Shown here: positions 1 to 64,000 of the stretch, piece after piece
Position numbering within the stretch: the first letter of the stretch is position 1
Layout of the letters: every line of letters starts with the position of its first letter
Assembly (NCBI GenBank): GCA_964473155.1
Contig: CAYYNT010000009.1
Coordinates: 17,121-81,120, forward strand
Reading direction: 5' to 3'
Source: an uncultured Gemmatimonadales bacterium
GTDB taxonomy: Bacteria > Gemmatimonadota > Glassbacteria > GWA2-58-10
Length of the DNA stretch: 64,000 bases
Made by a program: the position numbers and the translations under genes
The notes under the pieces: generated by a model
Seen by the model: the letters and a program-made list of their open reading frames with translations, nothing else
The model's database searches: none
Told to the model about the DNA's origin: nothing

Positions 1-107
1 CCCAGGACACGGGAGACAGTGTCGTGATCCACGGCGAAAAAACCCAGAGGGACCCGCTCGGTGGCGCGGTGCTCCAGGACGTTAATCACAGTTTCACGGC
101 TGTTCAT
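1..107 (-). CDS. Partial CDS (first ~35 codons): N-terminus of a uroporphyrinogen-decarboxylase (URO-D/MtaA-like) family protein; gene continues beyond the window start
   Basis: Minus-strand ATG at ~107 gives MNSRETVINVLEHRATERVPLGFFAVDHDTVSRVLG with no stop to position 1. The pattern ...ER...AL.....DRVP... resembles URO-D family N-termini. The start overlaps the last codons of the upstream endonuclease III-like gene in another frame. Confidence 0.3.
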   Translation of the reverse strand, partial: MNSRETVINVLEHRATERVPLGFFAVDHDTVSRVL

Positions 108-891
108 GACTTCCCCTTTCCAGGTTCCCGAACCTTTTTGCATCGGCGGCGCCAACCGTGGCCGCTGTCCTGACTCCGGTCCGGGCGCAGATATCGGCCA
201 GCGGGCATTCATCGCAGCGCGGAGCGCGTTTGAGGCAGTAGACTACGCATTGACGGTCAAGCAGGGCGTGAAACTCCTGGTAAAGTAACGTGTCCCGCGC
301 GCAGGCGGCCTCGAAACGCGCCTTGAGCGAGCCGTAGCTTTCGTTTTCAGCGGCCCAGCCCAGGCGGTGCAGAAGGCGGCGCGTGTATGAGTCGATCACG
401 AACGTGGGCTGGCACGCGGCGTAGAGAACGATGCAGTCGGCTGTCTCCGGGCCGATGCCGCGAACGCCGAGCAGAAGTTGTCTGAGCGCCGCTGTCTCCA
501 CCCGCAGCAGGTCCTGCCAGCTTAACCCGAAGCGCTCATTTATGAACCTGACCAATGCTTGTATTTTCAGCGCTTTCTGGTTGAAATACCCGGAGGGCCG
601 CAGCAGCGGCGCAAGCTGTTCGAGAGGGACCTCCAGCAGGTGCTGGAAATCGACGAGACCGGCGGAGTAAAGGTTGCCCAGTGCCCTGGCCGCCCCGCGC
701 CAGGCCGTGTTCTGGGCCAGGATCGCTCCCAGCATTACCTCGAGCCTCTGAGTATCGGTGCGCGGTCCGCCGCTGTACTGCGGCTCGCCGCCCTCCTCCG
801 GAGTGACCGGCCACCAGAGCCGCGGCCCGAAATGGTCCATCAGCCGCTCGTACAGCAGCGGCAGCCAAAGTCTGTCCTGTTCTGTGTTCAT
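94..891 (-). CDS. Endonuclease III-family HhH-GPD DNA glycosylase with C-terminal [4Fe-4S] cluster loop
   Basis: HhH-GPD signature LLGVRGIGPETADCIVLYA and a C-terminal Cys-x6-Cys-x2-Cys-x5-Cys motif (CLKRAPRCDECPLADIC) typical of the Nth/MutY Fe-S cluster loop. I chose the internal ATG (MNTEQD...) preceded by GAGAGG; the ORF track allows an upstream start at 951. Confidence 0.75.
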   Translation of the reverse strand: MNTEQDRLWLPLLYERLMDHFGPRLWWPVTPEEGGEPQYSGGPRTDTQRLEVMLGAILAQNTAWRGAARALGNLYSAGLVDFQHLLEVPLEQLAPLLRPSGYFNQKALKIQALVRFINERFGLSWQDLLRVETAALRQLLLGVRGIGPETADCIVLYAACQPTFVIDSYTRRLLHRLGWAAENESYGSLKARFEAACARDTLLYQEFHALLDRQCVVYCLKRAPRCDECPLADICARTGVRTAATVGAADAKRFGNLERGSHEQP

Positions 892-960
892 CCGCCTCTC
901 AATCTCCCGCCGTTCTTGACAGTCCCGTCGATACGCACGATATTTTCCCATTCAGACGGA

Positions 961-3333
961 ATGGAGAAAAATAACATGGCTTTCAGAATCCCACAATTAC
1001 TTGACCGCCCGCAGGTGCGTTTCGGCAGCCTGGGGCTGGCGGCTTTCGCGGTATGCCTCCGGACACTGGGCGCCGGTTTCGTGCAATGGGACGACGGCCT
1101 TCTGACCGACAAGCTGGCATTGCACGGCCTGAGCCTCGAACACCTGCGCGGAATCCTGATTCCATCCGGCATGGCCTGGCAGCCAGTGCGCGACCTGACT
1201 TTCGCCCTGACCTACGCTTTCTCGGGCAGCAGCCCCTGGGGCTATCATCTGGTTAACACATTTCTTTACGTTGCCGTGGCTATCCTGTCCCTTTTCACTC
1301 TGGACGCGATCCTGTCGCGCGCAGGGTTCTCAGGCCGGCAGGGAAGACTGGCAGCCTGGACCGGGGCGCTTCTGTTCACTTTGCACCCGCTGCATGTGGA
1401 AGCTTTCGCCTGGGTCCAGGGCAACAAGGACCTTCTGGCCGGGATGTTCTTCCTCGGCGCTTTCATCCAGCACGGCAAGGCCGCGCGCGCAATCGGAAGA
1501 CAAGCCCTGCTGAGCTATGCCGCCGGTTACTTTCTGTTTATCCTGGCGCTCTGCTCGAAACCATCCGCCGCGGCGTTCCCACTGGTTGTGTTGGCTTTCG
1601 ACCTTCTTCTTCCACCGGTTTCCCCAGACGCGGCTCACAATCCGCGCAAGCGTTTGCTCGCTCTGCATCTGCCCTACTGGGTACCGGCTGCGGCCCTGGC
1701 TGCATATTTCATATTTTTTACCGGGGCGGTCAAGCAGACCGGCTTCACAACAGAGAATTTCCTTGTTCTCCCGCAGATACTTGCAGCCTGCTACAGACTG
1801 GCCGTCCTGCCGGTAGATCTTTTGCACCGCTACCCCGACCCTCAGTTCGCCGGATTCGCCTCGCCGTCTTTCTGGACAGGCTCTCTGATCACAGCTGGAG
1901 CCCTGGCTTTTGTCTGGATCAACAGGCGGAAAAAACCGGCCGAGGCGTTCGGCATGCTCTGGTTTTTTCTCTGCTGGCTGCCTCAGTCGAACATTATCCC
2001 TGTCGCTATCCGCGTGGCGGACCGCTACCTGTTTCTTTCACTCCTCGGCCTGACACTGGTGGTATCGGTTTCAGTCATAAGGCTTTCGGAACGCCTGCAA
2101 CCGTCCGGGCGGATTGCTCTCTGGTCTGGTTTCGGGCTGATCCTGGCCTTTTTCGGCCTTCTGAGCGTACAGCGCGCCGGAGTATGGAAGGATGGCTTGA
2201 CACTCTGGAGCACGGCGGCCAGGAACTGCCCGAAAAACAGTTTTTTCCAGCTCGGTCTGGCCCAAGCGCATATCAGCCACGGAGAACTCGACTCCGCGGC
2301 CGCGGCTTATGAACGCGCACTGGCCCTTGAGCCGGGAAATGTAAAAGCCCTGGTGAACCTGGGGTATACACGCAAGGCGCAGGGCCATCTGGATGAGGCG
2401 CTGTCACTCTACGAGCGTGCACTGTTCCTGGACAGCGGCAATTTCAACGCCCTGAACAGCAGCGGGAACATCCTGGCGCAGCTCGGCCGAGACTCGCTGG
2501 CTGCGGCATTCTACGAGCGCGCCCTGCTTGCCGAGCCGGACAACTACATGGCGCGGGTGAACCTGGCCTCACTGTTGCGTCGCACCGGACGGGAATCGGA
2601 GGCTGATTCCCTGATGAGTGGTCTTGAGCAGGGGAGTCTGCCCCAGCCGGTTGTGTTGCTGCTTCGCGGAAGGCAGTTTATCCAGGAGGGCCGTCTGGAC
2701 AGCGCCCGCTCGCGATTCGAACGCGCTCTGACGCTGGACCGCGAACTGACTCCGGCCCTGGCCGGCCTGGGAGAGATACTCCTGCGCCAGGATTCAGCCG
2801 GGCGGGCGCTTGAAGTGCTCCGCGAAGTCAAATCCGTTGGAGCACCGGACTGGGGTCTGCTGCACAACCTCGGCCTTGCCTTCAGCCGCCTGGGTCAATC
2901 CGATTCGGCGCTGGCATATTATCGCCTGGCCTGGCTCAGTCAACCCGATTCACTGGCCTCGGCCCTGGACTATGCGGTTGCGCTGGCGTCTTCCGACAGC
3001 CTGCCCCGAGCCATCGAAGTCGCCTCAGCCCTGGCCGGGGCGAATCCCGGCGAAACGATGCTGCACTACAACCTCGGAAACTGGCTTCTGCGCCTGGAGC
3101 GCTACAATGAGGCCGCCGACAGCTATCGCGCCGCCCTGAAAGCCAATCCGAAGGATGACAAATCACACCTCAACCTGGGTCTTCTTTACATGCGTTTCCT
3201 GGGACAGCCCGATTCGGCCCTGGCGCATCTTGAGGCCAGCCTGTCCGCCGCTCCCGCCCAGCCGCAGGCACAGACCATCCGGAATGCCATCGAATTGCTG
3301 AAACGGCAGAAAAGCCGGGCTGAAGTTCACTGA
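961..3333 (+). CDS. Multi-pass membrane protein with C-terminal TPR repeats, TMTC/DUF1736-like (putative protein O-glycosyl/mannosyltransferase family)
   Basis: The N-terminal ~500 aa are hydrophobic, with FVQWDD...N and W.P.RDLTFALTY...G.SPWGYHLVN motifs characteristic of TMTC/DUF1736 proteins. The C-terminal ~400 aa hold repeated TPR-like units (AY.RAL.L.P.N). The track ORF begins at 559, overlapping the opposite-strand gene. The first plausible ATG is 961; the ATG at 976 has a better GGAG spacing. Confidence 0.75.
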   Translation: MEKNNMAFRIPQLLDRPQVRFGSLGLAAFAVCLRTLGAGFVQWDDGLLTDKLALHGLSLEHLRGILIPSGMAWQPVRDLTFALTYAFSGSSPWGYHLVNTFLYVAVAILSLFTLDAILSRAGFSGRQGRLAAWTGALLFTLHPLHVEAFAWVQGNKDLLAGMFFLGAFIQHGKAARAIGRQALLSYAAGYFLFILALCSKPSAAAFPLVVLAFDLLLPPVSPDAAHNPRKRLLALHLPYWVPAAALAAYFIFFTGAVKQTGFTTENFLVLPQILAACYRLAVLPVDLLHRYPDPQFAGFASPSFWTGSLITAGALAFVWINRRKKPAEAFGMLWFFLCWLPQSNIIPVAIRVADRYLFLSLLGLTLVVSVSVIRLSERLQPSGRIALWSGFGLILAFFGLLSVQRAGVWKDGLTLWSTAARNCPKNSFFQLGLAQAHISHGELDSAAAAYERALALEPGNVKALVNLGYTRKAQGHLDEALSLYERALFLDSGNFNALNSSGNILAQLGRDSLAAAFYERALLAEPDNYMARVNLASLLRRTGRESEADSLMSGLEQGSLPQPVVLLLRGRQFIQEGRLDSARSRFERALTLDRELTPALAGLGEILLRQDSAGRALEVLREVKSVGAPDWGLLHNLGLAFSRLGQSDSALAYYRLAWLSQPDSLASALDYAVALASSDSLPRAIEVASALAGANPGETMLHYNLGNWLLRLERYNEAADSYRAALKANPKDDKSHLNLGLLYMRFLGQPDSALAHLEASLSAAPAQPQAQTIRNAIELLKRQKSRAEVH

Positions 3334-3345
3334 GCAACGGAGACA

Positions 3346-3386
3346 AAAAGGCCCGCGGAGCAATCATGCTCCGCGGGCTTTTTATT
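3346..3386. terminator. Bidirectional rho-independent terminator between convergent genes
   Basis: Perfect 12-bp stem gcccgcggagca / tgctccgcgggc with a 4-nt loop, flanked by an A-tract upstream and ttttt downstream. It lies between the + gene ending at 3333 and the - gene ending at 3406. Confidence 0.65.
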
Positions 3387-3405
3387 CCGATCTGTCACAG
3401 ATTAT

Positions 3406-4113
3406 TTACTGTGAAACACCGCTTTCCTGGTTGTGCTGGATCACTTTCGTCCCGTCGGGAACCCGGAAAGTAAAGCGTGACTCCGCTATTTTCGGGTTTA
3501 ACCGGTGACTGGAGTACTCATAAATCGAACGGTCGCCGTTTGTCTGTACAATTTCAGTGCGCACCGGGTACCAGCGTCCCTCTGTAACAGTCAGCAGAAC
3601 TTTCTGAATCCCCAGCACCGGACTTGCCGCCGAGGCCCCCTGGATGGGAACCAATCCCAGGGTGATAAGCTCAGCGCCGGAGCTCTCGCGCTGACGGGAT
3701 TCGAGGCTCACCTGGAACTGCTCACGGATACGCGCCGCAGAACCGCCGAATCCGACGAACAGTGCGCTCATGTCCTTGGCCTGCTTGACCGAAAACTCGT
3801 GCACCTGCTTGAGATCGGGGTAATGCAGCCAGCCGCGGTTATGGTTGATAATCAACTGCTGGTGCTCAGGGGACTGTGTGTCCAGCACCAGCTTGTCCGG
3901 ATTACGGAAATAGAACTTCCCGCTCGATACGATTTTCTCATCGAAAACTGTCATGATTTTGGTCTGGACGAAATCCGCCTGCATGTCCTCCAGGCGGGCC
4001 GAACTCTCGGCCATGCGGTCCAGGACCTGATCGACGCTCATCCCGGCCGCCTGTGCCATCCCTGAAAGAGCCAGAACAAAAAACCAGATCAGCAGAACTA
4101 ATCCTTTTCTCAT
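3406..4113 (-). CDS. LolA-family outer-membrane lipoprotein carrier-like periplasmic protein
   Basis: Signal peptide MRKGLVLLIWFFVLALSGMAQA. The LolA-like pattern F.Q.....F......SG.F....P.KL.LD.......LI.N....W.Y.P.L.QV is present. I chose the ATG (MRKG) preceded by GAGGGTGA; the track ORF starts 12 nt upstream at a GTG. Confidence 0.65.
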   Translation of the reverse strand: MRKGLVLLIWFFVLALSGMAQAAGMSVDQVLDRMAESSARLEDMQADFVQTKIMTVFDEKIVSSGKFYFRNPDKLVLDTQSPEHQQLIINHNRGWLHYPDLKQVHEFSVKQAKDMSALFVGFGGSAARIREQFQVSLESRQRESSGAELITLGLVPIQGASAASPVLGIQKVLLTVTEGRWYPVRTEIVQTNGDRSIYEYSSHRLNPKIAESRFTFRVPDGTKVIQHNQESGVSQ

Positions 4114-4138
4114 CTTCAGTATCACCCTCGCCTTGTTT

Positions 4139-5161
4139 TCAGGCCTGCGCCGCCACCCCTGAGGTATCGCGCCGCACCGAGTGGGCGCTGAAATATTCCC
4201 TCAGAAGTTCACCCATCGGTTTGTCAAGATATGAGCGTATGGAAACATAACAGCCGCCGCAATCGTTGTGCGGCAGGAATTCCTTGTGGATCTGACGGAT
4301 CGAGGTGTACTTGCGCTCATGCATCGAACAGGGTTTCAGGAACCCGTCAGGCGTCACCACCAGAAATCGCAATCCGGCGCTGCACGGCTTGATCTCGCCC
4401 TGCTCGAAAAACTTGTAAGTGCCCTCGATGTTAAAATCGGCGTTCTGGATAAGCCCGCAATGAGATTTCTTATACTCAAGCAACTGATCGAGCTGGTCGC
4501 GAAGAACGGCCAGGTCCTCGGGAGTTTCGATGGTATAGGCCCTCTCGCCGGTGCGCAGCACCGAATAGGCGCTGAACGAGGTGGAAACTCCCCAGCGCTC
4601 GGCAACTTTCGCCAGGTCCATGATATGAGGCATGTTCTCGCGGGTTATCGCGCTGTTGAGCACGATGTCATCATAGCCCAGGGCCGCCAGTTCCGGGATG
4701 GTGCGGTCCAGATGATCGAACAGTCCCTTGATGTGCCGCCAGTCATCGTGACGGCGGTCCGGGAAGCAGAGCGAAATAGAAAGCTGGTTTATCCCGGCCT
4801 CGCGCAGCTTGAGATACCTTTCGCGGTCCAGCAGCCAGCCGTTGGAAACCACTATAAGATAAGGGGCTTCATGGCCCGCCGGCTTGATCGCCCTGAGCAC
4901 GTCCTCCAGGTCATCCCGAAGCAGCGGCTCACCACCCGAAACCTGCACTATCATCGGCTTGAGCACGCGCATCAGACGGCGGTAATCCTCCGCGCCGATA
5001 CGCTTCTCATCCGGCACCAGGCCACCCATGTTGCAATGGTTGCAGTTGGCGTTACAGCAATGTGTCATCTCCAGAGAGACGACAGTGGGATAACCGAGAG
5101 CATATCCCGGGATTCCGCGGGTCAACAGCGCCGCGGTCTGTCTCTTGGTCAGCTTTCTCAT
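4139..5161 (-). CDS. Radical SAM enzyme with C-terminal SPASM/twitch-like auxiliary Fe-S domain
   Basis: CCNANCNHC (CxxxCxxC) radical SAM cluster motif near the N-terminus, followed by a VSGGEPLL glycine-rich SAM motif. The C-terminal cysteines C-x17-PC (CSAGLRFLVVTPDGFLKPC) and CGGC fit SPASM. The start ATG overlaps the upstream ATPase stop (ATGA), suggesting translational coupling. Confidence 0.7.
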   Translation of the reverse strand: MRKLTKRQTAALLTRGIPGYALGYPTVVSLEMTHCCNANCNHCNMGGLVPDEKRIGAEDYRRLMRVLKPMIVQVSGGEPLLRDDLEDVLRAIKPAGHEAPYLIVVSNGWLLDRERYLKLREAGINQLSISLCFPDRRHDDWRHIKGLFDHLDRTIPELAALGYDDIVLNSAITRENMPHIMDLAKVAERWGVSTSFSAYSVLRTGERAYTIETPEDLAVLRDQLDQLLEYKKSHCGLIQNADFNIEGTYKFFEQGEIKPCSAGLRFLVVTPDGFLKPCSMHERKYTSIRQIHKEFLPHNDCGGCYVSIRSYLDKPMGELLREYFSAHSVRRDTSGVAAQA

Positions 5162-5856
5162 GTCAACTCTTCTTTAGTGTCGCTTATGCATCCGTCAACC
5201 AGATGCAGCGTACGGTCTCCCTGTCTGGCCACCAGCGGATCGTGGGTGACCATGATAATAGTCTGGTTACGCTCGCCGTGCAGACGCTCGAAAATCTCGA
5301 GGACCCGCCGGGTGTTTTCGCGGTCCAGCGAACCTGTCGGCTCATCCGCCAGCAGGATCGACGGACGCCGCACGAGCGCGCGGGCAATAGCCACCCGCTG
5401 CTGCTCCCCGATGGAAAGCTCGCGCGGGTGATGTTGCATCTTGTTGCCCAGACCGACCATCGCAAGCAGTTCGCGGGGATCGGCGAAATCACCCCGCCCG
5501 TTGCCGAACAGGGTAAGTTTAAGGGCAATGGCCACGTTTTCCAGCGCGGTGAGCGTGGGCAGGAGGTTGAACCGCTGGAAAACGAAACCTATCTTTTCAT
5601 ACCGCAGGCGGGTTGTCCCGCTGTCGCCACGTCCGGTCAGTTCCTGGCCGTCCAGCCAGATTCGGCCCTCCGTCACTGGAGCCAGACCGCCGATCAGGTA
5701 GAGCAGTGTGCTCTTGCCCGAGCCGGACGGCCCCATCAGGCTGAAAAACTCTCCATGTGATACACTAAAAGTAATGCCTTTCAGTATACGGCTGGTCGTG
5801 CTGCCGATAGAATAATCCTTGACAACGCTTTCAACGACAACAGCCTGTCTGTCCAA
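5158..5856 (-). CDS. ABC transporter ATP-binding protein (LolD/MacB/FtsE-type), with no permease gene adjacent
   Basis: Walker A GPSGSGKST, Q-loop, ABC signature LSIGEQQRVAIARAL, Walker B ILLADEPTGSLD and an H-loop are all present. There is no in-frame ATG at the N-terminus; the track start is a TTG with weak GGGA spacing, so the start is uncertain. Confidence 0.75.
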   Translation of the reverse strand: MDRQAVVVESVVKDYSIGSTTSRILKGITFSVSHGEFFSLMGPSGSGKSTLLYLIGGLAPVTEGRIWLDGQELTGRGDSGTTRLRYEKIGFVFQRFNLLPTLTALENVAIALKLTLFGNGRGDFADPRELLAMVGLGNKMQHHPRELSIGEQQRVAIARALVRRPSILLADEPTGSLDRENTRRVLEIFERLHGERNQTIIMVTHDPLVARQGDRTLHLVDGCISDTKEELT

Positions 5857-5966
5857 AGTCCCGGAAATAAAAAAATCCCCTGTCTACGATACTGAAAGGG
5901 TCAGATCGCTGTTTTATGATTTGCTGGCCGGCGGGTATCGCCGTATGATAAGTGCTCACCGCGCTT

Positions 5967-5995
5967 AGTATATTCTAATACAGTAATTATGTCAA
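5967..5995 (-). promoter_or_regulatory. Sigma70-like promoter for the ABC-ATPase / radical SAM / LolA-like operon
   Basis: On the minus strand: TTGACA, a 17-nt spacer, then TATACT, an almost consensus -35/-10. It is followed by a ~100-nt leader ending in a T7 run just before the TTG start. Confidence 0.45.
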
Positions 5996-6045
5996 GATTT
6001 TACCGTCCCCGGCGAACGCTGACTAAATGAACGTTCCCCGGAGCG

Positions 6046-8388
6046 TCAAAGTTTCCATCTGAAAAGACCGTCCGTTTCCCCGTACACTTCCTGGTAACGC
6101 CAGAAATTTGTGAGGACTTGCAAATTATAATCATAAGTTTCATCCAGCGGTATCAGCTCGACAAACAGGTCCAGGTCGAACTCGCTCTCGCGGTCTCCGT
6201 GAGAGCGCTCCAGCCAGGCGGGCAGGTTGCGCGGGTCGGCGTTGTAAGAGCTTATAGCCAGCGCGATATTGCCGTTATACTTTTTCAGGTTCGAGGACAG
6301 GAAGCGCGTTCCCAGGGCAATATTGATCTCCGGTTCGAGCAGACGCGCCGCGCTGACTGTGCCGTATCCGGCCGCGCGCCCCAGCCGCCGTCCCACGGAC
6401 GGCAGCAGTTGCATCAGACCCACAGCCCCGGCGTGGCTTTTCGCGCGCGGATGAAAATTCGATTCCTGGCGCATCACTGCGGTTACAAGGGCAGGCGGGA
6501 TGCCGTTCTTGCGGCCGTGAGTCGCAATGTAGCCCCGGAAAGGCTCGGGATGAATATAAGCTATTTCCCAGAAACCGGAAGGCAGCCCCTCTCCACCTTT
6601 CTGCAGGTAATCCCGGAAAGGACCGCGGAATGTGCGCAGGACACGATGGTACCAGCCCGCCTGGTACAGGTTCTCATGCATCCGGAATCGCAGAAGGTCA
6701 TCCTGCGGTGTAATATTCAGTCCGTTGCTGTAAATGTAGGCCGCCTCGGCGTAAAAGCCCATGGCGCGCCAGACCGCGGCTGTCTTCTGTATTTCCGCTC
6801 CCTGACGGGTGTAGGTCTGGGGAAATTTCGGGGCATCCATTGCAGGCAGGTCCCCGGCGGGATTTAGAGGCGTGGCGTTCCTCAGCCTCGAGCGGAGCGC
6901 CCGCGCCCGGATGCCGTAATAGGTGTACGGATACGCCTGGGCCAGTGCGTTGAAAGCCCTTAACGCTCCAACCGAATCCCCCAGTGTAAGCCGCGCCTTA
7001 CCCAGAAACAGCATCGCCCGTGACCAGTGCAGCGGGTCACGGCGATCTGTTTTTTCAAACGCGCCCAGGTTCTGTGCCACAGCCAGATAATCAAATTTGA
7101 GGTAATCAGTCAGGGCGATGTACCAGTAAATCTGGTTTACAGCCCCGGAATCCGGCCTCTCGGCGGCGAGACGGTTCAGCCGGTCAAGGGCCTGGTCAAA
7201 ACGGTCCTGCTCAATCAATCCGAGGGCATCCAGGATACAAACCCTGAAATAGTCCGGCGTGCCGTGGTAACGCTGTCCCATCTGCTCCGCCAGCTTCCGG
7301 ACTTTTCCGAAATGCTCATCCGCAAGATTTTTATATTTCTGTGCCGTCGAGCGGCGGCTCTTTCCGCCGTATTTTCGCCAGGCATAATCGTTCTTGCGCG
7401 AAATTGCCATGCTTTTCTTGCCGCACTGATACAGGAAATCCGCCCGGATTGACAGAAACTCTGGCAGGCGGGGGCTGGAGGGATAGCGCGCCGCGAAATC
7501 CTCACTGGCCCTGTCCAGCCGGCCGGCCTGCATGACATTGTCCGACAGCGCCCGCACCGGGAAACCGTCCCGGATCAGACGGGCGTTCTCTATCGCGGCG
7601 ATCTCTGCCTCGGGAGAGCCCGGCCAGGTCTCGATCAGACGGGTGAACGCGGTCCGTCCCGCTCCGCCCAGGCCGCGCCCCCAATCGAGCATGCGCGCCG
7701 GAGGGATGTCCGGCGCGCCGGAACCCTTGAGCGCCCAGATCAGCCGGTATGAATCGATGGCCTGGCCTGAGGTTGGAACTTCGTTCCAGAGTGTTTCAAA
7801 AGCCCGGCGGGCAAGCTCCCCGTCGCCACGCGCAGCCAGGCGGAATCCGGAAAGCAGAAGGAGACGGCGCCAGAAGCGGCTCAGAGGGTATTTTGACTTA
7901 TACTCCAAAGAGGCTTCCAGCAGCGCCCGGCCATCTCCCCAGCGCTCGGAAATCAGGCGGGCATTGTCCGTGTATTCGGCCAGAAAAGGCAGACCGGGCT
8001 GAAGAGCGGTGAATGCCTCCGCCGCTCGGCGGTAATCCGGCAGGAACGGCGGGTTGGAGATCGGCAGACGGCTGAAAGAGGGGGCGCTGGACACAATCTG
8101 CGATATAAAATCATCCTCCAGGTCCATGGCCTTCTGGTTAAGGGCCACGGCCCGGGCCAGACGGCGCGCCTGGCTTATCTCACCTGTCCCGGCATCCACC
8201 TCGGCGATTACCGCGGCATAGGTCCGGCGGCGAGCGGCGGGGGTCTGGTCGAAACTTTCCTGAAGACTCTCCACCAGGGGATCGGCAGCCCGCAGTGGTG
8301 ATGTTTCCAGCGGAAAGATTAACAGTCCTGTTAGTAAAAGGAACGCGGATCGTCTCAAAATCATCCCAATGGCTCGGGTCCCAGGCAA
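6046..8388 (-). CDS. Soluble lytic murein transglycosylase (Slt70-like): superhelical N-terminal domain plus C-terminal SLT domain
   Basis: The C-terminal SLT catalytic region ALVTAVMRQESNFHPRAKSHAGAVGLMQLLPSV carries the E-S motif and a GLMQ box. An N-terminal signal peptide follows a possible alternative start MILRR at 8364. The long helical-repeat N-terminal region is typical of Slt70. Confidence 0.75.
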   Translation of the reverse strand: MPGTRAIGMILRRSAFLLLTGLLIFPLETSPLRAADPLVESLQESFDQTPAARRRTYAAVIAEVDAGTGEISQARRLARAVALNQKAMDLEDDFISQIVSSAPSFSRLPISNPPFLPDYRRAAEAFTALQPGLPFLAEYTDNARLISERWGDGRALLEASLEYKSKYPLSRFWRRLLLLSGFRLAARGDGELARRAFETLWNEVPTSGQAIDSYRLIWALKGSGAPDIPPARMLDWGRGLGGAGRTAFTRLIETWPGSPEAEIAAIENARLIRDGFPVRALSDNVMQAGRLDRASEDFAARYPSSPRLPEFLSIRADFLYQCGKKSMAISRKNDYAWRKYGGKSRRSTAQKYKNLADEHFGKVRKLAEQMGQRYHGTPDYFRVCILDALGLIEQDRFDQALDRLNRLAAERPDSGAVNQIYWYIALTDYLKFDYLAVAQNLGAFEKTDRRDPLHWSRAMLFLGKARLTLGDSVGALRAFNALAQAYPYTYYGIRARALRSRLRNATPLNPAGDLPAMDAPKFPQTYTRQGAEIQKTAAVWRAMGFYAEAAYIYSNGLNITPQDDLLRFRMHENLYQAGWYHRVLRTFRGPFRDYLQKGGEGLPSGFWEIAYIHPEPFRGYIATHGRKNGIPPALVTAVMRQESNFHPRAKSHAGAVGLMQLLPSVGRRLGRAAGYGTVSAARLLEPEINIALGTRFLSSNLKKYNGNIALAISSYNADPRNLPAWLERSHGDRESEFDLDLFVELIPLDETYDYNLQVLTNFWRYQEVYGETDGLFRWKL

Positions 8389-8407
8389 CCGTAAGTATTC
8401 AGAAGAA

Positions 8408-9208
8408 TCAACTCATAACCTCCCGCAGCAGGGCTCCATGCAGTTCGGGCGTCCCGGCGGCGACCACTCCCTCAGGATGTCCATCCGTAAAAACGCCGCC
8501 ATCGCAGGCGCTGACCACTCCTCCCGCCTCGCGAACCAGAAGGACACCGGCTGCCGTATCCCAGGGTTTCAGGCTTTTCTCCCAGTACCCGTCGAACCGT
8601 CCAGCCGCCACGCAGGCCAGATCATAGGCCGCGCTGCCATCGCGCCGCACCGCAAAACTGGCGGCCAGAAGCCGTCTGAACGGTACAAGATTCCGCTCGA
8701 GCACTCCAGGCTGACGGAGATCGTAAGGGAACCCGGTTACAAGAAAGGAACGGCTTAAATCTGTCTGAGATGATACAGCCAGCCTTCGTCCGCCCATCCA
8801 GGCGCCTCCACCACGGATGGCAGTGAACATCTCCGCCGTCGCCGGCTGATACACCACCCCCATGCATGTTTCACCCTCATGCTTCAGGGCGATTGAGACA
8901 GCGAAACAGGGGTAACCGTGGGCATAGTTTGTCGTACCGTCCAGCGGGTCTATCACCCAGAGCCAGGGTGAACCGCCCAGTGAACGCGTGTGCTCCTCGG
9001 CCAGAAAATCGTGATCCGTAAATTCGCTTTCCAGCCGCCCGACTATCAATTCCTCGACCCGGCGATCCAGTTCAGTCACGGGATCGATCTCGCCTTTCAA
9101 CTGCATGCCCACATCCGTGCCCAGCCGCGACATCAGAAGGCCGCCAGCCTCGAGCGCCAGAGCGCGGGCCATATCGAGGGCCTTTTCGACAGTTTTTTTC
9201 AGTGTCAT
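8408..9208 (-). CDS. Inositol monophosphatase family protein (SuhB/ImpA-like)
   Basis: Metal-binding motifs DFLAEEH...WVIDPLDGTTNYAHG and WDTAAG are present. I chose the ATG (MTLKKT) preceded by GGAGAG; the track start is 18 nt upstream. Confidence 0.75.
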   Translation of the reverse strand: MTLKKTVEKALDMARALALEAGGLLMSRLGTDVGMQLKGEIDPVTELDRRVEELIVGRLESEFTDHDFLAEEHTRSLGGSPWLWVIDPLDGTTNYAHGYPCFAVSIALKHEGETCMGVVYQPATAEMFTAIRGGGAWMGGRRLAVSSQTDLSRSFLVTGFPYDLRQPGVLERNLVPFRRLLAASFAVRRDGSAAYDLACVAAGRFDGYWEKSLKPWDTAAGVLLVREAGGVVSACDGGVFTDGHPEGVVAAGTPELHGALLREVMS

Positions 9209-9391
9209 CCAGCTCTCCAACGTCAATTACCTGACCACGACTCCAGACCACGGTCCCTTAGATAAACAAACCTATAAAATAACCCGGCCTCTCCGGGTGT
9301 CAAGCGGAACAGTCAGCTTGCCAGCATGGTGTTCTCAGGCTATTATTACATGGCTTTCCTTTGGTTTTCCTCCCTGTAGACGGAGCCATAC

Positions 9392-10600
9392 ATGATTGCA
9401 TTCAGATTTTTTCTGCCACCGCTCTTTTATCTTCTGCTTAGCATCCATCCCTGCCGGGCCTGCGTGCTGGAGCCTGTGCTTACAGGTCTGGACGTGCTGA
9501 AAGCAGACAATTTCCAGCCTCTCAAAGGGCTGCGGGTGGGCGTGATAACCAATCACACGGGATTGGACCGGGCAGGGGAATCCATCCTTGACCTTCTGGC
9601 CGCCTGCCCGGATGTCCGGTTAGCCGCCGTGTTCGCCCCAGAGCATGGACTGAAAGGCAGGCTGGACAGCGAATACGGTCATTCAAACCTGGTGGGGAAA
9701 AACACGCCGGTCTACAGTCTATACGGCAAGACCCGCAAACCGGAGCGAAAATGGCTTGAAGGCCTGGACATACTGGTGTTCGATATCCAGGATATCGGGA
9801 CGCGGTTCTATACTTACATCACCACGCTGGCCCTGGCGATGCAGGCAGCCTCCGAGGCCGGGATCGGTATCATGGTTCTGGACCGGCCCAACCCGATCGG
9901 CGGACTGGCGGTGGAAGGGCCGGTGCTGGAAAACGCGCTGAAGGGCAATTTCATCGCATACTACCCCATCCCGGTGCGTCACGGTCTGACCGTGGGTGAA
10001 CTGGCTGGGATGTTCAACTCTGAGTTCAATATCGGAGCGAAACTGACTGTGATCCGGATGCAGGGCTGGCGGCGCTCGATGCTCTGGGAGGATACAGGCC
10101 TGAAATGGGTGAATCCCTCGCCCAACATGCGCAGTCCCATGGCGGCGCTGCTTTATCCGGGGCTGGGGATCGCCGAGGCGGCCAACCTCTCGGTCGGACG
10201 GGGCACGGAAAGGCCGTTCGAGATTTATGGAGCGCCCTGGATAACTGACAGCGGGCTGGCTGACGTCCTGAACGAGGCCGCCCTCCCCGGCGTGCGCTTT
10301 GTGGATACTACTTTCACGCCCTCCGCATATGTTTTCAAGGGCGAGGCGTGCCGTGGCGTCAGGGCTGAAGTCACAAATTCGCGGGAGTTCCGCAGCCTGG
10401 ATGCCGGACTTCATTTTCTGTCCACGCTGCAGCGCCTTTACCCGGACAAATTCGACCTGTCAAAAATAGACCTCTGGATCGGCAGGCGGGACGTGAAGGA
10501 CCGGATACGCCGCGGAGAACCGGCCGATTCGATCTCAGCGGGCTGGAAAGCGGGGCTGGATCAGTTCAAGACGATCCGCGAGAAGTATCTTCTTTATTAA
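9392..10600 (+). CDS. DUF1343-family protein (exo-beta-N-acetylmuramidase NamZ-like)
   Basis: The ~400-aa protein has a signal-like N-terminus and a GVITNHTG...LFAPEHG...DIQDIG..Y.Y pattern, as in the DUF1343 (YbbC/NamZ) family. It is divergent from suhB-like and sits near the lytic transglycosylase. Confidence 0.55.
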   Translation: MIAFRFFLPPLFYLLLSIHPCRACVLEPVLTGLDVLKADNFQPLKGLRVGVITNHTGLDRAGESILDLLAACPDVRLAAVFAPEHGLKGRLDSEYGHSNLVGKNTPVYSLYGKTRKPERKWLEGLDILVFDIQDIGTRFYTYITTLALAMQAASEAGIGIMVLDRPNPIGGLAVEGPVLENALKGNFIAYYPIPVRHGLTVGELAGMFNSEFNIGAKLTVIRMQGWRRSMLWEDTGLKWVNPSPNMRSPMAALLYPGLGIAEAANLSVGRGTERPFEIYGAPWITDSGLADVLNEAALPGVRFVDTTFTPSAYVFKGEACRGVRAEVTNSREFRSLDAGLHFLSTLQRLYPDKFDLSKIDLWIGRRDVKDRIRRGEPADSISAGWKAGLDQFKTIREKYLLY

Positions 10601-12104
10601 CCCTGACCCGACCGGCCACCAACTGGGCCTGAAGGCTCGCAACCAGGAGATGCATGGCCAGGGTGTCCAACCGGCAGTATTCGCGGAGAGCGGATTCCAT
10701 GCGCTCACGCTCCACATCTTCCACAGCATCCTCGACCAGAAGATGGCAGACTGCTCCGGCGGTGACGCCGTTGGATACAGTCAAACCCTCATAACTCATA
10801 TCCGGCGCCAGGGCGGGCAGCACGTTCTTGATCGAGAACGAGCCGCGCATCTGCGGATGATAAACGTTATTCTGCACCACGGCGCAGAGGTCCCAGAGAC
10901 GGCCGCGCAGATGCTCGATCCGTCCGCGCAGTTCCGGAAAAGCAGCTCCAAGCTCTTTCAGGCGGTCCGACTCGAAATCCCGGTTGTAAACCACCACACT
11001 CCCCTCGTATCCCTCCGCCGCATCGAGAAGGCTCCGGACAAACCGCTCGCGGGGATCATCCGGCCCGCAATCCAGGAACTCACTGTGAACCGGCTTCGCC
11101 CCCGGCGCCTCCAGGATGTGCAGAGACCACTGGAAAGGAACCGGATCGAAAGGGTGCATACCGGCAAAACGCGGCAGGGCCGGGCTGGAAGCCTCAAAAT
11201 CCATGAACAGCAATGGATAGCTAAGACTGTTCAGCTCATCCGCGAGACATGGGTCAAATACGGGAGCGCCCAGAAGGCAGCTCTCACGCGCGCGCCGCTG
11301 ACGGGGATTCAGCGGAAAATCGGGCGGGATATCCCTGATGCTTCCGACACCATTGAGCGCAAACGTGTCAAGCAGTTCGGGCGTGGCCTCGGGCAGGTAT
11401 CCGATCCAGTCCGGATCGTGCGAGACAGTTTGACAGCCGCCCAGGAAATCACAGCGTGACGGGCGCTGGCAATAGGGCCCTTCAGGCGCCTCGGGGGCGG
11501 AGTCATATTCAAGCGCCTCACGGATTCCCGGCAGTTCCCGCCGCAGACGTTCCGTGGCGGCCGGGATGCCATAGCCGGCATCCCGCATGCAGAAAAGGCT
11601 GTTTGCATCATACTCCCCGCCACGGTATTCATATCCACGGTTAAGGTGCATGACCGCGAAAGCTCCCAGGACCAGGCCGCAGGCCTCCAGCACATACTTC
11701 ATAAGCGCGAGTTCGTGAAAGTGGTTTTCTTTCAGCGAGGCCGCGGGCTTCACCATAACCAGCCGCCAGGCGCCTGTTTCAAGACGCTCAAGGATATCCG
11801 CACGCACAAAGATGTCTCCATGCTCGAAGACACCGCCGTAAATCAGCCGCACATCCGGATCGTTCACCAGCAACGCGGTGTGCTCCAGGTCCCGCCGTTC
11901 GTTTTCAGGACCTTTCCACTCCACGCTCTCCCCACCCCTGAAAGCCTGCCGGGCAATAGCGGCTACTCTCCGCCCCTGCCCCACAAACATGCGTGTGGCC
12001 GGATCGGATGAGTTTTCCCGGGACTGCCCATGCACCTGAAAATACATTTTACGAGGACAGCGAAGAGCGGAAAGGTAAGAGGAGCGGGTAATTCTCATTG
12101 TCAT
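10566..12104 (-). CDS. DUF2779-like protein: N-terminal Cas4/RecB-type PD-(D/E)XK nuclease domain with Cys cluster plus C-terminal DEDD/RNase-H-like region
   Basis: The N-terminal region has ..HGDIFVRADILE..WRLVMVKP...HELALMKY (D...E.K and a QhxxY-like motif). This is followed by CQRPSRCDFLGGC (the Cas4-type Cys triad, with an earlier Cys at residue 15). The C-terminal part carries an FMDFEAS motif. It overlaps the 3' end of the convergent NamZ-like gene by ~35 nt. Confidence 0.5.
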   Translation of the reverse strand: MTMRITRSSYLSALRCPRKMYFQVHGQSRENSSDPATRMFVGQGRRVAAIARQAFRGGESVEWKGPENERRDLEHTALLVNDPDVRLIYGGVFEHGDIFVRADILERLETGAWRLVMVKPAASLKENHFHELALMKYVLEACGLVLGAFAVMHLNRGYEYRGGEYDANSLFCMRDAGYGIPAATERLRRELPGIREALEYDSAPEAPEGPYCQRPSRCDFLGGCQTVSHDPDWIGYLPEATPELLDTFALNGVGSIRDIPPDFPLNPRQRRARESCLLGAPVFDPCLADELNSLSYPLLFMDFEASSPALPRFAGMHPFDPVPFQWSLHILEAPGAKPVHSEFLDCGPDDPRERFVRSLLDAAEGYEGSVVVYNRDFESDRLKELGAAFPELRGRIEHLRGRLWDLCAVVQNNVYHPQMRGSFSIKNVLPALAPDMSYEGLTVSNGVTAGAVCHLLVEDAVEDVERERMESALREYCRLDTLAMHLLVASLQAQLVAGRVRVNKEDTSRGSS

Positions 12105-12363
12105 TCCATTTGGATCGATATGTCAGCCTTTGAATAATAACGGCGCAGATATGAAAATATGACCCTGGCTGCCATATTTCAACAAATGCGGCGGAGGTGA
12201 ATCAGAAGGACAATATCCAACTTTATCACATTGCGGCGCGAAATGTTGCCATTCAAACCACCACTGTTTCCGGATTGGATCATACAATATGCTTCATGTC
12301 CGGCGCAGCAGACCAGACGGATCCTCGATGGAAAGAAAAACGAACCCCGTCCTAACAGTTCTT

Positions 12364-12729
12364 TCAATCGAGCAGCATGAACTTGTCCAGCTTTTTCACC
12401 AGTTCGTCGTAATTGACGGGTTTCAGGACGTAATCGGTCACACCGGACTGGATGGCCTTCTTAACCGCGGACTCATCGCTTTCCACGGTCACCATTATTA
12501 TCGGCGCCTTTTTCAGGCTTTCATGCTGGCGCATCTGACGGCAGGTTTCGAAACCGTCCATGCCGGGCATGCGGACATCCAGAAGTATTATGTGCGGTTT
12601 AATGGTCAGGGCCAGCTTCAATCCCTCTTCGCCGTTCTCGGCATTATATATTTCAAACCCCAGAAATTTCAGTCTTGTTTCAAGACTGTTCCGCATGAAC
12701 TTGCTGTCGTCAATTATCAGAACCTTCAT
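12364..12729 (-). CDS. Single-domain response regulator (CheY-like receiver)
   Basis: The 121-aa protein has the acidic pocket DD near the N-terminus, the phospho-acceptor in LLDVRMPGMDG, and a conserved T and K (VTDYVLKP). Confidence 0.85.
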   Translation of the reverse strand: MKVLIIDDSKFMRNSLETRLKFLGFEIYNAENGEEGLKLALTIKPHIILLDVRMPGMDGFETCRQMRQHESLKKAPIIMVTVESDESAVKKAIQSGVTDYVLKPVNYDELVKKLDKFMLLD

Positions 12730-12770
12730 CTCTCCCTCCTCTCCTCAACATTGCCTTCTGCGGACATCCC

Positions 12771-15590
<2,820 letters not shown>

Positions 15591-15638
15591 GGTTACCCAC
15601 CATCCCGCACAAACGATTGAAGAGAAGACGCCTGTCTA

Positions 15639-16220
15639 TTACTCCATCACTCGGGCCAGCTTGAGCAGTTGGGAGCTGAAATTCGCCCCCTCCTCACGCG
15701 CGGCCCGGATATTGATCAGTATTTCAGGACGGTCCCGGTTCTGGCTGATACCCACCGCCAAGCCCTGGCCGCAGTATTCCGGGACTCCGGTGACACTGAC
15801 TATGCCAAGGCTTCTGCACAAACCGCTGATTGAATTGATATCGTAGGCGCGCAGGGGTGAGATATAGAGAATGTCCACTTTTTTGCTCACTACCGCCTCA
15901 TCCAGCTTCTCCCGGTAAATGTCTATCATAGTCAGGGCCAGTGGCAAACCTTTCACCTGAGGCGCAGAAAGTTTTTTAAAAACGCTTTCTATCTGTTCAC
16001 GCACAATCAGAGAGTTCCGGAAAGGCTCCTGATACACCACTCCCACCCGCAGGCTGTCGCCGTTGCGTGAGGAGAGGTTACGGTCGAACGAGATAATTTT
16101 GAGCAGGAGATTAAGCTGAAGATCTACCGGGACTGGCATTTCCTGGGCCGGGCACAGACCGGCTGAATACAAGCCCGGCAGCAGAAGGAGGGCAAAAAGA
16201 ATTGGCAGGCCTTTTTTCAT
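15639..16220 (-). CDS. YfiR/DUF4154-family periplasmic protein
   Basis: Signal peptide MKKGLPILFALLLLPGLYSA. LRVGVV...ILYIS...SQLLKLARV resembles the YfiR family. It sits between the TonB-dependent receptor and the hybrid kinase. The track ORF extends to 16265, overlapping the receptor gene; the ATG at 16220 has a GGAGA RBS. Confidence 0.5.
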   Translation of the reverse strand: MKKGLPILFALLLLPGLYSAGLCPAQEMPVPVDLQLNLLLKIISFDRNLSSRNGDSLRVGVVYQEPFRNSLIVREQIESVFKKLSAPQVKGLPLALTMIDIYREKLDEAVVSKKVDILYISPLRAYDINSISGLCRSLGIVSVTGVPEYCGQGLAVGISQNRDRPEILINIRAAREEGANFSSQLLKLARVME

Positions 16221-16252
16221 GACAACCCGTTCTCCACTCTGTATCCGCTCTC

Positions 16253-18283
16253 TCAGAATCCGCATTCCAGTCTCAATATCACTGTCCTTCCATCCTGCTG
16301 CACCAGTTCCTGGAGCAGCGGCAAGCCGGCCGGATAGGCATAACTGGCGTCAAAAAGGTTACGCACTTTGAACGCAAGGCGGAGGCGTTCCGGGACTATA
16401 TCTCCGGTAAGGTTTAAGTCGAATACAGTGAAAGAGTCCGCAGTGATATTTTTCTCGGAACGGCGCGAGGAGGAATAACGGCATTGCAGCGCCGCAGTCA
16501 GGCCAGGCTTGAAAGAGGCTGATGCGCCGGACTGAACGAGGTGGCGTGGAGAATTGGGAAGACGTTCTCCGCTTGCACCGGCGCGCGGAAGCTGGTATGA
16601 GTAATTCAGGTACGCACCATACCCGGAGAGAAAATCACCCCGCAATCCGGCCTCAAAACCGTGCGATTTCATGTGCCCCATGTTCATGAAACGGCTCAGA
16701 TGTTCGCCCGAGGCTTCCACCTGCTCGATGAAATCCCGCATTATATTGTTGTAAACCGAAAATGATCCATGCAAGCCGTGGGCAAAACGGCCCTCGGCCA
16801 CCAGTTCCAGCGTCTCGATTTTCTCGGGTTTGAGCCCGGGGTTCCCCTCGGCGATGAAAGGCGCTTCATAGAAGACCTCATTTATATTAGGGGCGCGGAA
16901 CGCCCCACCGTAAAGCAGTTTGATCGAACTGTTCCGCGACGCCGCCCAGACAAGGGCCGCTCTCGGCACGGTGGACTCGTTTCGCGAGGCGTATTTTTCA
17001 TAACGCAAACCCACGCTTAACAGAAGAGTCGGGTGCAATTGAAGCTCCTGCTGCAGATACGCGGAAAAAGCATTGAACGGGTGGTTCTGATCGTAATATA
17101 CGATCTGCGGGTTCCAGGAGCGGTAAAAGGCCCGTGGGTGTCTCTGCATCTCGGTCCCGGCGATAATCCGAAGGAAAGGCTGCGGGTCCCACAGATAACG
17201 CGCCTCACCCCCGTAGTGGTTCTCGGCGAACTTCTCCCCTGCCGGTATTCCGCCGAACCGGTATGATCCGCGCTGGCCATAATGATCGTAGTATCCGCGC
17301 AGCATCAGTTCGTGACCTGTCGCCAGGCTGCGTTCGTACTTGATCTCGCCGAACTTGAACTCCTCGTAGAAATACGAGAGCGGATCGTTGAAGTCCATGT
17401 ACCAGGGGGCGGTAGGCACGCCTTTTTTTCGGGCGTTAAGATATCCCTGAAAACTGAAATCGCCCCAGGATGCGGTGGCGAGGAGGCTCTGCTGCCGCTC
17501 CCAGTCGGCATCCTCCGCCACTCCGTTGTTTGCCGCCGGTGAATCGTATTCCGGGAAGTACAAGTCCTGACCCTCCGCGCGGGTAACCCGTCCGGAAAGC
17601 ATGAAATCCGAGCCGCCGGCGGTCTGGTGGCCGGCTGTAACGCCGATGGTTTTCCGCCCGAAACTTCCCAATTCACCATAAGCTTCCATACCGTCCACGC
17701 CACCGCCGTTGCGAGTTATCACGTTGATCACCGCGAACATGGCGCTCGTGCCATACAGCACCGATCCCGGCCCGCGCACGATCTCAATCCTCTCGACCGC
17801 ATCCAGATTCAATCCGAAATCATTGCCAAAGAACGAGGAGCCGAAATAGTTCTCGTTTACGGTATGCCCGTTGATCATCAGCAGCAGACGGTTGTTGTTG
17901 TCCGCGGTCCGGTTGAATCCGCGCGTGCCGATAAAATCGAGAAGGCGGTCGTTGGTCAGGTAGAAGCCCCGGATGTTCTCCAGGACCTCCGACAGAGTCC
18001 GGTAGCCAAAACGCGATATCTCATCCGCGGTCACGATTGTCACGGCCGCGGGGGCTTCGCCAGCGGTCTGCTCGTATTTAGAGACAGTGCTGATCCTCAC
18101 GCCCAGAAGCGAATCGAGCGCGGACCACCCCGCTGCTCCCTCCTGGGCCACGAGAAGCCCGGGAAAGACTAAAAGAACAAGAGAAAAAAGACAGTACTTT
18201 ATGACATTTGACGGATGCAAAGGTTCTCCACAGGTTCGATTAATGCCAAACTGGTTAGAAGTGTGTTTATTTGTTTGGATCAA
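16253..18283 (-). CDS. TonB-dependent outer-membrane receptor
   Basis: Signal peptide, then a plug region (EIVRGPGSVLYGTSAMFAVINVITR) and a long beta-barrel region rich in alternating aromatics and glycines. The C-terminus ends in F (...LRLECGF). Confidence 0.8.
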   Translation of the reverse strand: MIQTNKHTSNQFGINRTCGEPLHPSNVIKYCLFSLVLLVFPGLLVAQEGAAGWSALDSLLGVRISTVSKYEQTAGEAPAAVTIVTADEISRFGYRTLSEVLENIRGFYLTNDRLLDFIGTRGFNRTADNNNRLLLMINGHTVNENYFGSSFFGNDFGLNLDAVERIEIVRGPGSVLYGTSAMFAVINVITRNGGGVDGMEAYGELGSFGRKTIGVTAGHQTAGGSDFMLSGRVTRAEGQDLYFPEYDSPAANNGVAEDADWERQQSLLATASWGDFSFQGYLNARKKGVPTAPWYMDFNDPLSYFYEEFKFGEIKYERSLATGHELMLRGYYDHYGQRGSYRFGGIPAGEKFAENHYGGEARYLWDPQPFLRIIAGTEMQRHPRAFYRSWNPQIVYYDQNHPFNAFSAYLQQELQLHPTLLLSVGLRYEKYASRNESTVPRAALVWAASRNSSIKLLYGGAFRAPNINEVFYEAPFIAEGNPGLKPEKIETLELVAEGRFAHGLHGSFSVYNNIMRDFIEQVEASGEHLSRFMNMGHMKSHGFEAGLRGDFLSGYGAYLNYSYQLPRAGASGERLPNSPRHLVQSGASASFKPGLTAALQCRYSSSRRSEKNITADSFTVFDLNLTGDIVPERLRLAFKVRNLFDASYAYPAGLPLLQELVQQDGRTVILRLECGF

Positions 18284-18618
18284 ATCCCCCTCGGTCCCTT
18301 AACGAAGGAGGATAGACGGGTTTGTGTGTTTTAATAATTTTCCAACACGCTTTTAGCCCGGATTATTCATAAATCATTCTAACTTCTTGAAAGAAATAGA
18401 TTTTTCATCATCGAGGCCCCGATAAATAGGAGAGCCTGCCCGAATTCGTCCGGGCGGCCATGGGGGGGCCGCTCCTACAAGAAATAATTTTTTATGAATA
18501 AGCCGGGTGAGATAACAACAGTTCAATAATAAAAGCATCCCCTGAGAATTCGTCAGACTACTTGCCACCCGCTCGAATCGATAACTTTCATTCCGTTTTT
18601 TCATTCTGAATAGACAAG

Positions 18619-18651
18619 AGGCCGCCGCCCCGGGGCGGGTAGCGGCGGCCA
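18619..18651 (-). terminator. GC-rich hairpin immediately downstream of the Gfo/Idh/MocA gene (putative terminator)
   Basis: gccgccgccccggggcgggtagcggcggc forms a 8-10-bp GC stem ~25 nt past the stop. Only a weak T-rich tail follows on the minus strand. Confidence 0.35.
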
Positions 18652-18674
18652 TCGGTCTTGACAGCATCTGAATC

Positions 18675-20030
18675 TCAGACATTCTCCGGAACGACATAAG
18701 GATAACGGTACTCACGGCTGAGCTGGGCATTAGCCTCGTCATCCCCGGGGAAAGTTTCCGTCGCCGAGTCAAACACAACGGTGCGGCCCGTGCGGTAGGC
18801 GATATTCGACAGATGGCACATCGAGGTCGAAAGGTGCCCCTCCAGGATATCCGCGTTCAGGAGTTCCGGCTTGTGCGCCCGCACGGCATCGATGAAATTG
18901 CCGAAATGCGGATCACCTGACGCGCCGCGGGTGTCCAGCGCCCGTTTCTGGGCATCGCCCTCATTCCCGCCCATTCCCGGACCGGGTTCGTTCTTCCGGC
19001 CGAAATAGCTCTGCCAGCTCGATCCGCCCAGCTTCAGCCAGCCCTCGGTGCCGTAGAAAAATTCGCCCTGCTCGATGTCCTCTTCCTTGTTCGAATAAAG
19101 GCCGCGCACCTCCAACTGAACGATCTTGCCGTTCGAGTACTCCATCACAGAGGTCTGCTGGTTCGGAGTTTCCTGATCGCAGACATTACCGAACTTATAG
19201 TATCCACCGATGCTCTGAATCTTGCGCGGGTGTTCGTAGAGCTGTAGTCCCCAGCGGGCGCGGTCGCAGTTGTGCGGCCCGGTGTTGCCGGTGTCGCCGT
19301 TGCCGGTGTTCCAGAACCAGTGCCAGTTGTAGTGGAACTTGCACTCGTTGAACGGATACCACTGGGCCGGACCGAGCCAGAGGTCGTAATGCACACCCTG
19401 GGGCACGGGGGTGTTGGGGGCGCGGCCGAAACTGTCGCGGGCCTTGATCAGGCAACTGCGGCACATGTAGACCTCGCCCAGCTTGCCCGAATGCAGGAAT
19501 TCCATGGCCGCCCGCATTGTCTTGTTGCTGCGGCTCTGGGTGCCGGTAGCGACCACCCGGTCATACTTGCGGGCCGCTTCCACTATCTTGCGGCCTTCCC
19601 AGATGTTGTGCGAGGAAGGCTTCTCGACGTAGACATCCTTGCCCGCCTGACAGGCCCAGATGGCGGCCAGGGCATGCCAGTAGTTCGGGCTGGCGATAGA
19701 CAGGACATCGATGGTCTTGTCTTCCAGCACCTTGCGGATATCCACCTCGGTGCGGGCTTTCTTCCCGCTTAATTTCTCCAGGTCGGCCAGGGCCTCGGGG
19801 AACAGACGCTCGTCCACGTCGCAGAGCGTCGATACTTCCACGTTCGGCAGCTCGGCATAGCTTTCCATGTGCGAGCGGCCGCGGCTGCGGATGCCCATGA
19901 CCGCCACATTTATCCGGTCCGATGGAGGATTGGCGGCCCAGCCGGATGCAAGAAACGGCCCCGTGGCGGCTACGGCTGCCGCTCCAAGGCCTGCGCTGCG
20001 TAAAAACTCACGGCGTCTTACGGTTTTCAT
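18675..20030 (-). CDS. Tat-exported Gfo/Idh/MocA-family NAD-dependent oxidoreductase (GH109-like)
   Basis: Twin-arginine signal MKTVRRREFLRSAGLGAAAVAA. The Rossmann motif INVAVMGIRSRG follows, with a size (~450 aa) and fold pattern like GH109 alpha-N-acetylgalactosaminidases of the Gfo/Idh/MocA family. Confidence 0.7.
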   Translation of the reverse strand: MKTVRRREFLRSAGLGAAAVAATGPFLASGWAANPPSDRINVAVMGIRSRGRSHMESYAELPNVEVSTLCDVDERLFPEALADLEKLSGKKARTEVDIRKVLEDKTIDVLSIASPNYWHALAAIWACQAGKDVYVEKPSSHNIWEGRKIVEAARKYDRVVATGTQSRSNKTMRAAMEFLHSGKLGEVYMCRSCLIKARDSFGRAPNTPVPQGVHYDLWLGPAQWYPFNECKFHYNWHWFWNTGNGDTGNTGPHNCDRARWGLQLYEHPRKIQSIGGYYKFGNVCDQETPNQQTSVMEYSNGKIVQLEVRGLYSNKEEDIEQGEFFYGTEGWLKLGGSSWQSYFGRKNEPGPGMGGNEGDAQKRALDTRGASGDPHFGNFIDAVRAHKPELLNADILEGHLSTSMCHLSNIAYRTGRTVVFDSATETFPGDDEANAQLSREYRYPYVVPENV

Positions 20031-20333
20031 GCAAGGCTCCTTTTTTGGGTTGCAGTGATATGGAGAGCATCAAGAGGTTCCTGTCGCTAATGTCGCTTCG
20101 CTGGAAGAAGATACGCCGGAGCGCACGGATTCATTATTAGCATGGAGACATGCCGTAAGTCAACAGATTATTTCAGGCTCGCCCACCTTTCCGGCTGCAT
20201 ATCCGGCAGAAAATTCTAAGCTTTTTCTAATAATCCGCTAACTACGGACTAACCGCGGACGGCTACTTTTATGGCTGAGTACTCGTGCGGTGGCAGTTCA
20301 CTTTTCCCAAACCTTAATCTAAGGATGAGGACT

Positions 20334-21209
20334 ATGTCTGGAAAGATTTCATTCCCGCGTTTTGCGATTTTCACCTCCGCCCTGCTGATCACTCTGTCCA
20401 TCAGCGCCGGCGTGCAGGCCCATCCGTCAGCCGAATCCGCCAGCATAATTGTCAAGGGCTCGGACACCATGGTCCATCTGGTAAGCGCCTGGGCCGAGTC
20501 CTATCTGAAGAAAAATCCCGCCGATGACGTGGCGGTCACCGGCGGTGGCTCCGGCGCCGGCATAGCCGCCCTTATCAACGGCTCCACCAACATCTGCGCC
20601 GCATCCAGAAACATGAAGCCGGAGGAATTCGCTCAGGCCAGAGAGAAAAATGTCGCTCCGCAGGAAATTATCGTGGCCAGGGATGGGATTTCCGTGGCTG
20701 TCAATCCCGCCAATCCGCTTAAAGAAATCACGATGGAGCAGCTTGAAAAAATCTTCACCGGCGATTGGACCAACTGGAATCAGCTCGGCGGGCCGAACCT
20801 TCCGATCGAGGTGCTTTCCCGTGAGTCCAGTTCGGGCACCTTTGTGTTCTTCCAGGAACATGTGATGAAGAAAAGGGACTACTCGCCCAAGGCCATGTTG
20901 CTGCCGGCCACCGCGGCAATTGTCGAGACTGTAGGCGCAGACAAGGGCGCTGTCGGCTATGTCGGATTGGGCTACGCCACCCAGGCCGGGAATAAAATAA
21001 AAGTGCTGCCGGTCAAAGCCGATGCCGCCTCCGCCGCGGTGATGCCATCTGAAGCCACGGTCAAGTCCGGCGCCTATCCGGTCTCCCGTCCTCTGTTCTT
21101 CTACACCAACGGCGCGCCGAAAGGTCTCGTCAAGCGGTTCATTGATTTCTGCCTGAGCCCGGAAGGCCAGCAGATAGTCCGCGAGCAGGGTTATATCGCT
21201 TCCAACTGA
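20334..21209 (+). CDS. PstS-family (PBP-like) phosphate-binding periplasmic protein
   Basis: Signal peptide, then GSDTMV...AWAE.Y....P...V.VTGGGSGAGIAAL..G..NI.AASR and a C-terminal YPVSRPLFFY, typical of phosphate ABC substrate-binding proteins. The ATG at 20334 has an AAGGATGAGG RBS. Confidence 0.7.
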   Translation: MSGKISFPRFAIFTSALLITLSISAGVQAHPSAESASIIVKGSDTMVHLVSAWAESYLKKNPADDVAVTGGGSGAGIAALINGSTNICAASRNMKPEEFAQAREKNVAPQEIIVARDGISVAVNPANPLKEITMEQLEKIFTGDWTNWNQLGGPNLPIEVLSRESSSGTFVFFQEHVMKKRDYSPKAMLLPATAAIVETVGADKGAVGYVGLGYATQAGNKIKVLPVKADAASAAVMPSEATVKSGAYPVSRPLFFYTNGAPKGLVKRFIDFCLSPEGQQIVREQGYIASN

Positions 21210-21307
21210 AACAGCGCTTAAAGATCTGATTGCATATTATACGGCAGGCGGACGGCAGGCGGACAGCCTGCATCAGACACAACCTCCAAAAAGGAATGGT
21301 GATTACC

Positions 21308-22531
21308 ATGCGGGGAGGAACTATCAGCGGAAAAATGGTCGCACTTCTGGCGGCGAGACTCATTCTGGCAGTGATGCCCGCTGGTCTTTACGCTCAGGAC
21401 AAGGCCCAGAGCGCCGAAAAGCCCAAAAGCCCCCTGGAGTCTTTCACTCCGGAACTCACCGGATTCATGTATTACAGCCTTGATGCGAGCGATGGCGCGG
21501 ATAAAGCCAATTCGTTCGACATCTCCCGAGTCTATATGGGCGGCAAGTTCGCCCTGTCGGACAAATTCACTTTCCGCTACCTCTCGGACATCGGGCATGA
21601 GACCGGCGGCGGCAAGTTCGAGATGTTCACTAAATATGCCTACCTCGACTGGAAATTCAGTAAATCAGCCGCTCTGACTATCGGTCTCCAGGGCACTAAA
21701 AACTTCGGCGTCGAGGAAAAGGAATGGGGCTTCCGAGTGATCCGCAAGGCCCCGATGGAGTCATTCGGCGATTTCTGGGGAACGAAGACCTACTTCGCGG
21801 CTATCGACAGCCGGGTCAAAACGCTCAACGGTGGCGACGAAAGCGACAAAGCTCTGGCAGTCAAGCTCGGTCAGCAGAAAGCGGCGTTCGCCTGGAGCGC
21901 CCGAAACAAGATGGGGTCCTCCGCCGACCAGGGTGTCAGCCTGTCGCTGAAGCAAGATGCCGACTCATATATCGACATCATGGTGATCAACGGGGATGGG
22001 TACAAGAAAGCCGAGGACGACAAGTATAAAAACTTCCAGTTCCGAGCGGGACGCTATCTGGCCGGGAAGAAAGTCCACCTTTCAGCTTATTTCGAGTTCG
22101 AGCCGTGGAGCTACACAGACAGTCTCAGCGGCAAAAAAAGCTACAGCAACAGGCAGTGGGACCTGATGGCCACCTTCTCCTCCAAGGACAAGGGGCTTCT
22201 CGGGCTGAACTACAACGGCAAGACATTCGCGGGCAGCTTCGAGGACATCACGGCCTCCTGCTTCTCGATATTCGGCAACGTTAATCTGGGCCGCCCGGAC
22301 ACAAAATTTCTGGCCCGCTACGACTACTACAGCAGCGGTTTCAACCAGACCGGCGTTCTGGCTGCTGGAGCGGCGGACCTCAAAACAAACGGCGGCCTGT
22401 TCATCCTGGGTCTGGATTACGCGCCGACCAGCCGCGTGCATATCGTACCGAACGTGCAGATTCTGGACTACGAGAATTCAGCCACGAAAACAAGCAGCCT
22501 GTTCTATATCCACATGCTCGTAACGCTGTAA
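21308..22531 (+). CDS. Outer-membrane porin, phosphate-selective porin O/P-like
   Basis: Signal peptide (MVALLAARLILAVMPAGLYAQ), then alternating amphipathic beta-strand pattern throughout, with Lys/Arg-rich loops. It sits adjacent to the PstS-family gene. Confidence 0.5.
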   Translation: MRGGTISGKMVALLAARLILAVMPAGLYAQDKAQSAEKPKSPLESFTPELTGFMYYSLDASDGADKANSFDISRVYMGGKFALSDKFTFRYLSDIGHETGGGKFEMFTKYAYLDWKFSKSAALTIGLQGTKNFGVEEKEWGFRVIRKAPMESFGDFWGTKTYFAAIDSRVKTLNGGDESDKALAVKLGQQKAAFAWSARNKMGSSADQGVSLSLKQDADSYIDIMVINGDGYKKAEDDKYKNFQFRAGRYLAGKKVHLSAYFEFEPWSYTDSLSGKKSYSNRQWDLMATFSSKDKGLLGLNYNGKTFAGSFEDITASCFSIFGNVNLGRPDTKFLARYDYYSSGFNQTGVLAAGAADLKTNGGLFILGLDYAPTSRVHIVPNVQILDYENSATKTSSLFYIHMLVTL

Positions 22532-22540
22532 TGGATTATA

Positions 22541-22583
22541 AAAAGGCCCTCTTCCAGATTCATGGAGGAGGGCCTTTCTCATT
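22541..22583. terminator. Rho-independent terminator between convergent porin and FAD-oxidoreductase genes
   Basis: aaggccctcttcc / ggaggagggcctt forms a 12/13-bp stem with an 8-nt loop. An A-run upstream and a T-rich tail downstream follow. Confidence 0.5.
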
Positions 22584-22649
22584 ACGGTTATATCTTGATC
22601 TCTTCAAAATCATAAATCGGATGTGACATATCTTCGGCGGCAGCCTGCC

Positions 22650-24515
22650 TCAACTGTAGCACCGCACCTCGAACACGCGGGCCTCCGGCGCGCCGTTGGT
22701 CGCGGACACCTCCAGGCGCACGGCGTCGCAGCGCAAATCCTTGAACAGGTGCACCCTCTTGCGCTGGTAATTTCCACTCTCCGTAGCCAGAACCTTCCAG
22801 GCGCCGTCCACGCGTCCCTCGATGCGATAGTCGCGCACCGTTTCAGGCTGCGGGCCTTCGTGCATGGACTTATTGATCCTGTCCTCATGGGTCAGGGTAA
22901 GAAGGCGCGAGAGGCCGGTGTCGAAAGACAGATGCAACTCCCGCAGGGCCTGTCCCTTCCCGAACTCCAGAGTCAGCGCGGCTTTTCCGGGATCGAGGGA
23001 TTGCGAGCGCCACTGGTGCGAATCGCCTCCGGCTCCGCGCGCCACGCCGTCTGTCACCCGCCGCGCCTCGCACCCTTTCTGCTCGCTCCCGGCGGACACT
23101 TTCGCCCCGCGGGCAAAATCGCGTTCATCACGGTTCGGTGTGCCGATCAGGTAGGCATCCTGACGGAGCAGGGTCTGCTTGACCGTCTCGATGTCATCCC
23201 GGCCGAATTCACGGGTGAGACGGCCGGTCCGCGCGGCGTGCGCCGCCGCCACACCCGCGCCCTGCCCCATGACCGCACAGGTGGCCATCACCCGTGTAGA
23301 GCAGAACGCCACATGGCTGGCGCTGGCCTGCCGTCCGGCGAAAAACAGGTTGCCGACTCGGCTGGAATACAGCGACCGCAGGGGAATAGTGTAAAGTTTG
23401 TCCAGTTCGGACTGGTAGAAAAAGTCATCGTTCTTGCGGTAAAAGCCCTCGCGGTGGTGATGGTCTATCGGCCAGCCGCCGAACGCCACCTCATCGTCAA
23501 AGACACGCCCGGAGGTGAGATCATCCTGGCGCAGCCAGTAAGCCCCCTCCAGCCGGCGGCTCTCGCGGCGCGCGGGGATGAACCCGAACCAGTCCAGGGC
23601 CCAGTTTTCCGCACCGTGGTCCCCACGGTTCTTGATATGGTCCCACACACCCATCAGAATCTTGATCAGCTCCTCGCGGATGCGGTTGTCATCCTTGATC
23701 GTATCGAGCATGCCGCCCCATTCCAGCCACCAGTAGCCGTACTCGTAGTTTTCGTGGCCGCGGCCAAGCTGCTCGTCCGTTTCATAGCGGTACGCCCAGT
23801 CCGGGGTTATGAATTTCATCGGGCGTCCGAAATCACGGGCCTGGAACAGGAGCGTGCTGCCGAGCGTATATGGCTCGGCTTTCTCGGGGGCCAGGGACTC
23901 ACCGAACTCCGCACGCGCCTCGCAGCCCACGCGGAACGGGTTGCCGGCCAGCACTCCCAGCGTGCCGTCACCGGTGCAGTCCACGAACTGGCTGCCCTCG
24001 ATAACGAGTTTTTCCTCGCGTCGCATGTCGTAACACTCTATGGATACAATCCTGTCTCCGGACATGCGGCAGCCGGTGAGGACCGTGTTCAGCAGAAGAG
24101 CCAGTCCCGGCTGATAGAAAGCCTTTTCCCAGAGGATCAGGTCCCACATCGCGGCGGAGCGCTGGGGGTTGCGGACCTGGTTCTCAAGGCGCAGTTCCTC
24201 GAGGATACCGGTCTCTCGACTGTCCGGGATACCGGTGGAGTTGGCCCCGCAGATATGCATCCGTACCTCGCTGGAGGAATTGCCCCCCAGCACCGGACGG
24301 TCCTGCACGAGCACCACGCTCACTCCGGCCCTGGCCGCGGCGATCGCGGCGCACACTCCGCTCATCCCGCCGCCCGCCACCACGACATCCGCCTGAACTG
24401 TTCCGTCAGCTTTAGCCGATCCGTTTTCAGCCGCTTGTACAATCAATGGACCAGCGGCCAGAGCACCACCCAGACCAAGCGCGCCGGATGTTTTGAGAAA
24501 ATCTCTTCTCTGCAT
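22650..24515 (-). CDS. Tat-exported FAD-dependent oxidoreductase (PUL-associated FAD_oxidored family) with C-terminal beta-sandwich domain
   Basis: Tat motif MQRRDFLKTSGALGLGGA. FAD dinucleotide fold DVVVAGGGMSGVCAAIAAARAG.V.LV. I chose the ATG at 24515; the track ORF extends 51 nt upstream and would overlap the next gene. Confidence 0.7.
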   Translation of the reverse strand: MQRRDFLKTSGALGLGGALAAGPLIVQAAENGSAKADGTVQADVVVAGGGMSGVCAAIAAARAGVSVVLVQDRPVLGGNSSSEVRMHICGANSTGIPDSRETGILEELRLENQVRNPQRSAAMWDLILWEKAFYQPGLALLLNTVLTGCRMSGDRIVSIECYDMRREEKLVIEGSQFVDCTGDGTLGVLAGNPFRVGCEARAEFGESLAPEKAEPYTLGSTLLFQARDFGRPMKFITPDWAYRYETDEQLGRGHENYEYGYWWLEWGGMLDTIKDDNRIREELIKILMGVWDHIKNRGDHGAENWALDWFGFIPARRESRRLEGAYWLRQDDLTSGRVFDDEVAFGGWPIDHHHREGFYRKNDDFFYQSELDKLYTIPLRSLYSSRVGNLFFAGRQASASHVAFCSTRVMATCAVMGQGAGVAAAHAARTGRLTREFGRDDIETVKQTLLRQDAYLIGTPNRDERDFARGAKVSAGSEQKGCEARRVTDGVARGAGGDSHQWRSQSLDPGKAALTLEFGKGQALRELHLSFDTGLSRLLTLTHEDRINKSMHEGPQPETVRDYRIEGRVDGAWKVLATESGNYQRKRVHLFKDLRCDAVRLEVSATNGAPEARVFEVRCYS

Positions 24516-24546
24516 GTGGTCTCCGTCAAGTCCAATATTCATCCGC

Positions 24547-26682
24547 TTAAAAAGAGATGATGACATTCACCGGCGTCTGTCCCGGCGCATCCGTCACCAG
24601 CAGACCGTTAGCCGGGTCGAACTCGAATGCAACCGCCGCTCCACCGGCAGTAACCGCCGAGGGCCCATTCTGGCAGTAGAACGATATCCTCCCGCCGGAC
24701 GTGATCCTGGCCATGTAACTGCCATCCGCCTGCCAGCCGAAGCTTTCGAAGATGCCGGCGCTGTTGTACATGTCCGTACGGCCCAGGGGCGCGACTCCCC
24801 GGTCGATCAGCGCGACGGTGCAGACCTCGAACTCTCTCTGCCCCAAACTTAACGGCCAGCGCCCGGCGTAATCACGCACGGAAAGCTCTCTTTTGGAGAA
24901 TGACCAGACCGCGAACCGGCCGTCTTTTGGAATTCCCTGAATAAGCGACACGCTCAGAGTGTCCTGCACGGTTATGGCATTCAGGCTGTCCCAGCGGCAG
25001 TTCCAGGCCCCCAGGACCCAGGCGCCGTCCAGGTTGCGGTTGAAAATTTTCAGCGCCACGTCCTCGGACTGCGGATCGCGGAAAAGGATGTCCGGCGTGG
25101 GCAGGGCCGGTGTGGGACACCGCAGCACCCGGCCATCCGGCAGGCTGATCCGGGCCAGAAGCTTCGAGTCCTGCTCTCCGGGACGGTCGGAGAGATAGAC
25201 CGGTCCACCGGAGATGGCGCGCGCGGAGGCATGATAAGCGCCCCAGGCATGGCCGGACTTGAACATGTCCCAGTCCGGGAGAACGAGCTGACCGGTCATC
25301 AGGCTGTTGTAGGCGTTGACTGTCAGGTGCTGGCCGTGGGTTTCCGGCTGGTCCGGGAAATAGTCGTTTGAATTGCGCGTGACGCTGGAGGTCATGGCCT
25401 GGAAGAGAGCGTCCGATCCCAGTCCCATGCAGTTGATAACGCTGCCCGGGGAAAACAGGCTGTCCACCGAGGATTCCAGAGCGCGCTTGTAAGCGCCCAT
25501 AACATCCGCCAGAGGCCCCGCTCCATAAGTCATGAATTCCAGGTGTGACTGGTTGTCCACCTTGACGCCGGTCACTCCCTGAGCGGCAAGCCAGCCATGG
25601 TATGCGGTGAAGAACGCTTTTATATCCTCCGGAACCACCGCGTTGAAGACCAGCGGGACCCATTCCTGAGTCGATTTGTTCAGCGGGCGGTTGGACTTGC
25701 CGATGGTGTTCCAGGCGCGGAACGGTTTCATCTCCGCCGCCGAGGTGTCGATTCCGTGCCAGTAGCCCTGAAATGTCTGCCAGACCAGGAAATCAGCAAC
25801 TCCGTACTTTTCGCGCGCCTCGGATACCGTGGCGGCCAGCCCCTGCGGGAACTTCTCACGGTTTTCCGCCAGGCCGGTGAGCCAGGTCTTTTCCTCGAAG
25901 AACCCGTACTCGACAGCCTGCTGCCACCCGTCATCCAGCACCAGCCAGCCAAGCCGTGTCCCGTCCTTCTCGAACGATTTCAGCCCATCCAGCACGCCCT
26001 GGTGCGTGACCGCATGATAGAAAGAGTTCCAGGTGCACCAGCCCAGCGTCTCGATCCAGCGGGGCGGAGTTTTTTCGGCGCGCAAACGGCCCAGTCCCAT
26101 GGTATGCACGGCAATGGCGAAAGCGCTGTCGAGCATTGCGTACGGATCGTCTCCCAGCGCGATATAAGCTCCGCGCAGTTCTATCCCTGTCTCGCCCGCG
26201 GGCATGTTGTTGTCCGCGGTCAGCATCAGGGCGCCATCCGCCCCGCCCGCGTTCATCCGGTAGCCCTTGTCGATGAGCGGCAGGATAAGCCCCACCTTGC
26301 CGTCCGCACGCCGCCACAGAAGACATTGCACTTCCAGCGGTAACTCAGCCTCATTCGAACCGTGCAAAGGGACCATCCACCAGGGCAGTTCACGGTACAG
26401 GGCGGTGAACCGTTCCATGCCGGCCAGATGCATCCCGGTCCAGCGGAAATAGCCGTTTTCGCTTTGGCCGGTGCGAAGCGAGAGAAACACTCCGCGGCTT
26501 GTATTGCCTTCCGCGGCGACATCCATTCCATCCGGCAGGCCGGTCAGCACCGGCTGCCCATCCAGACGGAGCGTTCCCCCGTCCACGCTCCAGGGCAGTT
26601 GAACAGCGTTCCGGTTCGGGCTTGAACAGGCGAGAACGGCAAGAAGGACAACAAAAACGGGGATTGTGCAGCACTTAACCAT
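24547..26682 (-). CDS. GH36-clan glycoside hydrolase, raffinose-synthase/Sip1-like alpha-galactosidase family
   Basis: WCTWNSF, LVLDDGWQ and GVKVDNQ motifs are diagnostic of the GH36/raffinose synthase family. A lipoprotein-like signal sits at the chosen start (MVKCCTIPVFVVLLAVLACSS). Confidence 0.7.
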   Translation of the reverse strand: MVKCCTIPVFVVLLAVLACSSPNRNAVQLPWSVDGGTLRLDGQPVLTGLPDGMDVAAEGNTSRGVFLSLRTGQSENGYFRWTGMHLAGMERFTALYRELPWWMVPLHGSNEAELPLEVQCLLWRRADGKVGLILPLIDKGYRMNAGGADGALMLTADNNMPAGETGIELRGAYIALGDDPYAMLDSAFAIAVHTMGLGRLRAEKTPPRWIETLGWCTWNSFYHAVTHQGVLDGLKSFEKDGTRLGWLVLDDGWQQAVEYGFFEEKTWLTGLAENREKFPQGLAATVSEAREKYGVADFLVWQTFQGYWHGIDTSAAEMKPFRAWNTIGKSNRPLNKSTQEWVPLVFNAVVPEDIKAFFTAYHGWLAAQGVTGVKVDNQSHLEFMTYGAGPLADVMGAYKRALESSVDSLFSPGSVINCMGLGSDALFQAMTSSVTRNSNDYFPDQPETHGQHLTVNAYNSLMTGQLVLPDWDMFKSGHAWGAYHASARAISGGPVYLSDRPGEQDSKLLARISLPDGRVLRCPTPALPTPDILFRDPQSEDVALKIFNRNLDGAWVLGAWNCRWDSLNAITVQDTLSVSLIQGIPKDGRFAVWSFSKRELSVRDYAGRWPLSLGQREFEVCTVALIDRGVAPLGRTDMYNSAGIFESFGWQADGSYMARITSGGRISFYCQNGPSAVTAGGAAVAFEFDPANGLLVTDAPGQTPVNVIISF

Positions 26683-26699
26683 CGGGAACGCTCCGGGTC

Positions 26700-27578
26700 T
26701 CACTGTTTTTTGATCAAAACGTATTTTTCCGGAAGGTTGAACGTGATTGTCCGGCCGGTGAAGAAATTCCATCCGATACGGCCGTCATAGATCATAGCCG
26801 GCGTGAACCCCACGGTTGGGTTATTGAGCCCCACGCCATCCGCCCAGGCCAGGGAGATGTATTCCAGGCGGCCGCTCCAGGCGAGCTTTTTGTCTCCCTT
26901 TTCATCGATCCCCAGCCACTGGGTCTTTTCCAGCACTTTGAGAATGTTCAGGAAACGCTCATCGAAAGTGGTGGGAGCGCCGGTGTCGAAAAGGCATTCC
27001 AGCACCTTGCCCTCCGGCGCGGAAACGTCAAAAAACACCTCCAGGCTTTTGCCTCGGTCATCCCGTGTCTTGACCGGCACAATCTGGCTGTCCTGCAGCC
27101 TTCGGCTGAAAGAGAGGCTGTCCTCGAAAATCATGCGGCGTGCGGAAAAATCCAGTGTCACTATCCTGTCACGGAAAAAGGACGCTGAAATCACTCCATC
27201 GACCCCGGAGCTGTCGAGCATGTCCCAGACCGCCACCGCGGGGGCCGGTTGTACTCCCCCTCCGATTCTCAGAGAGGGTATCTCGTAGAGCTGACGGTCC
27301 TGCCGGACGCCATCGGCCTGGAAGCTCGTGTACGTGCCGAGCCGCAACGAGGGCGCCGCCCTGAAAGCGCGCCACGAGAGCATGTGACATCCCGCCCCGG
27401 TGTCCAGCACGAAACGGGCTTTGAGCGTGTCTCCAATCATACCCTGCACAAGAATCGTTCCCTGTGGAGTTATCTCGAGTGGCACGGAATCGCTCTCCGA
27501 GGCCAGTGAAACCCCGCTGAAGAACACCAATAAAACACAGGCGGACAGACAGGGGAGAAAACATTTCGGATTCATCTC
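26700..27578 (-). CDS. Secreted aspartic protease with two retropepsin-like lobes (two DTGA motifs in one chain)
   Basis: Signal peptide MNPKCFLPCLSACVLLVFFSGVSLA. FVLDTGAGCHML and LFDTGAPTTF are two aspartyl-protease active-site motifs ~140 aa apart. Confidence 0.6.
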   Translation of the reverse strand, partial: EMNPKCFLPCLSACVLLVFFSGVSLASESDSVPLEITPQGTILVQGMIGDTLKARFVLDTGAGCHMLSWRAFRAAPSLRLGTYTSFQADGVRQDRQLYEIPSLRIGGGVQPAPAVAVWDMLDSSGVDGVISASFFRDRIVTLDFSARRMIFEDSLSFSRRLQDSQIVPVKTRDDRGKSLEVFFDVSAPEGKVLECLFDTGAPTTFDERFLNILKVLEKTQWLGIDEKGDKKLAWSGRLEYISLAWADGVGLNNPTVGFTPAMIYDGRIGWNFFTGRTITFNLPEKYVLIKKQ

Positions 27579-27694
27579 GACAGCTCTCCTGTTGACATAC
27601 CTATATTCAGGTTCATTCTCATATCGTGTTACCGAAGCAGGAACCGGAATGAGAATATAACCGGACAACCCTCAGGCGCAAGCCTTTCATGGAT

Positions 27695-28351
27695 TTACAC
27701 GCTTTTTCTTCCGGCCCACTGGAAAGCGCGGGCCGGGTTGCCATTCATGGTGACAACCTGGAATTCGCTCCAGAGCAGCGGTTCGAACCCGGCCAGAAGC
27801 GAATCGAGCCAGGGACGGTCGTGATGACGGAGCACCGCGCCCTCGGGCAACTCGAACACGCCGTACTTTCCGTAGACAGCCAGGCCTTTTTCGTAGCGCT
27901 CCAGGTTGCGGCTGTCGGACTGAAGGAGATAATCGCTGATATAGAACACACCTCCCGGCCGCAGCACGCGGGCCGCCTCGGCGGCAATGCCGCGCTGGCC
28001 GCTGTCCGTGGGCACGCAGGTCAGGACCGCAAAAAGCAGCACACAATCGAAACTATTGTCAGAAAACGGTAGTGAACCGCTGTCAAGCAGACGGTAATCC
28101 GGGCCGGGATATTCAGTTCCTGCGCGCTCCAGCATGGCCGGGGAAGGGTCCACTCCGCTCAAGCGCGTGTAGCCCAGCGCTGCCAGCCCGCCCAGGACAC
28201 GTCCCCAGCCGCAGCCGTAATCCAGTATTGCGGCCTCCGCAGGAACGTGCTCGCGCAGGAACGCCTCATTCAGCGGGTGGTTGAATGATTTGCCGCGCGC
28301 CGCCCGGTCCCAGTACTCCACCTGACAGGACAGCTTTTCCTGATCGCGCAT
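27695..28351 (-). CDS. Class I SAM-dependent methyltransferase (Methyltransf_11-like)
   Basis: Motif I ILDYGCGWGRV, motif II FDCVLL, motif III LRPGGVFYI. The ATG at 28351 has a GGGGGAAG RBS. Confidence 0.75.
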   Translation of the reverse strand: MRDQEKLSCQVEYWDRAARGKSFNHPLNEAFLREHVPAEAAILDYGCGWGRVLGGLAALGYTRLSGVDPSPAMLERAGTEYPGPDYRLLDSGSLPFSDNSFDCVLLFAVLTCVPTDSGQRGIAAEAARVLRPGGVFYISDYLLQSDSRNLERYEKGLAVYGKYGVFELPEGAVLRHHDRPWLDSLLAGFEPLLWSEFQVVTMNGNPARAFQWAGRKSV

Positions 28352-28373
28352 CGCACTTCCCCCGGACTGCATT

Positions 28374-28411
28374 GAAAACGAAAGGGGCGGGCATAGACCA
28401 GCCCCGCCCCT
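28374..28411 (-). terminator. Rho-independent terminator downstream of the ADP-ribosylglycohydrolase-family gene
   Basis: ggggcggg / cccgcccc forms an 8-9-bp GC stem, followed on the minus strand by tttcgtttt. Confidence 0.5.
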
Positions 28412-28441
28412 TAATATCAGAGCAGTTCAAGTACAGCTTCT

Positions 28442-29929
28442 TCATTGATAGACAAGAAGATGCCTGAGCATGGGAACCCCCTCGCCGCCGATCTTTCTAA
28501 GCTCCAGCACATGCTGGCCGCTCTCAAGATCATAATTCCAGAACAGCGGCGTGCGGCGGTCGTGAAACTCGGCGGAAAGGGTGACCTTTTCGACCTGCCT
28601 GCCGTCAACCAGAACCTCACATTCCGCCAGGCCGCTGCTTCCCCCTAATCCGCCATCCACCACGAAAGCGCGGCCGGTGAAAGTCGTGCTCCAGGTCTTT
28701 GTCAGAAGAGCATCGTCAAGCGGACGCAATTCCACGGGAGTCAGCCCCTCGAACGCCACCTCCAACGTGTCGGGAGCCGACGGCTTCTCGCGGTTGATGA
28801 CCCAGGAATTCTCCTGGACCGAGCCGCCCCCGCGCGTGACCAGCTCGGAGGCCAGACGGTAGTTGACCTCGTAGACTTCATTCAGGCTGTAGTCGCAGTA
28901 GTCGAATTTCTTATCCTCGATGCCCTCGAAACCGGCCTTCCACTGCTCGGGAATTTTGCTGTAGCCCAGCAAAGTGCCCAGCACGCCCCCGGCATTGGAC
29001 GGGTTGCAGTCAGAGTCCTGGCCGCAGCGGGTGGCAATTTCGATGGTCCGGCCGAAATCCCCCTGACCGTACAGAAGGCCGATAACTATATAGGCCCCGT
29101 TCAGCTTGGCGTCGATATTGCCGGGCAACATCACGCTTTCCGGGCAGCCTGTGTCTTCGGCCCACTTCTTCTGGACCTCGTACCAGCAGGTTTTCCAGTC
29201 TTTCGGGTTCTCGCGCCACCAGCCGATCACATCGCTTATGCAGCGGGCGTAGCCACTGGCAGGGGGGATGCTCTGCAGGGCTTTTTCCACCACGCGCACG
29301 ATATCGGATTCCACATAGGCATGGGAATACATGGCCGCCACGAACATTCCGCCATAGACCCCGTCGCCGTAGTTCATGATATGCCCCACCCGTTCACAAA
29401 GATTCACGGCTGTGGCCGGCAGGGCCGGTGTCAGCAGGCCGATGAAGTCGGCCTCGATCTGGAAGTCGATGTCATCCGCATGGGGGTTGTTCTTCCAGTG
29501 GCCGCTGGCTGGCGGCATGATCCCGTGCAGAATGTTCCAGCGCCCGGCCTGGTTGGCATGCCAGAGGTCGAAACCCGCATTGGCGAACTTGAGCGCCAGG
29601 GCCTCGGAGGAAGCGTCCAGTCCCAGGCTGTCGAACACGGCCAGGAACGAGAGGTCCATGTAAAGATCGTCGTTGTTGTAGTACCTTTCGAGTTGTTCGG
29701 CGCTGTAGTTCAGATTGACATAATCCGTGATCCAGGCGCCCTCCCAGCGAAACTCGGTCGGGCCGCCGTAGCAGACTCCGATAGTCTGCCCGGCCCAGCC
29801 GCCGCGTATCTTATCACGCATCACCTTATCGCTGATCCTCACCGTGGGTGACTCGCCGCCGGAGCAACCGGCCAGTATCACTGCCGCCGTGAAAAAAACA
29901 ACTGCTTTGAGGATAGACATCCTGGACAT
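28442..29929 (-). CDS. ADP-ribosylglycohydrolase-family lipoprotein with C-terminal beta-sandwich (carbohydrate-binding-like) domain
   Basis: Lipoprotein signal AVVFFTAAVILAGCSG. The core shows GG.AGQ.IGV..G, a Glu/Asp-rich metal site pattern, and RCGQDSDCNPSNAGGVLGTLLG resembling the C-terminal DraG/ARH motif. The ATG (MSRMSILK) has a GAGGAG RBS. Confidence 0.5.
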   Translation of the reverse strand: MSRMSILKAVVFFTAAVILAGCSGGESPTVRISDKVMRDKIRGGWAGQTIGVCYGGPTEFRWEGAWITDYVNLNYSAEQLERYYNNDDLYMDLSFLAVFDSLGLDASSEALALKFANAGFDLWHANQAGRWNILHGIMPPASGHWKNNPHADDIDFQIEADFIGLLTPALPATAVNLCERVGHIMNYGDGVYGGMFVAAMYSHAYVESDIVRVVEKALQSIPPASGYARCISDVIGWWRENPKDWKTCWYEVQKKWAEDTGCPESVMLPGNIDAKLNGAYIVIGLLYGQGDFGRTIEIATRCGQDSDCNPSNAGGVLGTLLGYSKIPEQWKAGFEGIEDKKFDYCDYSLNEVYEVNYRLASELVTRGGGSVQENSWVINREKPSAPDTLEVAFEGLTPVELRPLDDALLTKTWSTTFTGRAFVVDGGLGGSSGLAECEVLVDGRQVEKVTLSAEFHDRRTPLFWNYDLESGQHVLELRKIGGEGVPMLRHLLVYQ

Positions 29930-30627
29930 AATCGAGGCTCCTCGGCTTGGATTGCATGTCCGGACTGCCATAAGCCGCGTTCGGCTGACAGTCGGTTTCG
30001 CGGGTAATCAATGTTAACCTGTCAAGCCTCAGGAAGCAAGCCAGAAATGCAAGGCGCAAACTCTCGATTGTCCATGTACTATGTACGGCCCGGGATTTCA
30101 GAATGGAAAAGCGCCTGTCAGACCGGCAATGAAAAAGCCATCCGAGGACATGACCTTTCGGATATCGTTGTCCAGGAGCGCGAAAAAACCCGCTGACAGT
30201 ATAAGACAGCGTCTTCCGGCAAGGTCCAGCCGCAGGCTTAGATTTATCCGGAGTTCTGAAAACGCGGCCCTGTCCAATCCTTAACAGAAACGTTTGAACC
30301 CGGATAGGGCTGTTGCACTTTCCAGACGTTTAACAGCCGAATAATCCAGAAGTCCGTTTTTCTGGTTTTGCTCACATATTCATGTTAATCCTGACAAACG
30401 GCTTATCTTTATCGAGGTAAGGACATTGCTCGGAAATACCAGTCAACTGCATTTACCATTTTATCCCGCCATCAGATTTTCTTTCTGATCTATTCTGCGA
30501 CCAAATCAAGCACAGATGTATATAAATCACCCGCGCAGTGGCATCCTTTCTTTATTTGATCAGGTTTAGATGTCAGCGTGTCCACAGATAAGAATCTATG
30601 TCATCAACCGTCCATACCAAAAGACTA

Positions 30628-30654
30628 TTGACATCGCAAGAGACAGACTATATT
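30628..30654 (+). promoter_or_regulatory. Candidate sigma70 promoter for the HTH-EIIA / Ehr operon
   Basis: TTGACA, a 15-nt spacer, then TATATT, inside an AT-rich ~400-bp intergenic island and ~40 nt upstream of the AAGAGAAGAGGG RBS. The spacer is shorter than the ideal 17. Confidence 0.3.
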
Positions 30655-30692
30655 TTATGTCTCAACCAAACACATGAAAAGAGAAGAGGGAA

Positions 30693-31400
30693 ATGCACTT
30701 ACACGTTCGCGACGTCGCCCGGATACTGAGCGTCTCCGAGAAGACAGTCTACCGCTGGATCAGCCAGGGGGCCATCCCGGCCTACCGTGTGCAGGACCAG
30801 TACCGGATCCACCGCGCCGAACTTCTGGAATGGGTCACCCAGCGCAAGATCAAGGTTTCCGAGGAAATTTTCCAGGAGCCCGAGGCCGCCGGTGAGCAGC
30901 CAGGACTGGCCCCGGCGCTGGAAGCCGGCGGTGTTTTCTACCGGGTGGACGGACGCGACCGGGATTCCGTGCTGCGCGAGGTTGTCAACTCGATGCGTCT
31001 GCCGGATGGAGTCGACCGGGAATTTCTGTATCAGATAATCCTGGCCCGCGAAAACATGTGCTCCACGGCCGTGGGTGACGGTATCGCCATCCCGCATCCC
31101 AGAAGCCCGATGGTCCTGCACGTGGCCCGTCCCTCGATCACTCTGTGCTTCCTGGAGCATCCGGTCGATTTCAGCGCCATGGACATGCAGCCGGTGCGCG
31201 TGCTTTTCACCCTGGTCAGCCCGACTGTCCGCGGCCATCTGGCGATGCTTTCACGCCTCTCCTTTGCAATCCACGATCAAGGTTTCAGGCAGGTGATCCT
31301 CACTCCCGGCACCCGGGAGGAAATCCTCCGCGAATCGCGGAGACTGGACGAAATGTTAGACAAACGGGCGCCCGGCGGCGAGAAACGGAATGTTGTGTAA
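30693..31400 (+). CDS. Transcriptional regulator: N-terminal MerR/excisionase-type HTH (HTH_17) fused to a PTS EIIA type-2 (PtsN/EIIA-Ntr-like) domain
   Basis: The N-terminus VRDVARILSVSEKTVYRWISQGAIPAYRV is a helix-turn-helix. The C-terminal domain has GDGIAIPHP (the phosphorylatable His of EIIA-2/PtsN proteins). Its stop is immediately followed by the GTG start of the next gene. Confidence 0.6.
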   Translation: MHLHVRDVARILSVSEKTVYRWISQGAIPAYRVQDQYRIHRAELLEWVTQRKIKVSEEIFQEPEAAGEQPGLAPALEAGGVFYRVDGRDRDSVLREVVNSMRLPDGVDREFLYQIILARENMCSTAVGDGIAIPHPRSPMVLHVARPSITLCFLEHPVDFSAMDMQPVRVLFTLVSPTVRGHLAMLSRLSFAIHDQGFRQVILTPGTREEILRESRRLDEMLDKRAPGGEKRNVV

Positions 31401-33395
31401 GTGACTGGACTTCTTTTCGTATCTCTTGTCTTCCTTCTCGCCGGTGGCGTTCTGGCGCTTGTTTTCAGCCGTTCCAGACTCTGGCCGGCCTGCTTTGGAG
31501 TGACCGGCGCGGTGCTGGGCAGCCTGTCCGGTCTGGCCGGCTCGATCCAGGCCCTTGCTGATGGCGTGTTCTGGAATTACCGCCTGGCCTGGTCCCTGCC
31601 CGGCGGATCGCTTAATGTAGGGATGGATCCGCTGTCCGCGTTCTTTCTTTTCACCCTGTTTCTGCTCACCGGACTGACCTCCATTTTCGGCCATGGATAC
31701 CTGGCCGCCCATACCGGTCACAGGAACCCGGGCATTTCCTGGTTCTTTTTCAATCTGCTGGCCGCCAGCATGGCGGTCGTGTTCATGGCGCGCAATGCGC
31801 TGCTGTTCCTGATCGCCTGGGAAGTCATGGCTGTCAGCTCATTCTTTCTCGTCACTTTCGAGCACGAAAAACCTCAGGTTCGCGGGGCGGGGTTCTCTTA
31901 TCTGGTGGCGACTCACCTGGGAACAGCTTTCCTGCTGCTGTTTTTTGTCATTCTGGCCGGGCAGACCGGCTCATTTGATTTCGGGAGCCATGCCGCGGCC
32001 GGAGTGTCCAGCGCCGGACTGCTTTTCATTCTGGCCCTGGTGGGATTTGGCTCCAAATCCGGTATCGCGCCTTTCCATGTCTGGCTGCCCGAGGCGCATC
32101 CCTCGGCTCCCAGCCATGTTTCGGCACTGATGTCGGGAGTAATGATCAAGACCGGAATTTATGGCCTCCTGCGCGCGACTATCCTGCTTGGCCCGCCGCC
32201 TGCCTGGTGGGGCTGGTGCCTGGTCGGGATCGGCCTGAGTTCTGGTTTCCTCGGCGTGCTGTTCGCTCTGGTCCAGCACGACCTGAAGCGCCTTCTGGCC
32301 TATCACAGCGTGGAGAATATCGGAATCATTTTCCTCGGGTTGGGCCTGGGCATGCTGGGCTGGCAGGCAGGCATTATCCCCCTGGCAGTCGCCGGGTTTG
32401 CCGGAGCGCTGTTTCATGTGCTGAATCACGCTGTTTTCAAGGGCCTTCTGTTTCTGGACACTGGGGCAGTGTTGCAGGCTGCCGGCGGACGGGAACTGGA
32501 CAGCCTGGGCGGTCTTTACCGGAGGATGCCCTGGACCGGCCTGAGTTTTCTTGCCGGGGCGGTGGCTATCTCGGGGCTGCCGCCGCTCAACGGCTTTATC
32601 AGCGAGTTTCTGATTTTCCGGGCGGGTCTTTCGGGCACGATACTCCCTCTTGGGAGTGTAACGGTCCCGTCATTGCTTGTAATCGGCGGACTGGGACTTA
32701 TCGGAGGACTGGCCGCCGCCTGTTTCGCCAAATTCTTCGGCGTCGTTTTTCTGGGCGAGCCGCGCGGCGAGGACACTGATAAGGTTAAGGATCCCGGTCT
32801 TGCAATGCGTCTGCCGTTGCTTTTCCTGGCCCTCCTGTGTCTCGGTCTTGCCCTGGCCTCTCCCTGGCTGCTGCCTTTCCTTGGCCCGGTGATTTCTGTC
32901 CTGACCGGGTTCGGTCAGGCGGCCGTCAGCGATTCGCTGACAGCTTTCAGCGCTTTACTGGTCTATATCAGCGCGTTTTCCGGCGCAGTAGTTGTTCTGT
33001 CCGCCGTTATTTTCATCGCGCGGCGATGGCTGCTGGCCCGGAGAAAAGTCGATTCGGCGGTTACCTGGGACTGTGGTTATTCCGCACCCTCGCCGCGCAT
33101 GCAATATACCGGCTCGTCCTTTGTGCGTCCGCTCTCCGCTCTTTTCCAGCCTTTACTGGCGGTGCGCCAGGAATATACCGCCCCCGAGGGAGTATTCCCC
33201 AAAAGAACGAGCCATCTGACCACGCATGCCCGGGACCTGTTCCGCTCGTTTTTCTATGATCCGCTGTTTCGGCTGATCAGCCGGACAGCGGGACGGTTTC
33301 TCTGGCTTCAGCACGGGAACATTCATCTCTACATTCTATATATAGCGGCCACCCTGTTTCTTCTGCTGATCTGGAAACTGGGGGTGGGCCTGTGA
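31401..33395 (+). CDS. NuoL/MnhA/HyfB-like proton-pumping antiporter-type membrane subunit (EhrA-like)
   Basis: ~16 TM helices, with the ...WEVMAVSSFFLV... and ...FHVWLPEAHPSAPSHVSALMSGVMIKTGIYGLLR... signature of complex-I antiporter-like subunits. GTG start. Confidence 0.8.
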   Translation: MTGLLFVSLVFLLAGGVLALVFSRSRLWPACFGVTGAVLGSLSGLAGSIQALADGVFWNYRLAWSLPGGSLNVGMDPLSAFFLFTLFLLTGLTSIFGHGYLAAHTGHRNPGISWFFFNLLAASMAVVFMARNALLFLIAWEVMAVSSFFLVTFEHEKPQVRGAGFSYLVATHLGTAFLLLFFVILAGQTGSFDFGSHAAAGVSSAGLLFILALVGFGSKSGIAPFHVWLPEAHPSAPSHVSALMSGVMIKTGIYGLLRATILLGPPPAWWGWCLVGIGLSSGFLGVLFALVQHDLKRLLAYHSVENIGIIFLGLGLGMLGWQAGIIPLAVAGFAGALFHVLNHAVFKGLLFLDTGAVLQAAGGRELDSLGGLYRRMPWTGLSFLAGAVAISGLPPLNGFISEFLIFRAGLSGTILPLGSVTVPSLLVIGGLGLIGGLAAACFAKFFGVVFLGEPRGEDTDKVKDPGLAMRLPLLFLALLCLGLALASPWLLPFLGPVISVLTGFGQAAVSDSLTAFSALLVYISAFSGAVVVLSAVIFIARRWLLARRKVDSAVTWDCGYSAPSPRMQYTGSSFVRPLSALFQPLLAVRQEYTAPEGVFPKRTSHLTTHARDLFRSFFYDPLFRLISRTAGRFLWLQHGNIHLYILYIAATLFLLLIWKLGVGL

Positions 33396-34300
33396 GAGTG
33401 AGCGGACTGGTCAGCCTTGTCATGGCCCTGGTTTTCAGCCCTCTGCTGATCGGAATAATCAATCGGGTCAAAGCCTTTTTCGCCGGACGGAGGGGCTTGC
33501 CGCTGCTGCAACTTTACCGCGACCTGGCCAAACTTCTTCGCAAAGGCGCGGTCTACAGCCGGACATCCACCTGGATTCTGCGTGCAGGCCCGGCCGCGGG
33601 GCTGATCTGCATAATGGCGGCAGCGGCCCTGACTCCTTTCGGCGGACGCTCCCTGTTCGGTTTCGAGGGCGACCTGGTCCTGTTCGCCGGGCTGCTCGCG
33701 CTGATGCGCTTCAGCACGGTGCTTGCCGCTCTGGACACCGGCTCCAGTTTCGAGGGAATGGGGGCGAGCCGGGAAATGCATTTTTCGGTGCTGGCCGAAC
33801 CGGCGCTCCTGCTTGGCCTGACTGTCCTGGCCACGGGGACCGGTTGTATTTCGCTCGGTGCGATATACAGCCGGCTGGGGATGGAGTTATGGCTCAAAGC
33901 CGCTCCGGCGCTGGTTCTGACAATCCTTGCCTTTTCCGTGGTCTTTCTGACTGAAAACGCGCGAATCCCGGTCGATGACCCCAACACGCACCTGGAACTG
34001 ACCATGATTCACGAAGTGATGGTGCTGGACCACTCAGGCCCCGATCTGGCGATCATCCAGTATGCCGCCGCCCTCAAGCTCTGGGTGCTGGGATGCCTGA
34101 TAGTGGGCATTCTGGCCCCGCTGCACAGCGGGATGTTGTGGCTGGACTGCCTGGTTTCTCTTGGCGGTTTGATGCTGTTAGCCGTGGGAGTGGGAGTGGT
34201 CGAATCATCCATGGCCCGGCTGCGCCTGATCAACGTTCCCCGTCTGCTGCTGGGGGCGATTGTTTTCAACGTACTCGCGCTGATTCTTATTCTTAAGTAA
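33392..34300 (+). CDS. NuoH/HycD/HyfC-like membrane subunit (EhrB-like)
   Basis: The N-terminal R(R)GLPLLQLYRDL..KLL.K matches the RxGP..(L)Q..AD..K motif of NuoH/HycD. Eight predicted TM helices. The GTGA overlap with the upstream stop suggests coupling. Confidence 0.7.
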   Translation: MRVSGLVSLVMALVFSPLLIGIINRVKAFFAGRRGLPLLQLYRDLAKLLRKGAVYSRTSTWILRAGPAAGLICIMAAAALTPFGGRSLFGFEGDLVLFAGLLALMRFSTVLAALDTGSSFEGMGASREMHFSVLAEPALLLGLTVLATGTGCISLGAIYSRLGMELWLKAAPALVLTILAFSVVFLTENARIPVDDPNTHLELTMIHEVMVLDHSGPDLAIIQYAAALKLWVLGCLIVGILAPLHSGMLWLDCLVSLGGLMLLAVGVGVVESSMARLRLINVPRLLLGAIVFNVLALILILK

Positions 34301-34312
34301 GAGGCGGCTGAC

Positions 34313-34957
34313 ATGCTTGTCCTGCTGGATTCCGTCATAGTGCTGGTTCTGGTGACCGACCTCCTTCTGCTCTCCTCGAGCCGGCTTAACTACTGCATAC
34401 GCATAGTAGCGTTCCAGGGGGCGCTGGTGGGCCTTCTCCCGCTGTTGCTGCATTTCAGCGAGATAGCAGTGCAGGTGCTGCTGATATCACTGGCCGGGAT
34501 AGTTCTCAAACTGCTCGTATTCCCCTGGCTGCTGCTGCGAGCCATGCGCGGCGCGGATGTCAGGAGGGAAATAGAACCCTACGTTGGCTATTCGCTGTCT
34601 CTGCTGGCGGGAGTGGGGATGCTGATCGCCGCGTTCTGGATCGGCTCCCGGTTACCTCTGACTATTGCCGGACTGCAGCCCTCAGTGATTCCGATGGCCT
34701 TTTTCAACATTTTCACCGGTCTTTTTCTGCTGATCAGCCGCAGAAAAGCCCTCACTCAGGTGCTGGGTTACCTGGTGATGGAGAACGGAATCTACATTTT
34801 CGGCGCCGTCGTAGTCGTCGAGGCCCCGCTGATGGTGGAGTTGGGCATTCTGCTGGATGTTTTCATGCTCGTTTTCGTCCTGGGCATCATTCTGTTTCAT
34901 ATCAGCCGGGATTTCGACCATCTGGACATCGACCGTCTCAGTGCGCTGAAAGACTGA
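34313..34957 (+). CDS. HyfE-like small membrane subunit (EhrC-like)
   Basis: ~214-aa hydrophobic protein with 6-7 TM helices, with the size and position of HyfE/MbhE-type subunits. Confidence 0.55.
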   Translation: MLVLLDSVIVLVLVTDLLLLSSSRLNYCIRIVAFQGALVGLLPLLLHFSEIAVQVLLISLAGIVLKLLVFPWLLLRAMRGADVRREIEPYVGYSLSLLAGVGMLIAAFWIGSRLPLTIAGLQPSVIPMAFFNIFTGLFLLISRRKALTQVLGYLVMENGIYIFGAVVVVEAPLMVELGILLDVFMLVFVLGIILFHISRDFDHLDIDRLSALKD

Positions 34958-35014
34958 GATAGTGAAAACGCTACGGCCGGTCACACACCGGACAGAATAC
35001 TGGAAAGCTGAACC

Positions 35015-36490
35015 ATGTTGATTGCCTTCTTTATATTGCCAGCCCTGGCAGGACTGCTGGCTCTCGTCATACACAACGATTCACTGCGGCGGGCGCTTCT
35101 GCTGTCTGTTGCAGGTATCCATCTGGCGCTGACCGCAACAGCCTGGTTCAAGCCACCTGTGTCTTCGCCGGTCGAGTATCTGAGTCTTGATCCGCTGGGT
35201 CTTCTTTTTCTGAGTATCCTGAGCTTGCTTTTTCTTTTTTCAGCTATCTATGCCAGTGGATATCTGAAAAGGGAAAGTGATTCGAACCAGCCCGACATTT
35301 TAGAGGGCACCTTTTTCGCGCGCTCCCAGGAAGCCGTATTCACCTGCTGTATGATGGAATTCCTGGCCACGATGTCCCTGGTGACGCTCTGCCAGCATTT
35401 CGGCCTTCTCTGGGTGGCGGTTGAGGCGACCACGCTGGTAAGCGCGCCCCTGATATATTATCACCGCAATCATCGCTCCCTCGAAGCGACCTGGAAGTAT
35501 CTGATTCTATGCTCGGTGGGCATCGCAATCGCCCTTCTCGGGAATTTTTTCCTGGCGGTCGCGGCCTCGGGCCATGAAGGGCATGAAACGCCTCTGGTGC
35601 TGAGACACCTGGTGCTGAGGGCCGGGGAATTGCATCCCCAATGGCTTAAAGGCGCTTTTTTGCTTCTTCTGGTGGGCTATGGGACCAAGATGGGCCTGGC
35701 CCCTATGCACTCCTGGCTGCCCGACGCCCACAGCGAATCGCCATCGTTCGTTTCGATGCTCCTTTCGGGCGCGCTCCTGAATTGCGCTTTCCTGGGCCTT
35801 CTGCGAATCTTCCAGGTCTGCAACGCCGCCGGGCTGGGTCAGTTCGCCCGCGAACTGATGGTCCTTTTCGGCTTCGTTTCTCTGGCCACGGCCGCCGTAT
35901 TCATCATACGCCAGACTGATTATAAGCGCATGCTGGCTTATTCCAGCGTGGAACACATGGGAATTCTGTGTCTTGGCGTGGGATTCGGCGGCGCGGGAGT
36001 GTTCGGAGCGCTGCTGCACGCGGTCAACCATTCTCTTACCAAGGGCATGCTTTTCCTTGTCGCGGGCAACCTTCTGAGCGCTTACAAGACGCGTAATATC
36101 GGCGAGGTCAGGGGGGCGCTGAATGTCCTGCCTGTTTCCGGGGCCTTGTGGCTGGCCGGGTTCCTGGCGATCACCGGGACTCCGCCATTCGGTCTGTTCA
36201 TCAGCGAATTCACTATCCTGCGCTCCCTGGTTGACGCGGGCAGCCTGGCTGCGGCAGGCGGTTACCTGCTCCTTCTGGGGATCATATTTGCCGGTATGGC
36301 CAATATCATGCTCAACATGTCGCAGGGAAAAAACGAGCGTGAAATGTCCCCCGCCTTGAGGGCCGAAGCCTCCAGTTCGGTTATCCCTCCGCTGTGCCTG
36401 GGAGCGCTGACTTTGATACTGGGCCTGTATCAGCCCGCTATGCTCGCAGAAAAACTTCAACAGGCAGCCCGTCTGCTGGGAGGGTTCTGA
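35015..36490 (+). CDS. NuoM/NuoN/HyfF-like antiporter-type membrane subunit (EhrD-like)
   Basis: ...MGLAPMHSWLPDAHSESPSFVSMLLSGALLNCAFLGLLR... and ...YSSVEHMGIL... are the conserved proton-pumping subunit core motifs. Confidence 0.8.
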   Translation: MLIAFFILPALAGLLALVIHNDSLRRALLLSVAGIHLALTATAWFKPPVSSPVEYLSLDPLGLLFLSILSLLFLFSAIYASGYLKRESDSNQPDILEGTFFARSQEAVFTCCMMEFLATMSLVTLCQHFGLLWVAVEATTLVSAPLIYYHRNHRSLEATWKYLILCSVGIAIALLGNFFLAVAASGHEGHETPLVLRHLVLRAGELHPQWLKGAFLLLLVGYGTKMGLAPMHSWLPDAHSESPSFVSMLLSGALLNCAFLGLLRIFQVCNAAGLGQFARELMVLFGFVSLATAAVFIIRQTDYKRMLAYSSVEHMGILCLGVGFGGAGVFGALLHAVNHSLTKGMLFLVAGNLLSAYKTRNIGEVRGALNVLPVSGALWLAGFLAITGTPPFGLFISEFTILRSLVDAGSLAAAGGYLLLLGIIFAGMANIMLNMSQGKNEREMSPALRAEASSSVIPPLCLGALTLILGLYQPAMLAEKLQQAARLLGGF

Positions 36491-38010
36491 TGAGTTTTGC
36501 GGACTGCGCGAGGCTGATGAACGGCCAGGCTGTCGCCTGCTCCTCGATCCCGGAATGCGGGATAGAAGATTTCCGCGAGGCGGTGCTGGTGGATATCGAA
36601 AGCGGGGCGCATCTCAGCGCCTTTTTCGGACAGGGCCGGCCGGACGGTAAAGTAAAGCTTTGGGCGGTTCTGGCCTGTCCCTCCCAAGGCGACCTGGCGG
36701 TCTATACCACCTGCGCCGGACAATCCTGGCCCTCACTGACGCCGGACTGTCCGCAGGCTCATCTGTTCGAGCGCGAGCTGTTCGAGCAGTGGGGAATAGT
36801 CCCGGAGGGCCATCCCTGGCTGAAACCTGTGCGGTTCCAGGCGCCATTCCGTAAACCGGACAGTCTGCCCGAAACCTGCAAAGCCCCGGAAATCGGAACG
36901 GATTACCAGTTTTTCCGTGTCGAGGGCGAGGAGGTGCACGAGGTGGCGGTGGGTCCGGTGCACGCCGGAATCATCGAGCCGGGCCACTTCCGCTTCCAGT
37001 GCAGCGGGGAGGAAGTGCTGCACCTGGAAATCGCACTGGGATACCAGCACCGGGGCGTCGAGCGTGCCATGCGCGGCGGGCCGGACAGGCGTTCGATACA
37101 TTATATGGAAACACTCGCGGGCGATACCACCGTGGGCCATGCCACGGCTTACTGCCAGACCCTGGAGGCGCTCTGCGGAACACGTCTCGGCGTCCGCGCG
37201 CAGACTCTGCGCGCCATAGCCCTGGAACTGGAGCGTATGGCAAACCACATCGGGGATCTGGGGGCGCTGGCCGGCGATGTGGGTTACTTGCCCACGGCGT
37301 CCTATTGCGGCCGCCTGCGCGGCGATGTCCTCAATCTGACAGCCCTGGTCTGTGGAAGCCGTTTCGGACGCGGCTGGATCAGGCCCGGCGGATCGGGGTT
37401 CGACATCGAGCCGCCGATGGCGGAGAAAATCGCCGCCCGCCTGAGAGAAATAATGAAAGACCTCGATGGAGCGGTAAAACTGCTCTGGAACACCCCCTCG
37501 GTGATGGCCCGTTTCGAGAAGATCGGTGTGCTGACTCCCGCCGTAGGAGAAGAGCTGGGGCTGGTCGGACCGGCGGCCCGGGCCTGCGGATTGTCGAGGG
37601 ATGTAAGGTTCGAGTTTCCGGCAGGCAAATACCGTTTCTCCCAGATACCGCTTTCCACCTGGTCCACCGGGGATGTGTTCGCCAGGGCCTGGGTGCGCTG
37701 GCTTGAGCTTCAGAGTTCGGCCGAGTTCATCCTGACGGAGCTTGGTTCGCTGCAGCCCGAGCCTGCGCTCAGGGAACCGGGCGTCCCGGCCCCGTTGTCA
37801 CTGGCGGTCTCGCTTGTCGAGGGCTGGCGCGGTGAAATATGCCACGTGGCCATTACCGATGAGCAGGGACGTTTCTCCAGCTACAAGGTGGCCGATCCGT
37901 CTTTCCATAACTGGACAGGGCTGGCGCTGGCCATGCGGGGCGGACAGATATCGGATTTCCCCTTATGCAACAAGAGTTTCAACCTGTCCTATTGCGGGCA
38001 CGATCTCTGA
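36490..38010 (+). CDS. NuoC-NuoD fusion-like large subunit (HycE/EchE-like) lacking the [NiFe]-binding cysteine motifs (EhrL-like)
   Basis: The N-terminal ~170 aa are NuoC-like. They are followed by GPVHAGIIEPGHFRF...LHLEIALGYQHRGVE (the NuoD / NiFe large-subunit core). Where group-4 hydrogenases have RxCGxC, this protein has ETLAGDTT. The C-terminus has DFPLCNKSFNLSYCGH instead of DPCxxC. The ATG overlaps the upstream stop (TGATG). Confidence 0.7.
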   Translation: MSFADCARLMNGQAVACSSIPECGIEDFREAVLVDIESGAHLSAFFGQGRPDGKVKLWAVLACPSQGDLAVYTTCAGQSWPSLTPDCPQAHLFERELFEQWGIVPEGHPWLKPVRFQAPFRKPDSLPETCKAPEIGTDYQFFRVEGEEVHEVAVGPVHAGIIEPGHFRFQCSGEEVLHLEIALGYQHRGVERAMRGGPDRRSIHYMETLAGDTTVGHATAYCQTLEALCGTRLGVRAQTLRAIALELERMANHIGDLGALAGDVGYLPTASYCGRLRGDVLNLTALVCGSRFGRGWIRPGGSGFDIEPPMAEKIAARLREIMKDLDGAVKLLWNTPSVMARFEKIGVLTPAVGEELGLVGPAARACGLSRDVRFEFPAGKYRFSQIPLSTWSTGDVFARAWVRWLELQSSAEFILTELGSLQPEPALREPGVPAPLSLAVSLVEGWRGEICHVAITDEQGRFSSYKVADPSFHNWTGLALAMRGGQISDFPLCNKSFNLSYCGHDL

Positions 38011-38019
38011 GGACGACAG

Positions 38020-38778
38020 ATGTTCAAGGTGCTGTTCGAAAGATTAAGCCAGGGACACCGGCGTTTCCCGTTCCTGAAAAAAACTCCGGTGCTGCCGGAG
38101 CGTTTCCGGGGCCTTCCGGCGCTTAATGCCGCTAAGGGTGAAGAATGCGGCGAAGCCCTCACCCAAGCCTGTCCGTACGGCGCCATTTCCGGCAAAGGGG
38201 AAACTCTTGCGATCGATCTGGGACGCTGCCTGTTCTGCGCGGATTGCAAGGCGGCCTGTCCCGGAGGAGCGGTTGAATTCAGCAACGATTACCGTCTGGC
38301 CGTGCGCCGGCGGGCAGACCTTGTGCTGCGCGATAATTGCCTTCATCTGGCCGAGGCGCTGGACAAAAAAGCCCGGAGCCTGTTCGGCCGCTCTCTGACA
38401 TTGAGACAGGTGAGCGCCGGAGGCTGCAACGCCTGCGAGGCGGATGTCAACGTGCTCAACACCCTGACTTACGATCTGGCCAGTTACGGCATACAGTTCG
38501 CCGCCTCACCCCGTCATGCGGATGGCCTCCTGGTGACTGGGCCGGTCACGGCCAATATGCGGCTGGCCCTGGAAAAAACCTGGCAGGCCGTGCCGGACCC
38601 GAAGATCGTGATCGCGGCCGGAGCCTGCGCCATCTCCGGCGGACCATACCGCGATCACCCGGAAACAGCGAACGGAGTCGATTCCGTATTGCCGGTCGAT
38701 CTTTACATCCCCGGCTGCCCGCCCCACCCCTGGACAATCCTGGACGGCCTTCTGCGCCTGCTGGGGCGGATACGCTGA
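38020..38778 (+). CDS. NuoB-like small subunit with N-terminal ferredoxin-like 4Fe-4S extension (EhrS-like)
   Basis: The N-terminus has CLFCADCKAACP (CxxCxxCxxxCP) plus a degenerate second motif. The C-terminal part has NuoB motifs: GGCNAC, FAASPRHADGLLVTGPVT, IAAGACAISGGPY and IPGCPP. That gives four Cys for a proximal cluster, but CxxC replaces the usual CC pair. Confidence 0.7.
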   Translation: MFKVLFERLSQGHRRFPFLKKTPVLPERFRGLPALNAAKGEECGEALTQACPYGAISGKGETLAIDLGRCLFCADCKAACPGGAVEFSNDYRLAVRRRADLVLRDNCLHLAEALDKKARSLFGRSLTLRQVSAGGCNACEADVNVLNTLTYDLASYGIQFAASPRHADGLLVTGPVTANMRLALEKTWQAVPDPKIVIAAGACAISGGPYRDHPETANGVDSVLPVDLYIPGCPPHPWTILDGLLRLLGRIR

Positions 38779-38783
38779 GAGGA

Positions 38784-39764
38784 TTATCGATATTGTTTCT
38801 GTTTTAACTGATCTATACCCACGGCGGTGATTATAATCGCCCCGATAACGATATTCTGGACGTAATTCTCCACCCCCACCGCCTGGCAGCCGCTACGCAG
38901 GATCGAGATAACCAGCGCGCCCAGCACCGAGCCGATCACGCTCCCCTCCCCGCCGTTGAACGAGCCGCCGCCGATCACCACCGCGGCTATAATGTCAAGC
39001 TCCAGGCCGATCGCACCCGTCGGATCGCCCAGGTTGAGCGCCGAGAATGACATCACGCTGGACACCCCGGCCAGCAGCCCCCCCAGCGTATAGACCCATA
39101 CACGATGACTTTTCACCTTGACACCGCACAGGCGCGCCGTGGCCTCATTGGAGCCGACAGCATAGACATGCCGCCCGAACACGGTATAGCGCAGCACGAT
39201 ATACATCACCGCCAGCAGGGCTAACATCAGCCAGACCGCCGGGGCCACCGAATACCAGACATCCATGCGCGGCTCCACGGTCATCATTCCGTTCAGCCAG
39301 CTCGATGGCGTGTTGACAGTGGTCTGATGGGAAAGGCCCTTTGCCGCGCCCCGGGCTATCTGCATCATACCCAGGGTGACTATGAACGGCACGACCCGCA
39401 GATAGGCGATCATCAGCCCATTCAGCAGGCCGCAGAACGTGCAGACCAGGATTCCGGCCATGGCGGCGGCCAGCGGTAGCCAGATTCCCGGACTGTCCGC
39501 GCCCCAGCGGCGCAGCACAAGGGCGGTGACAACTGTCCCCAGCGCCACGAGCGAACCGGCGCTCAAATCTATCCCGGCGCTGATTATTATCACGGTCATG
39601 CCCAGAGCGGCGACACCGATTATCACGGTCTGGGTCAGGATAGTCTTGGTGTTGTACAGGGAATGAAACGTGTCCGGCGCGATGAAAAAGAACATCAGAT
39701 AAGTGAAAGTCAATCCGAGCAGCGGTCCAGAAAGGCCAAACAGTTTTCCGATCCTTTCGCGCAT
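38784..39764 (-). CDS. Sugar ABC transporter permease (RbsC/BPD_transp_2 family)
   Basis: ~10 TM helices, with a conserved ...GGVDLS.GS... type loop and overall ribose/xylose-type permease hydrophobicity pattern. Confidence 0.7.
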   Translation of the reverse strand: MRERIGKLFGLSGPLLGLTFTYLMFFFIAPDTFHSLYNTKTILTQTVIIGVAALGMTVIIISAGIDLSAGSLVALGTVVTALVLRRWGADSPGIWLPLAAAMAGILVCTFCGLLNGLMIAYLRVVPFIVTLGMMQIARGAAKGLSHQTTVNTPSSWLNGMMTVEPRMDVWYSVAPAVWLMLALLAVMYIVLRYTVFGRHVYAVGSNEATARLCGVKVKSHRVWVYTLGGLLAGVSSVMSFSALNLGDPTGAIGLELDIIAAVVIGGGSFNGGEGSVIGSVLGALVISILRSGCQAVGVENYVQNIVIGAIIITAVGIDQLKQKQYR

Positions 39765-39809
39765 GGCTTTTCAGTCTCCCGGTGATGTTGTTCGTGCACT
39801 TTCCAACTG

Positions 39810-41336
39810 TCACGCGGACATGCACTGAGAGGCTCCCGAGGTGGCGAACCGCATTATTTCCAGCTCTGTCCATTCCCTGACCTGACGGGCCGGGCTGAGT
39901 TCACCACGGTGCATCACGGCCAGTCTGTCGCAGACGCCGAGCAGTTCCGGCAGATAGGATGAGACTACCACTACCGCCTTGCCCTCGGCTGCCAGGCTGT
40001 CGATTAGACGGTATATCTCGACCTTGCTGCCCACGTCCACCCCGCGGGTCGGCTCATCCAGAAGGATTATCCCGTTGCCGCGTTCGAGAATCCGGGCGAA
40101 CGCAACTTTCTGCTGGTTCCCGCCCGAAAGGCCGCTCACTGTCTGATCCACGCCCAGGCAACGGATATTGAGCTCGCGGATCCAGCGCTCGACTGAAACA
40201 CGCTCGCGGTTCAGTCTCATCAGTCCCCAGCCGCGCGGCCTGGCATAGCGGCCGACAGAGGACAGAGTTGCGTTGAACCTGACCGGCAGGCGCTGGGCCA
40301 GCCCCTCGTCCTTGCGGTCCTCGCTCAGGAAATCGATTCCAAAACCCAGCGCAGATGACGGATCAAGACTCTCAACATGCAGCGCCGCTCCGTTTTCCAG
40401 GTGCAGCGTCCCCCCGGATGAGCGGTCCAGGCCGAATATACGGCGCAGAAGCTCGCTGCGCCCGGCCCCGACAAGTCCGAAAATCCCGAGCACTTCACCC
40501 CGGCGCAGTTCGAGCCGCATGGTTATTTCCCGGTTTCGGGGCGAGGTTTCTTCCATTTCCAGAACGACTCCGCCGATCTTGCGCTCGGACCGCGGGAACA
40601 TCTCGGTCAGGCTGCGGCCGACCATCATGCGTATGATCTCCGGCAGCGAGGTTTCGCTCATCCGGCCGCTGCCTGCCACCCGTCCATCGCGCAGGACAGT
40701 GTACGAATCCGCTATCTCCCGCACTTCCTCCAGGAAATGGCTGATATAGATCACCGCCACCCCGGAGTCCCTGAGCCTTCGGATCACCGCGAACAGCGCC
40801 TCCTTGTCCGGCGCGGCCAGCGAACTGGTCGGCTCGTCCATTATTATTACTTTAGCCACGCAGAGCAGGGACCGGGCGATCTCGACTATCTGCTGCAACC
40901 CGACTGCCAGCGTGCCGGCTTTTGCCTCAAGGGACAGGTCCGGGTGCTGAAGAAGGGCCAGCACCTCGGCGATCCGGCCACGCTGGTTGCGGACAAAGCC
41001 CCAGGAGGAGCGCTCCACCCCCAGGGTCAGGTTCTCCTCGACCGAAAGGTGCGGGGCCAGGTTCAGTTCCTGGTAGATCATGCCGATACCCAGCCTGCGT
41101 CCCTCGGACGGCGAGCCGATCAGCCGGGCCTGCCCATCAAGAAGGATATCGCCACTGCTGGCCTGGTGCACCCCGCTGAGGATTTTCATCAGGGTGCTCT
41201 TGCCCGCGCCGTTCTCGCCGATCAGGGCGTGCACCTCTCCCCGGCGGACTTTCAGGTCCACGCCGTCCAGAGCGCGTGTCGCCCCGAAAGACTTGCAGAT
41301 GCCTTTCAGTTCAAGAATGTAATCCGTGTCCGCCAT
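39810..41336 (-). CDS. Sugar ABC transporter ATP-binding protein with duplicated ATPase domains (RbsA/MglA-like)
   Basis: Two sets of Walker A/B and LSGG signature motifs are present (GENGAGKSTLMK ... LSGGNQQK ... DEPT and a second set). The size is ~508 aa. Confidence 0.8.
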   Translation of the reverse strand: MADTDYILELKGICKSFGATRALDGVDLKVRRGEVHALIGENGAGKSTLMKILSGVHQASSGDILLDGQARLIGSPSEGRRLGIGMIYQELNLAPHLSVEENLTLGVERSSWGFVRNQRGRIAEVLALLQHPDLSLEAKAGTLAVGLQQIVEIARSLLCVAKVIIMDEPTSSLAAPDKEALFAVIRRLRDSGVAVIYISHFLEEVREIADSYTVLRDGRVAGSGRMSETSLPEIIRMMVGRSLTEMFPRSERKIGGVVLEMEETSPRNREITMRLELRRGEVLGIFGLVGAGRSELLRRIFGLDRSSGGTLHLENGAALHVESLDPSSALGFGIDFLSEDRKDEGLAQRLPVRFNATLSSVGRYARPRGWGLMRLNRERVSVERWIRELNIRCLGVDQTVSGLSGGNQQKVAFARILERGNGIILLDEPTRGVDVGSKVEIYRLIDSLAAEGKAVVVVSSYLPELLGVCDRLAVMHRGELSPARQVREWTELEIMRFATSGASQCMSA

Positions 41337-41361
41337 CCGATATTTCCGAGGAGAATAACGC

Positions 41362-42351
41362 TCACATGCCGGAAAGGTCAGGATTGACCAGCTTGCTAAT
41401 CTCCGGCGAATCCAGGTTATCCAGGCGCACCACGGCCAGGTTGGTGCTGATCCGCTCCGGCACTGCCTCGCCCTTTATCGCGGCGACAGCAGTTTTCACA
41501 CCCTGATAGCCCATATCGAACGGGTCCTGTGAGATAAGTGCCTGGATCGTCCCGGCGCGAAGGCCGTCGAGAAGGCCCCCGCTGGTGTCGAACCCCACGA
41601 AACTGATCTTGCCCGCCAGGCCCGAGTTCTCCAGAGCGCGCATCATACCGAACGTGCTGGACTCGTTGGGGCAGAATATGCCCTGAATTTCGCCGCCGAA
41701 CTTGTTAAGCAGTATCTGCGAGGCCTCCATGGCCGCCTGCTTTGTCACCCCGGCGTACTGATTGTCAGAGACCATCCGGATATCCGGAAAACTGGCTTTC
41801 ATCTCGTCCAGGAAACCCCGCTCGCGGTTGTCCGTGCTGGCCGAGCCCGGATTGTAGCGCAACATGATCGCCTTGCCCTTGCCGCCCATCATACGGCCCA
41901 GCTCGCGGGCCGCATCGCGCCCGCCCTGAAGGTTGTCCGTGGCGACAAAGCTTCTCTGGGCCGTGGATTTTAGGTCCGAGTCGATAATCACCACCGGGAT
42001 ATTGCGTTTGGCGGCCAGCTCCACGGGTGCCACCAGGGCCACCTCGTCCAGGGGCGCCAGGACTATCGCATCCACATGCCCGGCGATAAAATTCTGCACC
42101 ACATCTATCTGCTGCTTGCGGTCGTCCTCGTTTTCCGGCCCGATCCACTGGATTTCCATATCCGCCTCGGACGCTGCCCGCGCGGCCCCGGCGTGAACCG
42201 CTTTCCAGAACGGCTGGGCCGTTCCCTTGGGGATCACGGCAATACGCTTACGGCCTGGAGCAGCGGCCCGGTCTCCAGTCTGTTCACCGCCGGGGCTGCA
42301 GCCCAGGGCTGCCAGGAGCAGAAGCAGGACCGCCCGATATTTTAAAGACAT
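41362..42351 (-). CDS. Periplasmic sugar-binding lipoprotein (RbsB-like, Peripla_BP_4)
   Basis: Lipoprotein signal LLLLLAALGCSPG, then a type-I periplasmic binding protein pattern (IAVIPKG..QPFW..V..GA..AA...). The ATG (MSLKY) has a GAGGAG RBS. Confidence 0.7.
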   Translation of the reverse strand: MSLKYRAVLLLLLAALGCSPGGEQTGDRAAAPGRKRIAVIPKGTAQPFWKAVHAGAARAASEADMEIQWIGPENEDDRKQQIDVVQNFIAGHVDAIVLAPLDEVALVAPVELAAKRNIPVVIIDSDLKSTAQRSFVATDNLQGGRDAARELGRMMGGKGKAIMLRYNPGSASTDNRERGFLDEMKASFPDIRMVSDNQYAGVTKQAAMEASQILLNKFGGEIQGIFCPNESSTFGMMRALENSGLAGKISFVGFDTSGGLLDGLRAGTIQALISQDPFDMGYQGVKTAVAAIKGEAVPERISTNLAVVRLDNLDSPEISKLVNPDLSGM

Positions 42352-42462
42352 ACGGAACTCCTCTATTTTAATCGGCATAAACGGAACAGTTGAGGACTGG
42401 TGTCCCAGGAATAAGGACATCTCTGTCTTGTCGTGATTCAAAAATAAGATTGAAAAGACCTT

Positions 42463-45400
42463 TCACTCCCGTTCGCTGTCAAGCACCTTCCGGACCTTGT
42501 CAGCCAACTCTTTCATCGCGAACGGCTTCTGGATGAAATGCACACCTTCATCGAGAACCCCGTGGTGCGCGATTACATTTGCGGTATAGCCCGACATGAA
42601 AAGCCGCTTTATTCCGGGATACAAGGACAGCACTCTTTTTGCCAGATCGCGGCCGTTCATTTCTGGCATGATGACATCCGTGATCAGAAGGTGGATTTCG
42701 CCGGCATGCAACTCGGCCAGCCGGATTGCCTCGCCGGGTGTGGAGGCGGCCAGTACTTCATAGCCGAGACTCAACAGCATTCTCTGGCCCAGGTGCAGAA
42801 ATTCGGGTTCATCCTCCACCAGAAGGATACTTTCCCGGCCATGCGGGACAGGAGAAACAGGCCGCTCTTTCTGGAACTCCTCAGTCTTGGCCATATACCT
42901 GGGCAGATAAATCTTGAAAGTAGTGCCCCGTCCCAGTTCGCTGTACACATTTATGCAGCCGTTATTCTGCTTGACAATACCGTATACGGTAGCCAGCCCC
43001 AGCCCGGTGCCCTTGCCGATCTCCTTGGTCGTGAAAAACGGCTCGAACAGTTTGTCCTGCGTCTCTCTGTCCATCCCGCAACCGTTGTCGCTCAAGGATA
43101 GAACTACGTACTCCCCAGGTATATAGCCTGCATGATCCCTGCAATATGCCTCATCCAGCACGGCATTGTCCGTCTCGATAGTGATCTGGCCCACCCCAGC
43201 GATGGCGTCTCTCGCATTTACGCATAGATTGGCAAGAATCTGGTCTATCTGGCTGGGGTCCATCTTAATCGGTGACACTCTCGCTCCGGGGATCCAGGTA
43301 AGCTCTATGTCCTCACCGATCAAACGCCTCAGCATCTTGAGCATCCCCTCGACAGTCTCGTTCAGGTCGAGCACCTTTGGCGCGACAGTCTGTCTGCGGG
43401 CGAAAGCCAGCAGTTGCCTGGTCAGATTGGCCGAGCGCTCGGCGGCTTTCCGGATTTCCTGTATGTCGGCATAGAGAGGTTCCGAGGGATCGATCAGTTC
43501 CAATGCCAGCTCTGAATGACCGATAATAATCCCCAGCATATTGTTGAAATCGTGGGCCACTCCACCCGCCAGCCGCCCAACGGACTCCATTTTCTGCGCC
43601 TGGTTAAGCTGCGCCTGAAGCTTTTCCTTTTCCCGCTCGGCCTGTTTATGCTCTGTAACATCATGGATGATGAAATGAAGCAGGGCCTGACCTTTGACAT
43701 CGATTACGCTTGTATAGACCGCCACATCTCTGATCGAGCCATCGGCCAGCCGGTGCTGGAATTCAAAATAAATTCGCTTCTGCTCCCTGGCTTTCTCAAT
43801 CTCAGCTTTGACCAGTTCCGGAGAAATAGTGTTGATATCCTGAATAAACATCTGTCTGAGCTTTTCTTCCGGCCAGCCATAAAACCGCACCGCAGCTTCA
43901 TTGGCCTCGACAATTCTACCGTCCGCCGGATCGATGATCAGCTTGACGGCTGAGTGCTTATGGAAAAGATGGCGAAACTTTTCTTCGCTTTCTTTCAGTT
44001 CCTCTTCCGCCCGTTTACGCTCTGTTATATCGAAAATGAAGGCGACAAATACCGGATACCCTTCAGTCATCAACTGCAGGTGAATCTCCACCGGGTATAG
44101 TGTTTTATCCTTCCGGCGATGAAAAGTCTTGAAAACAATCACTTTTTCCTTGCCGGTCCGCAGCGGAGCAATCAGCCGGTCGAACATTTCAACCGTGAAT
44201 TCCGGTTTCAGGTCCAGGGGCGTCATTCCGCGCAGTTCATCAATCGTGTATCCCAGGTTTTCGCGCGCCCCCTGATTCACATTTATGAAACGAAGTGTTT
44301 CGGAATCGAAAATATAGATTTCATTGAGAGAAGACTCTATCAGGCGGCTGAAACGTACTATTTCCTGCTCTGTCCGTTTGCGCTCGGTTATGTCGCGCCA
44401 GATGCACTGGTAAACAGGTTCTCCCATTACATCTACAATTTGAGCTGTGACATGGACGTTCCTTGTCTCTCCCTGACTGGTGCGCTGCAGGGTCTCGAAA
44501 TCCGTCTTACCGTTCTGGATCACCCGCGCAATATGCTCCTGCGTATCTCCGGCTGTTTCCCTGGCTTCTATATCCGATATCTTCAGTTGCGCAAATTCTT
44601 CGCGGGTATATCCAAGCTGAGCGTGCGCCGCGGTGTTGAATTCAAGAAATCCTCCAGTGGACGTATCTATAATCAGAATACCGTCAGGAGATTGTTCGAA
44701 CAGCGTCCGTCTGCGGATTGATTGTTTTTCGAGTTCCTTTTCCGTCTTTTTGCGTTCAGTGATGTCCTTGGATGAACACATCACTGAAATAATTTCTCCT
44801 GCAACATCTTTTATCGGAGTTATCGTAGTCACGTAATACCGGTCAAAATCCGGGCGTGAAGCGTGTACTTCCATGATTTTTACCTCGCCGCTGCGAAGCA
44901 CCTCTTCAACGGATTCTGAACATCTATCCGCTTCCTTCTCTGAAAGAACGTCCCGGATTCTTTTCCCGATGACACTGTCGACCGCGACACCCACGCTTTC
45001 AGCAAAGGCTTTGTTGGCGTAGCTGTATTTCCCTTCAGGCGTCATAGAAAAAATCGGATCGGATGATTCCTCAAGAAGGAGCCGATGTTTCTCCTCGCTC
45101 TCACGCAACGCATTAATGTAGTGGATGGTATCTATCTGCTCCGACAGTATTTTGCCGGAAAGGATCGTCGCCAGCGGGTACAGCAATATCACAGGCAGGC
45201 CGATATGCTTTATTACAGTCACCCCCGCACCATCAGGCAGAGTGAACATCAGAGCAAGCATTGCCAGGTGAACAGCCAGACCGAACAGATATAGATTTTG
45301 CGAGGATGGAGATTTGACTTGAAGCTTTAGAAGGCCTCGAACCAGCAGTCCAATCAAGACCGATGAAAGAATAACCAGAATACCGGTCAGCAAGCCTGCG

Positions 45401-45690
45401 CCACCAATTAGAATTCGGCAGGCCACGGTCATTGCGCTCGATATAATTCCAGCCCAGGGACCGAAGTACAAAGCACAAAGGCTGACCATGACCGAACGGC
45501 CGTCAAATATCAGACCGGGGCCCATATTAAGCGGCCGAAGCATTCCTAACACCGCGCTCCCGCCGAATAAAAGACCCTGCAGTATGACTCCAGACAATGT
45601 GTTCCGCGGCCAGCGCTTTACGATGAAATTTGAAACTATGCTGAGAGCCACCAGCAATGCCAGGTTGAGCACCAAATCGAGATAAACCAT
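42463..45690 (-). CDS. Hybrid sensor kinase: N-terminal 5TMR-LYT membrane domain, multiple PAS domains, HisKA/HATPase_c and C-terminal receiver
   Basis: Five TM helices at the N-terminus, of the LytS-YhcK type. At least four PAS-like segments follow (repeated ...ITERK..E.E...). H-box VAHDFNNML, then N, G1 and G2 boxes. The terminal REC has VIMPEMNG. Confidence 0.8.
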
Positions 45691-46141
45691 CCGTCACTTT
45701 TCCTGACTTTGATTGGTTTATTAGCTCTATTTTGAGATATCTTATATTTTTTTGATCAAATCCACCTTTTAAATAATATTGCACTGACAGATACATAGTA
45801 AAGAAATTCCATGCAATTGACTATTCCCCGCGTTAGAACCGCGAGGCATCACGTCAATTCGCCGCCACTTAGTGACACAGAAATCTCCAAAACCTAAAAA
45901 CATATTCAGCTCGATAGCATGGGCAGGCAGGCGGCCAGCGCATGTCACCCATTGGATTTAGCTCCGCTGCTTGCGCTTGACAAGCATTTAGCGCTTTACA
46001 GCCGGAAACCTCCGGATTGGTTGCTCCCCGGCCGGGTTGCTTTAGTCCAGAACGACTGCACCGGGCCGCGGTATTGACCACACATACCGCGGCTAACGCG
46101 TATATCCTGAACCATCCGGCGGAACGCCGGTTCTGGTGACG

Positions 46142-48397
46142 TCAACTGCCTTGAATCTCAAGCAGTTTTTCCTCTATTCTACGGCGCCACTGGTCCATTT
46201 TTCCGTTGTCCTGGGCCGAATACCAGAAATCCGTCACCGTGCTGCTTCCGCGCAGCCCCATTGAATCGTGGATTTCCGCATACAGTTTCGAGAGGAAATC
46301 CCCGATGTCCACCCCCCTGGCCGTTGCCTCACGCTTGAGAGTCTCAAGCAGACGGCGCTCGTCCCAGGCCTCCGAGAGCCCCATCATATAAGGCGTGGGA
46401 ATTATATCGAAAGGTGTGTTCCAGACACAGATCCAGTTTTCGCCCTCGAGCGTGTCGAAACGGTTGCCCCAGTTGTAAGCCCAGACCAGGGAGCCCACGC
46501 TTCCGTTGGCAGCGAAATAATAACCGAACGTATAACGCGCCCGGCCTGGCAGGCCGGCATCTCCCGTGCCGCTGTATTCCCAGAACTCCACCCCGGCGTC
46601 CCTGACCTGGCCGGGCAGGACGGGGTTCTCGTGCGTCGCGTTAGTGCAGAAAACATCCAGATAAGGCAGAAAATCAATACCGCCTTTGTAATGGTGTATG
46701 TCACCGCTGATAATAAAGTCGCTGTTGCCTTCTTTGAGCAGGTTTCTCATATCTATGAAATGCGACTTTATAAATGTCAGCGTATCGGTATATGCGCGCA
46801 TCTGCTCCCAGCGCCTGGCGCTCTGGATCCACTTGGCTGGCTCATCGAACGGAGTGACATTGAGCTTTGGCCAGTTGTTCGCCAAAGCATGCTCGCGGAC
46901 CCGTCCCGCCCACTCCACCACCAGGGGCCTCAGCCTGCTGTTCACCGAATCAGGCTTCTCCCAGAGCAGCGCGTCCGCACCCTTCTGATCCAGCCCTAAC
47001 GCGGCCATGGCCAGGGTCTGTTCGAGCTTCATCGTGCGGGGGAAACCGTACGGATTTTCGCCGAGGAACCAGAATATGTAATTGATGTCATTGCCGCGGC
47101 AGGCCTTCATGAACAGATCGAACCCGCGCCAGTCGAACTCGAAACCGCCGTCCCCGGTCCCTTTCAGTTCAGGCCTCGCGCTGAAATACCAGGGGATGAC
47201 GCAGTTGTGATTGTAGCGGCCGAGGCGCTCGATCTCATGGTAAGGAAGCAGCCCGCGGGTGCAATTTCCGAGAGTAAGCCCCGCCTCGTTCATGGTCAGA
47301 AGCTTTATCGGCAGGATTTCCAGTTTCAGGGGCACTGTCACCGGATCCGCATTCGCCGCGCTTATCACGATCCGGGTGACGTACTCCCCGGCCCTGGCGC
47401 CCTCTGCACCGGCTGTGTTTATCTCGAGCCACACGGCATGGCTTCTGGATTGCGGCACATCGAACTTATAAGACGGCCAAAGCCGCTGTGGAAATGGTTT
47501 CACCGGCAGAATACTGTCGTTCGTCCGCACCAGAGCGTATTCCACCACCCGGACACCGCACAGAGCGACAACGCTCCCGTCCGCGGCCTTTATTTCGCCG
47601 ACAGTCACCGCTACCCCGCTCAAATCCTTTCCGTTCGCATATACACCTATCTGTGCCAGTTCAATCTCGTTAAGGCTCTGACGGACCCGGAGAGTGTCGG
47701 GGATCTCCCCCTGCTGAGGCGCGGCGATATTCACCAGGGGGTCCATCCAGCTCCGGGCGAACGGAACTATCGCGCTCCGCGACCACGCCTCCGGAATGAC
47801 AGGTTTCTGAGCGTACTCATAATACTTTTCCGGAACGGATTCACGGCGCTGGACCCTTTCCACCCAGGCGCGGGTCTCCGCATTGTACCTCTCCTCATCC
47901 CCCGGCTCGCTCTCGACCAGTCTGGCCGAACGCACGCTCAGTTCACCTTCGCGGCTCAGAAGGCGGAACCTGGCGGTCGAATCCGGTTCGCAGAGCGCCA
48001 GGAATCCACTCTCGCATGGTATCCTGACCGTTTTCCACTGATTGTCGTTCAGCCCGCCGAAACGGTGCAGTTCGCTGTAGCGCACGCTCACATCCAACTG
48101 GCTGAATACCTGGGCGATTATCGGCCGGGTGACATTGTCGAGGTATTCAACTTCCAGGTTGAAATGATAGCGCCCGGAGGGCCTGTAGCCCTCCCACCAC
48201 GCGGCAGCTTCAAGGGTAATCGATTTTCCCTTGTACATCTCGGCATACTCATCGCCTTCCGAACCATCTCCCGAAACGGAAGAAAGCTCGACCGGAAATA
48301 TTTTTCCATCGGCATTCCGGGAAGTCTTACCGCCACAGGAGGCATTCAGCAGAACGAGAAAAATCATAACACTTAGTGCGATAAACCTGCTGTTCAT
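46142..48397 (-). CDS. Large secreted lipoprotein of unknown function (possible glycoside-hydrolase-like TIM-barrel protein)
   Basis: Lipoprotein signal MNSRFIALSVMIFLVLLNASCGG (the ATG has a GGAGGG RBS). The 750-aa mature protein has no motif I can assign. Its aromatic/acidic-rich C-terminal half is reminiscent of carbohydrate-active enzymes. Confidence 0.5.
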   Translation of the reverse strand: MNSRFIALSVMIFLVLLNASCGGKTSRNADGKIFPVELSSVSGDGSEGDEYAEMYKGKSITLEAAAWWEGYRPSGRYHFNLEVEYLDNVTRPIIAQVFSQLDVSVRYSELHRFGGLNDNQWKTVRIPCESGFLALCEPDSTARFRLLSREGELSVRSARLVESEPGDEERYNAETRAWVERVQRRESVPEKYYEYAQKPVIPEAWSRSAIVPFARSWMDPLVNIAAPQQGEIPDTLRVRQSLNEIELAQIGVYANGKDLSGVAVTVGEIKAADGSVVALCGVRVVEYALVRTNDSILPVKPFPQRLWPSYKFDVPQSRSHAVWLEINTAGAEGARAGEYVTRIVISAANADPVTVPLKLEILPIKLLTMNEAGLTLGNCTRGLLPYHEIERLGRYNHNCVIPWYFSARPELKGTGDGGFEFDWRGFDLFMKACRGNDINYIFWFLGENPYGFPRTMKLEQTLAMAALGLDQKGADALLWEKPDSVNSRLRPLVVEWAGRVREHALANNWPKLNVTPFDEPAKWIQSARRWEQMRAYTDTLTFIKSHFIDMRNLLKEGNSDFIISGDIHHYKGGIDFLPYLDVFCTNATHENPVLPGQVRDAGVEFWEYSGTGDAGLPGRARYTFGYYFAANGSVGSLVWAYNWGNRFDTLEGENWICVWNTPFDIIPTPYMMGLSEAWDERRLLETLKREATARGVDIGDFLSKLYAEIHDSMGLRGSSTVTDFWYSAQDNGKMDQWRRRIEEKLLEIQGS

Positions 48398-48486
48398 ACA
48401 ACCCTCCAGGAAATATTCCGGTTCAAACGAGTTTCCCTCCGGCACGGAAGCAGGCGGGATAATATTTATCTGCCAGTCGGTTCAGT

Positions 48487-50406
48487 TCAGCGGCGCGGCC
48501 CCCAGACAGGAGTCTCGGCTCCGCGCTCCAGGGCGCCCAGGTCCGGAGCGCTTCCGGTGAAATCATCGTTCACGTTGGGCAGGACCACCCCGCGATCCAC
48601 CGCCGGGGCGCCCGCTCGCAACGAGAAATCATAATCCCGGCTGAAATACACGGCCATCGGCTTTTCCGGATCGGGCCGGGACACGTTCTCAAAGATGTCA
48701 TAATCCACTTCCATTCCATGGCTTTCCTGACCTGTGGCGGCGCGGAACTCCGCCAGCGTTGCAAAACGCTTGAACTCCTCCCGCCGCTCCAGCTCGTAGT
48801 CACGCAGAACTCCCGCGGCAGGAGCCTTCCAGAAAAACTGCGCCCCGCCCGCGCGGTTCGGCCTGTAACCGTTGTAATCCAGCGTGCTGTAGATGGTATT
48901 CGTGCAGAGACGGAACAACTCGCGGCCGGGCGCGTCCGTGCCAAGGAAAAGGTTGTTGCGGAAATGAGCGTTGCTGTAGCCCGCCGGGTTGCGGTTCTCG
49001 GCCACAATCGTATTGTGATACAGCAACAGGCCCGCGGGCTGGACCTTGAACTTGAAAGCCATGCCCCAGGGAACATTATAAAGGATATTGCGGATATAGT
49101 AGGCCGGGCCGCCGTAAACCGGCTGGGCGCTCAGGCCGCACTGGGCCGAGTTGAAGCAGCGGTTGCGCAGCACGCGTATATTGTGCACTCCGCCGTCCGC
49201 CTCGATAAAATCATCGGTCATCAGGTGGATGTCGTTGTTGTAGAAATCGATGGCCGTGTCGCGCAGCGACGGGTCAGGGTCCGGGCTGCCGTGGGTGCAG
49301 ACACAGATCGCGTCATGGAACCAGGCGATATGGTTGTGGCAGACCACGTGCCCCTGGCCATAGACTTTGACCGCGTAATAGCTCTTGAGCGGGCTTGCCC
49401 CGTAGGAGCCTGGATCGTACCAGCCGATCAGGCGGTTGCGGTCGTCCCGGCCGAGCATGACATTGTCCGAGATCAGGAAATCGCGCGATCCGGCAAACTG
49501 GGTCGTGACCGCTATCCCCACCTCCTCCATCCGGCAGTGCCGGACGGTCAGGCCGCTGCACCCGGCCACGTCCTTGAGGCCCGCGTAGAAAGCGATATCG
49601 CAGTTCACTATTGTCAGGTTTTCGAAGATATGGTAGTCCGCGGCCATGACATCGAACAGGCGGTAGCAGCCCGCGCCGTCGAAAATGACCTCACCGTCGC
49701 CCGCCGCGCGTATCACTATAGGCCGCTCGGGCGTGCCCTTGGCTGTCAGGACATACGCGCCGTGGAAATCCAGGCCCAGCGGATCGCTGTAGCTTAAGCG
49801 ATCGGCCCTGTAGCGCCCGGCATGCATCAGGATGACGTCGCCGGGGCGCACCTTGCGCTCGCTCACCACGGCCCAATCTCCGCCGCCGGCGCCCTGGTAG
49901 GCGGACATGAGTCCGGTGAACGACGGCTCCGTGCGCGGGCCTTCCCAGTCCGGGGGATAGACATGCAGCACTCGACCGCCCGCCGCGGCTTTCGGCTCAG
50001 CGCGGGTCCGGAGGCGCACGGTCTTTTCCGCCTCCCCTCGCACGCCGTCCGGGTCGGTCAGGCGCAGACGGCACTCATACTCTGCGCCCGGCTCCAGGTC
50101 GAACAGACTGCCCGCGAACATATCCGGGGCCGTGTAGTCGATAAAATCCTCTTCGGCGAACGTGCGCTCGTTGTCTATCCGCAACAGGGGCAATCCCTCG
50201 CGCCAGCCGTTCTCGCCAGCTTTGCGGTAATGAAGCGAAACCGCGCTGTTGCGGTTGTCATCCCCGGCGATAGCCCACTCGAAACCCAGGCAGATCAGTG
50301 TCGGACGCTCCAGCTTCAGCTCACCCGCGGTCACGCGGTCCTCAGCCGGAAGGATAACGCTTGATAGAAGAATGAGTATTGAAACGAGGGCCGGCGCTGA
50401 ATTCAT
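48487..50406 (-). CDS. Secreted right-handed parallel beta-helix repeat protein (pectate-lyase-fold; putative polysaccharide lyase/hydrolase)
   Basis: Signal peptide, then many short repeats with N/D/G/I/V periodicity (e.g. NLTIVNCDIAFYAG..., HNHIAWFHDAI..., YNNDIHLMTDDFIEADGG) typical of pectin-lyase-fold beta-helices. Confidence 0.6.
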   Translation of the reverse strand: MNSAPALVSILILLSSVILPAEDRVTAGELKLERPTLICLGFEWAIAGDDNRNSAVSLHYRKAGENGWREGLPLLRIDNERTFAEEDFIDYTAPDMFAGSLFDLEPGAEYECRLRLTDPDGVRGEAEKTVRLRTRAEPKAAAGGRVLHVYPPDWEGPRTEPSFTGLMSAYQGAGGGDWAVVSERKVRPGDVILMHAGRYRADRLSYSDPLGLDFHGAYVLTAKGTPERPIVIRAAGDGEVIFDGAGCYRLFDVMAADYHIFENLTIVNCDIAFYAGLKDVAGCSGLTVRHCRMEEVGIAVTTQFAGSRDFLISDNVMLGRDDRNRLIGWYDPGSYGASPLKSYYAVKVYGQGHVVCHNHIAWFHDAICVCTHGSPDPDPSLRDTAIDFYNNDIHLMTDDFIEADGGVHNIRVLRNRCFNSAQCGLSAQPVYGGPAYYIRNILYNVPWGMAFKFKVQPAGLLLYHNTIVAENRNPAGYSNAHFRNNLFLGTDAPGRELFRLCTNTIYSTLDYNGYRPNRAGGAQFFWKAPAAGVLRDYELERREEFKRFATLAEFRAATGQESHGMEVDYDIFENVSRPDPEKPMAVYFSRDYDFSLRAGAPAVDRGVVLPNVNDDFTGSAPDLGALERGAETPVWGPRR

Positions 50407-50763
50407 GTGAACCTCCCGGGGTTCTTGCCGTCAGTGCATATAAAAACCAGGTGGGATTACTCTCCGGATGCCTGCTGGAAATCTGCCCGAAACAGAAAGA
50501 CCGGGTGTTCTGACCGGTGAAAAATTTAATCGCCGAGATACATTAGGACAGAACCTGCCAAAGCGGTAATGCGGTTGCAATGTCCATATCGTAAACGTTG
50601 ATTCGGGGAAATCTCAGAGACAACCTGAACATCCGGTGATACGACAGGACACGGCAGCCAGCCGAGGCTGGCGAGCTGCGACCGCTGTGTAAAAAACTGT
50701 AAGACAGATATTGAGAAGAGCACGGATTAAGGCAACCAGAACGCTTCAACAGCGAGGTAAATC

Positions 50764-50791
50764 AGTCGCTCAACAATGAGCGACTTTTTTC
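50764..50791 (+). terminator. Orphan plus-strand rho-independent terminator/attenuator in the leader of the envelope-module operon
   Basis: agtcgctc / gagcgact is a perfect 8-bp stem with a 6-nt loop, followed by tttttt. No plus-strand coding gene lies upstream (the nearest upstream gene is on the minus strand, ending ~360 nt away). Confidence 0.5.
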
Positions 50792-51025
50792 TACCGGGGA
50801 ATTTATGCTGTCACCTTGCTTTCGCAATCAAAAACAATATTCGAGCCGTTCTATCAATCCCCTGCAACAGGCGTCGAAGGTAAAAGTGAAAAGGTGAAGA
50901 ATAGAGCCGGAGGTGTCAAATCAGTTGCTTTTCCCGGCACATGTCTCTTAATTTCAAATGATGCCTGTATAATATGTGTTCTGATAACTGTCTGTATATG
51001 TTCTCCAATTCAGCCTGTGCGGCTT

Positions 51026-52057
51026 ATGCATAGAATAACGAGGATACTGCCGGCATTAGCCCTGGCCGGTCTCTGGGCCATGCCCTGCCTGGCCTGCGAT
51101 GTACCGGTGTTCCGTTATGCCCTGGAACGCTGGACCCCGGCGGTGTACGAGCTGAACGTTATCGCTCCTCAGGGCAATCCCGCGAACGATACTCCACCCG
51201 TCAACTCCCTGCAAAGCCTTCTGGACAGCGCAAACTGCGCTTTACATTACAGCGGCTCCGGCGCGTCCGTCAGCGGGGGCGTCATCCCGCGGATGGAACT
51301 CGCATATCGCGACTGGCAGGGGGAAAAAATCTTAATATGGTCCGGCCGGGCGTCGGCTGAAAATGTCGAAAAGCTTGTCGATTCTCCAGCCCGCAGGGAG
51401 ATAGCCGGGAAACTACTGGGCGGCGCGACAGCGGTCTGGGTGTTTCTCGAGTGCGAGGACAGGGCGAAAAACGAGGCCGCGCTGGGACGGCTGGAAACGG
51501 CCCTGGACCAGATCGAGCGGAGCCTGACTCTGCCGGAATCGGTGACACGCCTGCAAGAGTCCATGACAGGCAAGCTGCGGGTTGACTTCCCTGTCGTGAA
51601 AATCCAGGGTTCGAGCGAGGCGGAAAAAATCCTGGTCGACATGCTGATCCGCTCCGAGCCGGACCTGGAGTCCTACAGGACTGAGCCGATGGCATTTCCG
51701 GTATTCGGACGGGGGCGTGTGCTTTACGCTCTGGCGGGAGATGGCATCGACAGCGTGAATACCGCCGGGGCGTGCGTTTTCCTGGCCGGTCCATGCGCCT
51801 GCGAGATAAAAGAATCGAACCCGGGAATGGACCTGCTCATGCGGGCCGGATGGGCCTCGGGTATCGGGGAGAGCTGGGTCGACGCCTCGGAAAACGTGTC
51901 GTTGTCCAGCCTCGCCGCCCTGGCGGGAGGCAGGCCGGATGACAACTCCGGCGGGAAACTGTTTCATGGTGTCGTAATAACGCTGCTGACCGTGCTTATA
52001 CTCGTTGGAGCCGGGAGCGTAGTGCTCCTGAGAAAGATCAGGAGAAGGGACCGATGA
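51026..52057 (+). CDS. Exported protein of unknown function with signal peptide and C-terminal transmembrane anchor
   Basis: MHRITRILPALALAGLWAMPCLAC signal. A soluble ~280-aa region with several Cys follows. The C-terminus has a TM helix VVITLLTVLILVGAGSVVLL followed by RKIRRRDR. The stop overlaps the next start (ATGA). The track ORF begins further upstream at a TTG; I chose the first ATG before the signal peptide. Confidence 0.5.
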   Translation: MHRITRILPALALAGLWAMPCLACDVPVFRYALERWTPAVYELNVIAPQGNPANDTPPVNSLQSLLDSANCALHYSGSGASVSGGVIPRMELAYRDWQGEKILIWSGRASAENVEKLVDSPARREIAGKLLGGATAVWVFLECEDRAKNEAALGRLETALDQIERSLTLPESVTRLQESMTGKLRVDFPVVKIQGSSEAEKILVDMLIRSEPDLESYRTEPMAFPVFGRGRVLYALAGDGIDSVNTAGACVFLAGPCACEIKESNPGMDLLMRAGWASGIGESWVDASENVSLSSLAALAGGRPDDNSGGKLFHGVVITLLTVLILVGAGSVVLLRKIRRRDR

Positions 52058-53334
52058 ACCTGAGGCAGGTTGTGTTCCGGGAGATAATGCACCGCAAGAC
52101 GGGCTTTATCCTGGGGGCCTTATCCGTGGCAGCGGCGACCGGCGTTCTGGTCTGTGTCATGACCCTGCTCGAGGCCCATGCCGAGGCGTCCAGCCGGATG
52201 ATGGCGGAAAAGGAAGCCGCTACAGCCAGGGAAATGGCATTGATGCAGGACGACTACCGCAAGATAATGAAGACCCTGGGGTTCAACCTCCTTATACTCC
52301 CCGAAAGCCAGAGCCTGGAGCAGTACTACGCCACCGGGTATGTCACGGAAACGATGCCCGAGGACTACGCCGGGCGTCTTGCCGCGGCCGGGCTGCTGAC
52401 GGTGCGCCATGTCCTGCCCAGCGTGGAGCGCAGGATCGAGTGGCCCGAGATGGGCGGGTCCACGGTCATTCTCTCAGGAACAAAGGGTGAGATACTGTCA
52501 GCGGAAGGTTTCAACGGTGAGTCGATGCAGATGCCGGTGGCAGAGGGGGATCTTGTAGCCGGGTATATCGTGGCGAAAAATCTCGGTCTGAGTGTGGGTG
52601 AGACTGTGACGCTACGCGGCGAGAAGTTCCGGGTCAGTGAGATAAACACCGAGAAGGGAACGCGGGACGACATTACAGTCTGGATCGAACTGGGACGGGC
52701 GCAGAGGATGCTTGGCCTCGAGGGACGGATCAACGCCATCCTGGCCCTGAAATGCCTCTGCGAGGGCAACGAGTTGCCGAAGGTCCGCAAGGACGTGATC
52801 CGGATACTGCCGGGGACCCAGGTTATCGAGGTCGACTCCAAGGTCATCACCCGCGCCGAGGCCAGGGACAAGGCCGCGGCAGTGGCAAAACAGACGCTGG
52901 AGGAAGAGAGCGCCAGCCTGGCCCGTTTGCGTAAAAGTATCGAGGACCTTGCCGCCTGGCTCGTCCCTCTGTCGATTCTCGGCGCCGCAGTCTGGATAGG
53001 CCTTCTGGCCCTGGGCAATGTGCGGCAGAGACGGGCCGAGATCGGGATATTCCAGGCCCTCGGTCTTGATTCGGGGCGCATAATCGCTATTTTCCTGGCC
53101 CGGGCCGCTCTTATAGGCCTGACGGGCGCGGTGGCGGGCTACGCCCTGGGCATGGCCACGGCTGGAGTATACTCGGCAAAGTTCGAGGGTGGCCTTTCCG
53201 GTGCGCTGACTTTCAACGCCCTGACGTTTCTCGTTGTCATCCTTGCCGCCCCGGCGCTGGCCATAGTATCAAGCTGGCTGCCCGCGCTCGTTGCGGCGGG
53301 ACAGGACCCGGCTCTCGTACTTAGGGAGGATTGA
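52054..53334 (+). CDS. ABC transporter permease, FtsX/MacB/LolC-E type (N-terminal TM, large periplasmic domain, three C-terminal TM helices)
   Basis: The topology and the conserved C-terminal FtsX-domain pattern (...RRAEIGIFQALGLDSGRIIAIFLARAALIGLTGAVAGYALG...) fit the family. An AGGAGA RBS is present. Confidence 0.75.
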   Translation: MNLRQVVFREIMHRKTGFILGALSVAAATGVLVCVMTLLEAHAEASSRMMAEKEAATAREMALMQDDYRKIMKTLGFNLLILPESQSLEQYYATGYVTETMPEDYAGRLAAAGLLTVRHVLPSVERRIEWPEMGGSTVILSGTKGEILSAEGFNGESMQMPVAEGDLVAGYIVAKNLGLSVGETVTLRGEKFRVSEINTEKGTRDDITVWIELGRAQRMLGLEGRINAILALKCLCEGNELPKVRKDVIRILPGTQVIEVDSKVITRAEARDKAAAVAKQTLEEESASLARLRKSIEDLAAWLVPLSILGAAVWIGLLALGNVRQRRAEIGIFQALGLDSGRIIAIFLARAALIGLTGAVAGYALGMATAGVYSAKFEGGLSGALTFNALTFLVVILAAPALAIVSSWLPALVAAGQDPALVLRED

Positions 53335-53341
53335 GGCGCGG

Positions 53342-54007
53342 ATGTTGAACCTTGATTCGATAACGAGAGTCTACCGCCGTAAGAACGGGAATCCGGTCGT
53401 GGCGCTCGACAGCGTCTCGCTTTCGGTCCGGCCCGGCGAGTTCGTGGTCCTCCAGGGCCCCAGCGGAAGCGGCAAGACCACCCTGCTCCTGACAGCCGGG
53501 GGCCTTCTGCCCCCGGCCTCCGGCGCGGTAAAGCTGGAGGAGCGCGACATCTATACCCTGCCCGCGGGCGAACTCGCCAGGGTGCGGGCGAAAAAAATCG
53601 GGTTCGTTTTCCAGCAGTTCCATCTGATACCCTACCTGAATGTCCTCGAAAACGTGCTTGCGCCCTCGCTGGCCTGTCCGGACCCTGGTGCGCGGGAGCG
53701 CGCCTTTTCGCTCCTCGAAGAGCTGGGTCTCGACCGGAGGGCCGGCCACTTCCCCTCCGAGCTGAGCACCGGGGAGCGTCAGCGGACAGCCCTTGCAAGG
53801 GCGCTGCTCAACCAGCCGCCGCTCATACTGGCGGATGAACCCACCGGCAACCTGGACCGCGACAATTCACGCATAGTAACCGGTCACCTCTGCCGGTTCG
53901 TGTCCTCGGGCGGCGCGGTGCTGATGGTGACGCACGGGCCGGACAGCCTCTCCTTCGCTCACCGGCGGGTCGACATCATGGAGGGCAAGATTGTCTCCGC
54001 GGATTGA
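53342..54007 (+). CDS. ABC transporter ATP-binding protein (LolD/MacB-type)
   Basis: Walker A GPSGSGKTTL, signature LSTGERQRTALARAL, Walker B ILADEPTGNLD. A GGGAGGA RBS precedes the ATG at 53342. Confidence 0.8.
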   Translation: MLNLDSITRVYRRKNGNPVVALDSVSLSVRPGEFVVLQGPSGSGKTTLLLTAGGLLPPASGAVKLEERDIYTLPAGELARVRAKKIGFVFQQFHLIPYLNVLENVLAPSLACPDPGARERAFSLLEELGLDRRAGHFPSELSTGERQRTALARALLNQPPLILADEPTGNLDRDNSRIVTGHLCRFVSSGGAVLMVTHGPDSLSFAHRRVDIMEGKIVSAD

Positions 54008-54020
54008 AAATACCTTACTC

Positions 54021-57000
54021 ATGACGGCAGAAAAAATCGTGTCGAGACTCGCGCCGTTTATCGTCATGCTGAGCCTCGGACCGGCAAGCTCTCTTTTTCC
54101 ATCAGACTGGCCCATGTGGCGCTTCGGGCCTGAACGCGGGGCCTGCGCTCCGGACAGCCTGGCGACTGAACTGTCGCCCCTGTGGGCGGTGGATTACGGC
54201 AGGCGGGAGCCGGTCTGGGACGATCCGCTGAACCGTGACCTGATGCCCTACGACCGGGTGTTCGAGCCGGTGGTGGCCGATGGTAGGATGTTTGTCGGGT
54301 TCAACGATCGGGACAAGCTGGTGGCCCTCGACACGGATTCAGGCAAAGAACTCTGGTCGTTCTACGCCGAGGGACCGGTGCGGTTTCCGGCGGCCGCCTG
54401 GGGCGGCAACGTGTATTTCGTGTCGGATGACGGGTGCCTCTACTGCGTGCGCGCCGCAGACGGAGCGCTGGTCTGGAGGTTCCGCGGGGGGCCATCGCAG
54501 CGCAGGGTGCTCGGGAACAGACGCCTGATCTCCACCTGGCCGGCCCGCGGCGGACCGGTGATCCGTGATGGGCGGGTATATTTCACCGCCGGCATCTGGC
54601 CGTTCATGGGAGTCTTCATATACGCACTGGATGCCCGGAGCGGAAAGGTTGCCTGGGAGAACGACTGGACCGGCAGCCAGTTCATACTCCAGCCGCACAA
54701 CTCCCCCGCTTTCGCCGGGATTGCGCCTCAGGGCGCCCTGGTCGCGGCGGGCGACGGTATAATAGCGCCCGGTGGACGTTCTGTCCCGGCCCTGTTCGCG
54801 CGTGAAGACGGCAGCCAGCGATACTTCCATCTCGCCGCACAGAACAAGACCGGAGGCTCTTTTGCCTGCGCCGCCAGCCACGTCTTTTTCAACCATTACC
54901 GCGACCAGGTCTGCTCGATGTACGACCTCGCGACCGGTAAGGCCCTTATCGAGCGGATAGGCAGTTCCCCGGTGATATCCGGGGACCTTATCCTGTTCGG
55001 TGGAAAGACTGTCCGGGCTTTCGATTCTCGTGAGCTGCAGGAAGTCAGCCGCTGGTTCCTGACTGGAAATTTCCTGGAGCGCTGGCTCGCAGGCCTCGAT
55101 GCGGACAAAATCAAACCCGCATTCCTCGGTTCGGCCGTGAAATGGTGGGTCCGCAGGAAATCCCGTCTGTGGCGCGGCGCAGTTCTCTGGGAAGCAAAGG
55201 TAGATGCCGGCCGGGACCTCATACGCGCCGGTGATATCCTCTATGCCGCATCCGGTGACGGCATCACGGCGCTGAGGCTGTCATCCGCACGCAAATCTCC
55301 GCCCGCCGTGCTCTGGCATAAGAGGGTCGAGGGCGGCGTCGAAAGGTTACTTGCCGCCGGAGGGAAGCTGTTCGCGGTCACCCTGGACGGGCGGATCATG
55401 GCTTTCGGCCCGGAGAGTGACGGGGATAAAGCCCCTCCCGCGCGTCCCGTGGAAGCGGCCGAAACCGGACCCGGATCGCGCGAGTCCGCCGGGATCATCA
55501 GCCGCACCGGGGCGCGAGAGGGCTACGGTCTGGTGTTCGGACTAAAGGACTATGATTTGCTGCTTGGCCTGGCCCGCGGTTCCAACCTGCAAATTGTCGG
55601 CATTGACCCGGACAGCGCACGGGTGGACTCGATCCGGCGGAGACTGGACCATGAAGGCCTGTACGGGAAGCGGATTGCGGTGGTACGGGGGACCCAGGGC
55701 GGTTTCGACTGCCCGCCATACCTGGCCAGCCTGATCGTTATTAACGGCCCGCTCGAACCGGGTTTCAGCCGGCTCCTCGAATCTCTTCGCCCATACGGAG
55801 GAAAAGCCTGGCTGAGAAACCCGGGGACAGGCCGCCGCGTAATTCAGGATTCTGTCAACGCCGCGGGCGTCGAGGCGCTGCGCCTTGAAAAAGGAACGGC
55901 GCCGGTTGTTGTCGTCCGGAACGGCCCGCTGCCTGGAGCCGGGAGCTGGACCCATCAGTATGGCGATATCGCCAACACGGTCAAATCGAACGACACGCGC
56001 GTGAAGCTGCCGCTTGGCCTGCTCTGGTTCGGCGGAAGCTCCAACCTGGATGTCCTTCCCCGCCACGCGCACGGTCCGCCGGAGCAGGTTGCCGGGGGCC
56101 GGCTTTTTATCGAGGGCATTGACTGCATGAGCGCGCGGGATGTCTACACCGGGCGCGTGCTCTGGAAAACCAGGATCGAGGGCCTGGACAACTTCAATGT
56201 CTATTACGACGAGACTTACAAGGACGCCCCGACCAGCACGGAATACAACCAGATTCATATCCCGGGGGCGAATGTCCGGGGCGCTAATTTCGTGGCCACC
56301 ACGGACCGCCTCTATATTGCCGCCGGACCGGTCTGCCGGGTGCTCGACACGACGACTGGAGAGGTGACCGGGACTATCGGACTGCCGGAAGGTTCGGGCG
56401 GCTGGGGCTACATCGGGGTCTGTGGCGATTACCTTATCGCCGGGGGCGGCCTGGTCGATTTCTCGTCCCGGATGCCGGGAGGCTCTGAAAAGCCAAGCGA
56501 GAGAGACAAGCCTTTCCTTGATTTCAACCGCTCGGCCAGTTCCAGCCTGACAGTCATGAACCGCCATACCGGACGGCCGCTGTGGACCCGCGAGGCGCGT
56601 TACGGCTTCATCCACAATTCGATCGTGGTGCACGACGGGAGACTTTACTGCCTGGACAAGCTGCCGCCTTACATCGAGGGCCTGATCGCCCGTCGCGGCG
56701 GCAGGCCGGTGGAGGGTTCGGGCATGCTCTGCCTGGACCTGACATCCGGGAACATGATCTGGAACAAACAGGAGGGAGTTTTCGGCGCCTGGTTGAGCTA
56801 TTCCGCGGAACACGATATCCTTCTGCAGGCCACCCGTCCCTCCAGCGACATGGTGCGGGGCGAGGACGGCAGGCGCATGGCCGCGTATGGCGGCAGGGAC
56901 GGCCGGCTGCTGTGGGACAGGAAGATCGAATACGGGTCTGTGCCGATTCTCCGTCGTGACAGAATTATCACAGCCGGAAAGATGATCGACCTTCTGAGCG

Positions 57001-57860
57001 GTGAGGAACTGGTCCGGAAACACCCGCTGACCGGCGAGGAGGTACCGTTTTCCTGGAAGCGCAATTATGGCTGCAACTACCCGATCGCCTGCGAAAACCT
57101 TCTGACCTTCCGTTCCGCCGCGGCCGGTTATTTCGACCTGACCAACCTGGGCGGGACAGGCAACCTGGGAGGATTCAAATCCGGCTGCACCTCGAACCTG
57201 GTGGCGGCGGACGGGGTGCTGAACGCCCCGGACTACACCCGGACCTGCGCGTGCAGCTACCAGAACCAGACCTCCCTGGCCCTGCTCTACGACAGGGATG
57301 TCGAGGTCTGGACATTCAACGACCTGGATTCGGTCTCTGCGCCGGTCCGCAGGGTGGGAATCAACCTGGGCGCTCCGGGGGACCGGGTTTCCGATGAGGG
57401 AACCCTCTGGCTGGACTACCCCAGCCGGGGCGGACCCTCTCCGGACATACCGGTGTCGGTCGAGGGAGACAGTCTGCGCTGGTTCTGCCACCATTCGTCG
57501 CGCATACGGGAGGGAGAAATGCGCTGGGTGGCGGCCTCCGGCGTGGAGGGCGCCAGAAAGCTGACTCTGAATCTGGGGCACGGGGATGCCGCCCCCCGGA
57601 CTTTCAAGGTGCGCCTGTATTTTTCGGATTGTGACGCTCACTCAGGCAGCCATGTATTCAGCCTCGGCATCCAGGGGAAAAGAGTTGTTGAAAGGCTCGA
57701 TCTCGTTGCTGAATGCCGCCGGGGAGAGACATATCTGATCAGGGAATTCGACGGTGTAGAGGTGCGGGACACCCTTACCGTTGAGCTGATCCCGGAGCCG
57801 GATATAAAAAACAACCGGACCGTGATCTGCGGGATAGAAGCGATCGAGCAGGGCTGGTGA
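54021..57860 (+). CDS. 1,279-aa secreted multidomain protein: BamB/PQQ-like beta-propeller repeats flanking a degenerate class-I methyltransferase-fold domain, with a C-terminal malectin-like carbohydrate-binding domain
   Basis: Signal-like N-terminus MTAEKIVSRLAPFIVMLSLGPASS. Repeated ..DG.VY....DG.L.A.DA.TG...W.. propeller blades occur at the N-terminus and again after residue ~700. The central GYGLVFGLKDYDLLLGLARGSNLQIVGIDPD..RVDSIRRRL...RIAVVRG...SLIVINGP matches the MTase beta1-alpha-beta2 order but lacks the GxGxG loop. The C-terminal FKVRLYFSDCD...HVFSLGIQGKRVVERLDLV...TYLIREFDGVEV.DTLTVELI matches a malectin-like domain. Confidence 0.6.
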   Translation: MTAEKIVSRLAPFIVMLSLGPASSLFPSDWPMWRFGPERGACAPDSLATELSPLWAVDYGRREPVWDDPLNRDLMPYDRVFEPVVADGRMFVGFNDRDKLVALDTDSGKELWSFYAEGPVRFPAAAWGGNVYFVSDDGCLYCVRAADGALVWRFRGGPSQRRVLGNRRLISTWPARGGPVIRDGRVYFTAGIWPFMGVFIYALDARSGKVAWENDWTGSQFILQPHNSPAFAGIAPQGALVAAGDGIIAPGGRSVPALFAREDGSQRYFHLAAQNKTGGSFACAASHVFFNHYRDQVCSMYDLATGKALIERIGSSPVISGDLILFGGKTVRAFDSRELQEVSRWFLTGNFLERWLAGLDADKIKPAFLGSAVKWWVRRKSRLWRGAVLWEAKVDAGRDLIRAGDILYAASGDGITALRLSSARKSPPAVLWHKRVEGGVERLLAAGGKLFAVTLDGRIMAFGPESDGDKAPPARPVEAAETGPGSRESAGIISRTGAREGYGLVFGLKDYDLLLGLARGSNLQIVGIDPDSARVDSIRRRLDHEGLYGKRIAVVRGTQGGFDCPPYLASLIVINGPLEPGFSRLLESLRPYGGKAWLRNPGTGRRVIQDSVNAAGVEALRLEKGTAPVVVVRNGPLPGAGSWTHQYGDIANTVKSNDTRVKLPLGLLWFGGSSNLDVLPRHAHGPPEQVAGGRLFIEGIDCMSARDVYTGRVLWKTRIEGLDNFNVYYDETYKDAPTSTEYNQIHIPGANVRGANFVATTDRLYIAAGPVCRVLDTTTGEVTGTIGLPEGSGGWGYIGVCGDYLIAGGGLVDFSSRMPGGSEKPSERDKPFLDFNRSASSSLTVMNRHTGRPLWTREARYGFIHNSIVVHDGRLYCLDKLPPYIEGLIARRGGRPVEGSGMLCLDLTSGNMIWNKQEGVFGAWLSYSAEHDILLQATRPSSDMVRGEDGRRMAAYGGRDGRLLWDRKIEYGSVPILRRDRIITAGKMIDLLSGEELVRKHPLTGEEVPFSWKRNYGCNYPIACENLLTFRSAAAGYFDLTNLGGTGNLGGFKSGCTSNLVAADGVLNAPDYTRTCACSYQNQTSLALLYDRDVEVWTFNDLDSVSAPVRRVGINLGAPGDRVSDEGTLWLDYPSRGGPSPDIPVSVEGDSLRWFCHHSSRIREGEMRWVAASGVEGARKLTLNLGHGDAAPRTFKVRLYFSDCDAHSGSHVFSLGIQGKRVVERLDLVAECRRGETYLIREFDGVEVRDTLTVELIPEPDIKNNRTVICGIEAIEQGW

Positions 57861-57867
57861 CAGTATT

Positions 57868-57900
57868 TCGCGCCATGTGCATGGCGCGGCCTGCATCCTT
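57868..57900 (+). terminator. Hairpin between the giant propeller gene and the methyltransferase-barrel gene (possible attenuator/terminator)
   Basis: cgcgccatg tg catggcgcg is a 9-bp inverted repeat, followed by gcctgcatcctttt, ~10 nt past the stop. Confidence 0.3.
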
Positions 57901-57926
57901 TTAATCTGACAAGAGGATTATTTTTG

Positions 57927-60644
57927 ATGCCTGAGTTTTTCTACGAGAAGTATCGAACGGCGATTAAGGGAGTTCTGAGAACCGGCATGTCACAATCTCT
58001 GATTTGTTTTGTATTTTTTCAATTCTCGCTCTGCCTCTCTTTCTCCGTCCAGCCACTTGCCGCGCAGAAAACCAACGATCCGGAACAGGAGGCCAGGGAT
58101 TTTATCAACGTGGCCGAAACCCGGCTTGCACCGGTCTACCCGGCGCTGGCCCTGCATATAGTCGAAAGGTTCGGCCTGGCGGGTGAGAAAGGTCTCGGGA
58201 TCGACCTGGGAAGCGGTCCGGGGCACCTGATTATCGAACTGGCGCGGCGCACGGAGAGGATGGAGTGGATAAACGCGGACATCAATCCCCATTACTTCAC
58301 ATATTTCCTGACAAAGGCCCGGCAGGCCGGGCTGGCCGGGCGGGTGCAAGCCGTGGAAGCCGATGCGCAGGCCCTTCCCTTTGATGACGATGTGGCCGAT
58401 ATCGTTGTCTCCCGCGGTTCGTTTCAGTTCTGGGAAGATAAGGAAAAAGCCTTCTCCGAAATCTATCGTGTCCTCAAACCCGGCGGAAAAGCGTTTATCG
58501 GGCGCGGCCTGCCGGAGAATCTGCCTCCGGAGACTGCAAGCAAGGTGCGTGAACGGGCAGGCAACGGTCCGGAATACGACGTGGCGGAAACTGCAATCCT
58601 GCTGGAAAAAATTATGCGCTCCCTGAAAATAGCCGATTACCGGGTGGAAAGACCCCGGCCGGCGGGCTCCGAGGGTGTAAGCTACGGCGTGTGGATCGAG
58701 TTTTCCAAACCTGCCGCGAAAACACAGGCAAGCGAGAAAAGAACCTCCTACTACGACCTGGATACGCTGGTGGTCATCGGCTCCGTCCTCCGCGACCCGG
58801 TATCCGAGCCGCGAACTGAGCCGTTGAGCCTCGAACCCGCCGCCACCGTGGTCAACCAGGCGGAAATCGCCCGTTCCGGGGCCAAGACCCTGATCGAGGC
58901 CATGGAGTACGTTCCCGGCGCCTGGATCGAGAACCGGGGACGGAAAGTGAAACAGTTCTTTTCGATCCGCGGCCAGAAATATCCCTACCCGGACTATGCC
59001 ATTGACGGCGCCTGGCAGCGTGAGTTTCTGGAGCTGCCTTATTTCTTTCCCGCTGAAAATGTCGAGCGCATCGAAATCATGCGCTCGAGCGCGGCGCTCT
59101 TTACCGGGCTTTCAGGCTTGACCGGCGTGATCAATATCGTCCCGCGCGAATACCGCCAACGGGAAACCGCTTTCCAGGGTGAATACGGGTCTTTCGGAAC
59201 CTACAGGCTCAATCTCAGCCACGGCGGCGTGGTGAAAAACCTGTCCTACGCCCTGGACCTGGGGTTCCCTGGCACGGATGGGCCGAAAGGCAAGTACGCG
59301 GCCGAGTCGTTCACCAATTTCAGAGGCAGCCTCTACTGGCGTCCGAATGAAAAATGGGAAGTCAACGCCCATCTGATGCATCTCAACGGCAGCCGTCAGA
59401 TGGCCCGGGCCGTGGCGCCCGCGACTTTGGACCTGCGCACCGCCTCCGAGAAATTCGATCCTTTCCGAGCCACCCTGGCCACGGTGAAAGCCCTTTACAA
59501 ACCCAACGCGAGAGTTTCCTCGGAGCTAATCGCCAGCTATTCAGTCCGTAACAACATGTATATATCGCAAACCCCGTCCTCGACCACCTCCAACCGTGAG
59601 TACGATTATGAGTGGGGGGCCAACTTCACCCAGTCGGTGACGCCTTTTCGAAGCAATATCCTTCGTTTCGGGAGCCTCTACAACCATTGGGCGGCCCCCA
59701 ACGGAAAGCGTTTCTACGTGGGCAAGCGCTGTGACCTGGAAACCTTCTCCTGGGTGGCCGGGGACGAGCAGAGCATCGGGCCGCTGACCCTGAATCTCGG
59801 TCTGCGCTGGGCTCGCACTTATATCAACAACTACGGCGCATTCAATATCAACGAAAGCCCCAAGGGCCTGCAGAACGTGACCCCGATCAGAAACGAGTGG
59901 GAACCGGCTCAGATAACCACCGCCCTGGGAGCCTCATGGGCATTCTCACCCTCGGTCTCGGCTCATTTCAACCTGGCCGCGGGCAAGATAAAGCCCGCTC
60001 CGGGCAACTTGAACACCGATATGCAGGAACCAGAAAAAGAGAAAAGGCTGAAGATCGACCTCGGTCTCATAACCAGGCGGGAAAACATAGGGCAGCTTTC
60101 ACTGGTCTGGTTTATCACCCGTCAGAACGATGCCCTGGTGCTGAGCGGCAAGACTGTAAACCTCGATGGCAAAGTGCTGGAGACCTTTCTGAACCGCGAC
60201 CAGCGCCAGACCGGTGTCGAGATCGACGCCCGGAGCGTCCCTCTGCGGGGCTGCCTCCAGCTTTTCGCCAATTTCGTGGCCATCAGCCCACGGGCAGAGG
60301 TGGAGGGGCGGATGGTCCGTGACCGGGAAACTCCCAGGATCATTTCATCCGGCGGACTTTTCATCAACAGGGCCGGGTATGACCTGAACCTGTTTCTCAA
60401 AACCGTTTCTTCTTACGAGAGCACCCGTTTCGTGGCAGGCACTGCCGGTCAGCCGCTTCTGCCGCAGCCCCTTGGCGCGTACCAGACGCTTAACCTGACT
60501 CTCGGGCGCAATTTCGGCTCCAGGCCGTTCAACAGGATTTACCTGGAAGTGACCAATATGGCCGATGACAGGTATTCCACGGTGGCGGGCTATCCGGATT
60601 ACGGCAGGAGGCTGACAGCAGGCTGGCGCATCGTTTATAAATGA
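57927..60644 (+). CDS. Fusion protein: N-terminal class-I SAM-dependent methyltransferase domain (UbiE/Methyltransf_11-like) joined to a TonB-dependent-receptor-like plug plus beta-barrel
   Basis: The ATG at 57927 has an AAGAGGA RBS. A hydrophobic segment LICFVFFQFSLCLSFSVQPLAAQ follows. Canonical MTase motifs are present: I GIDLGSGPGHL, post-I INADIN, II FDDDVADIVVSRGSFQFW, III LKPGGKAFI. Next comes a TonB-box/plug-like region (DTLVVIGS ... VPGAWIENRG..V.QFFSIRGQ ... ERIEIMRSSAALFTGLSGLTGVINIV) and a ~550-aa barrel-like region. The last residues are ...RIVYK, not the usual terminal F/W. A single uninterrupted ORF. Confidence 0.65.
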   Translation: MPEFFYEKYRTAIKGVLRTGMSQSLICFVFFQFSLCLSFSVQPLAAQKTNDPEQEARDFINVAETRLAPVYPALALHIVERFGLAGEKGLGIDLGSGPGHLIIELARRTERMEWINADINPHYFTYFLTKARQAGLAGRVQAVEADAQALPFDDDVADIVVSRGSFQFWEDKEKAFSEIYRVLKPGGKAFIGRGLPENLPPETASKVRERAGNGPEYDVAETAILLEKIMRSLKIADYRVERPRPAGSEGVSYGVWIEFSKPAAKTQASEKRTSYYDLDTLVVIGSVLRDPVSEPRTEPLSLEPAATVVNQAEIARSGAKTLIEAMEYVPGAWIENRGRKVKQFFSIRGQKYPYPDYAIDGAWQREFLELPYFFPAENVERIEIMRSSAALFTGLSGLTGVINIVPREYRQRETAFQGEYGSFGTYRLNLSHGGVVKNLSYALDLGFPGTDGPKGKYAAESFTNFRGSLYWRPNEKWEVNAHLMHLNGSRQMARAVAPATLDLRTASEKFDPFRATLATVKALYKPNARVSSELIASYSVRNNMYISQTPSSTTSNREYDYEWGANFTQSVTPFRSNILRFGSLYNHWAAPNGKRFYVGKRCDLETFSWVAGDEQSIGPLTLNLGLRWARTYINNYGAFNINESPKGLQNVTPIRNEWEPAQITTALGASWAFSPSVSAHFNLAAGKIKPAPGNLNTDMQEPEKEKRLKIDLGLITRRENIGQLSLVWFITRQNDALVLSGKTVNLDGKVLETFLNRDQRQTGVEIDARSVPLRGCLQLFANFVAISPRAEVEGRMVRDRETPRIISSGGLFINRAGYDLNLFLKTVSSYESTRFVAGTAGQPLLPQPLGAYQTLNLTLGRNFGSRPFNRIYLEVTNMADDRYSTVAGYPDYGRRLTAGWRIVYK

Positions 60645-60995
60645 AAGCGCTGCATACAGGAAAGTAAAAAATTATTCTTTTTCCCCTTGTTCCATCAGAG
60701 CCTCACAGAATTGGTTTTCAGCCTAAAACAGCCTTAGAAGTACGTTTACGAGCGACTACCATCTATCTGGAACCTATTTCTATATTTTGCATAGAGTTTA
60801 ATCGCCCGGAAATTAACTTTCGCATTGCATGATCTCCTGATTATATTTTTCTGAGGCAATGCGCAATACGATCCCCTGAATTATCCATCCGTCTTTCTGA
60901 AATCATATAGGAGTTCACAACCATTTACCCTGAAAAACACATCTCGCATTTTTGATCCTCTCTCAACAGTCACCCCAGTCCGGAAGAGGCCCTAC

Positions 60996-63900
60996 ATGTC
61001 CAGTCGACGTCTGATTGTCCTGTCTCTTGTTTTCACTCTCCTTGCGGCTGTCAGCCTGGCCGCCCAGGAGCGGCTGAATGTTTTCCTCTCCTTCGAGGAC
61101 AAGAACGAAATCGCCACGCTCAGGGTCTCGCCTGGGGTGCAGATTTCCCAGTCCACCCATTTTCCCACCTGGAAAGAGAACTCCCTGGAGGCTGTGTTCC
61201 CCGCCGGCGGCGGGCAGATCGCTCTGGCCCGTTTCCCTGAAGACTGGCGACTGAGTGGGGCGCTGCTCGTGTTCGCATGGTGCGAGCAGCCCTCCGAGCT
61301 GACTATAGCTCTTGAGGACTCAACAGGCGCCAGTTTCCGGAAAAGCTTCGGTCTTCGAACCGGGGCCAACCATATCCAGTTCGACCTGAGCAAGACCCGC
61401 GGCCTGAACCTCGGGAAGATGAAAGCCGTGCGGCTGGAATCCCCGGCCATGGGAAAAATGTACTTGGACTATATCGCCCTTGACCGTTACAACCAGTTAC
61501 TGGATGAGCGTGGACGGTTCGATTTCCGATACAAGATGGATGTGGAGACGCCGCATTTCAAATGGGGCAATCCCCTTCCCGGGGGTCCGATCAATGTCTA
61601 CGCCCTGAGCGGCATCATCGACGGCCGCGGGATTATCGAACTGACCCAGCGTCTTGATATCAATTTCACGACCACCAGCATGGGCGTACGGGATGCGATG
61701 AACCTGTACGGGTTCGGCGAATTTTACGAGGAGCGCGGTGGCGGCACTTCCACTTCCATGACCTATGTGGCCGATGACATCCTCAATGGGCCGGACTATG
61801 ATGTAATCCTCTGGCCGGGGTTGCGCCCCTGGGAAAGCTATCCGCAGTCTGTCCGCGACCGGATACGTCATCTGGTGGTGGACGAGGGCAAGGGCCTGGT
61901 GCTGTTCTCGCCGACCTCTGAAGCCGCGGACGGGGCCGGGCTGTGGGAACTCTCACCGCTGACCGGAATCGGCGAACACGTGAATATCTGGCCTGAGGAC
62001 AAAGTGACTCTCGACTCGTCCCAGGTGGATCAGAGCGCCTGGACAGTTACACAGGACCATTTTATCACCCGCGGGCTGGCTCTGGACGCTTTTCCGCAGG
62101 GCAAGCTGACCGTGATCACCTCCAAGCCCAATGGTGAAGTGCTGGTCGCCACCAAGCGCGGCGCCCCGGTCCTGGCTGTACGTCAGGCGGGAAAGGGACG
62201 CGTGGTGGCTTTCGGCTACAGCCAGCGCGGAATGATCCCCGAGGTGCCGCGAGTATGGGACACCGGGCTGCAGTACAACTACTGGGAGTATATGTGGTCC
62301 ATGATCGCACGGGCCACGCTCTGGGCCGCGGGACGGGAATCATCTTCAGGCCTGGCATCCATCGAGCGCAAGGAAAACAAAGTGACAGTCCCGCTTCTTC
62401 ATGCCGCCGGGCCGCAGGAGGCTCTTTGCGGACGGTTGACAGATGACCACGGCCAGATGGTCACACAGTACGACATCCCGCTCAAGCCTGGGGCGAAAAG
62501 CGTAGTGTTGGACATTCCCGCCTCCATTCCCGGAGGACGCAGTTTCCTCGATCTCAAGTTGACAAAGGACGGAAACTCCCTGGACTGGGCCACCCTGATC
62601 GTGGACCAGCGACAGCAGGTTAAAATCGAAAGCCTTACCCTCGACACCGGCCGCGTGCAGCTTGGCGGGAGCTTGACCGCCACGGTCAAGCTCTCCGCAC
62701 CGTCAAAAAGCGCCTGCACCCTTGTGGCTGGTTTGTACGACAACTACGGCCGCCTGCTCGGTGAGAGAAAAGAACCGCTTAACTTCTCCGGCGCACTGGA
62801 GAAGAAATTCGAGTTCAGCACCGCCGGAGCGCTCAGCCACCTGGCGCGGGTCGAGTGCCGCCTGGAGGGGGCGCAGGCAGTCCAGGACCGCGCCGAGGCC
62901 GAGGTATTCGTGCTGCAGAAACGCCTCTGGGACGATTTCGACATCGTTATGTACCTTTTCGGCCCCAGCCCCATGCCCGGCATCTGGACCGCGATAGACA
63001 GCCAGATGCAACGCATGCGGGTGACAACGCTTTCCTCGTACCCGGTCAGCCTCTGCAAGCACGCCAACTACATGGTGCAGGCCCAGACCAGGGTGAGCGG
63101 ACAGGAATCTCCGGATGATGGGCCGGACCGCGATTACTATGACAACATGAAAAAGAAATATCTCGCCACCGGCGACAAAATGGGCCTGGTGCGTAAATAT
63201 TGCCTGAACGACCCGGCATACCGTGAACTGATTCACAAGCAGTTGATTGAACTGGCCACGCCCTGGGTTCCGTTCTCGCCGCTGTCGTATTACGTGCTGG
63301 AGGAACCCTCGTTCACCTGCTACGGCGATGCGGTCGATATCTGTTTCAGCGAGCACACGCTAAGCGCCATGCGCGACTGGCTCAAGACCCGTTACGCCTC
63401 TCTCGATGCACTCAACAGGCAGTGGGGCACGGTGTTCGGCAGTTGGGACAAGGTGATCCCGGACGATGCCAAGGAAGCCCAGGCGCGCGGAAACTATTCC
63501 TCCTGGGCGGACCACCGTTCTTTCATGGAGCTGACCTATGCCAACAGCTACAAGATGCTGCTCGACGAATTGCGCCAGCTCGATCCCAACGCAAGGATGC
63601 TCAACTCCGGCACGCAGACATCAGGTTCGCACAACGGCTGCGACTACAGCCAGCTCAACCAGTACACCCTGCACCTGAACGCTTACGAATACGAGGTGCA
63701 CCGCAGTATGAACCAGGCGGTGAAGATTTCAGGGGGCGCGGGCTACGGGGTGATGGGCAAGCACGTACTGCGCAATTTTTACCAGAACCTGTTCAAGGGG
63801 GCCAACGGCGGGCTTTACGTATTCTGGCAGTACTGCACCGTGGACCCCGATCTTACGCTTAATCAGAGCGCCCTTGACATGCTCCAGGGGTTCGATGAAC

Positions 63901-64000
63901 TGCGCGGTCAGGGGATCGGCAAGCTGGTTGGCCTGGCCCTTCCCGACAACAACGGAATCGCGGTGCACTACTCCTACCCCAGCATCCACGGGGCCTGGAT
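60996..64000 (+). CDS. Partial CDS (runs off window end): secreted >1,000-aa protein with GH42-like (beta-galactosidase family) catalytic-region motifs
   Basis: The ATG at ~60996 has a GAAGAGG RBS and a signal peptide MSSRRLIVLSLVFTLLAAVSLAAQ. There is no stop through position 64000 in this frame. Near the window end, CLNDPAYRE ... YYVLEEPSFTCYGDAVDICFSEHTLSAMRDWLKTRYASLDALNRQWGTVFGSW closely parallels the GH42 region around the acid/base Glu (WL..KY..LDALN.AWGT.FWS). It is not in the ORF track because it has no in-window stop. Confidence 0.6.
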   Translation, partial: MSSRRLIVLSLVFTLLAAVSLAAQERLNVFLSFEDKNEIATLRVSPGVQISQSTHFPTWKENSLEAVFPAGGGQIALARFPEDWRLSGALLVFAWCEQPSELTIALEDSTGASFRKSFGLRTGANHIQFDLSKTRGLNLGKMKAVRLESPAMGKMYLDYIALDRYNQLLDERGRFDFRYKMDVETPHFKWGNPLPGGPINVYALSGIIDGRGIIELTQRLDINFTTTSMGVRDAMNLYGFGEFYEERGGGTSTSMTYVADDILNGPDYDVILWPGLRPWESYPQSVRDRIRHLVVDEGKGLVLFSPTSEAADGAGLWELSPLTGIGEHVNIWPEDKVTLDSSQVDQSAWTVTQDHFITRGLALDAFPQGKLTVITSKPNGEVLVATKRGAPVLAVRQAGKGRVVAFGYSQRGMIPEVPRVWDTGLQYNYWEYMWSMIARATLWAAGRESSSGLASIERKENKVTVPLLHAAGPQEALCGRLTDDHGQMVTQYDIPLKPGAKSVVLDIPASIPGGRSFLDLKLTKDGNSLDWATLIVDQRQQVKIESLTLDTGRVQLGGSLTATVKLSAPSKSACTLVAGLYDNYGRLLGERKEPLNFSGALEKKFEFSTAGALSHLARVECRLEGAQAVQDRAEAEVFVLQKRLWDDFDIVMYLFGPSPMPGIWTAIDSQMQRMRVTTLSSYPVSLCKHANYMVQAQTRVSGQESPDDGPDRDYYDNMKKKYLATGDKMGLVRKYCLNDPAYRELIHKQLIELATPWVPFSPLSYYVLEEPSFTCYGDAVDICFSEHTLSAMRDWLKTRYASLDALNRQWGTVFGSWDKVIPDDAKEAQARGNYSSWADHRSFMELTYANSYKMLLDELRQLDPNARMLNSGTQTSGSHNGCDYSQLNQYTLHLNAYEYEVHRSMNQAVKISGGAGYGVMGKHVLRNFYQNLFKGANGGLYVFWQYCTVDPDLTLNQSALDMLQGFDELRGQGIGKLVGLALPDNNGIAVHYSYPSIHGAW

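Follow-up and report, generated by a model that had tools for sequence, protein, structure and literature searches.

Five genes (g1-g5, Table 1) on the plus strand of the analysed window (the whole 64,000-nt stretch of DNA) form one conserved, previously undescribed envelope module. Its core consists of a thioredoxin-like cysteine protein (g1), an ABC pair (g2/g3) and a giant periplasmic protein (g4), while the outer-membrane TonB-dependent receptor (g5) is a lineage-specific addition that carries a SAM-type methyltransferase domain as a periplasmic N-terminal extension. The module places a SAM-type methyltransferase domain outside the cytoplasm.

The combination of ORF analysis with a Pfam profile search bore out the description given in an earlier note of five tightly packed same-strand genes (51026-60644) with this set of domains. 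The ATGA overlap of g1 and g2 (52054-52057) and the 7-nt spacing between g2 and g3 (53335-53341) are exact. The 13-nt gap given there between g3 and g4 holds only for a g4 start at ATG 54021; the likely start is TTG 53991, which produces a 17-nt overlap instead. A public protein (P0121, 1289 aa) 100% identical to g4 begins at this TTG, and a GGAGGG sequence is located 7 nt upstream of it. The spacing between g4 and g5 is 63-66 nt.

Table 1. Coordinates of the module genes, their domains and upstream elements.
Feature	Position	Strand	Description or basis
Structured non-coding stretch	50560-50800	+	Ends in terminator-like hairpin; membership in module not indicated
Conserved upstream DNA blocks	50911-50955	+	50911-50932 and 50945-50955; pairwise alignment with L001
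g1	51026-52057	+	343 aa, exported, tail-anchored, thioredoxin-like
g2	52054-53334	+	MacB/FtsX-type permease; Pfam FtsX, MacB_PCD
g3	53342-54007	+	ABC ATPase, LolD/FtsE/MacB type; ABC_tran
g4	53991 or 54021 to 57860	+	Giant exported protein, 1279-1289 aa
g4 N-terminal BamB/PQQ_2-type beta-propeller	54105-55460	+	Pfam PQQ_2; PDB BamB and PQQ-repeat matches
g4 degenerate methyltransferase-fold domain	55473-55940	+	aa 485-640; hhalign, Foldseek
g4 second propeller region	55941-57305	+	Invariant columns; Foldseek
g4 C-terminal malectin-like domain	57318-57857	+	Sub-threshold Pfam Malectin; Foldseek
g5	57924/57927-60644	+	Methyltransferase-TonB-dependent receptor fusion; 905 aa from ATG 57927
g5 exported class I SAM methyltransferase domain	58068-58736	+	Methyltransf_11
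g5 TonB-box-like motif	58755-58784	+	DLDTLVVIGS, from sequence; between methyltransferase domain and plug
g5 plug	58839-59129	+	Pfam Plug
g5 beta-barrel region	59130-60641	+	Homologues match PF00593

Proteins of the core

Simple hydropathy analysis of g1 supported a signal peptide (aa 1-23) and a C-terminal transmembrane helix (aa 316-334). Three of its cysteines are invariant: C24 (51095-51097), which is the first residue of the mature protein, and C257 and C259 of the CxC (GPCxC motif at 51788-51811), which lies towards the C-terminal end of the soluble region. Comparison of g1 with Pfam and PDB gave no match, and no sequence family was found. Its fold is thioredoxin-like and resembles Sco1; however, unlike the thiol proteins of the thioredoxin/Sco1 type, g1 has no conserved CxxC but rather a cysteine at the first mature position combined with the CxC.

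The g2 protein, with four transmembrane helices by simple hydropathy, matches the Pfam families FtsX (E 7e-15) and MacB_PCD (E 4e-06), whereas g3 matches ABC_tran (E 5e-31) and displays Walker A (GPSGSGKT), signature (LSTGERQR) and Walker B (ILADEP) motifs in its translation. A four-helix permease of the FtsX type, with a periplasmic core domain like that of MacB, and the corresponding ATPase are shared with the MacB-type (type VII) ABC systems (MacAB-TolC, LolCDE, FtsEX-EnvC), and, as in these systems, a dedicated periplasmic partner of g2/g3 is plausible. On the other hand, the NCBIfam equivalog scores are all far under the cutoffs (e.g. 182 bits vs 307.75 for the LolD model on g3), and the module is devoid of the HlyD-type adaptor, TolC or LolA-type partner of MacAB-TolC and LolCDE; its partners are the thioredoxin-like cysteine protein and the giant propeller protein. 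A further difference is the conserved periplasmic CxC of g2 (52747-52767), a feature of 90% or more of 38 homologues linked to the module.

The g4 protein has more than 2474 homologues with a mean column identity of 57% across phyla, and combines, in this order, a propeller, a degenerate methyltransferase, a second propeller and a malectin-like domain. None of its 19-residue segments reached the hydropathy threshold, and the short N-terminal hydrophobic stretch LAPFIVMLSL seen in the translation would fit a signal peptide. PQQ_2 matches occur in four stretches (Pfam), and the N-terminal propeller contains invariant residues and the motifs DWPMWR and QPHNSPAF. The most conserved motifs of the entire protein (WTHQYGD, LPRHxHGPPEQ, NQxHIPGAN) are found in the second propeller, and so is a four-cysteine cluster (57066-57269; YGCNY, KSGCT, TRTCxC) with C1018, C1056, C1076 and C1078 invariant. 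Invariant histidines are likewise present in the family alignment. The best propeller match of this region in Foldseek is tetrathionate hydrolase, followed by BamB; an AF2 model covering the C-terminal 800 aa has poor quality precisely in the most conserved segments, including this second propeller. BamB, PQQ-dependent dehydrogenases and tetrathionate hydrolase share the PQQ_2 repeat type with g4 and provide its best PDB/Foldseek matches. However, g4 exceeds them three- to fourfold in length, contains additional domains, and scores only 42 bits with the NCBIfam model of BamB (cutoff 285) and 30 bits with that of PQQ-alcohol-dehydrogenase (cutoff 480).

The domain between the two propellers aligns with the methyltransferase domain of g5 (hhalign probability 87.6%, E 3.5e-6) and matches PDB 3dlc in Foldseek (E 7e-8), but it has lost the glycine loop (GLKDY in this copy), which is variable across the family. 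The C-terminal malectin-like domain of the present copy is below the Pfam cutoff (17.6 bits vs 23, E 0.004), but homologues pass the threshold, and Foldseek gives matches to ANX/FER malectin-like ectodomains (E about 4e-8).

The receptor fusion and its exported methyltransferase domain

A signal peptide in g5 is supported by simple hydropathy, and Pfam detects both Methyltransf_11 (E 4e-20) and Plug (E 1.5e-13). The fusion gene is real: homologues with 93% (P0001) and 85% (P0002) identity have the same length of 905 aa, and the two domains occur together in 73 of the best 120 database matches, which argues against an assembly artefact. The plug contains a highly conserved motif (RGRKVKQFFSxRGQKYPYP), and the motif preceding it resembles the TonB-box consensus. 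The Pfam barrel model gave no match on g5 itself at E<0.01, though it does on homologues, and NCBIfam TonB-receptor models matched g5 only partially. The order of signal peptide, N-terminal extension, TonB-box-like motif, plug and barrel is that of FecA-type transducers and SusC-type receptors, with the extension replaceable by CarboxypepD_reg in g5 homologues. In contrast to the FecA type, however, the N-terminal position is occupied by a class I SAM methyltransferase rather than an STN domain, and in contrast to SusC-type receptors, the module has no SusD partner. A literature search did not find a paper describing a methyltransferase-TonB-receptor fusion.

The SAM motifs of the g5 methyltransferase, including motif I (GIDLGSGPG, 58197-58223), are intact and conserved in 68 sequences. 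With MMP1179, whose crystal structure (PDB 3dlc) contains SAM and shows a large cavity for the substrate (PMC5289526), it shares 42% identity across 145 aa (E 2e-30), the SAM motifs and an APxYP helix at the N-terminus included. On the other hand, the g5 domain and its stand-alone relatives differ from MMP1179 and the CouO/Coq5/UbiE-like small-molecule methyltransferases by their signal peptides or lipoboxes, and are therefore extracytoplasmic. This methyltransferase domain is always exported and moves between carriers of three kinds: the N-terminus of the receptor, stand-alone proteins (signal-like N-terminus in 89/97, lipobox in 30/97) and g4 paralogues with Pfam methyltransferase matches, one of which (in L092) has an intact DLGCGDG loop at the same position as the degenerate domain of g4. 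The stand-alone methyltransferases of Phycisphaerae adjoin rhomboid proteases, not the module. The earlier suggestion of two methyltransferase-fold domains in exported proteins (g4 and g5) is thus upheld. As SAM is not known from the periplasm, catalysis by the exported domain would need a supply of SAM outside the cytoplasm.

Recurrence of the module and possible functions

The module recurs in many little-studied bacterial phyla. On long contigs with a g5-type receptor (including Glassbacteria, Latescibacterota, Bryobacteraceae and Bacteroidota), all of g1-g4 are present in 8/8 loci examined, in permuted orders and, in one of them, with g4 split in two. Among well-flanked g1 loci, the ABC pair and/or g4 accompanies g1 in 33/39, as opposed to the receptor in only 3/39 and a methyltransferase in 4/39, which makes the receptor and the methyltransferase fusion accessory rather than core. 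In L080, from Bacteroidota, the order is g1-g2-g3-g4-receptor, and CarboxypepD_reg takes the place of the methyltransferase at the receptor N-terminus. The co-localisation anticipated in the earlier note is thus observed, and none of the findings it named as weakening the case (no co-localisation, a frameshift in the fusion gene, a different fold) was made. Its view that the locus fits none of the systems it listed also holds, as the defining features of MacAB-TolC, Lol, SusCD, BamB and PQQ enzymes were looked for and are absent.

In Planctomycetota, the g1-g2-g3 core and importers with ModA-type binding proteins share operon-like arrays, and two of these loci also contain an ECF sigma/anti-sigma pair; genes for a ModA-type binding protein, permease and ATPase follow g1-g2-g3 in four loci (L055, L073, L076, L044). 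In L087, genes for an ECF sigma factor and for an anti-sigma factor that contains a PQQ_2 domain adjoin the methyltransferase, and L063 has homologues of them at the corresponding place. ModA-type binding-protein genes are near g1 in 12/80 loci overall, the link being confined to Planctomycetota and absent from the 64,000-nt window.

Our tentative proposal, possible rather than probable, is that the module serves as a station in the periplasm where material taken up from outside is captured and processed. The g5 receptor would admit the substrate, its tethered methyltransferase domain would dock on the degenerate counterpart in g4 to which it is homologous, and g4 would hold or transform the substrate, while the conserved cysteines in g1, g2 and g4 would act together as a thiol or metal-thiolate relay. 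From the inner membrane, the ABC pair would use ATP to perform mechanical work, like other MacB-type systems. Against this reading, the known systems of that type are exporters, extractors or mechanotransducers rather than importers.

The opposite direction, export or surface assembly as put forward in the earlier note, appears unlikely. Here the MacB-type pump would extract periplasmic or membrane cargo (possibly g4 or a polymer), and the TonB-type barrel would be the exit. The gene order, from inner membrane through periplasm to outer membrane, would suit this, as would the carbohydrate-binding-type domains of g4 (malectin here, CBM9-like PF06452 in some homologues). MacB-family pumps such as MacAB-TolC and LolCDE act outward, and Oar of Myxococcus, a TonB-dependent transporter, is reportedly required in protein secretion. 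However, Pfam and NCBIfam profile searches detected neither a membrane-fusion adaptor nor a TolC-like protein, most core loci have no receptor, and there is no conserved cargo gene. The export claim finds no support: g5 retains a plug and a TonB-box-like motif, as importers do, and the ModA-type arrays around the planctomycetal core point to acquisition or periplasmic processing. Overall, the context favours uptake with periplasmic thiol-based processing.

Equally doubtful is a maturation machinery, in which g4 would be a periplasmic enzyme and the thioredoxin-/Sco-like g1, together with the ABC pair, would insert a metal, sulfur or disulfide. The extreme conservation of g4 with its invariant histidines and cysteines, the chaperone-like fold of g1 with three invariant cysteines and its resemblance to Sco1, and the g4-g1 pairs without the ABC pair (10/39 well-flanked g1 loci) are all consistent with this. 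An analogy is provided by NosDFYL, which matures the NosZ propeller: the logic is similar, an ABC system and a small membrane-attached cysteine protein accompanying a periplasmic beta-propeller that has invariant His/Cys. On the other hand, no sequence relationship to Nos proteins was found, the NosDFYL transporter is of the ABC-2 rather than FtsX type, and neither a copper site nor any other metal site is demonstrated in the module. Moreover, g1 and the ABC pair occur without a nearby g4 in 7/39 loci, and the methyltransferase and receptor would be left unexplained.

Less probable still is trans-envelope signalling or gating, with the methyltransferase-fold domain of the receptor as a non-catalytic, FecA-like signalling domain or handle acting via g4, g1 and the ABC pair. 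The domain is N-terminal to the TonB box, the usual place of signalling extensions, and is interchangeable with CarboxypepD_reg. The PQQ_2-containing anti-sigma factor encoded next to the methyltransferase in L087, and its homologue in L063, would also suit this. However, the strict conservation of the SAM motifs argues for ligand binding, and no sigma/anti-sigma pair was found in the 64,000-nt window. Finally, chance neighbours or an annotation or assembly artefact, with nothing in favour, are refuted as highly improbable by the same gene set recurring across phyla in several orders, which places the layout beyond chance, and by the constant length and frequency of the fusion.

Upstream region

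The region upstream of g1 had been described as an orphan terminator-containing leader. A hairpin with a T-run is indeed present (50764-50785), and the surrounding stretch has an RNA folding z of -3.19. However, terminator-like sites occur in the region at chance rate (10 found vs 9.3 expected), the hairpin is not kept in the 85%-identical relative L001 by pairwise alignment, and an Rfam search of the stretch matched no family, so that the description could not be sustained. The two blocks between this stretch and g1 are the only well-conserved upstream DNA in the comparison with L001, and are candidates for a promoter or operator that would serve the module.

Conservation and layout of the module

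The five-gene module g1–g5 is real, widely conserved and undescribed. Singly, its parts fall into known superfamilies (type VII ABC, TonB-dependent receptor, class I methyltransferase, PQQ-type propeller and thioredoxin fold). Neither their combination nor the g1 family nor the exported methyltransferase (MTase) has a described match among the family libraries and literature searched, and we found no paper on the module or on its MTase-receptor fusion. As an earlier note on this DNA had presumed of a true module, the genes co-localise elsewhere: all eight loci examined that carry a g5-type receptor also have g1, g2, g3 and g4. The gene order of the module recurs in L001, a close relative, and in L007 (Bryobacteraceae). 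The receptor comes first in L005 and L009 (Glassbacteria), an opposite-strand glycosidase separates it from the rest in L003, and g4 is split in two in L006 (Latescibacterota); the receptors of the last two, L092 and L093, have no MTase domain. Outside these eight, in the Bacteroidota locus L080 (g1-g2-g3-g4-receptor), the N-terminus of the receptor is CarboxypepD_reg. Candidatus Glassbacteria are the closest relatives that bear a name.

A scan of GTDB species genomes with g1, the tail-anchored membrane protein, gave at least 587 loci in Planctomycetota, Verrucomicrobiota, Lentisphaerota, Kiritimatiellae, Hydrogenedentota, Sumerlaeota, Latescibacterota, Glassbacteria, Omnitrophota, Poribacteria and Gemmatimonadota. 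Among the 39 well-flanked loci, g1 is accompanied by the ABC pair and g4 in 10, by g4 only in 10, by the ABC pair only in 7, and by the ABC pair (with or without g4) plus MTase and/or receptor in 6; the other 6 have none of these. The core is therefore g1 with g2/g3 and/or g4, and the receptor and MTase are lineage-specific additions.

The tight same-strand packing described earlier was confirmed in the ATGA overlap of g1 and g2 and in the 7-nt spacing between g2 and g3 (the MacB-type permease and ATPase). The 13-nt gap reported before g4, the giant exported propeller protein, applies to the ATG start; the alternative TTG has GGAGGG 7 nt upstream, is the start used in the public protein P0121 (100% identical), and would give g3 and g4 a 17-nt overlap. 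For g5, the MTase-receptor fusion, the start is most likely the ATG 66 nt after g4, since the resulting 905 aa match the length of the relatives P0001 and P0002. A longer g1 from an upstream TTG was ruled out by its relatives (339–348 aa; P0247, 99% identical, 343 aa). Promoter-like and terminator-like sites within the gene block are no commoner than expected by chance, which fits a single operon.

The earlier note had also placed the genes behind a terminator-containing leader. A hairpin with a T-run does exist upstream of g1, and the 241 nt ending in it out-fold their shuffles, but the hairpin is of a kind found at chance rate and the stretch is not kept in L001, the closest relative (proteins 77–90% identical). 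No Rfam family upstream of g1 reaches its gathering score, the only match at E≤1 being a chance one to a CRISPR repeat, and the leader region holds no tRNA; a riboswitch or conserved leader was rejected on these grounds. Upstream DNA common to the window and L001 is limited to short blocks, those listed in the table and one immediately 5' of the start codon. A small RNA is one possible identity for the non-coding stretch, a leader specific to this lineage another.

Next to it, in divergent orientation, lie two large genes with practically no family match (a weak GH123_N is the sole one). Genes of 751 and 639 aa occupy their position in L001, which suggests that close relatives keep the pair in synteny with the module. 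The neighbours in the window (hybrid kinase, sugar ABC system, weak GH123-like match) showed no conserved association with it.

Positions of the features discussed, in window coordinates or, for L-numbered loci, within loci from other genomes
Feature	Position	Strand	Remark
Module g1–g5	51026–60644	+	five ORFs
g1 stop/g2 start overlap	52054–52057	+	ATGA
Alternative starts of g4	ATG 54021; TTG 53991	+	
Most likely start of g5	ATG 57927	+	
Rejected start of g1	TTG 50816	+	
Hairpin and T-run	50764–50785		
Non-coding stretch	50560–50800	+	z = -3.19
Upstream blocks shared with L001	50911–50955		
Plug motif of g5	~58920–59080	+	PGAWxExRGRKVKQFFSxRGQKYPYPxY
Large divergent gene	46142–48445	-	767 aa
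Large divergent gene	48487–50406	-	639 aa
Second TonB-dependent receptor	16253–18283	-	Plug and barrel Pfam matches
Gfo/Idh/MocA oxidoreductase gene	18675–20030		
Hybrid histidine kinase gene	12771–15590		
Mrp/complex-I-like membrane subunit cluster	30693–38778	+	Proton_antipo_M twice; 49-kDa/30-kDa fusion
Strongly negative AT skew	32–36 kb		-0.296 and -0.243 (two 2-kb windows)
GC dip	44001–46000		down to 0.48 vs ~0.59 elsewhere
Hybrid histidine kinase gene	42463–45690	-	1075 aa
ModA-like importer genes after g1-g2-g3	L055 13313–16845; L087 13162–16818		
~1050-aa protein after the g4-g1 pair	L056, L057, L066, L067, L072 ~11050–14300		
Stand-alone exported MTases	L089, L090, L091 10001–10744		

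Protein families and the exported methyltransferase

The fusion of MTase and receptor in g5 is genuine, as had been claimed: both MTase and Plug are present in 73 of the best 120 matches, and an assembly frameshift is ruled out by P0001 and P0002, which have the same length. Pfam places Methyltransf_11/25 at residues 94–192 (Methyltransf_11 72.7 bits, cutoff 21.2) and Plug PF07715 at 306–402 (E 1.5e-13; 51.6 bits, cutoff 23.9); between them lies a TonB-box-like motif, DLDTLVVIGS, a putative site of TonB interaction. For the 22-strand barrel domain of such receptors, the model PF00593 is silent on this copy at E<0.01 and matches many homologues that are 45–63% identical. One plug motif (see table) is nearly invariant in 68 receptors 45–93% identical; such conservation looks unusually high for this part of a receptor and could point to a dedicated binding site for a ligand or partner. 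The second TonB-dependent receptor of the window, near the Gfo/Idh/MocA oxidoreductase and hybrid histidine kinase genes, is conventional and unrelated to the module.

The MTase domain keeps GIDLGSGPG, NADIN, ADA and VSRGSFQFW throughout the g5 family (68 sequences) and, by its family model and these SAM motifs, is predicted to be a class I SAM-dependent methyltransferase. An arsenite-methyltransferase identity was ruled out, the domain family having no conserved Cys. The domain is 42% identical (E 2e-30) to PDB 3dlc (MMP1179), which was crystallised with SAM and resembles CouO/Coq5 small-molecule C-methyltransferases with a large cavity (PMC5289526). The MTase occurs on three carriers, every one of them exported: the receptor fusion, a stand-alone protein and a second g4-like protein. 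The stand-alone forms (~250 aa) number at least 1001 proteins, with 54–66% identity among the 120 matches listed; a signal-like N-terminus was found in 89 of the 97 examined and a lipobox in 30. The receptors of L092 and L093 lack the domain, which lies instead inside the second g4-like protein with strong Pfam MTase matches and, in L092, with an intact DLGCGDG loop. The N-terminal extension of TonB-dependent receptors sits in the periplasm, where a domain predicted to bind SAM would be unexpected; none of the literature found by our searches describes an exported methyltransferase. In three of three Phycisphaerae-type contigs (L089, L090, L091), away from the module, stand-alone exported MTases 56–62% identical to the g5 domain adjoin, or are one gene from, a rhomboid protease (Rhomboid_N + Rhomboid).

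The g4 family (>2400 matches) bears PQQ_2 propeller repeats and is named only generically in source records (PQQ-binding beta-propeller repeat protein, BamB). Curated cutoffs rule out both BamB (NCBIfam equivalog 42.4 bits vs 285.2) and PQQ dehydrogenases (PQQ_enz_alc_DH 30.5 bits vs 480, only generic propeller repeats matching); the protein has no lipobox and 1279 aa, against roughly 390 aa for the BamB lipoprotein. Its middle region aligns with the g5 MTase family from motif I to post-motif IV (profile-profile probability 87.6%, E 3.5e-6). Foldseek matched a partial model separately to propellers (tetrathionate hydrolase, BamB), to malectin-like ectodomains and to 3dlc; this AF2 model (residues 480–1279; pLDDT 65.5, most conserved segments <50) was used only for domain folds. 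Thus the two MTase-fold domains noted earlier in exported proteins are both there, in g4 by profile and Foldseek and in g5 by Pfam and 3dlc. In this copy the g4 domain has no Pfam MTase match, and at the position of the intact L092 loop the glycine-rich SAM loop is lost (GLKDY) and variable across the family, so that its designation as a pseudo-methyltransferase is apt. A malectin-like domain at the C-terminus of g4 is suggested by homologues, which exceed the Pfam threshold, and by the Foldseek matches; this copy scores 17.6 bits against a gathering score of 23. Conserved cysteines of g4 are C1018, C1056 and C1076-x-C1078.

By sequence g1 has no match in Pfam, NCBIfam or PDB, even with 65 members or a profile as query, and its relatives form 2885 clusters at 50% identity. 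The fold is that of thioredoxin; g1 differs from thioredoxins in sequence (no Pfam family across the 65 members, no PDB profile match) and in the absence of a conserved CxxC active site, the only invariant cysteines being C24, C257 and C259. A signal-peptidase-I-type site directly precedes C24 in 65 of 65 aligned sequences, and mature g1 is therefore predicted to begin with a free cysteine. A lipoprotein was ruled out by the same sequences, in which position -1 is mostly Ala, position -2 is often bulky or charged, and no lipobox is found. Hydropathy predicts a C-terminal membrane anchor (helix 316–334).

The permease g2 matches FtsX (E 7e-15) and MacB_PCD (E 4e-06), both over cutoff, and combines four hydrophobic helices with a MacB periplasmic core domain; g3 is its partner ATPase. 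Both fall far short of the LolCDE equivalog models (lolCE 37 bits vs 362; LolD 182 vs 307.75) and were ruled out as Lol or MacB equivalogs on curated cutoffs. MacAB-TolC shares the MacB-type permease, but no HlyD-family adaptor (MacA) or TolC-type/OEP channel was found in the five proteins or the window neighbours. SusCD requires an adjacent SusD-family lipoprotein, whereas SusD_RagB is absent from the module and its neighbours. The earlier judgement that no known system fits is thus borne out for MacAB-TolC, Lol and SusCD, and also for BamB and PQQ dehydrogenases; on its composition and these failed memberships, we rate the module as outside the known kinds of system.

Planctomycetota loci and the direction of transport

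In Planctomycetota, g1-g2-g3 are followed within tens of nt by a duplicated SBP_bac_11 protein scoring over the ModA equivalog cutoff, and then by a ModB-like permease and an ATPase. Of 80 loci, 12 have ModA-type binding-protein genes in the neighbourhood of g1; all 12 belong to this phylum, and no such gene is found in the 64-kb window; molybdate or tungstate was for this reason not adopted as substrate, and we read these neighbours as a hint to direction, with no call on substrate. Uptake is the task of receptors in classical diderms and of binding-protein importers in Planctomycetota alike, and we therefore favour acquisition with periplasmic processing over its rival, the dedicated export or surface-assembly pathway proposed earlier.

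The ModA-like protein directly downstream of g1-g2-g3 is duplicated or triplicated in L055 and L087, and also in L044, L073 and L076. The duplicated form is a two-domain protein of 531 aa. Either form is accompanied by a ModB-like permease (and in L055 by an ATPase), an unusual importer architecture. A stand-alone MTase in L087 is flanked by an ECF sigma/anti-sigma pair, the anti-sigma with a PQQ_2 domain, and by three ModA-like genes. The arrangement of homologous genes in L063 is identical, except that the locus ends after a single ModA-like gene. In five loci of Rhodopirellula/Rubripirellula type, the g4-g1 pair precedes a ~1050-aa protein that, by eye, contains a cytochrome c motif and ends in a cupredoxin-like region, a weak observation from closely related genomes.

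Possible function

The best-supported reading of the module, a tentative one to which we give somewhat less than an even chance, is uptake with periplasmic thiol-based processing. The receptor would let the substrate in, and its tethered MTase domain would pair with its degenerate homologue within g4, a protein that would hold or transform the substrate. Thiol-bound or metal-thiolate-bound species may then be handed among g1, g2 and g4, the three partners with conserved Cys motifs in their exported parts (mature Cys1 and CxC in g1, CxC in g2, and the cysteines of g4). The ABC pair would provide mechanical energy, as in other MacB-type systems. One rival explanation would be a Nos-like maturation system acting on g4; another would give the N-terminal domain of the receptor a signalling or gating role.

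As parts of one conserved envelope machine, the N-terminal-Cys protein, the CxC motifs in three partners and the exported SAM-type MTase suggest a periplasmic chemistry not yet described. A bolder proposal, which we consider unlikely, is SAM-dependent methylation outside the cytoplasm: the exported MTase, whether receptor-tethered, lipid-anchored or part of a propeller protein, would modify an imported small molecule or a metal(loid)-thiolate held by a cysteine relay of g1, g2 and g4. If true, SAM would have to reach the periplasm by a route not yet known, and the envelope chemistry would be of a new kind, widespread across PVC, the FCB group, Acidobacteriota and related phyla.

The core families are very large and occur in phyla dominating soils, sediments and marine particles (Planctomycetota, Verrucomicrobiota, Latescibacterota, KSB1, Acidobacteriota, Hydrogenedentota and others). 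Should the function be nutrient or metal acquisition, it would aid the reading of thousands of metagenome-assembled genomes, and cultured carriers (Gimesia, Rhodopirellula, Prosthecobacter) make the module directly testable.

Elsewhere in the window, AT skew is strongly negative in a region that the Mrp/complex-I-like cluster spans, and the GC dip falls within the stretch that encodes the N-terminal part of the 1075-aa hybrid histidine kinase.

Follow-up and report, generated by a model that had tools for sequence, protein, structure and literature searches.

A family of large exported proteins with a degenerate methyltransferase-like module between two beta-propellers and a recurrent gene neighbourhood

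The window (the whole 64,000-nucleotide stretch of DNA analyzed here) encodes a 1279-residue multidomain protein in which a minimal class-I methyltransferase (MTase) fold with degenerate SAM motifs lies between two eight-bladed PQQ/BamB-like propellers, followed by a malectin-type C-terminus. The explanation that we favor, with rather more confidence than doubt, is that this protein is Sec-exported and probably periplasmic, that the two propellers form its constrained core, that the module between them is a dead MTase fold put to another use, and that the protein works together with the products of its neighboring genes. The four folds are each familiar. The family, defined in the present analysis as the A-type propeller-MTase-propeller-malectin family, is very large and uncharacterized, and no description of its architecture was found in the searchable literature. 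The features of the locus are as follows.

51026-52057, plus strand: orphan partner protein of 343 aa, with a signal peptide, the mature N-terminus C-D-V-P-V-F-R-Y-A-L-E-R-W, a conserved GPC-x-C-E-V/I-K motif and a C-terminal TM anchor
52054-53334, plus strand: MacB/LolCE-type permease with an FtsX domain and a MacB_PCD periplasmic domain
53342-54007, plus strand: ABC ATPase, LolD/MacB/FtsE-like
54021-57860, plus strand: gene for the 1279-aa exported A-type protein, from ORF and translation
54021-54104, plus strand: signal-peptide-like N-terminus without lipobox Cys, residues 1 to ~28, read from the sequence (MTAEKIVSRLAPFIVMLSLGPASSLFPS) and not with a dedicated cleavage-site tool
54105-55415, plus strand: propeller 1, PQQ/BamB-like, residues 29-465 (Pfam PQQ_2, 6.7e-33; BamB/PQQ PDB chains match residues 51-232)
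55029-55184, plus strand: variable insertion of ~50 aa inside propeller 1, residues 337-388, found in 47/120 homologues
55416-55505, plus strand: little-conserved Pro/Ala/Glu-rich linker, residues 466-495
55506-55940, plus strand: minimal class-I MTase fold with degenerate SAM motifs, residues 496-640
55539-55556, plus strand: motif-I loop G507-L-K-D-Y-D512 in place of GxGxG, from register alignment and family motif counts
55941-57305, plus strand: propeller 2, residues 641-1095, from an AF2 model with Foldseek and from invariant columns
57318-57857, plus strand: malectin-type (CBM57-like) C-terminal beta-sandwich, residues 1100-1279, from family Pfam matches, profile matches and beta-rich secondary structure in the model
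57927-60644, plus strand: TonB-dependent receptor with a signal peptide and, ahead of the TonB box, an intact class-I MTase domain, followed by plug and barrel

The ORF of the 1279-aa protein runs from 53991 to 57860, and its first ATG lies at 54021. The N-terminus carries positive charge followed by a hydrophobic stretch, and a hydrophobic, signal-peptide-like start was found in 112/118 family members, in agreement with the earlier proposal that this large protein is exported. Residues 1-41 contain no Cys, and hence no lipobox of the BamB lipoprotein type, and the protein lacks a twin-arginine motif; export was read as Sec. The protein is thus probably periplasmic, and our best guess at its function is a glycan-binding or glycan-processing machine in that compartment.

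Full-length homologues at ~50% identity form more than 2,473 clusters. The 1279-aa protein was assigned to the A-type family by ~50% identity across 97-100% of its length to more than 100 proteins, with which it is collinear through the WTHQYG, PRHGHGPPEQ and C..C..CxC motifs. The system occurs in Planctomycetota, Hydrogenedentota, Omnitrophota, KSB1, Latescibacterota, Gemmatimonadota and their relatives. The full-length proteins within the top 150 of 1034 representative hits carry the MTase-like domain at about the same position, and they gave no sign of an independently existing domain. Some A-type members contain an extra CBM9-like domain (PF06452). Mean pairwise identity is 0.60 in both propellers, 0.42 in the MTase-like domain and 0.22 in the linker, so that the central domain is less conserved than the propellers and far more conserved than the linker.

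According to the sequence-only reading, the center of the protein is a class-I MTase fold whose SAM loop has degenerated, and this was borne out. The quoted peptides (VFGLKDYDLLLGLAR, LQIVGIDPD, RVDSIRRRL, RIAVVRG and SLIVINGP) all lie at residues 505-577, and the domain has a Rossmann-like alpha/beta fold with a seven-stranded sheet, rather than the non-Rossmann fold that had been named as grounds for rejection. The closest known folds are class-I SAM-dependent MTases (MMP1179/3dlc; Pfam Methyltransf_25/11; the TrmI/Trm61 m1A58 MTases). A Pfam scan of the central 212 aa gave zero matches even at E<=10, and Methyltransf_25 was matched by 5/39 homologues. GLKDY pairs in register with GSGPG of the MTase encoded downstream in the window, and the stretch F-G-L-K-D-Y-D (506-512), set against D-L-G-S-G-P-G of that neighbor, does not contain (D/E)xGxGxG. 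At the end of beta2, the acidic ribose ligand is kept as D529 (D/E in 93% of representatives), and the motif-III acid after beta3, the adenine ligand, is replaced by T558 (D/E in 65%). Unlike the known enzymes, the domain is a bare core of ~145 residues with no substrate lid, and it is set between two propellers of an exported protein. These substitutions suggest that canonical SAM binding has been lost in the 1279-aa protein.

The family counts show that the degenerate loop is not peculiar to this protein. GxGxG is intact in 54/120, 15/78 and 60/142 members of three family samples (45%, 19% and 42%), and all three SAM hallmarks occur together in 25%, 10% and 28%, respectively. Loss of G509 is independent of loss of the motif-III acid (OR 0.88, p=0.73). 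Conservation in the domain instead peaks at family-specific residues (G501, R539, R551, PPY565-567, RPYGG590-594 and R633), and the 1279-aa protein has all of them. Since the SAM hallmarks are eroded and these residues are all kept, the domain looks repurposed and not decaying, and purifying selection for another, family-specific surface is the account that we find somewhat better than even. The proposed degeneration of the SAM loop stands; what the family conserves is a different residue set. Trm6 (Trm6-Trm61) and METTL14 (METTL3-METTL14) are catalytically dead MTase-fold partners, and the central domain resembles them in having an MTase fold whose cofactor site is degenerate and which would be kept for a structural or substrate-presenting role. 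They are, however, cytoplasmic or nuclear subunits that heterodimerize with an active paralogue, whereas the dead fold described here is an internal domain of a probably periplasmic protein, with a candidate active partner in one clade only. It may connect propeller 2 rigidly or give it a docking platform, or it could perhaps form a site, lined by Arg and Tyr, for some other ligand. A cofactor site that erodes while a new conserved surface persists would make the family a clean natural example of pseudo-enzyme repurposing outside the cytoplasm.

When scanned alone, the C-terminus of the 1279-aa protein gave a sub-threshold match to PF11721 (E=0.006, 17 bits against a 23-bit cutoff). Full-length homologues matched PF11721 in 36/39 cases (best 7e-15) and Malectin_like in 22/39, and a profile of the C-terminal 180 aa matched the malectin-like domains of the plant CrRLK1L kinases ANXUR1 and FERONIA (2.6e-9) and malectin 2jwp (1.8e-5). 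By sequence comparison, the beta-sandwich is thus homologous to the Malectin/CBM57 family, as had been suggested, and is not the non-malectin end that would have spoken against the earlier reading, but it begins near residue 1100 and not at 1180. The homology is consistent with glycan binding, and the C-terminus may tether the protein to a glycan.

The five genes for the partner, permease, ATPase, A-type protein and receptor lie tightly on one strand, with a 4-nt overlap followed by gaps of 7, 13 and 66 nt. Neighborhoods were counted in 84 non-duplicate loci and in a subset of 33 with >=3.5 kb on both sides. The partner gene adjoins the A-type gene in 38/84 loci (18/33 well-flanked ones); the permease is co-located in 33/84 and the ATPase in 29/84 (the ABC pair in 13/33); and an orthologue of the TonB receptor barrel is nearby in 13/84 (a TonB-dependent receptor in 8/33). 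None of the partner, ABC pair and receptor was found near the A-type gene in 14/33 well-flanked loci. This synteny suggests functional coupling of the 1279-aa protein to its neighbors. The partner has no match in Pfam, NCBIfam or PDB; its family, of at least 1,609 clusters, shares an invariant CxC, and a further Cys near the predicted cleavage site of the signal peptide is almost invariant. The permease (PF02687, 7e-15; PF12704, 4e-06) and the ATPase (ABC_tran, 6e-31) are of MacB/LolCDE type, an assignment to type only and not to orthologue, since both score below the Lol/MacB equivalog cutoffs. Type VII (MacB/LolCDE/FtsEX) ABC mechanotransducers work on periplasmic partners. The adjacent pair shares with them the FtsX and MacB_PCD domains and a LolD/MacB/FtsE-like ATPase; unlike in the known systems, the locus has no membrane-fusion protein or known client, and the partner is an orphan Cys-motif protein. 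The A-type protein is likely to be co-transcribed, and may act, with this membrane-anchored periplasmic protein and with the mechanotransmitting transporter, and a specific TonB-dependent receptor would join them in many lineages. The recurrent module offers a concrete, testable entry into an abundant system.

A second group, the B-type paralogues, consists of proteins of ~1000 aa, mainly from Verrucomicrobiota and Planctomycetota, with a signal peptide, propeller, MTase and propeller. They share with the A-type proteins 31-34% identity, the domain order and the WTH, RHGxG and C..C..CxC motifs, but they have no malectin domain, and a canonical motif I is more frequent among them (58% GxGxG; most match Pfam MTase models). 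The partner/ABC module is linked in three B-type loci only, and three sampled B-type contexts contained sulfatase, GH127 or AXE1 esterase genes. Since most B-type members keep (D/E)xGxGxG and yet have signal peptides, the ancestral exported domain may have been, or may still be, a working SAM binder. The broadest reading, which we consider speculative and rather unlikely, is that the A-type protein, Cys-motif partner, MacB-type transporter and dedicated TonB receptor form an unrecognized, widespread envelope-spanning machine in which MTase folds work outside the cytoplasm. Periplasmic SAM-dependent chemistry, for example on a glycan or metal(loid), would be performed or sensed by exported ancestors of propeller-MTase-propeller order, whose canonical state persists in many B-type paralogues and in the receptor-fused domain, and the 1279-aa protein would be a repurposed derivative.

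It is also conceivable that the central domain has kept a role in ligand sensing or catalysis. It would then bind SAM, SAH or a similar nucleoside in a non-canonical manner and so regulate or catalyze chemistry on a substrate that propeller 2 holds. The largely canonical motifs of the B-type paralogues fit this idea, as do the 28% of representatives that retain all three hallmarks, the preserved beta2-end acid and the conservation of the MTase-like and propeller unit even in a shorter relative (L064). G507 and G511 are moreover conserved in 98% and 83% of the family, so that many members may bind a nucleotide, and the 1279-aa protein may do so weakly and non-canonically. However, the two glycines expected to line the SAM site are Lys and Tyr in this protein, Thr stands at motif III, the hallmarks were lost independently across the family, the core lacks a lid, and the protein is exported by Sec, with no twin-arginine motif, to a compartment for which we know of no source of SAM. 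We judge this explanation to be improbable for the 1279-aa protein.

That the next gene carries an intact MTase domain was correct; the domain is fused to the TonB-dependent receptor, and its position N-terminal to the TonB box implies that it is periplasmic, as the 1279-aa protein probably is. Orthologues at 50-60% identity strictly conserve its SAM motifs (GIDLGxGPG, NADINP, ADA and VLKPGG). These facts, together with the receptor's signal peptide, the adjacency of the two genes in the window and in close relatives, and the presence of TrmI/Trm61 among the structural neighbors of the central domain, would suit an enzyme/pseudo-enzyme pair, in which the dead fold docks on the receptor-fused MTase, as in the Trm6 and METTL14 complexes, and presents substrate to it or activates it in the periplasm. 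As a family feature, such pairing was contradicted by the counts: 9/84 loci (4/33 of the well-flanked ones) have an MTase domain close by, all of them in the wider clade of the 1279-aa protein, and orthologous receptors elsewhere have a CarboxypepD_reg-like N-domain or none, whereas the MTase-like insert is universal in A-type proteins. A-type proteins with an intact GxGxG (L006, L015 and L016) also adjoin the MTase, so that the suggested co-occurrence check showed no complementarity between the loop state and the downstream domain, and the missing periplasmic source of SAM weighs here as well. We therefore regard the pair as a poor candidate. A separate question, prompted by the apparently intact receptor-fused MTase, is whether SAM-dependent chemistry takes place in the periplasm.

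The most conserved motifs of the family are found in propeller 2, namely WTHQYG, PRHGHGPPEQ (nt 56058-56087) and C1018/C1056/C1076-x-C1078 (CxC loop, nt 57237-57269); H645, H682, H684 and H746 are likewise invariant. A truncated AF2 model of propeller 2 and the C-terminal beta-sandwich reached a pLDDT of 84.9, with tetrathionate hydrolase, BamB and PQQ dehydrogenases as top PDB matches, and within this otherwise confident model the pLDDT was lowest in PRHGHGPPEQ and TRTCxCSYQNQ, the two loops with the strongest conservation. By analogy with N2O reductase and its NosDFY/NosL/NosA machinery, the His and Cys residues might form a metal or sulfur center, which the partner and ABC transporter would assemble, with the TonB receptor as importer of the metal and the MTase fold as a bystander scaffold. 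Tetrathionate hydrolase as the first-ranking match, the Cys motifs of the partner and the fact that MacB-type transporters are mechanotransducers and not importers would accord with such a metallo-enzyme. On the other hand, no metal-site motif was matched, the proteins have no sequence similarity to Nos proteins, the low pLDDT may just reflect the domains missing from the truncated model, the Cys residues could form disulfides, and the B-type paralogues keep the His/Cys motifs without partner or ABC genes nearby. We consider this possibility, too, to be unlikely.

A role as a BamB-like accessory factor in outer-membrane protein assembly is suggested by the Pfam PQQ_2 description ('BamB'), by structural matches to BamB of E~1e-14 and by the JGI name 'outer membrane protein assembly factor BamB', but it can be dismissed almost entirely, and membership in the BamB family is effectively refuted, since the NCBIfam scores are far below the cutoffs (TIGR03300, 42.4 bits against 285; NF008351, 36.2 against 423), the lipobox is lacking, and the A-type protein is three times as large as BamB, having a second propeller and additional domains. 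The score for a PQQ-dependent dehydrogenase was likewise too low (TIGR03075, 30.5 bits against 480), and the protein stays under all curated equivalog cutoffs. Both propellers share the fold and repeat motifs of the eight-bladed PF13360 group, and the resemblance is as close to the dehydrogenases and tetrathionate hydrolase (7cqy) as to BamB, at only ~11-13% identity. Thousands of such proteins are named only 'PQQ-binding-like repeat protein' or 'BamB' in databases, labels that are misleading for A-type proteins.

The long open reading frame at 53991-57860 (+) has its first ATG at 54021 and encodes from there a protein of 1279 residues. Since homologues were found in more than 2,473 protein clusters, of which the best 120 listed span 86–100% of its length (mostly at about 50% identity), the gene is real. 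An antisense open reading frame within it (55542-57641, 699 residues) was rejected as a high-GC artefact, because the forward frame has thousands of full-length homologues. The nearest genome match is an uncultured Gemmatimonadales MAG (86% identity). The named members belong to Gemmatimonadota, Glassbacteria, KSB1, Latescibacterota, Planctomycetota, Omnitrophota, Hydrogenedentota, Acidobacteriota and other groups, and their database labels are all ‘PQQ-binding-like beta-propeller repeat protein’ or ‘BamB’ only; a cluster look-up for cultured hosts gave only MAGs with generic names. Scanning genome contigs with the single protein sequence as query gave 6 loci, and scanning metagenomes with the family alignment as query gave the 80 loci on which the neighbourhood statistics are based (individual loci carry L numbers below). 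The layout of the protein around its central methyltransferase (MTase) fold is as follows.

Start of the protein (+): signal-peptide-like N-terminus, MTAEKIVSRLAPFIVMLSLG..., with no lipobox; a similar start is present in 112 of 118 homologues.
Residues ~29-465 (+): propeller 1, PQQ/BamB-type (PQQ_2 E=6.7e-33; PDB BamB/PQQ chains match residues 51-232).
Residues 337-388, window positions 55029-55184 (+): variable insertion of about 50 residues in propeller 1, found in 47 of 120 homologues; Trp/Arg/Lys-rich and poorly conserved.
Residues 466-495 (+): poorly conserved linker between propeller 1 and the MTase fold.
Residues 641-1095 (+): propeller 2, eight-bladed; it most resembles tetrathionate hydrolase, BamB and PQQ dehydrogenases, to which it is 10-13% identical.
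Residues ~1100-1279 (+): C-terminal beta-sandwich, malectin-type by sequence profiles.

The sequence-only reading had described a secreted protein in which a degenerate MTase fold lies between BamB-like propellers and is followed by a malectin C-terminus, and all of these elements were recovered; neither a non-Rossmann centre nor a non-malectin C-terminus was found. The likeness of both propellers to BamB is one of fold type; membership of the BamB and PQQ-dehydrogenase families was rejected with scores under the curated cutoffs. The protein would be periplasmic. The C-terminal segment alone matched Malectin at E=0.006, slightly under the Pfam threshold; when 39 full-length homologues were scanned with Pfam, 36 matched Malectin and 22 Malectin_like, and the segment's profile matched the ANXUR1/FERONIA malectin-like domains (2.6e-9) and malectin itself (1.8e-5). 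Foldseek of the 640-residue C-terminal model returned propeller matches only and no malectin fold; the malectin call comes from the sequence profiles, which place the C-terminus by homology in the malectin/CBM57 fold family. The predicted malectin domain may thus bind glycans.

The peptides quoted in the sequence-only reading all map to residues 505-577, within the central fold. Here the loop after beta1 is G507-L-K-D-Y-D (G-x-G-D-G in many relatives), and in a pairwise alignment GLKDY lies opposite GSGPG of the MTase domain carried by the downstream receptor. The Asp after beta3, in motif III, is replaced by Thr558, and the acid ending beta2 is retained (D529). Of four sequence hallmarks of an active class-I MTase that were examined, the protein failed two, and Pfam gave no match for the isolated central domain. 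The degenerate loop is not peculiar to this protein: GxGxG was intact in 54 of the 120 closest homologues, 15 of 78 more diverse metagenomic loci and 60 of 142 representatives of 50%-identity clusters, and all three SAM hallmarks occurred together in 25%, 10% and 28% of these samples, respectively. Losses of G509 and of the motif-III acid were statistically independent (OR 0.88, p=0.73, phylogeny uncorrected), and G509 showed a modest association with the beta2 acid (OR 9.7, p=0.018, likewise uncorrected for phylogeny).

Other columns of the MTase domain are conserved across the family (G501, R539, G549, R551, P565-P-Y567, R590-P-Y-G-G594, R633 and G635), and the window protein retains every one of them. 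Mean pairwise identity was 0.42 in the MTase domain, 0.60 in the propellers and 0.22 in the linker. In a search of 1.84 billion representatives, those of the best 150 hits that were full-length carried the domain at the same place inside the protein. We read the central domain as a repurposed pseudo-enzyme, in which selection acts on the fold and on a new surface rich in Arg and Tyr, and not on the canonical SAM site. It would no longer bind SAM and, coupled to propeller 2, would serve as a rigid platform or provide a site for another ligand. The nearest functional concept is provided by Trm6 and METTL14, which are dead MTase-fold subunits; unlike in these, the dead fold here lies inside an exported protein, as one of its domains. 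The searchable literature on the propeller-MTase-propeller-malectin architecture and its motifs yielded nothing relevant.

The most conserved loops of propeller 2 are PRHGHGPPEQ (residues 680-689, 56058-56087) and TRTCACSYQNQ (residues 1073-1083, 57237-57269), the latter with an invariant CxC in the family form TRTCxCSYQNQ. In an AF2 model that is confident elsewhere, both loops score lowest, and they may form either an interface between domains or a site for a cofactor or metal. The second possibility leaves room for a minority reading by analogy with Nos, according to which the protein would be a metallo-enzyme and its neighbours a maturation system; we regard this as less probable than a repurposed pseudo-enzyme domain.

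Paralogues of about 1000 residues (B-type) adjoin the module in three loci, at L011:3-2078 (-), L015:2-2683 (+) and L063:15252-18251 (+). Their domain order is that of the A-type protein studied here (signal peptide, propeller, MTase, propeller) with no malectin domain, the WTH, RHGxG and C..C..CxC motifs are common to both types, and motif I of the three paralogues is canonical (LDLGCGEG, LDIGCGDG or VDLGAGRG). Verrucomicrobiota and Planctomycetota supply most of the B-type family, which comprises at least 2,220 clusters. The majority of its members match Pfam MTase models, GxGxG is kept in 58%, and 109 of 120 have signal-like N-termini. Three sampled B-type contexts contained sulfatase, DUF1501/PSCyt, GH127 and AXE1 esterase genes in varying combinations, and none of the partner or ABC genes described below. 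A shorter relative, L064:14335-15990 (+), consists only of a signal peptide, a degenerate MTase-like domain, the WTH motif and a propeller. These three layouts identify the MTase fold plus the following propeller as a conserved evolutionary unit, and the short relative suggests that this unit is ancestral. In the ancestor, the exported MTase-type domain probably carried a canonical SAM site.

The next gene, 57927-60644 (+), encodes a signal peptide followed by an MTase domain whose SAM motifs are intact, and then a TonB box (DTLVVIG), a plug and a barrel. The intact MTase noted earlier is thus fused to a TonB-dependent receptor and, as it lies behind the signal peptide and ahead of the TonB box, is predicted to be periplasmic. 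Orthologues at 50-60% identity strictly preserve its SAM motifs, and receptor orthologues of other lineages (barrels 40-50% identical) have a CarboxypepD_reg-like N-domain or none. An apparent clustering of the receptor with the A-type protein was rejected as single-linkage chaining via the MTase domain of a paralogue; tracing this chain led to the B-type family. The suggested enzyme/pseudo-enzyme pair was not supported as a feature of the family. Co-occurrence was seen in a minority of loci: an MTase domain was found near the A-type gene in 9 of 84 non-duplicate loci, in all of which the A-type protein is at least 47% identical to that of the window, and in 4 of the 33 loci flanked by 3.5 kb or more on each side. 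No complementarity between loop state and a neighbouring MTase was seen across loci, and A-type proteins with intact GxGxG also adjoin the receptor-type MTase. At most, such pairing would be an elaboration specific to one clade. Nothing relevant was found in the searchable literature on periplasmic or receptor-fused MTases.

The sequence-only reading was correct but incomplete; the more valuable outcome is a large uncharacterised superfamily together with its conserved gene module. The commonest neighbour is an orphan partner, 51026-52057 (+). It has a signal peptide, after which the mature protein begins with C-D-V-P-V-F-R-Y-A-L-E-R-W (Cys, then DVPVFRYALERW); a conserved G-P-C-x-C-E-V/I-K motif contains an invariant CxC, and a TM anchor lies at the C-terminus. 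Its homologues form at least 1,609 clusters, all ‘hypothetical’; no Pfam, NCBIfam or PDB match was obtained (the PDB profile search was empty even at E<=10), and the searchable literature held nothing on the family. Next in frequency come a permease of the MacB/LolCE type, with FtsX and MacB_PCD domains, and its ATPase.

Neighbours of the A-type gene in the well-flanked loci (33 of 84 non-duplicate loci, with at least 3.5 kb either side of the gene)
Orphan partner: 18 of 33
FtsX-type permease: 13 of 33
ABC ATPase: 13 of 33
TonB-dependent receptor orthologue: 8 of 33

In the window these five genes (partner, permease, ATPase, A-type gene and receptor) lie on one strand and close together, overlapping by 4 nt at one junction and separated by 7, 13 and 66 nt at the others, consistent with an operon. 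The partner and the MacB-type mechanotransducer would service or energise the A-type protein, and the receptor would supply or remove substrate across the outer membrane. Some loci also contain GH2 or GH42 genes, sulfatases and Gfo/Idh/MocA oxidoreductases, which is weak evidence for a glycan context since such families are abundant in these phyla.

The following features were observed elsewhere in the window.

46142-48445 (-) and 48487-50406 (-): open reading frames of 767 and 639 residues, divergent from the module, with no Pfam match; the second is syntenic in the nearest relative (L001:1-1851).
42463-45690 (-): hybrid sensor kinase (5TMR-LYT, several PAS domains, HisKA/HATPase, receiver), in the region of a GC dip to 0.48 at 44-46 kb; homologues recur in four further loci of the A-type gene (L013, L042, L051 and L059).
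31401-38778 (+): AT skew strongly negative, at -0.30 and -0.24 within 32-36 kb, over the membrane subunits of an Mrp/complex-I-like (hydrogenase-4-type) operon with Proton_antipo_M, NADHdh, Oxidored_q2, 49-kDa and 20-kDa subunits; the skew is due to T-rich codons in the membrane-protein genes.

Follow-up and report, generated by a model that had tools for sequence, protein, structure and literature searches.

The whole stretch of DNA analyzed here, 64,000 nt from an uncultured Gemmatimonadales bacterium and hereafter called the window, carries five genes on its plus strand that run from a membrane-anchored protein with a thioredoxin fold through an FtsX permease, an ABC ATPase and a 1289-aa propeller protein to a gene in which a methyltransferase (MTase) is joined to a TonB-dependent transporter (TBDT). 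This MTase-TBDT gene is the last gene of a conserved, previously undescribed five-gene cassette, whose members in the window are the following.

51026..52057, plus strand: 343-aa periplasmic protein with thioredoxin-fold domain(s), a signal peptide and a C-terminal TM anchor
52054..53334, plus strand: FtsX/MacB-type permease of 426 aa (Pfam FtsX, E 7e-15; MacB_PCD, E 4e-6)
53291..54007 (start approximate), plus strand: ABC ATPase of the LolD/FtsE/MacB type (Pfam ABC_tran, E 6e-31)
53991..57860, plus strand: exported double beta-propeller protein of 1289 aa with PQQ_2/BamB-like repeats (Pfam PQQ_2, E 7e-33)
57924 (TTG) or 57927 (ATG) to 60644, plus strand: MTase-TBDT gene, 906 or 905 aa

The family of the 343-aa protein has no Pfam or NCBIfam model. 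We assigned it a thioredoxin fold, for which the Foldseek result alone was not significant, and the protein holds a conserved cysteine, C24, and a C257-x-C259 motif. That it could be a second LolE-like permease was rejected, as it shows no similarity to the FtsX protein and has, apart from its signal peptide, just one TM helix, at the C-terminus; a kinship between this family and the N-terminal CxC region of P0404 was likewise discarded, given an hhalign probability of 0.4%. The permease, with its four TM helices and a periplasmic domain, makes up together with the LolD/FtsE/MacB-like ATPase an ABC transporter of the MacB/FtsX type (type VII). Because the best NCBIfam matches of the ATPase (LolD, FtsE and MacB) are all below their cut-offs, it is to be seen as a member of the MacB/FtsX family and not as the orthologue of any named system. 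Transporters of this type are not known to carry solutes across the inner membrane. The propeller protein begins with a signal peptide and a conserved mature N-terminus (DWPMWR), and holds a central Rossmann/MTase-like domain with a degenerate glycine loop, GLKDYD. Its orthologues match Malectin in Pfam; the window copy has no such match at E<=0.01, and a malectin-like C-terminus is probably present in it, judging by eye and from the orthologues. The possibility that the MTase embedded in the giant propeller proteins is the same module as the one fused to the transporter, only swapped, was rejected because the HMM of the fused domain yields only 14-37 bits on the embedded domains vs 300+ on stand-alone orthologues; these propeller-embedded domains belong to a different subfamily.

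The MTase-TBDT gene and its product

The following parts can be distinguished in the fused protein.

57927..58064, plus strand: Sec-type signal peptide, aa 1-46 (from its hydrophobic segment, the signal peptides of homologues and dN/dS)
58074..58712, plus strand: class-I SAM-dependent MTase domain, aa ~50-262 (from Pfam, AlphaFold2, conservation and the match to 3DLC)
58713..58823, plus strand: flexible linker, aa 263-299 (AlphaFold2 pLDDT <50 for aa 265-285)
58761-58781, plus strand: TonB-box-like strand DTLVVIG, aa 279-285, within the disordered stretch
58824..59156, plus strand: plug, aa 300-410 (Pfam PF07715 at aa 305-401, E 1.5e-13, 51.6 bits vs a cut-off of 23.9)
59157..60644, plus strand: 22-strand beta-barrel, aa 411-905 and stop, ending in ...RIVYK (from AlphaFold2 and Foldseek)

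A preliminary description of this DNA had placed the MTase, plug and barrel in one ORF, and had pointed to ~58.7 kb as the site where a frameshift or a chimeric join should be looked for. A single reading frame does span the Pfam matches to the MTase and the plug, the GC content is unbroken across the junction, and an ungapped ORF of the same 905 aa is found in independently assembled orthologues that are 93% and 85% identical. The same architecture, with both parts encoded by one ORF, is found in about 75 protein clusters at 44-93% identity, both halves are under purifying selection, and the fused proteins are devoid of the transporter's own signal peptide, the linker leading directly into the TonB box. 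The MTase-TBDT ORF is one real, intact and conserved gene, and not an assembly artefact. Separate and slightly overlapping genes for the two parts do occur in at least one related locus (L154), which could be taken to favor a frameshift, mis-join or read-through of adjacent genes into a false single ORF; this separation, however, is natural variation that shows where the fusion came from and not evidence of error in the window, and such an explanation, already effectively refuted, retains a negligible probability.

The hydrophobic, signal-like segment reported at the N-terminus proved to be a Sec-type signal peptide with a long n-region, the h-region SLICFVFFQFSLCLSF and, by eye, a likely cleavage site after LAA46. 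A signal peptide directly precedes the MTase in nearly all full-length homologues, and the dN/dS of this segment (0.49) is relaxed, as expected for a sequence of its kind. Beta-barrel proteins must use Sec, and Tat export of a cofactor-loaded domain was rejected since the signal peptides are, by eye, of the Sec or lipoprotein type. Because the TonB box comes after the MTase, which thus occupies the site of the known N-terminal extensions, the MTase must be periplasmic, and this rules out the earlier suggestion that it could be the cytoplasmic part of an atypical membrane protein; the fusion of the same MTase subfamily to periplasmic ModA-like solute-binding proteins was also counted in favor of this placement. 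The evidence strongly indicates that the protein is exported through Sec, that its barrel resides in the outer membrane, and that the MTase hangs in the periplasm on a flexible linker of ~20-40 residues just upstream of the TonB box, in the place that STN or CarboxypepD_reg domains take in other TBDTs. No match to the models for these domains or for AMIN (PF07660 for STN, PF13620/PF13715 for CarboxypepD_reg/NTE, PF11741 for AMIN) was found before the plug of the window protein.

Within the MTase, Pfam recognizes Methyltransf_11 at aa 93-191 (E 4e-20), with Methyltransf_25, Methyltransf_31 and Ubie also matching. AlphaFold2 models aa 50-262 with pLDDT >90 as a seven-strand Rossmann-type fold, in which the strands (88-94, 111-118, 140-144, 157-163, 183-194, 238-241 and 254-260) alternate with helices, and 27 MTase matches to the domain were obtained from the PDB. 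The four class-I motifs previously read as intact are all present, namely GIDLGSGPG (aa 91-99), INADIN (aa 115-120), the acidic D146 and LKPGGKAFI (aa 183-191), and the SAM-contacting residues are well conserved: in a set of 67 sequences with a mean column identity of 48%, D93, G95, G97, G99 and D118 never vary, and conservation of D146 exceeds 90%. Also invariant in the homologue alignment are P69, Y71, W114, S162, R163, S165, W169 and R193, and motif I, the acidic residue that closes beta2 and that of motif III are likewise conserved in 26 stand-alone relatives. Judged on these residues, the domain looks competent to bind SAM. Its nearest solved relative, 3DLC (mmp1179, a putative MTase of Methanococcus maripaludis; E 2.5e-30), was crystallized with SAM bound (PMC5289526) and shares with it the LAPVY cap motif, motif I, VSRGS...W and LKPGG. 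3DLC differs in having Gly where the window family has R193, and both 3DLC and the CouO/Coq5 structural group are cytoplasmic, stand-alone proteins without signal peptides. The S162-R163-G-S165 block and W169, all four named residues of which are invariant, follow beta4 and would, by position, fall where the related CouO and Coq5 place a catalytic Arg/His. The named equivalogs remained far below their NCBIfam cut-offs, as seen for BioC (50.5 vs 184.95), UbiE/MenG (48.5 vs 378), ArsM (PRK11873; 38.9 vs 263) and CpaM (27.8 vs 180).

The MTase has a mean pairwise identity of 56%, vs 48% for the barrel, and its dN/dS, 0.17, equals that of the barrel; the plug is the best conserved part of the protein (67% identity, dN/dS 0.05). 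In the linker, DTLVVIG resembles DTLVVTA, the TonB box of BtuB. A Y-x-[ML] motif followed by [DE][TP][LIV]x[VI] is kept in most fused homologues and is absent from an acidobacterial subclade, so that coupling to TonB may not be universal. The model of the whole protein (mean pLDDT 85.1) places the plug inside the barrel region, aligned with the plugs of BtuB and FecA, and a manual count gives 22 barrel strands between aa 413 and 904. Foldseek returned BtuB (1nqg, E 2.8e-27, TM 0.81) as the top match for plug and barrel, along with FoxA, YncD/PqqU and FecA (E ~3e-27) and many solved TBDTs at E ~1e-27, with TM scores of 0.81-0.83 normalised to BtuB, all of which bears out the plugged 22-strand barrel. 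The Pfam barrel model PF00593 has no match in the window protein at E<=0.01, and is on record for many homologues. The YK ending is also as previously described, and within this subfamily it is normal: the ...VYK terminus has its aromatic residue at -2, and not at the very end as in a BAM beta-signal, followed by a basic one, and this is a family trait. F is the last residue in 33 of the 67 homologues, and an aromatic residue followed by one basic residue (FK, YK, FR, FH) closes most of the others.

Distribution of the cassette and origin of the fusion

The fusion is carried by ~25 of the best 80 species-level loci, these 80 coming from a set of 242 barrel-subfamily relatives in the representative genomes of GTDB, and the carriers belong to Glassbacteria/Gemmatimonadota, Latescibacterota and Acidobacteriota; all the sequences compared come from uncultured organisms. 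Every fused locus of 19 kb or more (11/11) holds the full cassette, propeller protein included, as do 24/35 of the unfused ones; its gene order differs between lineages, and its neighborhoods are rich in glycoside hydrolases, polysaccharide-degrading genes usually adjoining it. The MTase itself is a member of a family of Sec-exported, SAM-type MTases (99 clusters at 50% identity, E<=1e-30) that are mostly stand-alone periplasmic proteins or lipoproteins: among 120 stand-alone relatives, 103 start with a Sec signal peptide, which in many cases includes a lipobox. Their genes stand in the order unk-ftsX-abc-propeller-MTase. Some family members are fused to a ModA-like solute-binding protein, a fusion again trailed by FtsX and ABC genes. 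FtsX/MacB-type ABC genes are found with the exported MTase in all three of its architectures, whether it is fused to a TBDT, fused to a solute-binding protein or encoded on its own. A further arrangement, in P0017, joins the MTase to CarboxypepD_reg and plug, and CarboxypepD_reg is carried by other members of the barrel subfamily as well.

Comparison of these loci shows that the MTase is normally encoded by a separate gene, in the same operon as the thioredoxin-fold anchored protein, FtsX, the ABC ATPase and the giant propeller, with or without a TBDT. In L154, a gene for an MTase lipoprotein adjoins a separate TBDT gene, and because the two are neighbors there, the window gene appears to have arisen from two operon partners that became joined; in the window lineage, the MTase gene fused to the TBDT gene downstream of it. 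A neighbor-joining tree of plug and barrel gave no clean single origin of the fusion, with a few unfused proteins, some of them perhaps fragments, nesting among the fused ones. We also considered complementarity, with each unfused transporter accompanied by a stand-alone orthologous MTase nearby, and rejected it, since no such gene was found within 10 kb of the unfused transporters. Most barrel-subfamily members (from Bacteroidota, KSB1 and others) have, in fact, the cassette and no orthologous MTase within 10 kb, and the MTase is not obligatory for the cassette/transporter system.

Known systems and possible roles of the fused domain

A survey of 34,893 TBDTs reported only CarboxypepD_reg, STN and AMIN as N-terminal architectures (PMC6434023), in agreement with the earlier statement that no MTase-type extension was known, and our search of the literature on MTase-TBDT fusions, periplasmic methyltransferases and combinations of PQQ, malectin, MTase and TonB returned nothing relevant. 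Transducers such as FecA and FpvA share with the window protein a plugged 22-strand barrel, an extra globular periplasmic domain before the TonB box and a flexible linker; their extra domain, however, is an STN of ~80 residues, whereas here it is a class-I MTase of ~210 residues, and no sigma/anti-sigma pair is conserved beside the window gene. Trans-envelope signaling of the STN kind through an anti-sigma factor was rejected, because an anti-sigma-like propeller protein with zf-HC2 was found only in L154, zf-HC2 being absent from the ~1040-aa propeller proteins. The SusC/Oar-type TBDTs bear their CarboxypepD_reg (NTE/DUF4480) in the same position, and Oar shows that such transporters can take unusual roles (PMC6434023); the window protein differs from them in lacking CarboxypepD_reg and a SusD partner, in its small, BtuB-like barrel, and in an extension that has the fold of an enzyme and whose cofactor site is intact. 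In spite of being the best structural match to plug and barrel and of similar size, BtuB, the cobalamin transporter of E. coli, has only ~15% sequence identity to the window protein and no N-terminal extension. Cobalamin uptake was rejected, as the likeness is limited to the fold, the NCBIfam TonB-B12 model scores 29.9 vs a cut-off of 599.7, and no cobalamin riboswitch is found anywhere in the 64,000-nt window. A parallel in concept is offered by Pseudomonas, where the transporter PfeA pairs with a periplasmic esterase, PfeE, which modifies the cargo right after import. PfeE, however, is a separate, cofactor-free hydrolase, whereas the enzyme-like domain described here is covalently fused and would need SAM.

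The best overall explanation, to which we give a probability of about 0.5, is that the protein is an exported, SAM-binding MTase carried by a TBDT, born from the fusion of two operon partners, that methylates or marks the cargo or a partner. TonB would open the plug and let the cargo emerge beside the tethered MTase, which might then bind SAM and methylate this cargo; the methyl acceptor might also be a partner in the periplasm, for example the propeller protein. Methylation could trap or mark the cargo for hand-over to the propeller or to the FtsX-ABC module. The invariant pocket formed by Ser-Arg-Gly-Ser...Trp and Arg193, together with the ModA-like fusions elsewhere in the family, hints at a small anionic solute as cargo. 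An MTase in the periplasm is odd, as already pointed out in the preliminary description, because we know of no route that brings SAM there, and the oddity stands, as unbiased clustering of the neighboring genes yielded no transporter other than the FtsX/MacB type. If the MTase is catalytic, a route that supplies SAM to the periplasm must exist.

It is possible, if on the unlikely side, that no methyl transfer takes place at all and that the MTase fold serves as a periplasmic module for ligand binding or docking. As such, it might capture adenosyl- or SAM-like cargo leaving the barrel, in the manner of a tethered periplasmic binding protein, or serve as the site at which the transporter docks on the propeller protein or the periplasmic domain of FtsX, much as STN and NTE mediate protein contacts. 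Such a role sidesteps the lack of periplasmic SAM and agrees with the location of the domain, exactly where the protein-interaction extensions (STN, CarboxypepD_reg) sit, with the binding context suggested by the fusion of the same subfamily to a solute-binding protein, and with a cassette that has no conventional periplasmic binding protein; an invariant SAM pocket, moreover, is equally expected if the domain only binds an adenosyl ligand. Pseudo-enzymes, however, usually lose the glycine loop. The Rossmann-like domain of the propeller lost it in these same loci, so that such loss is possible, and its retention in the fused MTase, where motif I and D118 are kept in 67/67 sequences, implies selection. 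The post-beta4 SRGS/W block and Arg193 are also retained at the usual acceptor site, and free SAM-like cargo in sediments and soils is implausible, with no importer for it present.

A more specific proposal, that true periplasmic SAM methylation is coupled to outer-membrane transport and that the FtsX/MacB-type ABC transporter supplies the SAM or drives an MTase/propeller complex, we regard as rather doubtful. By analogy with Oar, the transporter and the FtsX/ABC motor could instead move the giant propeller or another periplasmic product to the surface, with the MTase modifying the outgoing protein or product, for instance by lysine or carboxyl methylation; this we hold to be quite improbable. 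MacB-type ABC systems do expel periplasmic substrates, and the signal peptide of the propeller and its probable malectin-like, carbohydrate-binding end would suit a surface location. There is also a precedent for a TBDT required for protein secretion in Oar of Myxococcus (PMC6434023). The barrel, however, is BtuB-sized (TM 0.81-0.83) with short loops, unlike the large barrels of the Oar type, and the passage of a folded 1289-aa double propeller through 22 strands is hard to picture; the SAM problem persists, and we found no direct evidence for export.

Whatever the role of the domain, an intact, cofactor-binding enzyme domain as the N-terminal extension of a TBDT is a new architecture, as the extensions known so far are few, small and non-enzymatic, and, as it suggests, a step of chemical modification can be built directly into transport across the outer membrane. 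The sizeable and so far unrecognized family of Sec-exported MTases to which it belongs calls into question the working assumption that SAM chemistry takes place in the cytoplasm only. A non-catalytic MTase would be a clear example of how an enzyme fold can be taken over for the role of a receptor in the periplasm. If, on the other hand, methylation does occur in the periplasm, this would be the first extracytoplasmic SAM-methylation pathway, implying a new route of SAM export and making the cassette an envelope machine of a new type. Our analysis also defines a widespread, uncharacterized five-gene envelope cassette in abundant, uncultured phyla of sediments and soils.

One reading frame for a methyltransferase and a transporter

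The gene at 57927-60644 is a single unbroken reading frame on the plus strand, running from 57924 (TTG) or 57927 (ATG) to 60644 and encoding 906 or 905 residues, in which Pfam recovers a class-I SAM-dependent methyltransferase (MTase) domain and a TonB-dependent-receptor plug, also when each half is scanned separately. The MTase motifs named in the preliminary description are in place, namely GIDLGSGPG (residues 91-99), INADIN (115-120), D146 and LKPGGKAFI (183-191). The AlphaFold2 model (67 homologues as input; mean pLDDT 85) folds the C-terminal part into the plugged 22-strand barrel that had been anticipated, and by Foldseek plug and barrel match BtuB, FoxA, YncD/PqqU and FecA (E about 3e-27, TM 0.81-0.83, normalised to BtuB).

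Domains of the protein (residues)
50-262: seven-strand Rossmann-type domain (AlphaFold2, pLDDT >90)
93-191: MTase domain, Methyltransf_11 (Pfam, E 4e-20; also Methyltransf_25, Methyltransf_31 and Ubie)
265-285: disordered linker (AlphaFold2)
305-401: TonB-dependent-receptor plug, in the frame of the MTase (Pfam, E 1.5e-13)
413-904: barrel of 22 strands by our count, preceded by the plug (AlphaFold2)

The observation of an MTase joined to a TonB-dependent transporter (TBDT) is confirmed, and its interpretation as a real TBDT with an MTase as N-terminal extension is supported by conservation across homologues. Among 5.8 billion proteins searched, about 75 clusters share the MTase and plug architecture (full-length identity 44-93%); their sources are Glassbacteria, Latescibacteria, Acidobacteria/Bryobacteraceae and unclassified metagenome-assembled genomes (MAGs). 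The orthologues at 93% and 85% identity stem from independent assemblies, and each has exactly 905 residues and aligns with zero gaps. GC content shows no break at the MTase/transporter junction, dN/dS against the 85% orthologue is 0.17 for MTase and barrel alike (plug 0.05, signal peptide 0.49), and across the family the mean pairwise identity amounts to 56% in the MTase, 48% in the barrel and 29% in the linker. The fusion is real, and the risk that the fused frame is an artefact is negligible. Among the species-representative genomes scanned, the barrel subfamily has 242 relatives, every one from a MAG; of the best 80, about 25 carry the fusion, and the nearest (85% identity) is labelled Gemmatimonadales.

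Downstream of the gene, at 60645-61500, GC falls from about 0.58 to 0.45, and this segment holds neither an ORF with a family match nor a convincing terminator. A second, ordinary TBDT of 676 residues (16253-18283, minus strand; Plug and TonB_dep_Rec_b-barrel), which has no N-terminal extension, adjoins a GFO/IDH/MocA oxidoreductase.

Placement and conservation of the methyltransferase domain

In nearly all full-length homologues a Sec signal peptide lies directly N-terminal to the MTase domain, and most keep, between MTase and plug, a linker strand Y-x-[ML] followed by [DE]-[TP]-[LIV]-x-[VI]. Here this strand is DTLVVIG (residues 279-285), inside the disordered part of the model, and it resembles the TonB box of BtuB. 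The gene is real and conserved, and its MTase fold is carried out of the cytoplasm and tethered ahead of the TonB box, in the position held by the known N-terminal extensions of TBDTs. Because of this position the domain must be periplasmic, and the earlier idea that it might be cytoplasmic, as part of an atypical membrane protein, falls away. The ...YK ending, which had also been thought atypical, is present but not anomalous, as the final residue is F in 33 of 67 proteins and most others close with an aromatic residue followed by K, R or H.

A subclade of fused transporters from Acidobacteria/Bryobacteraceae (P0039, P0045, P0046, P0048, P0051, P0053, P0054, P0058-P0068, P0070 and P0074) has a much shorter linker and wholly lacks the TonB-box-like strand, as read from the homologue alignment A1 at the columns of residues 263-290; because of this absence, one may ask whether these proteins could be TonB-independent.

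The SAM-contact residues are under strong selection: in motif I, D93, G95, G97 and G99 do not vary, nor does D118 at the end of beta2, and D146 of motif III is conserved in more than 90%. P69, Y71, W114, S162-R163-G-S165, W169, R181 and G192-R193-G194 are invariant as well. Among solved structures the closest relative is 3DLC (mmp1179, a putative MTase of Methanococcus maripaludis; E 2.5e-30), whose crystal contains SAM (PMC5289526) and which served as reference SAM complex elsewhere (PMC3662625). Its structural neighbours CouO and Coq5 use a catalytic Arg/His pair or Arg, and by its position just past beta4 the invariant R163 may be equivalent to these residues. Scores against the curated equivalogs BioC, UbiE, ArsM and CpaM were all far under the cut-offs, so the domain can be assigned to no known specificity.

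By structure the protein is both a TBDT and a class-I SAM MTase, and it belongs to no named MTase equivalog and to no described class of transporter N-terminal extension. Among 34,893 TBDTs in a survey that required a PF00593 match, CarboxypepD_reg, STN and AMIN were the only N-terminal architectures (PMC6434023); this match is often missing in the present subfamily. Names in public databases are generic ("methyltransferase domain-containing protein", "TonB-dependent receptor plug domain-containing protein"), and in our literature search we found neither the fusion, nor a family of exported SAM MTases, nor the cassette treated below described anywhere.

An operon cassette and a family of exported methyltransferases

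Five genes, all in one direction and nearly abutting, form a row that ends with the transporter gene; a terminator-like hairpin lies immediately upstream of the first.

Genes of the cassette
51026-52057, plus: exported 343-aa protein with C-terminal TM anchor
52054-53334, plus: FtsX/MacB-type permease
53291-54007, plus: LolD/FtsE/MacB-like ATPase
53991-57860, plus: 1289-aa exported double beta-propeller protein, PQQ_2 repeats
57927-60644, plus: MTase-transporter

The four partners accompany the fused transporter in all lineages examined, in some with shuffled order, and all 11 fused loci that span at least 19 kb contain the full cassette. The MTase regularly shares an operon with the FtsX/ABC pair, the propeller protein and the transporter subfamily. 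The cassette also occurs with barrel-subfamily members that have no MTase or have CarboxypepD_reg instead (24 of 35 loci, in Bacteroidota, KSB1, Calditrichia and others). Because MTase-less transporters keep it and no stand-alone orthologous MTase was found within 10 kb of them, the core system is transporter plus cassette, and the MTase a lineage-specific addition. Neighbouring genes often encode glycoside hydrolases (GH2, GH42, GH92, GH106, GH127-like), sulfatases and lyases. Two large ORFs of 767 and 639 residues (46142-48445 and 48487-50406, minus) lie immediately upstream of the cassette on the other strand, with practically no family assignment beyond a weak GH123_N hint; the latter is conserved at L001, the locus of the 85% orthologue.

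All giant propeller proteins have a signal peptide, a conserved DWPMWR start and a central Rossmann/MTase-like domain, and many a malectin-like C-terminus. Cassette-type copies have a degenerate glycine loop in this domain. In the protein at 53991-57860, where the domain lies around residues 510-680, the loop reads GLKDYD, and the domain is for this reason likely a pseudo-MTase. GxGxG is retained in a paralogous class, and two such paralogues (L008 12514-15693, L009 5196-9833) keep LDLGCGDG and are exported too, and therefore make a second exported MTase-like family. The propeller-embedded domain and the fused MTase are no more than distant relatives (14-37 bits against >300).

With the MTase domain alone as query we obtained 1194 matches, the best 120 of which are stand-alone proteins of about 245-260 residues (identity 54-65%). 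A signal peptide, often with a lipobox, is present in 103 of these 120, and the other 17 look like truncated start calls. A profile built from these proteins recovered 99 clusters with E<=1e-30, at the 50% identity level, from 1.84 billion representatives. In P0362 and P0382 a lipoprotein signal is followed by a ModA-like solute-binding domain (SBP_bac_11; TIGR01256 at 42.9 bits, under its cut-off) and an MTase of the same subfamily; solute-binding proteins being periplasmic by nature, the fusion is a third, independent argument that the family works outside the cytoplasm. FtsX and ABC genes also follow this fusion. At L172 (241-5390, the P0362 context) the order is MTase (226 aa), ModA-like fusion, FtsX permease, ABC ATPase and radical-SAM protein, an unusual case of a solute-binding domain adjoining a MacB-type rather than an importer-type ABC system.

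Metagenomic stand-alone loci of at least 9 kb contain giant propeller genes in 15 of 33 cases and the anchored protein with FtsX in 11 of 33. Since several share the order of the window (anchored protein, ftsX, abc, propeller, MTase), and since at L154 an MTase lipoprotein gene is immediately followed by a transporter gene that is separate from it and encodes a signal peptide and TonB box of its own, the window gene is best read as a fusion of two adjacent operon partners. Directly upstream of that pair, in the only case seen, a 550-aa protein (L154 8111-9763, plus) combines a zf-HC2 anti-sigma-type zinc finger, a TM segment and a PQQ-like propeller. The commonest extra neighbour in Planctomycetes-type stand-alone loci is a pseudopilin-like protein (about 259 aa) with a prepilin N-terminal methylation motif and an H-X9-DG-type C-terminus, directly downstream of the MTase in 33 loci among L092-L171 (for example L116 1379-2155, plus), which are probably of the PVC superphylum. 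A triple architecture of signal peptide, MTase, CarboxypepD_reg, TonB box, plug and barrel occurs in P0017 (990 aa; L029 4321-7251, L069 5410-8340), and the cassette is absent within the flanks at hand of these two loci.

Possible roles of the tethered domain

In the reading that we favour, at a probability of roughly 0.5, cargo leaving the barrel would meet the tethered, SAM-loaded domain, which would methylate that cargo, or a periplasmic partner, as it emerges at the barrel, and so trap or mark it for the propeller/ABC module. A small anionic acceptor is weakly suggested by the invariant Ser/Arg pocket and by the ModA-like binding protein that is fused to the MTase elsewhere, and the genomic neighbourhood points to glycan use.

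The main objection to methylation is that we know of no source of periplasmic SAM. This problem would disappear if the MTase domain were a non-catalytic binding or docking module, an explanation that is possible, if doubtful, as the catalytic-site features are fully kept while the sister Rossmann-like domain of the same operon is visibly degenerate. Only one energy-coupled component of the inner membrane accompanies the MTase, the FtsX/MacB-type ABC system, and this class is not known to carry solutes across that membrane. That methylation with SAM truly takes place in the periplasm, supplied by way of the ABC system, is in our estimate unlikely. By analogy, an Oar-like role in export with protein methylation might be envisaged (the precedent is in PMC6434023), and we rate it as improbable.

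What is new is a TBDT with an enzyme-fold N-terminal extension, within a widespread and uncharacterised envelope cassette, and periplasmic SAM-dependent methylation with an ABC-linked supply, if true, would be of high interest.
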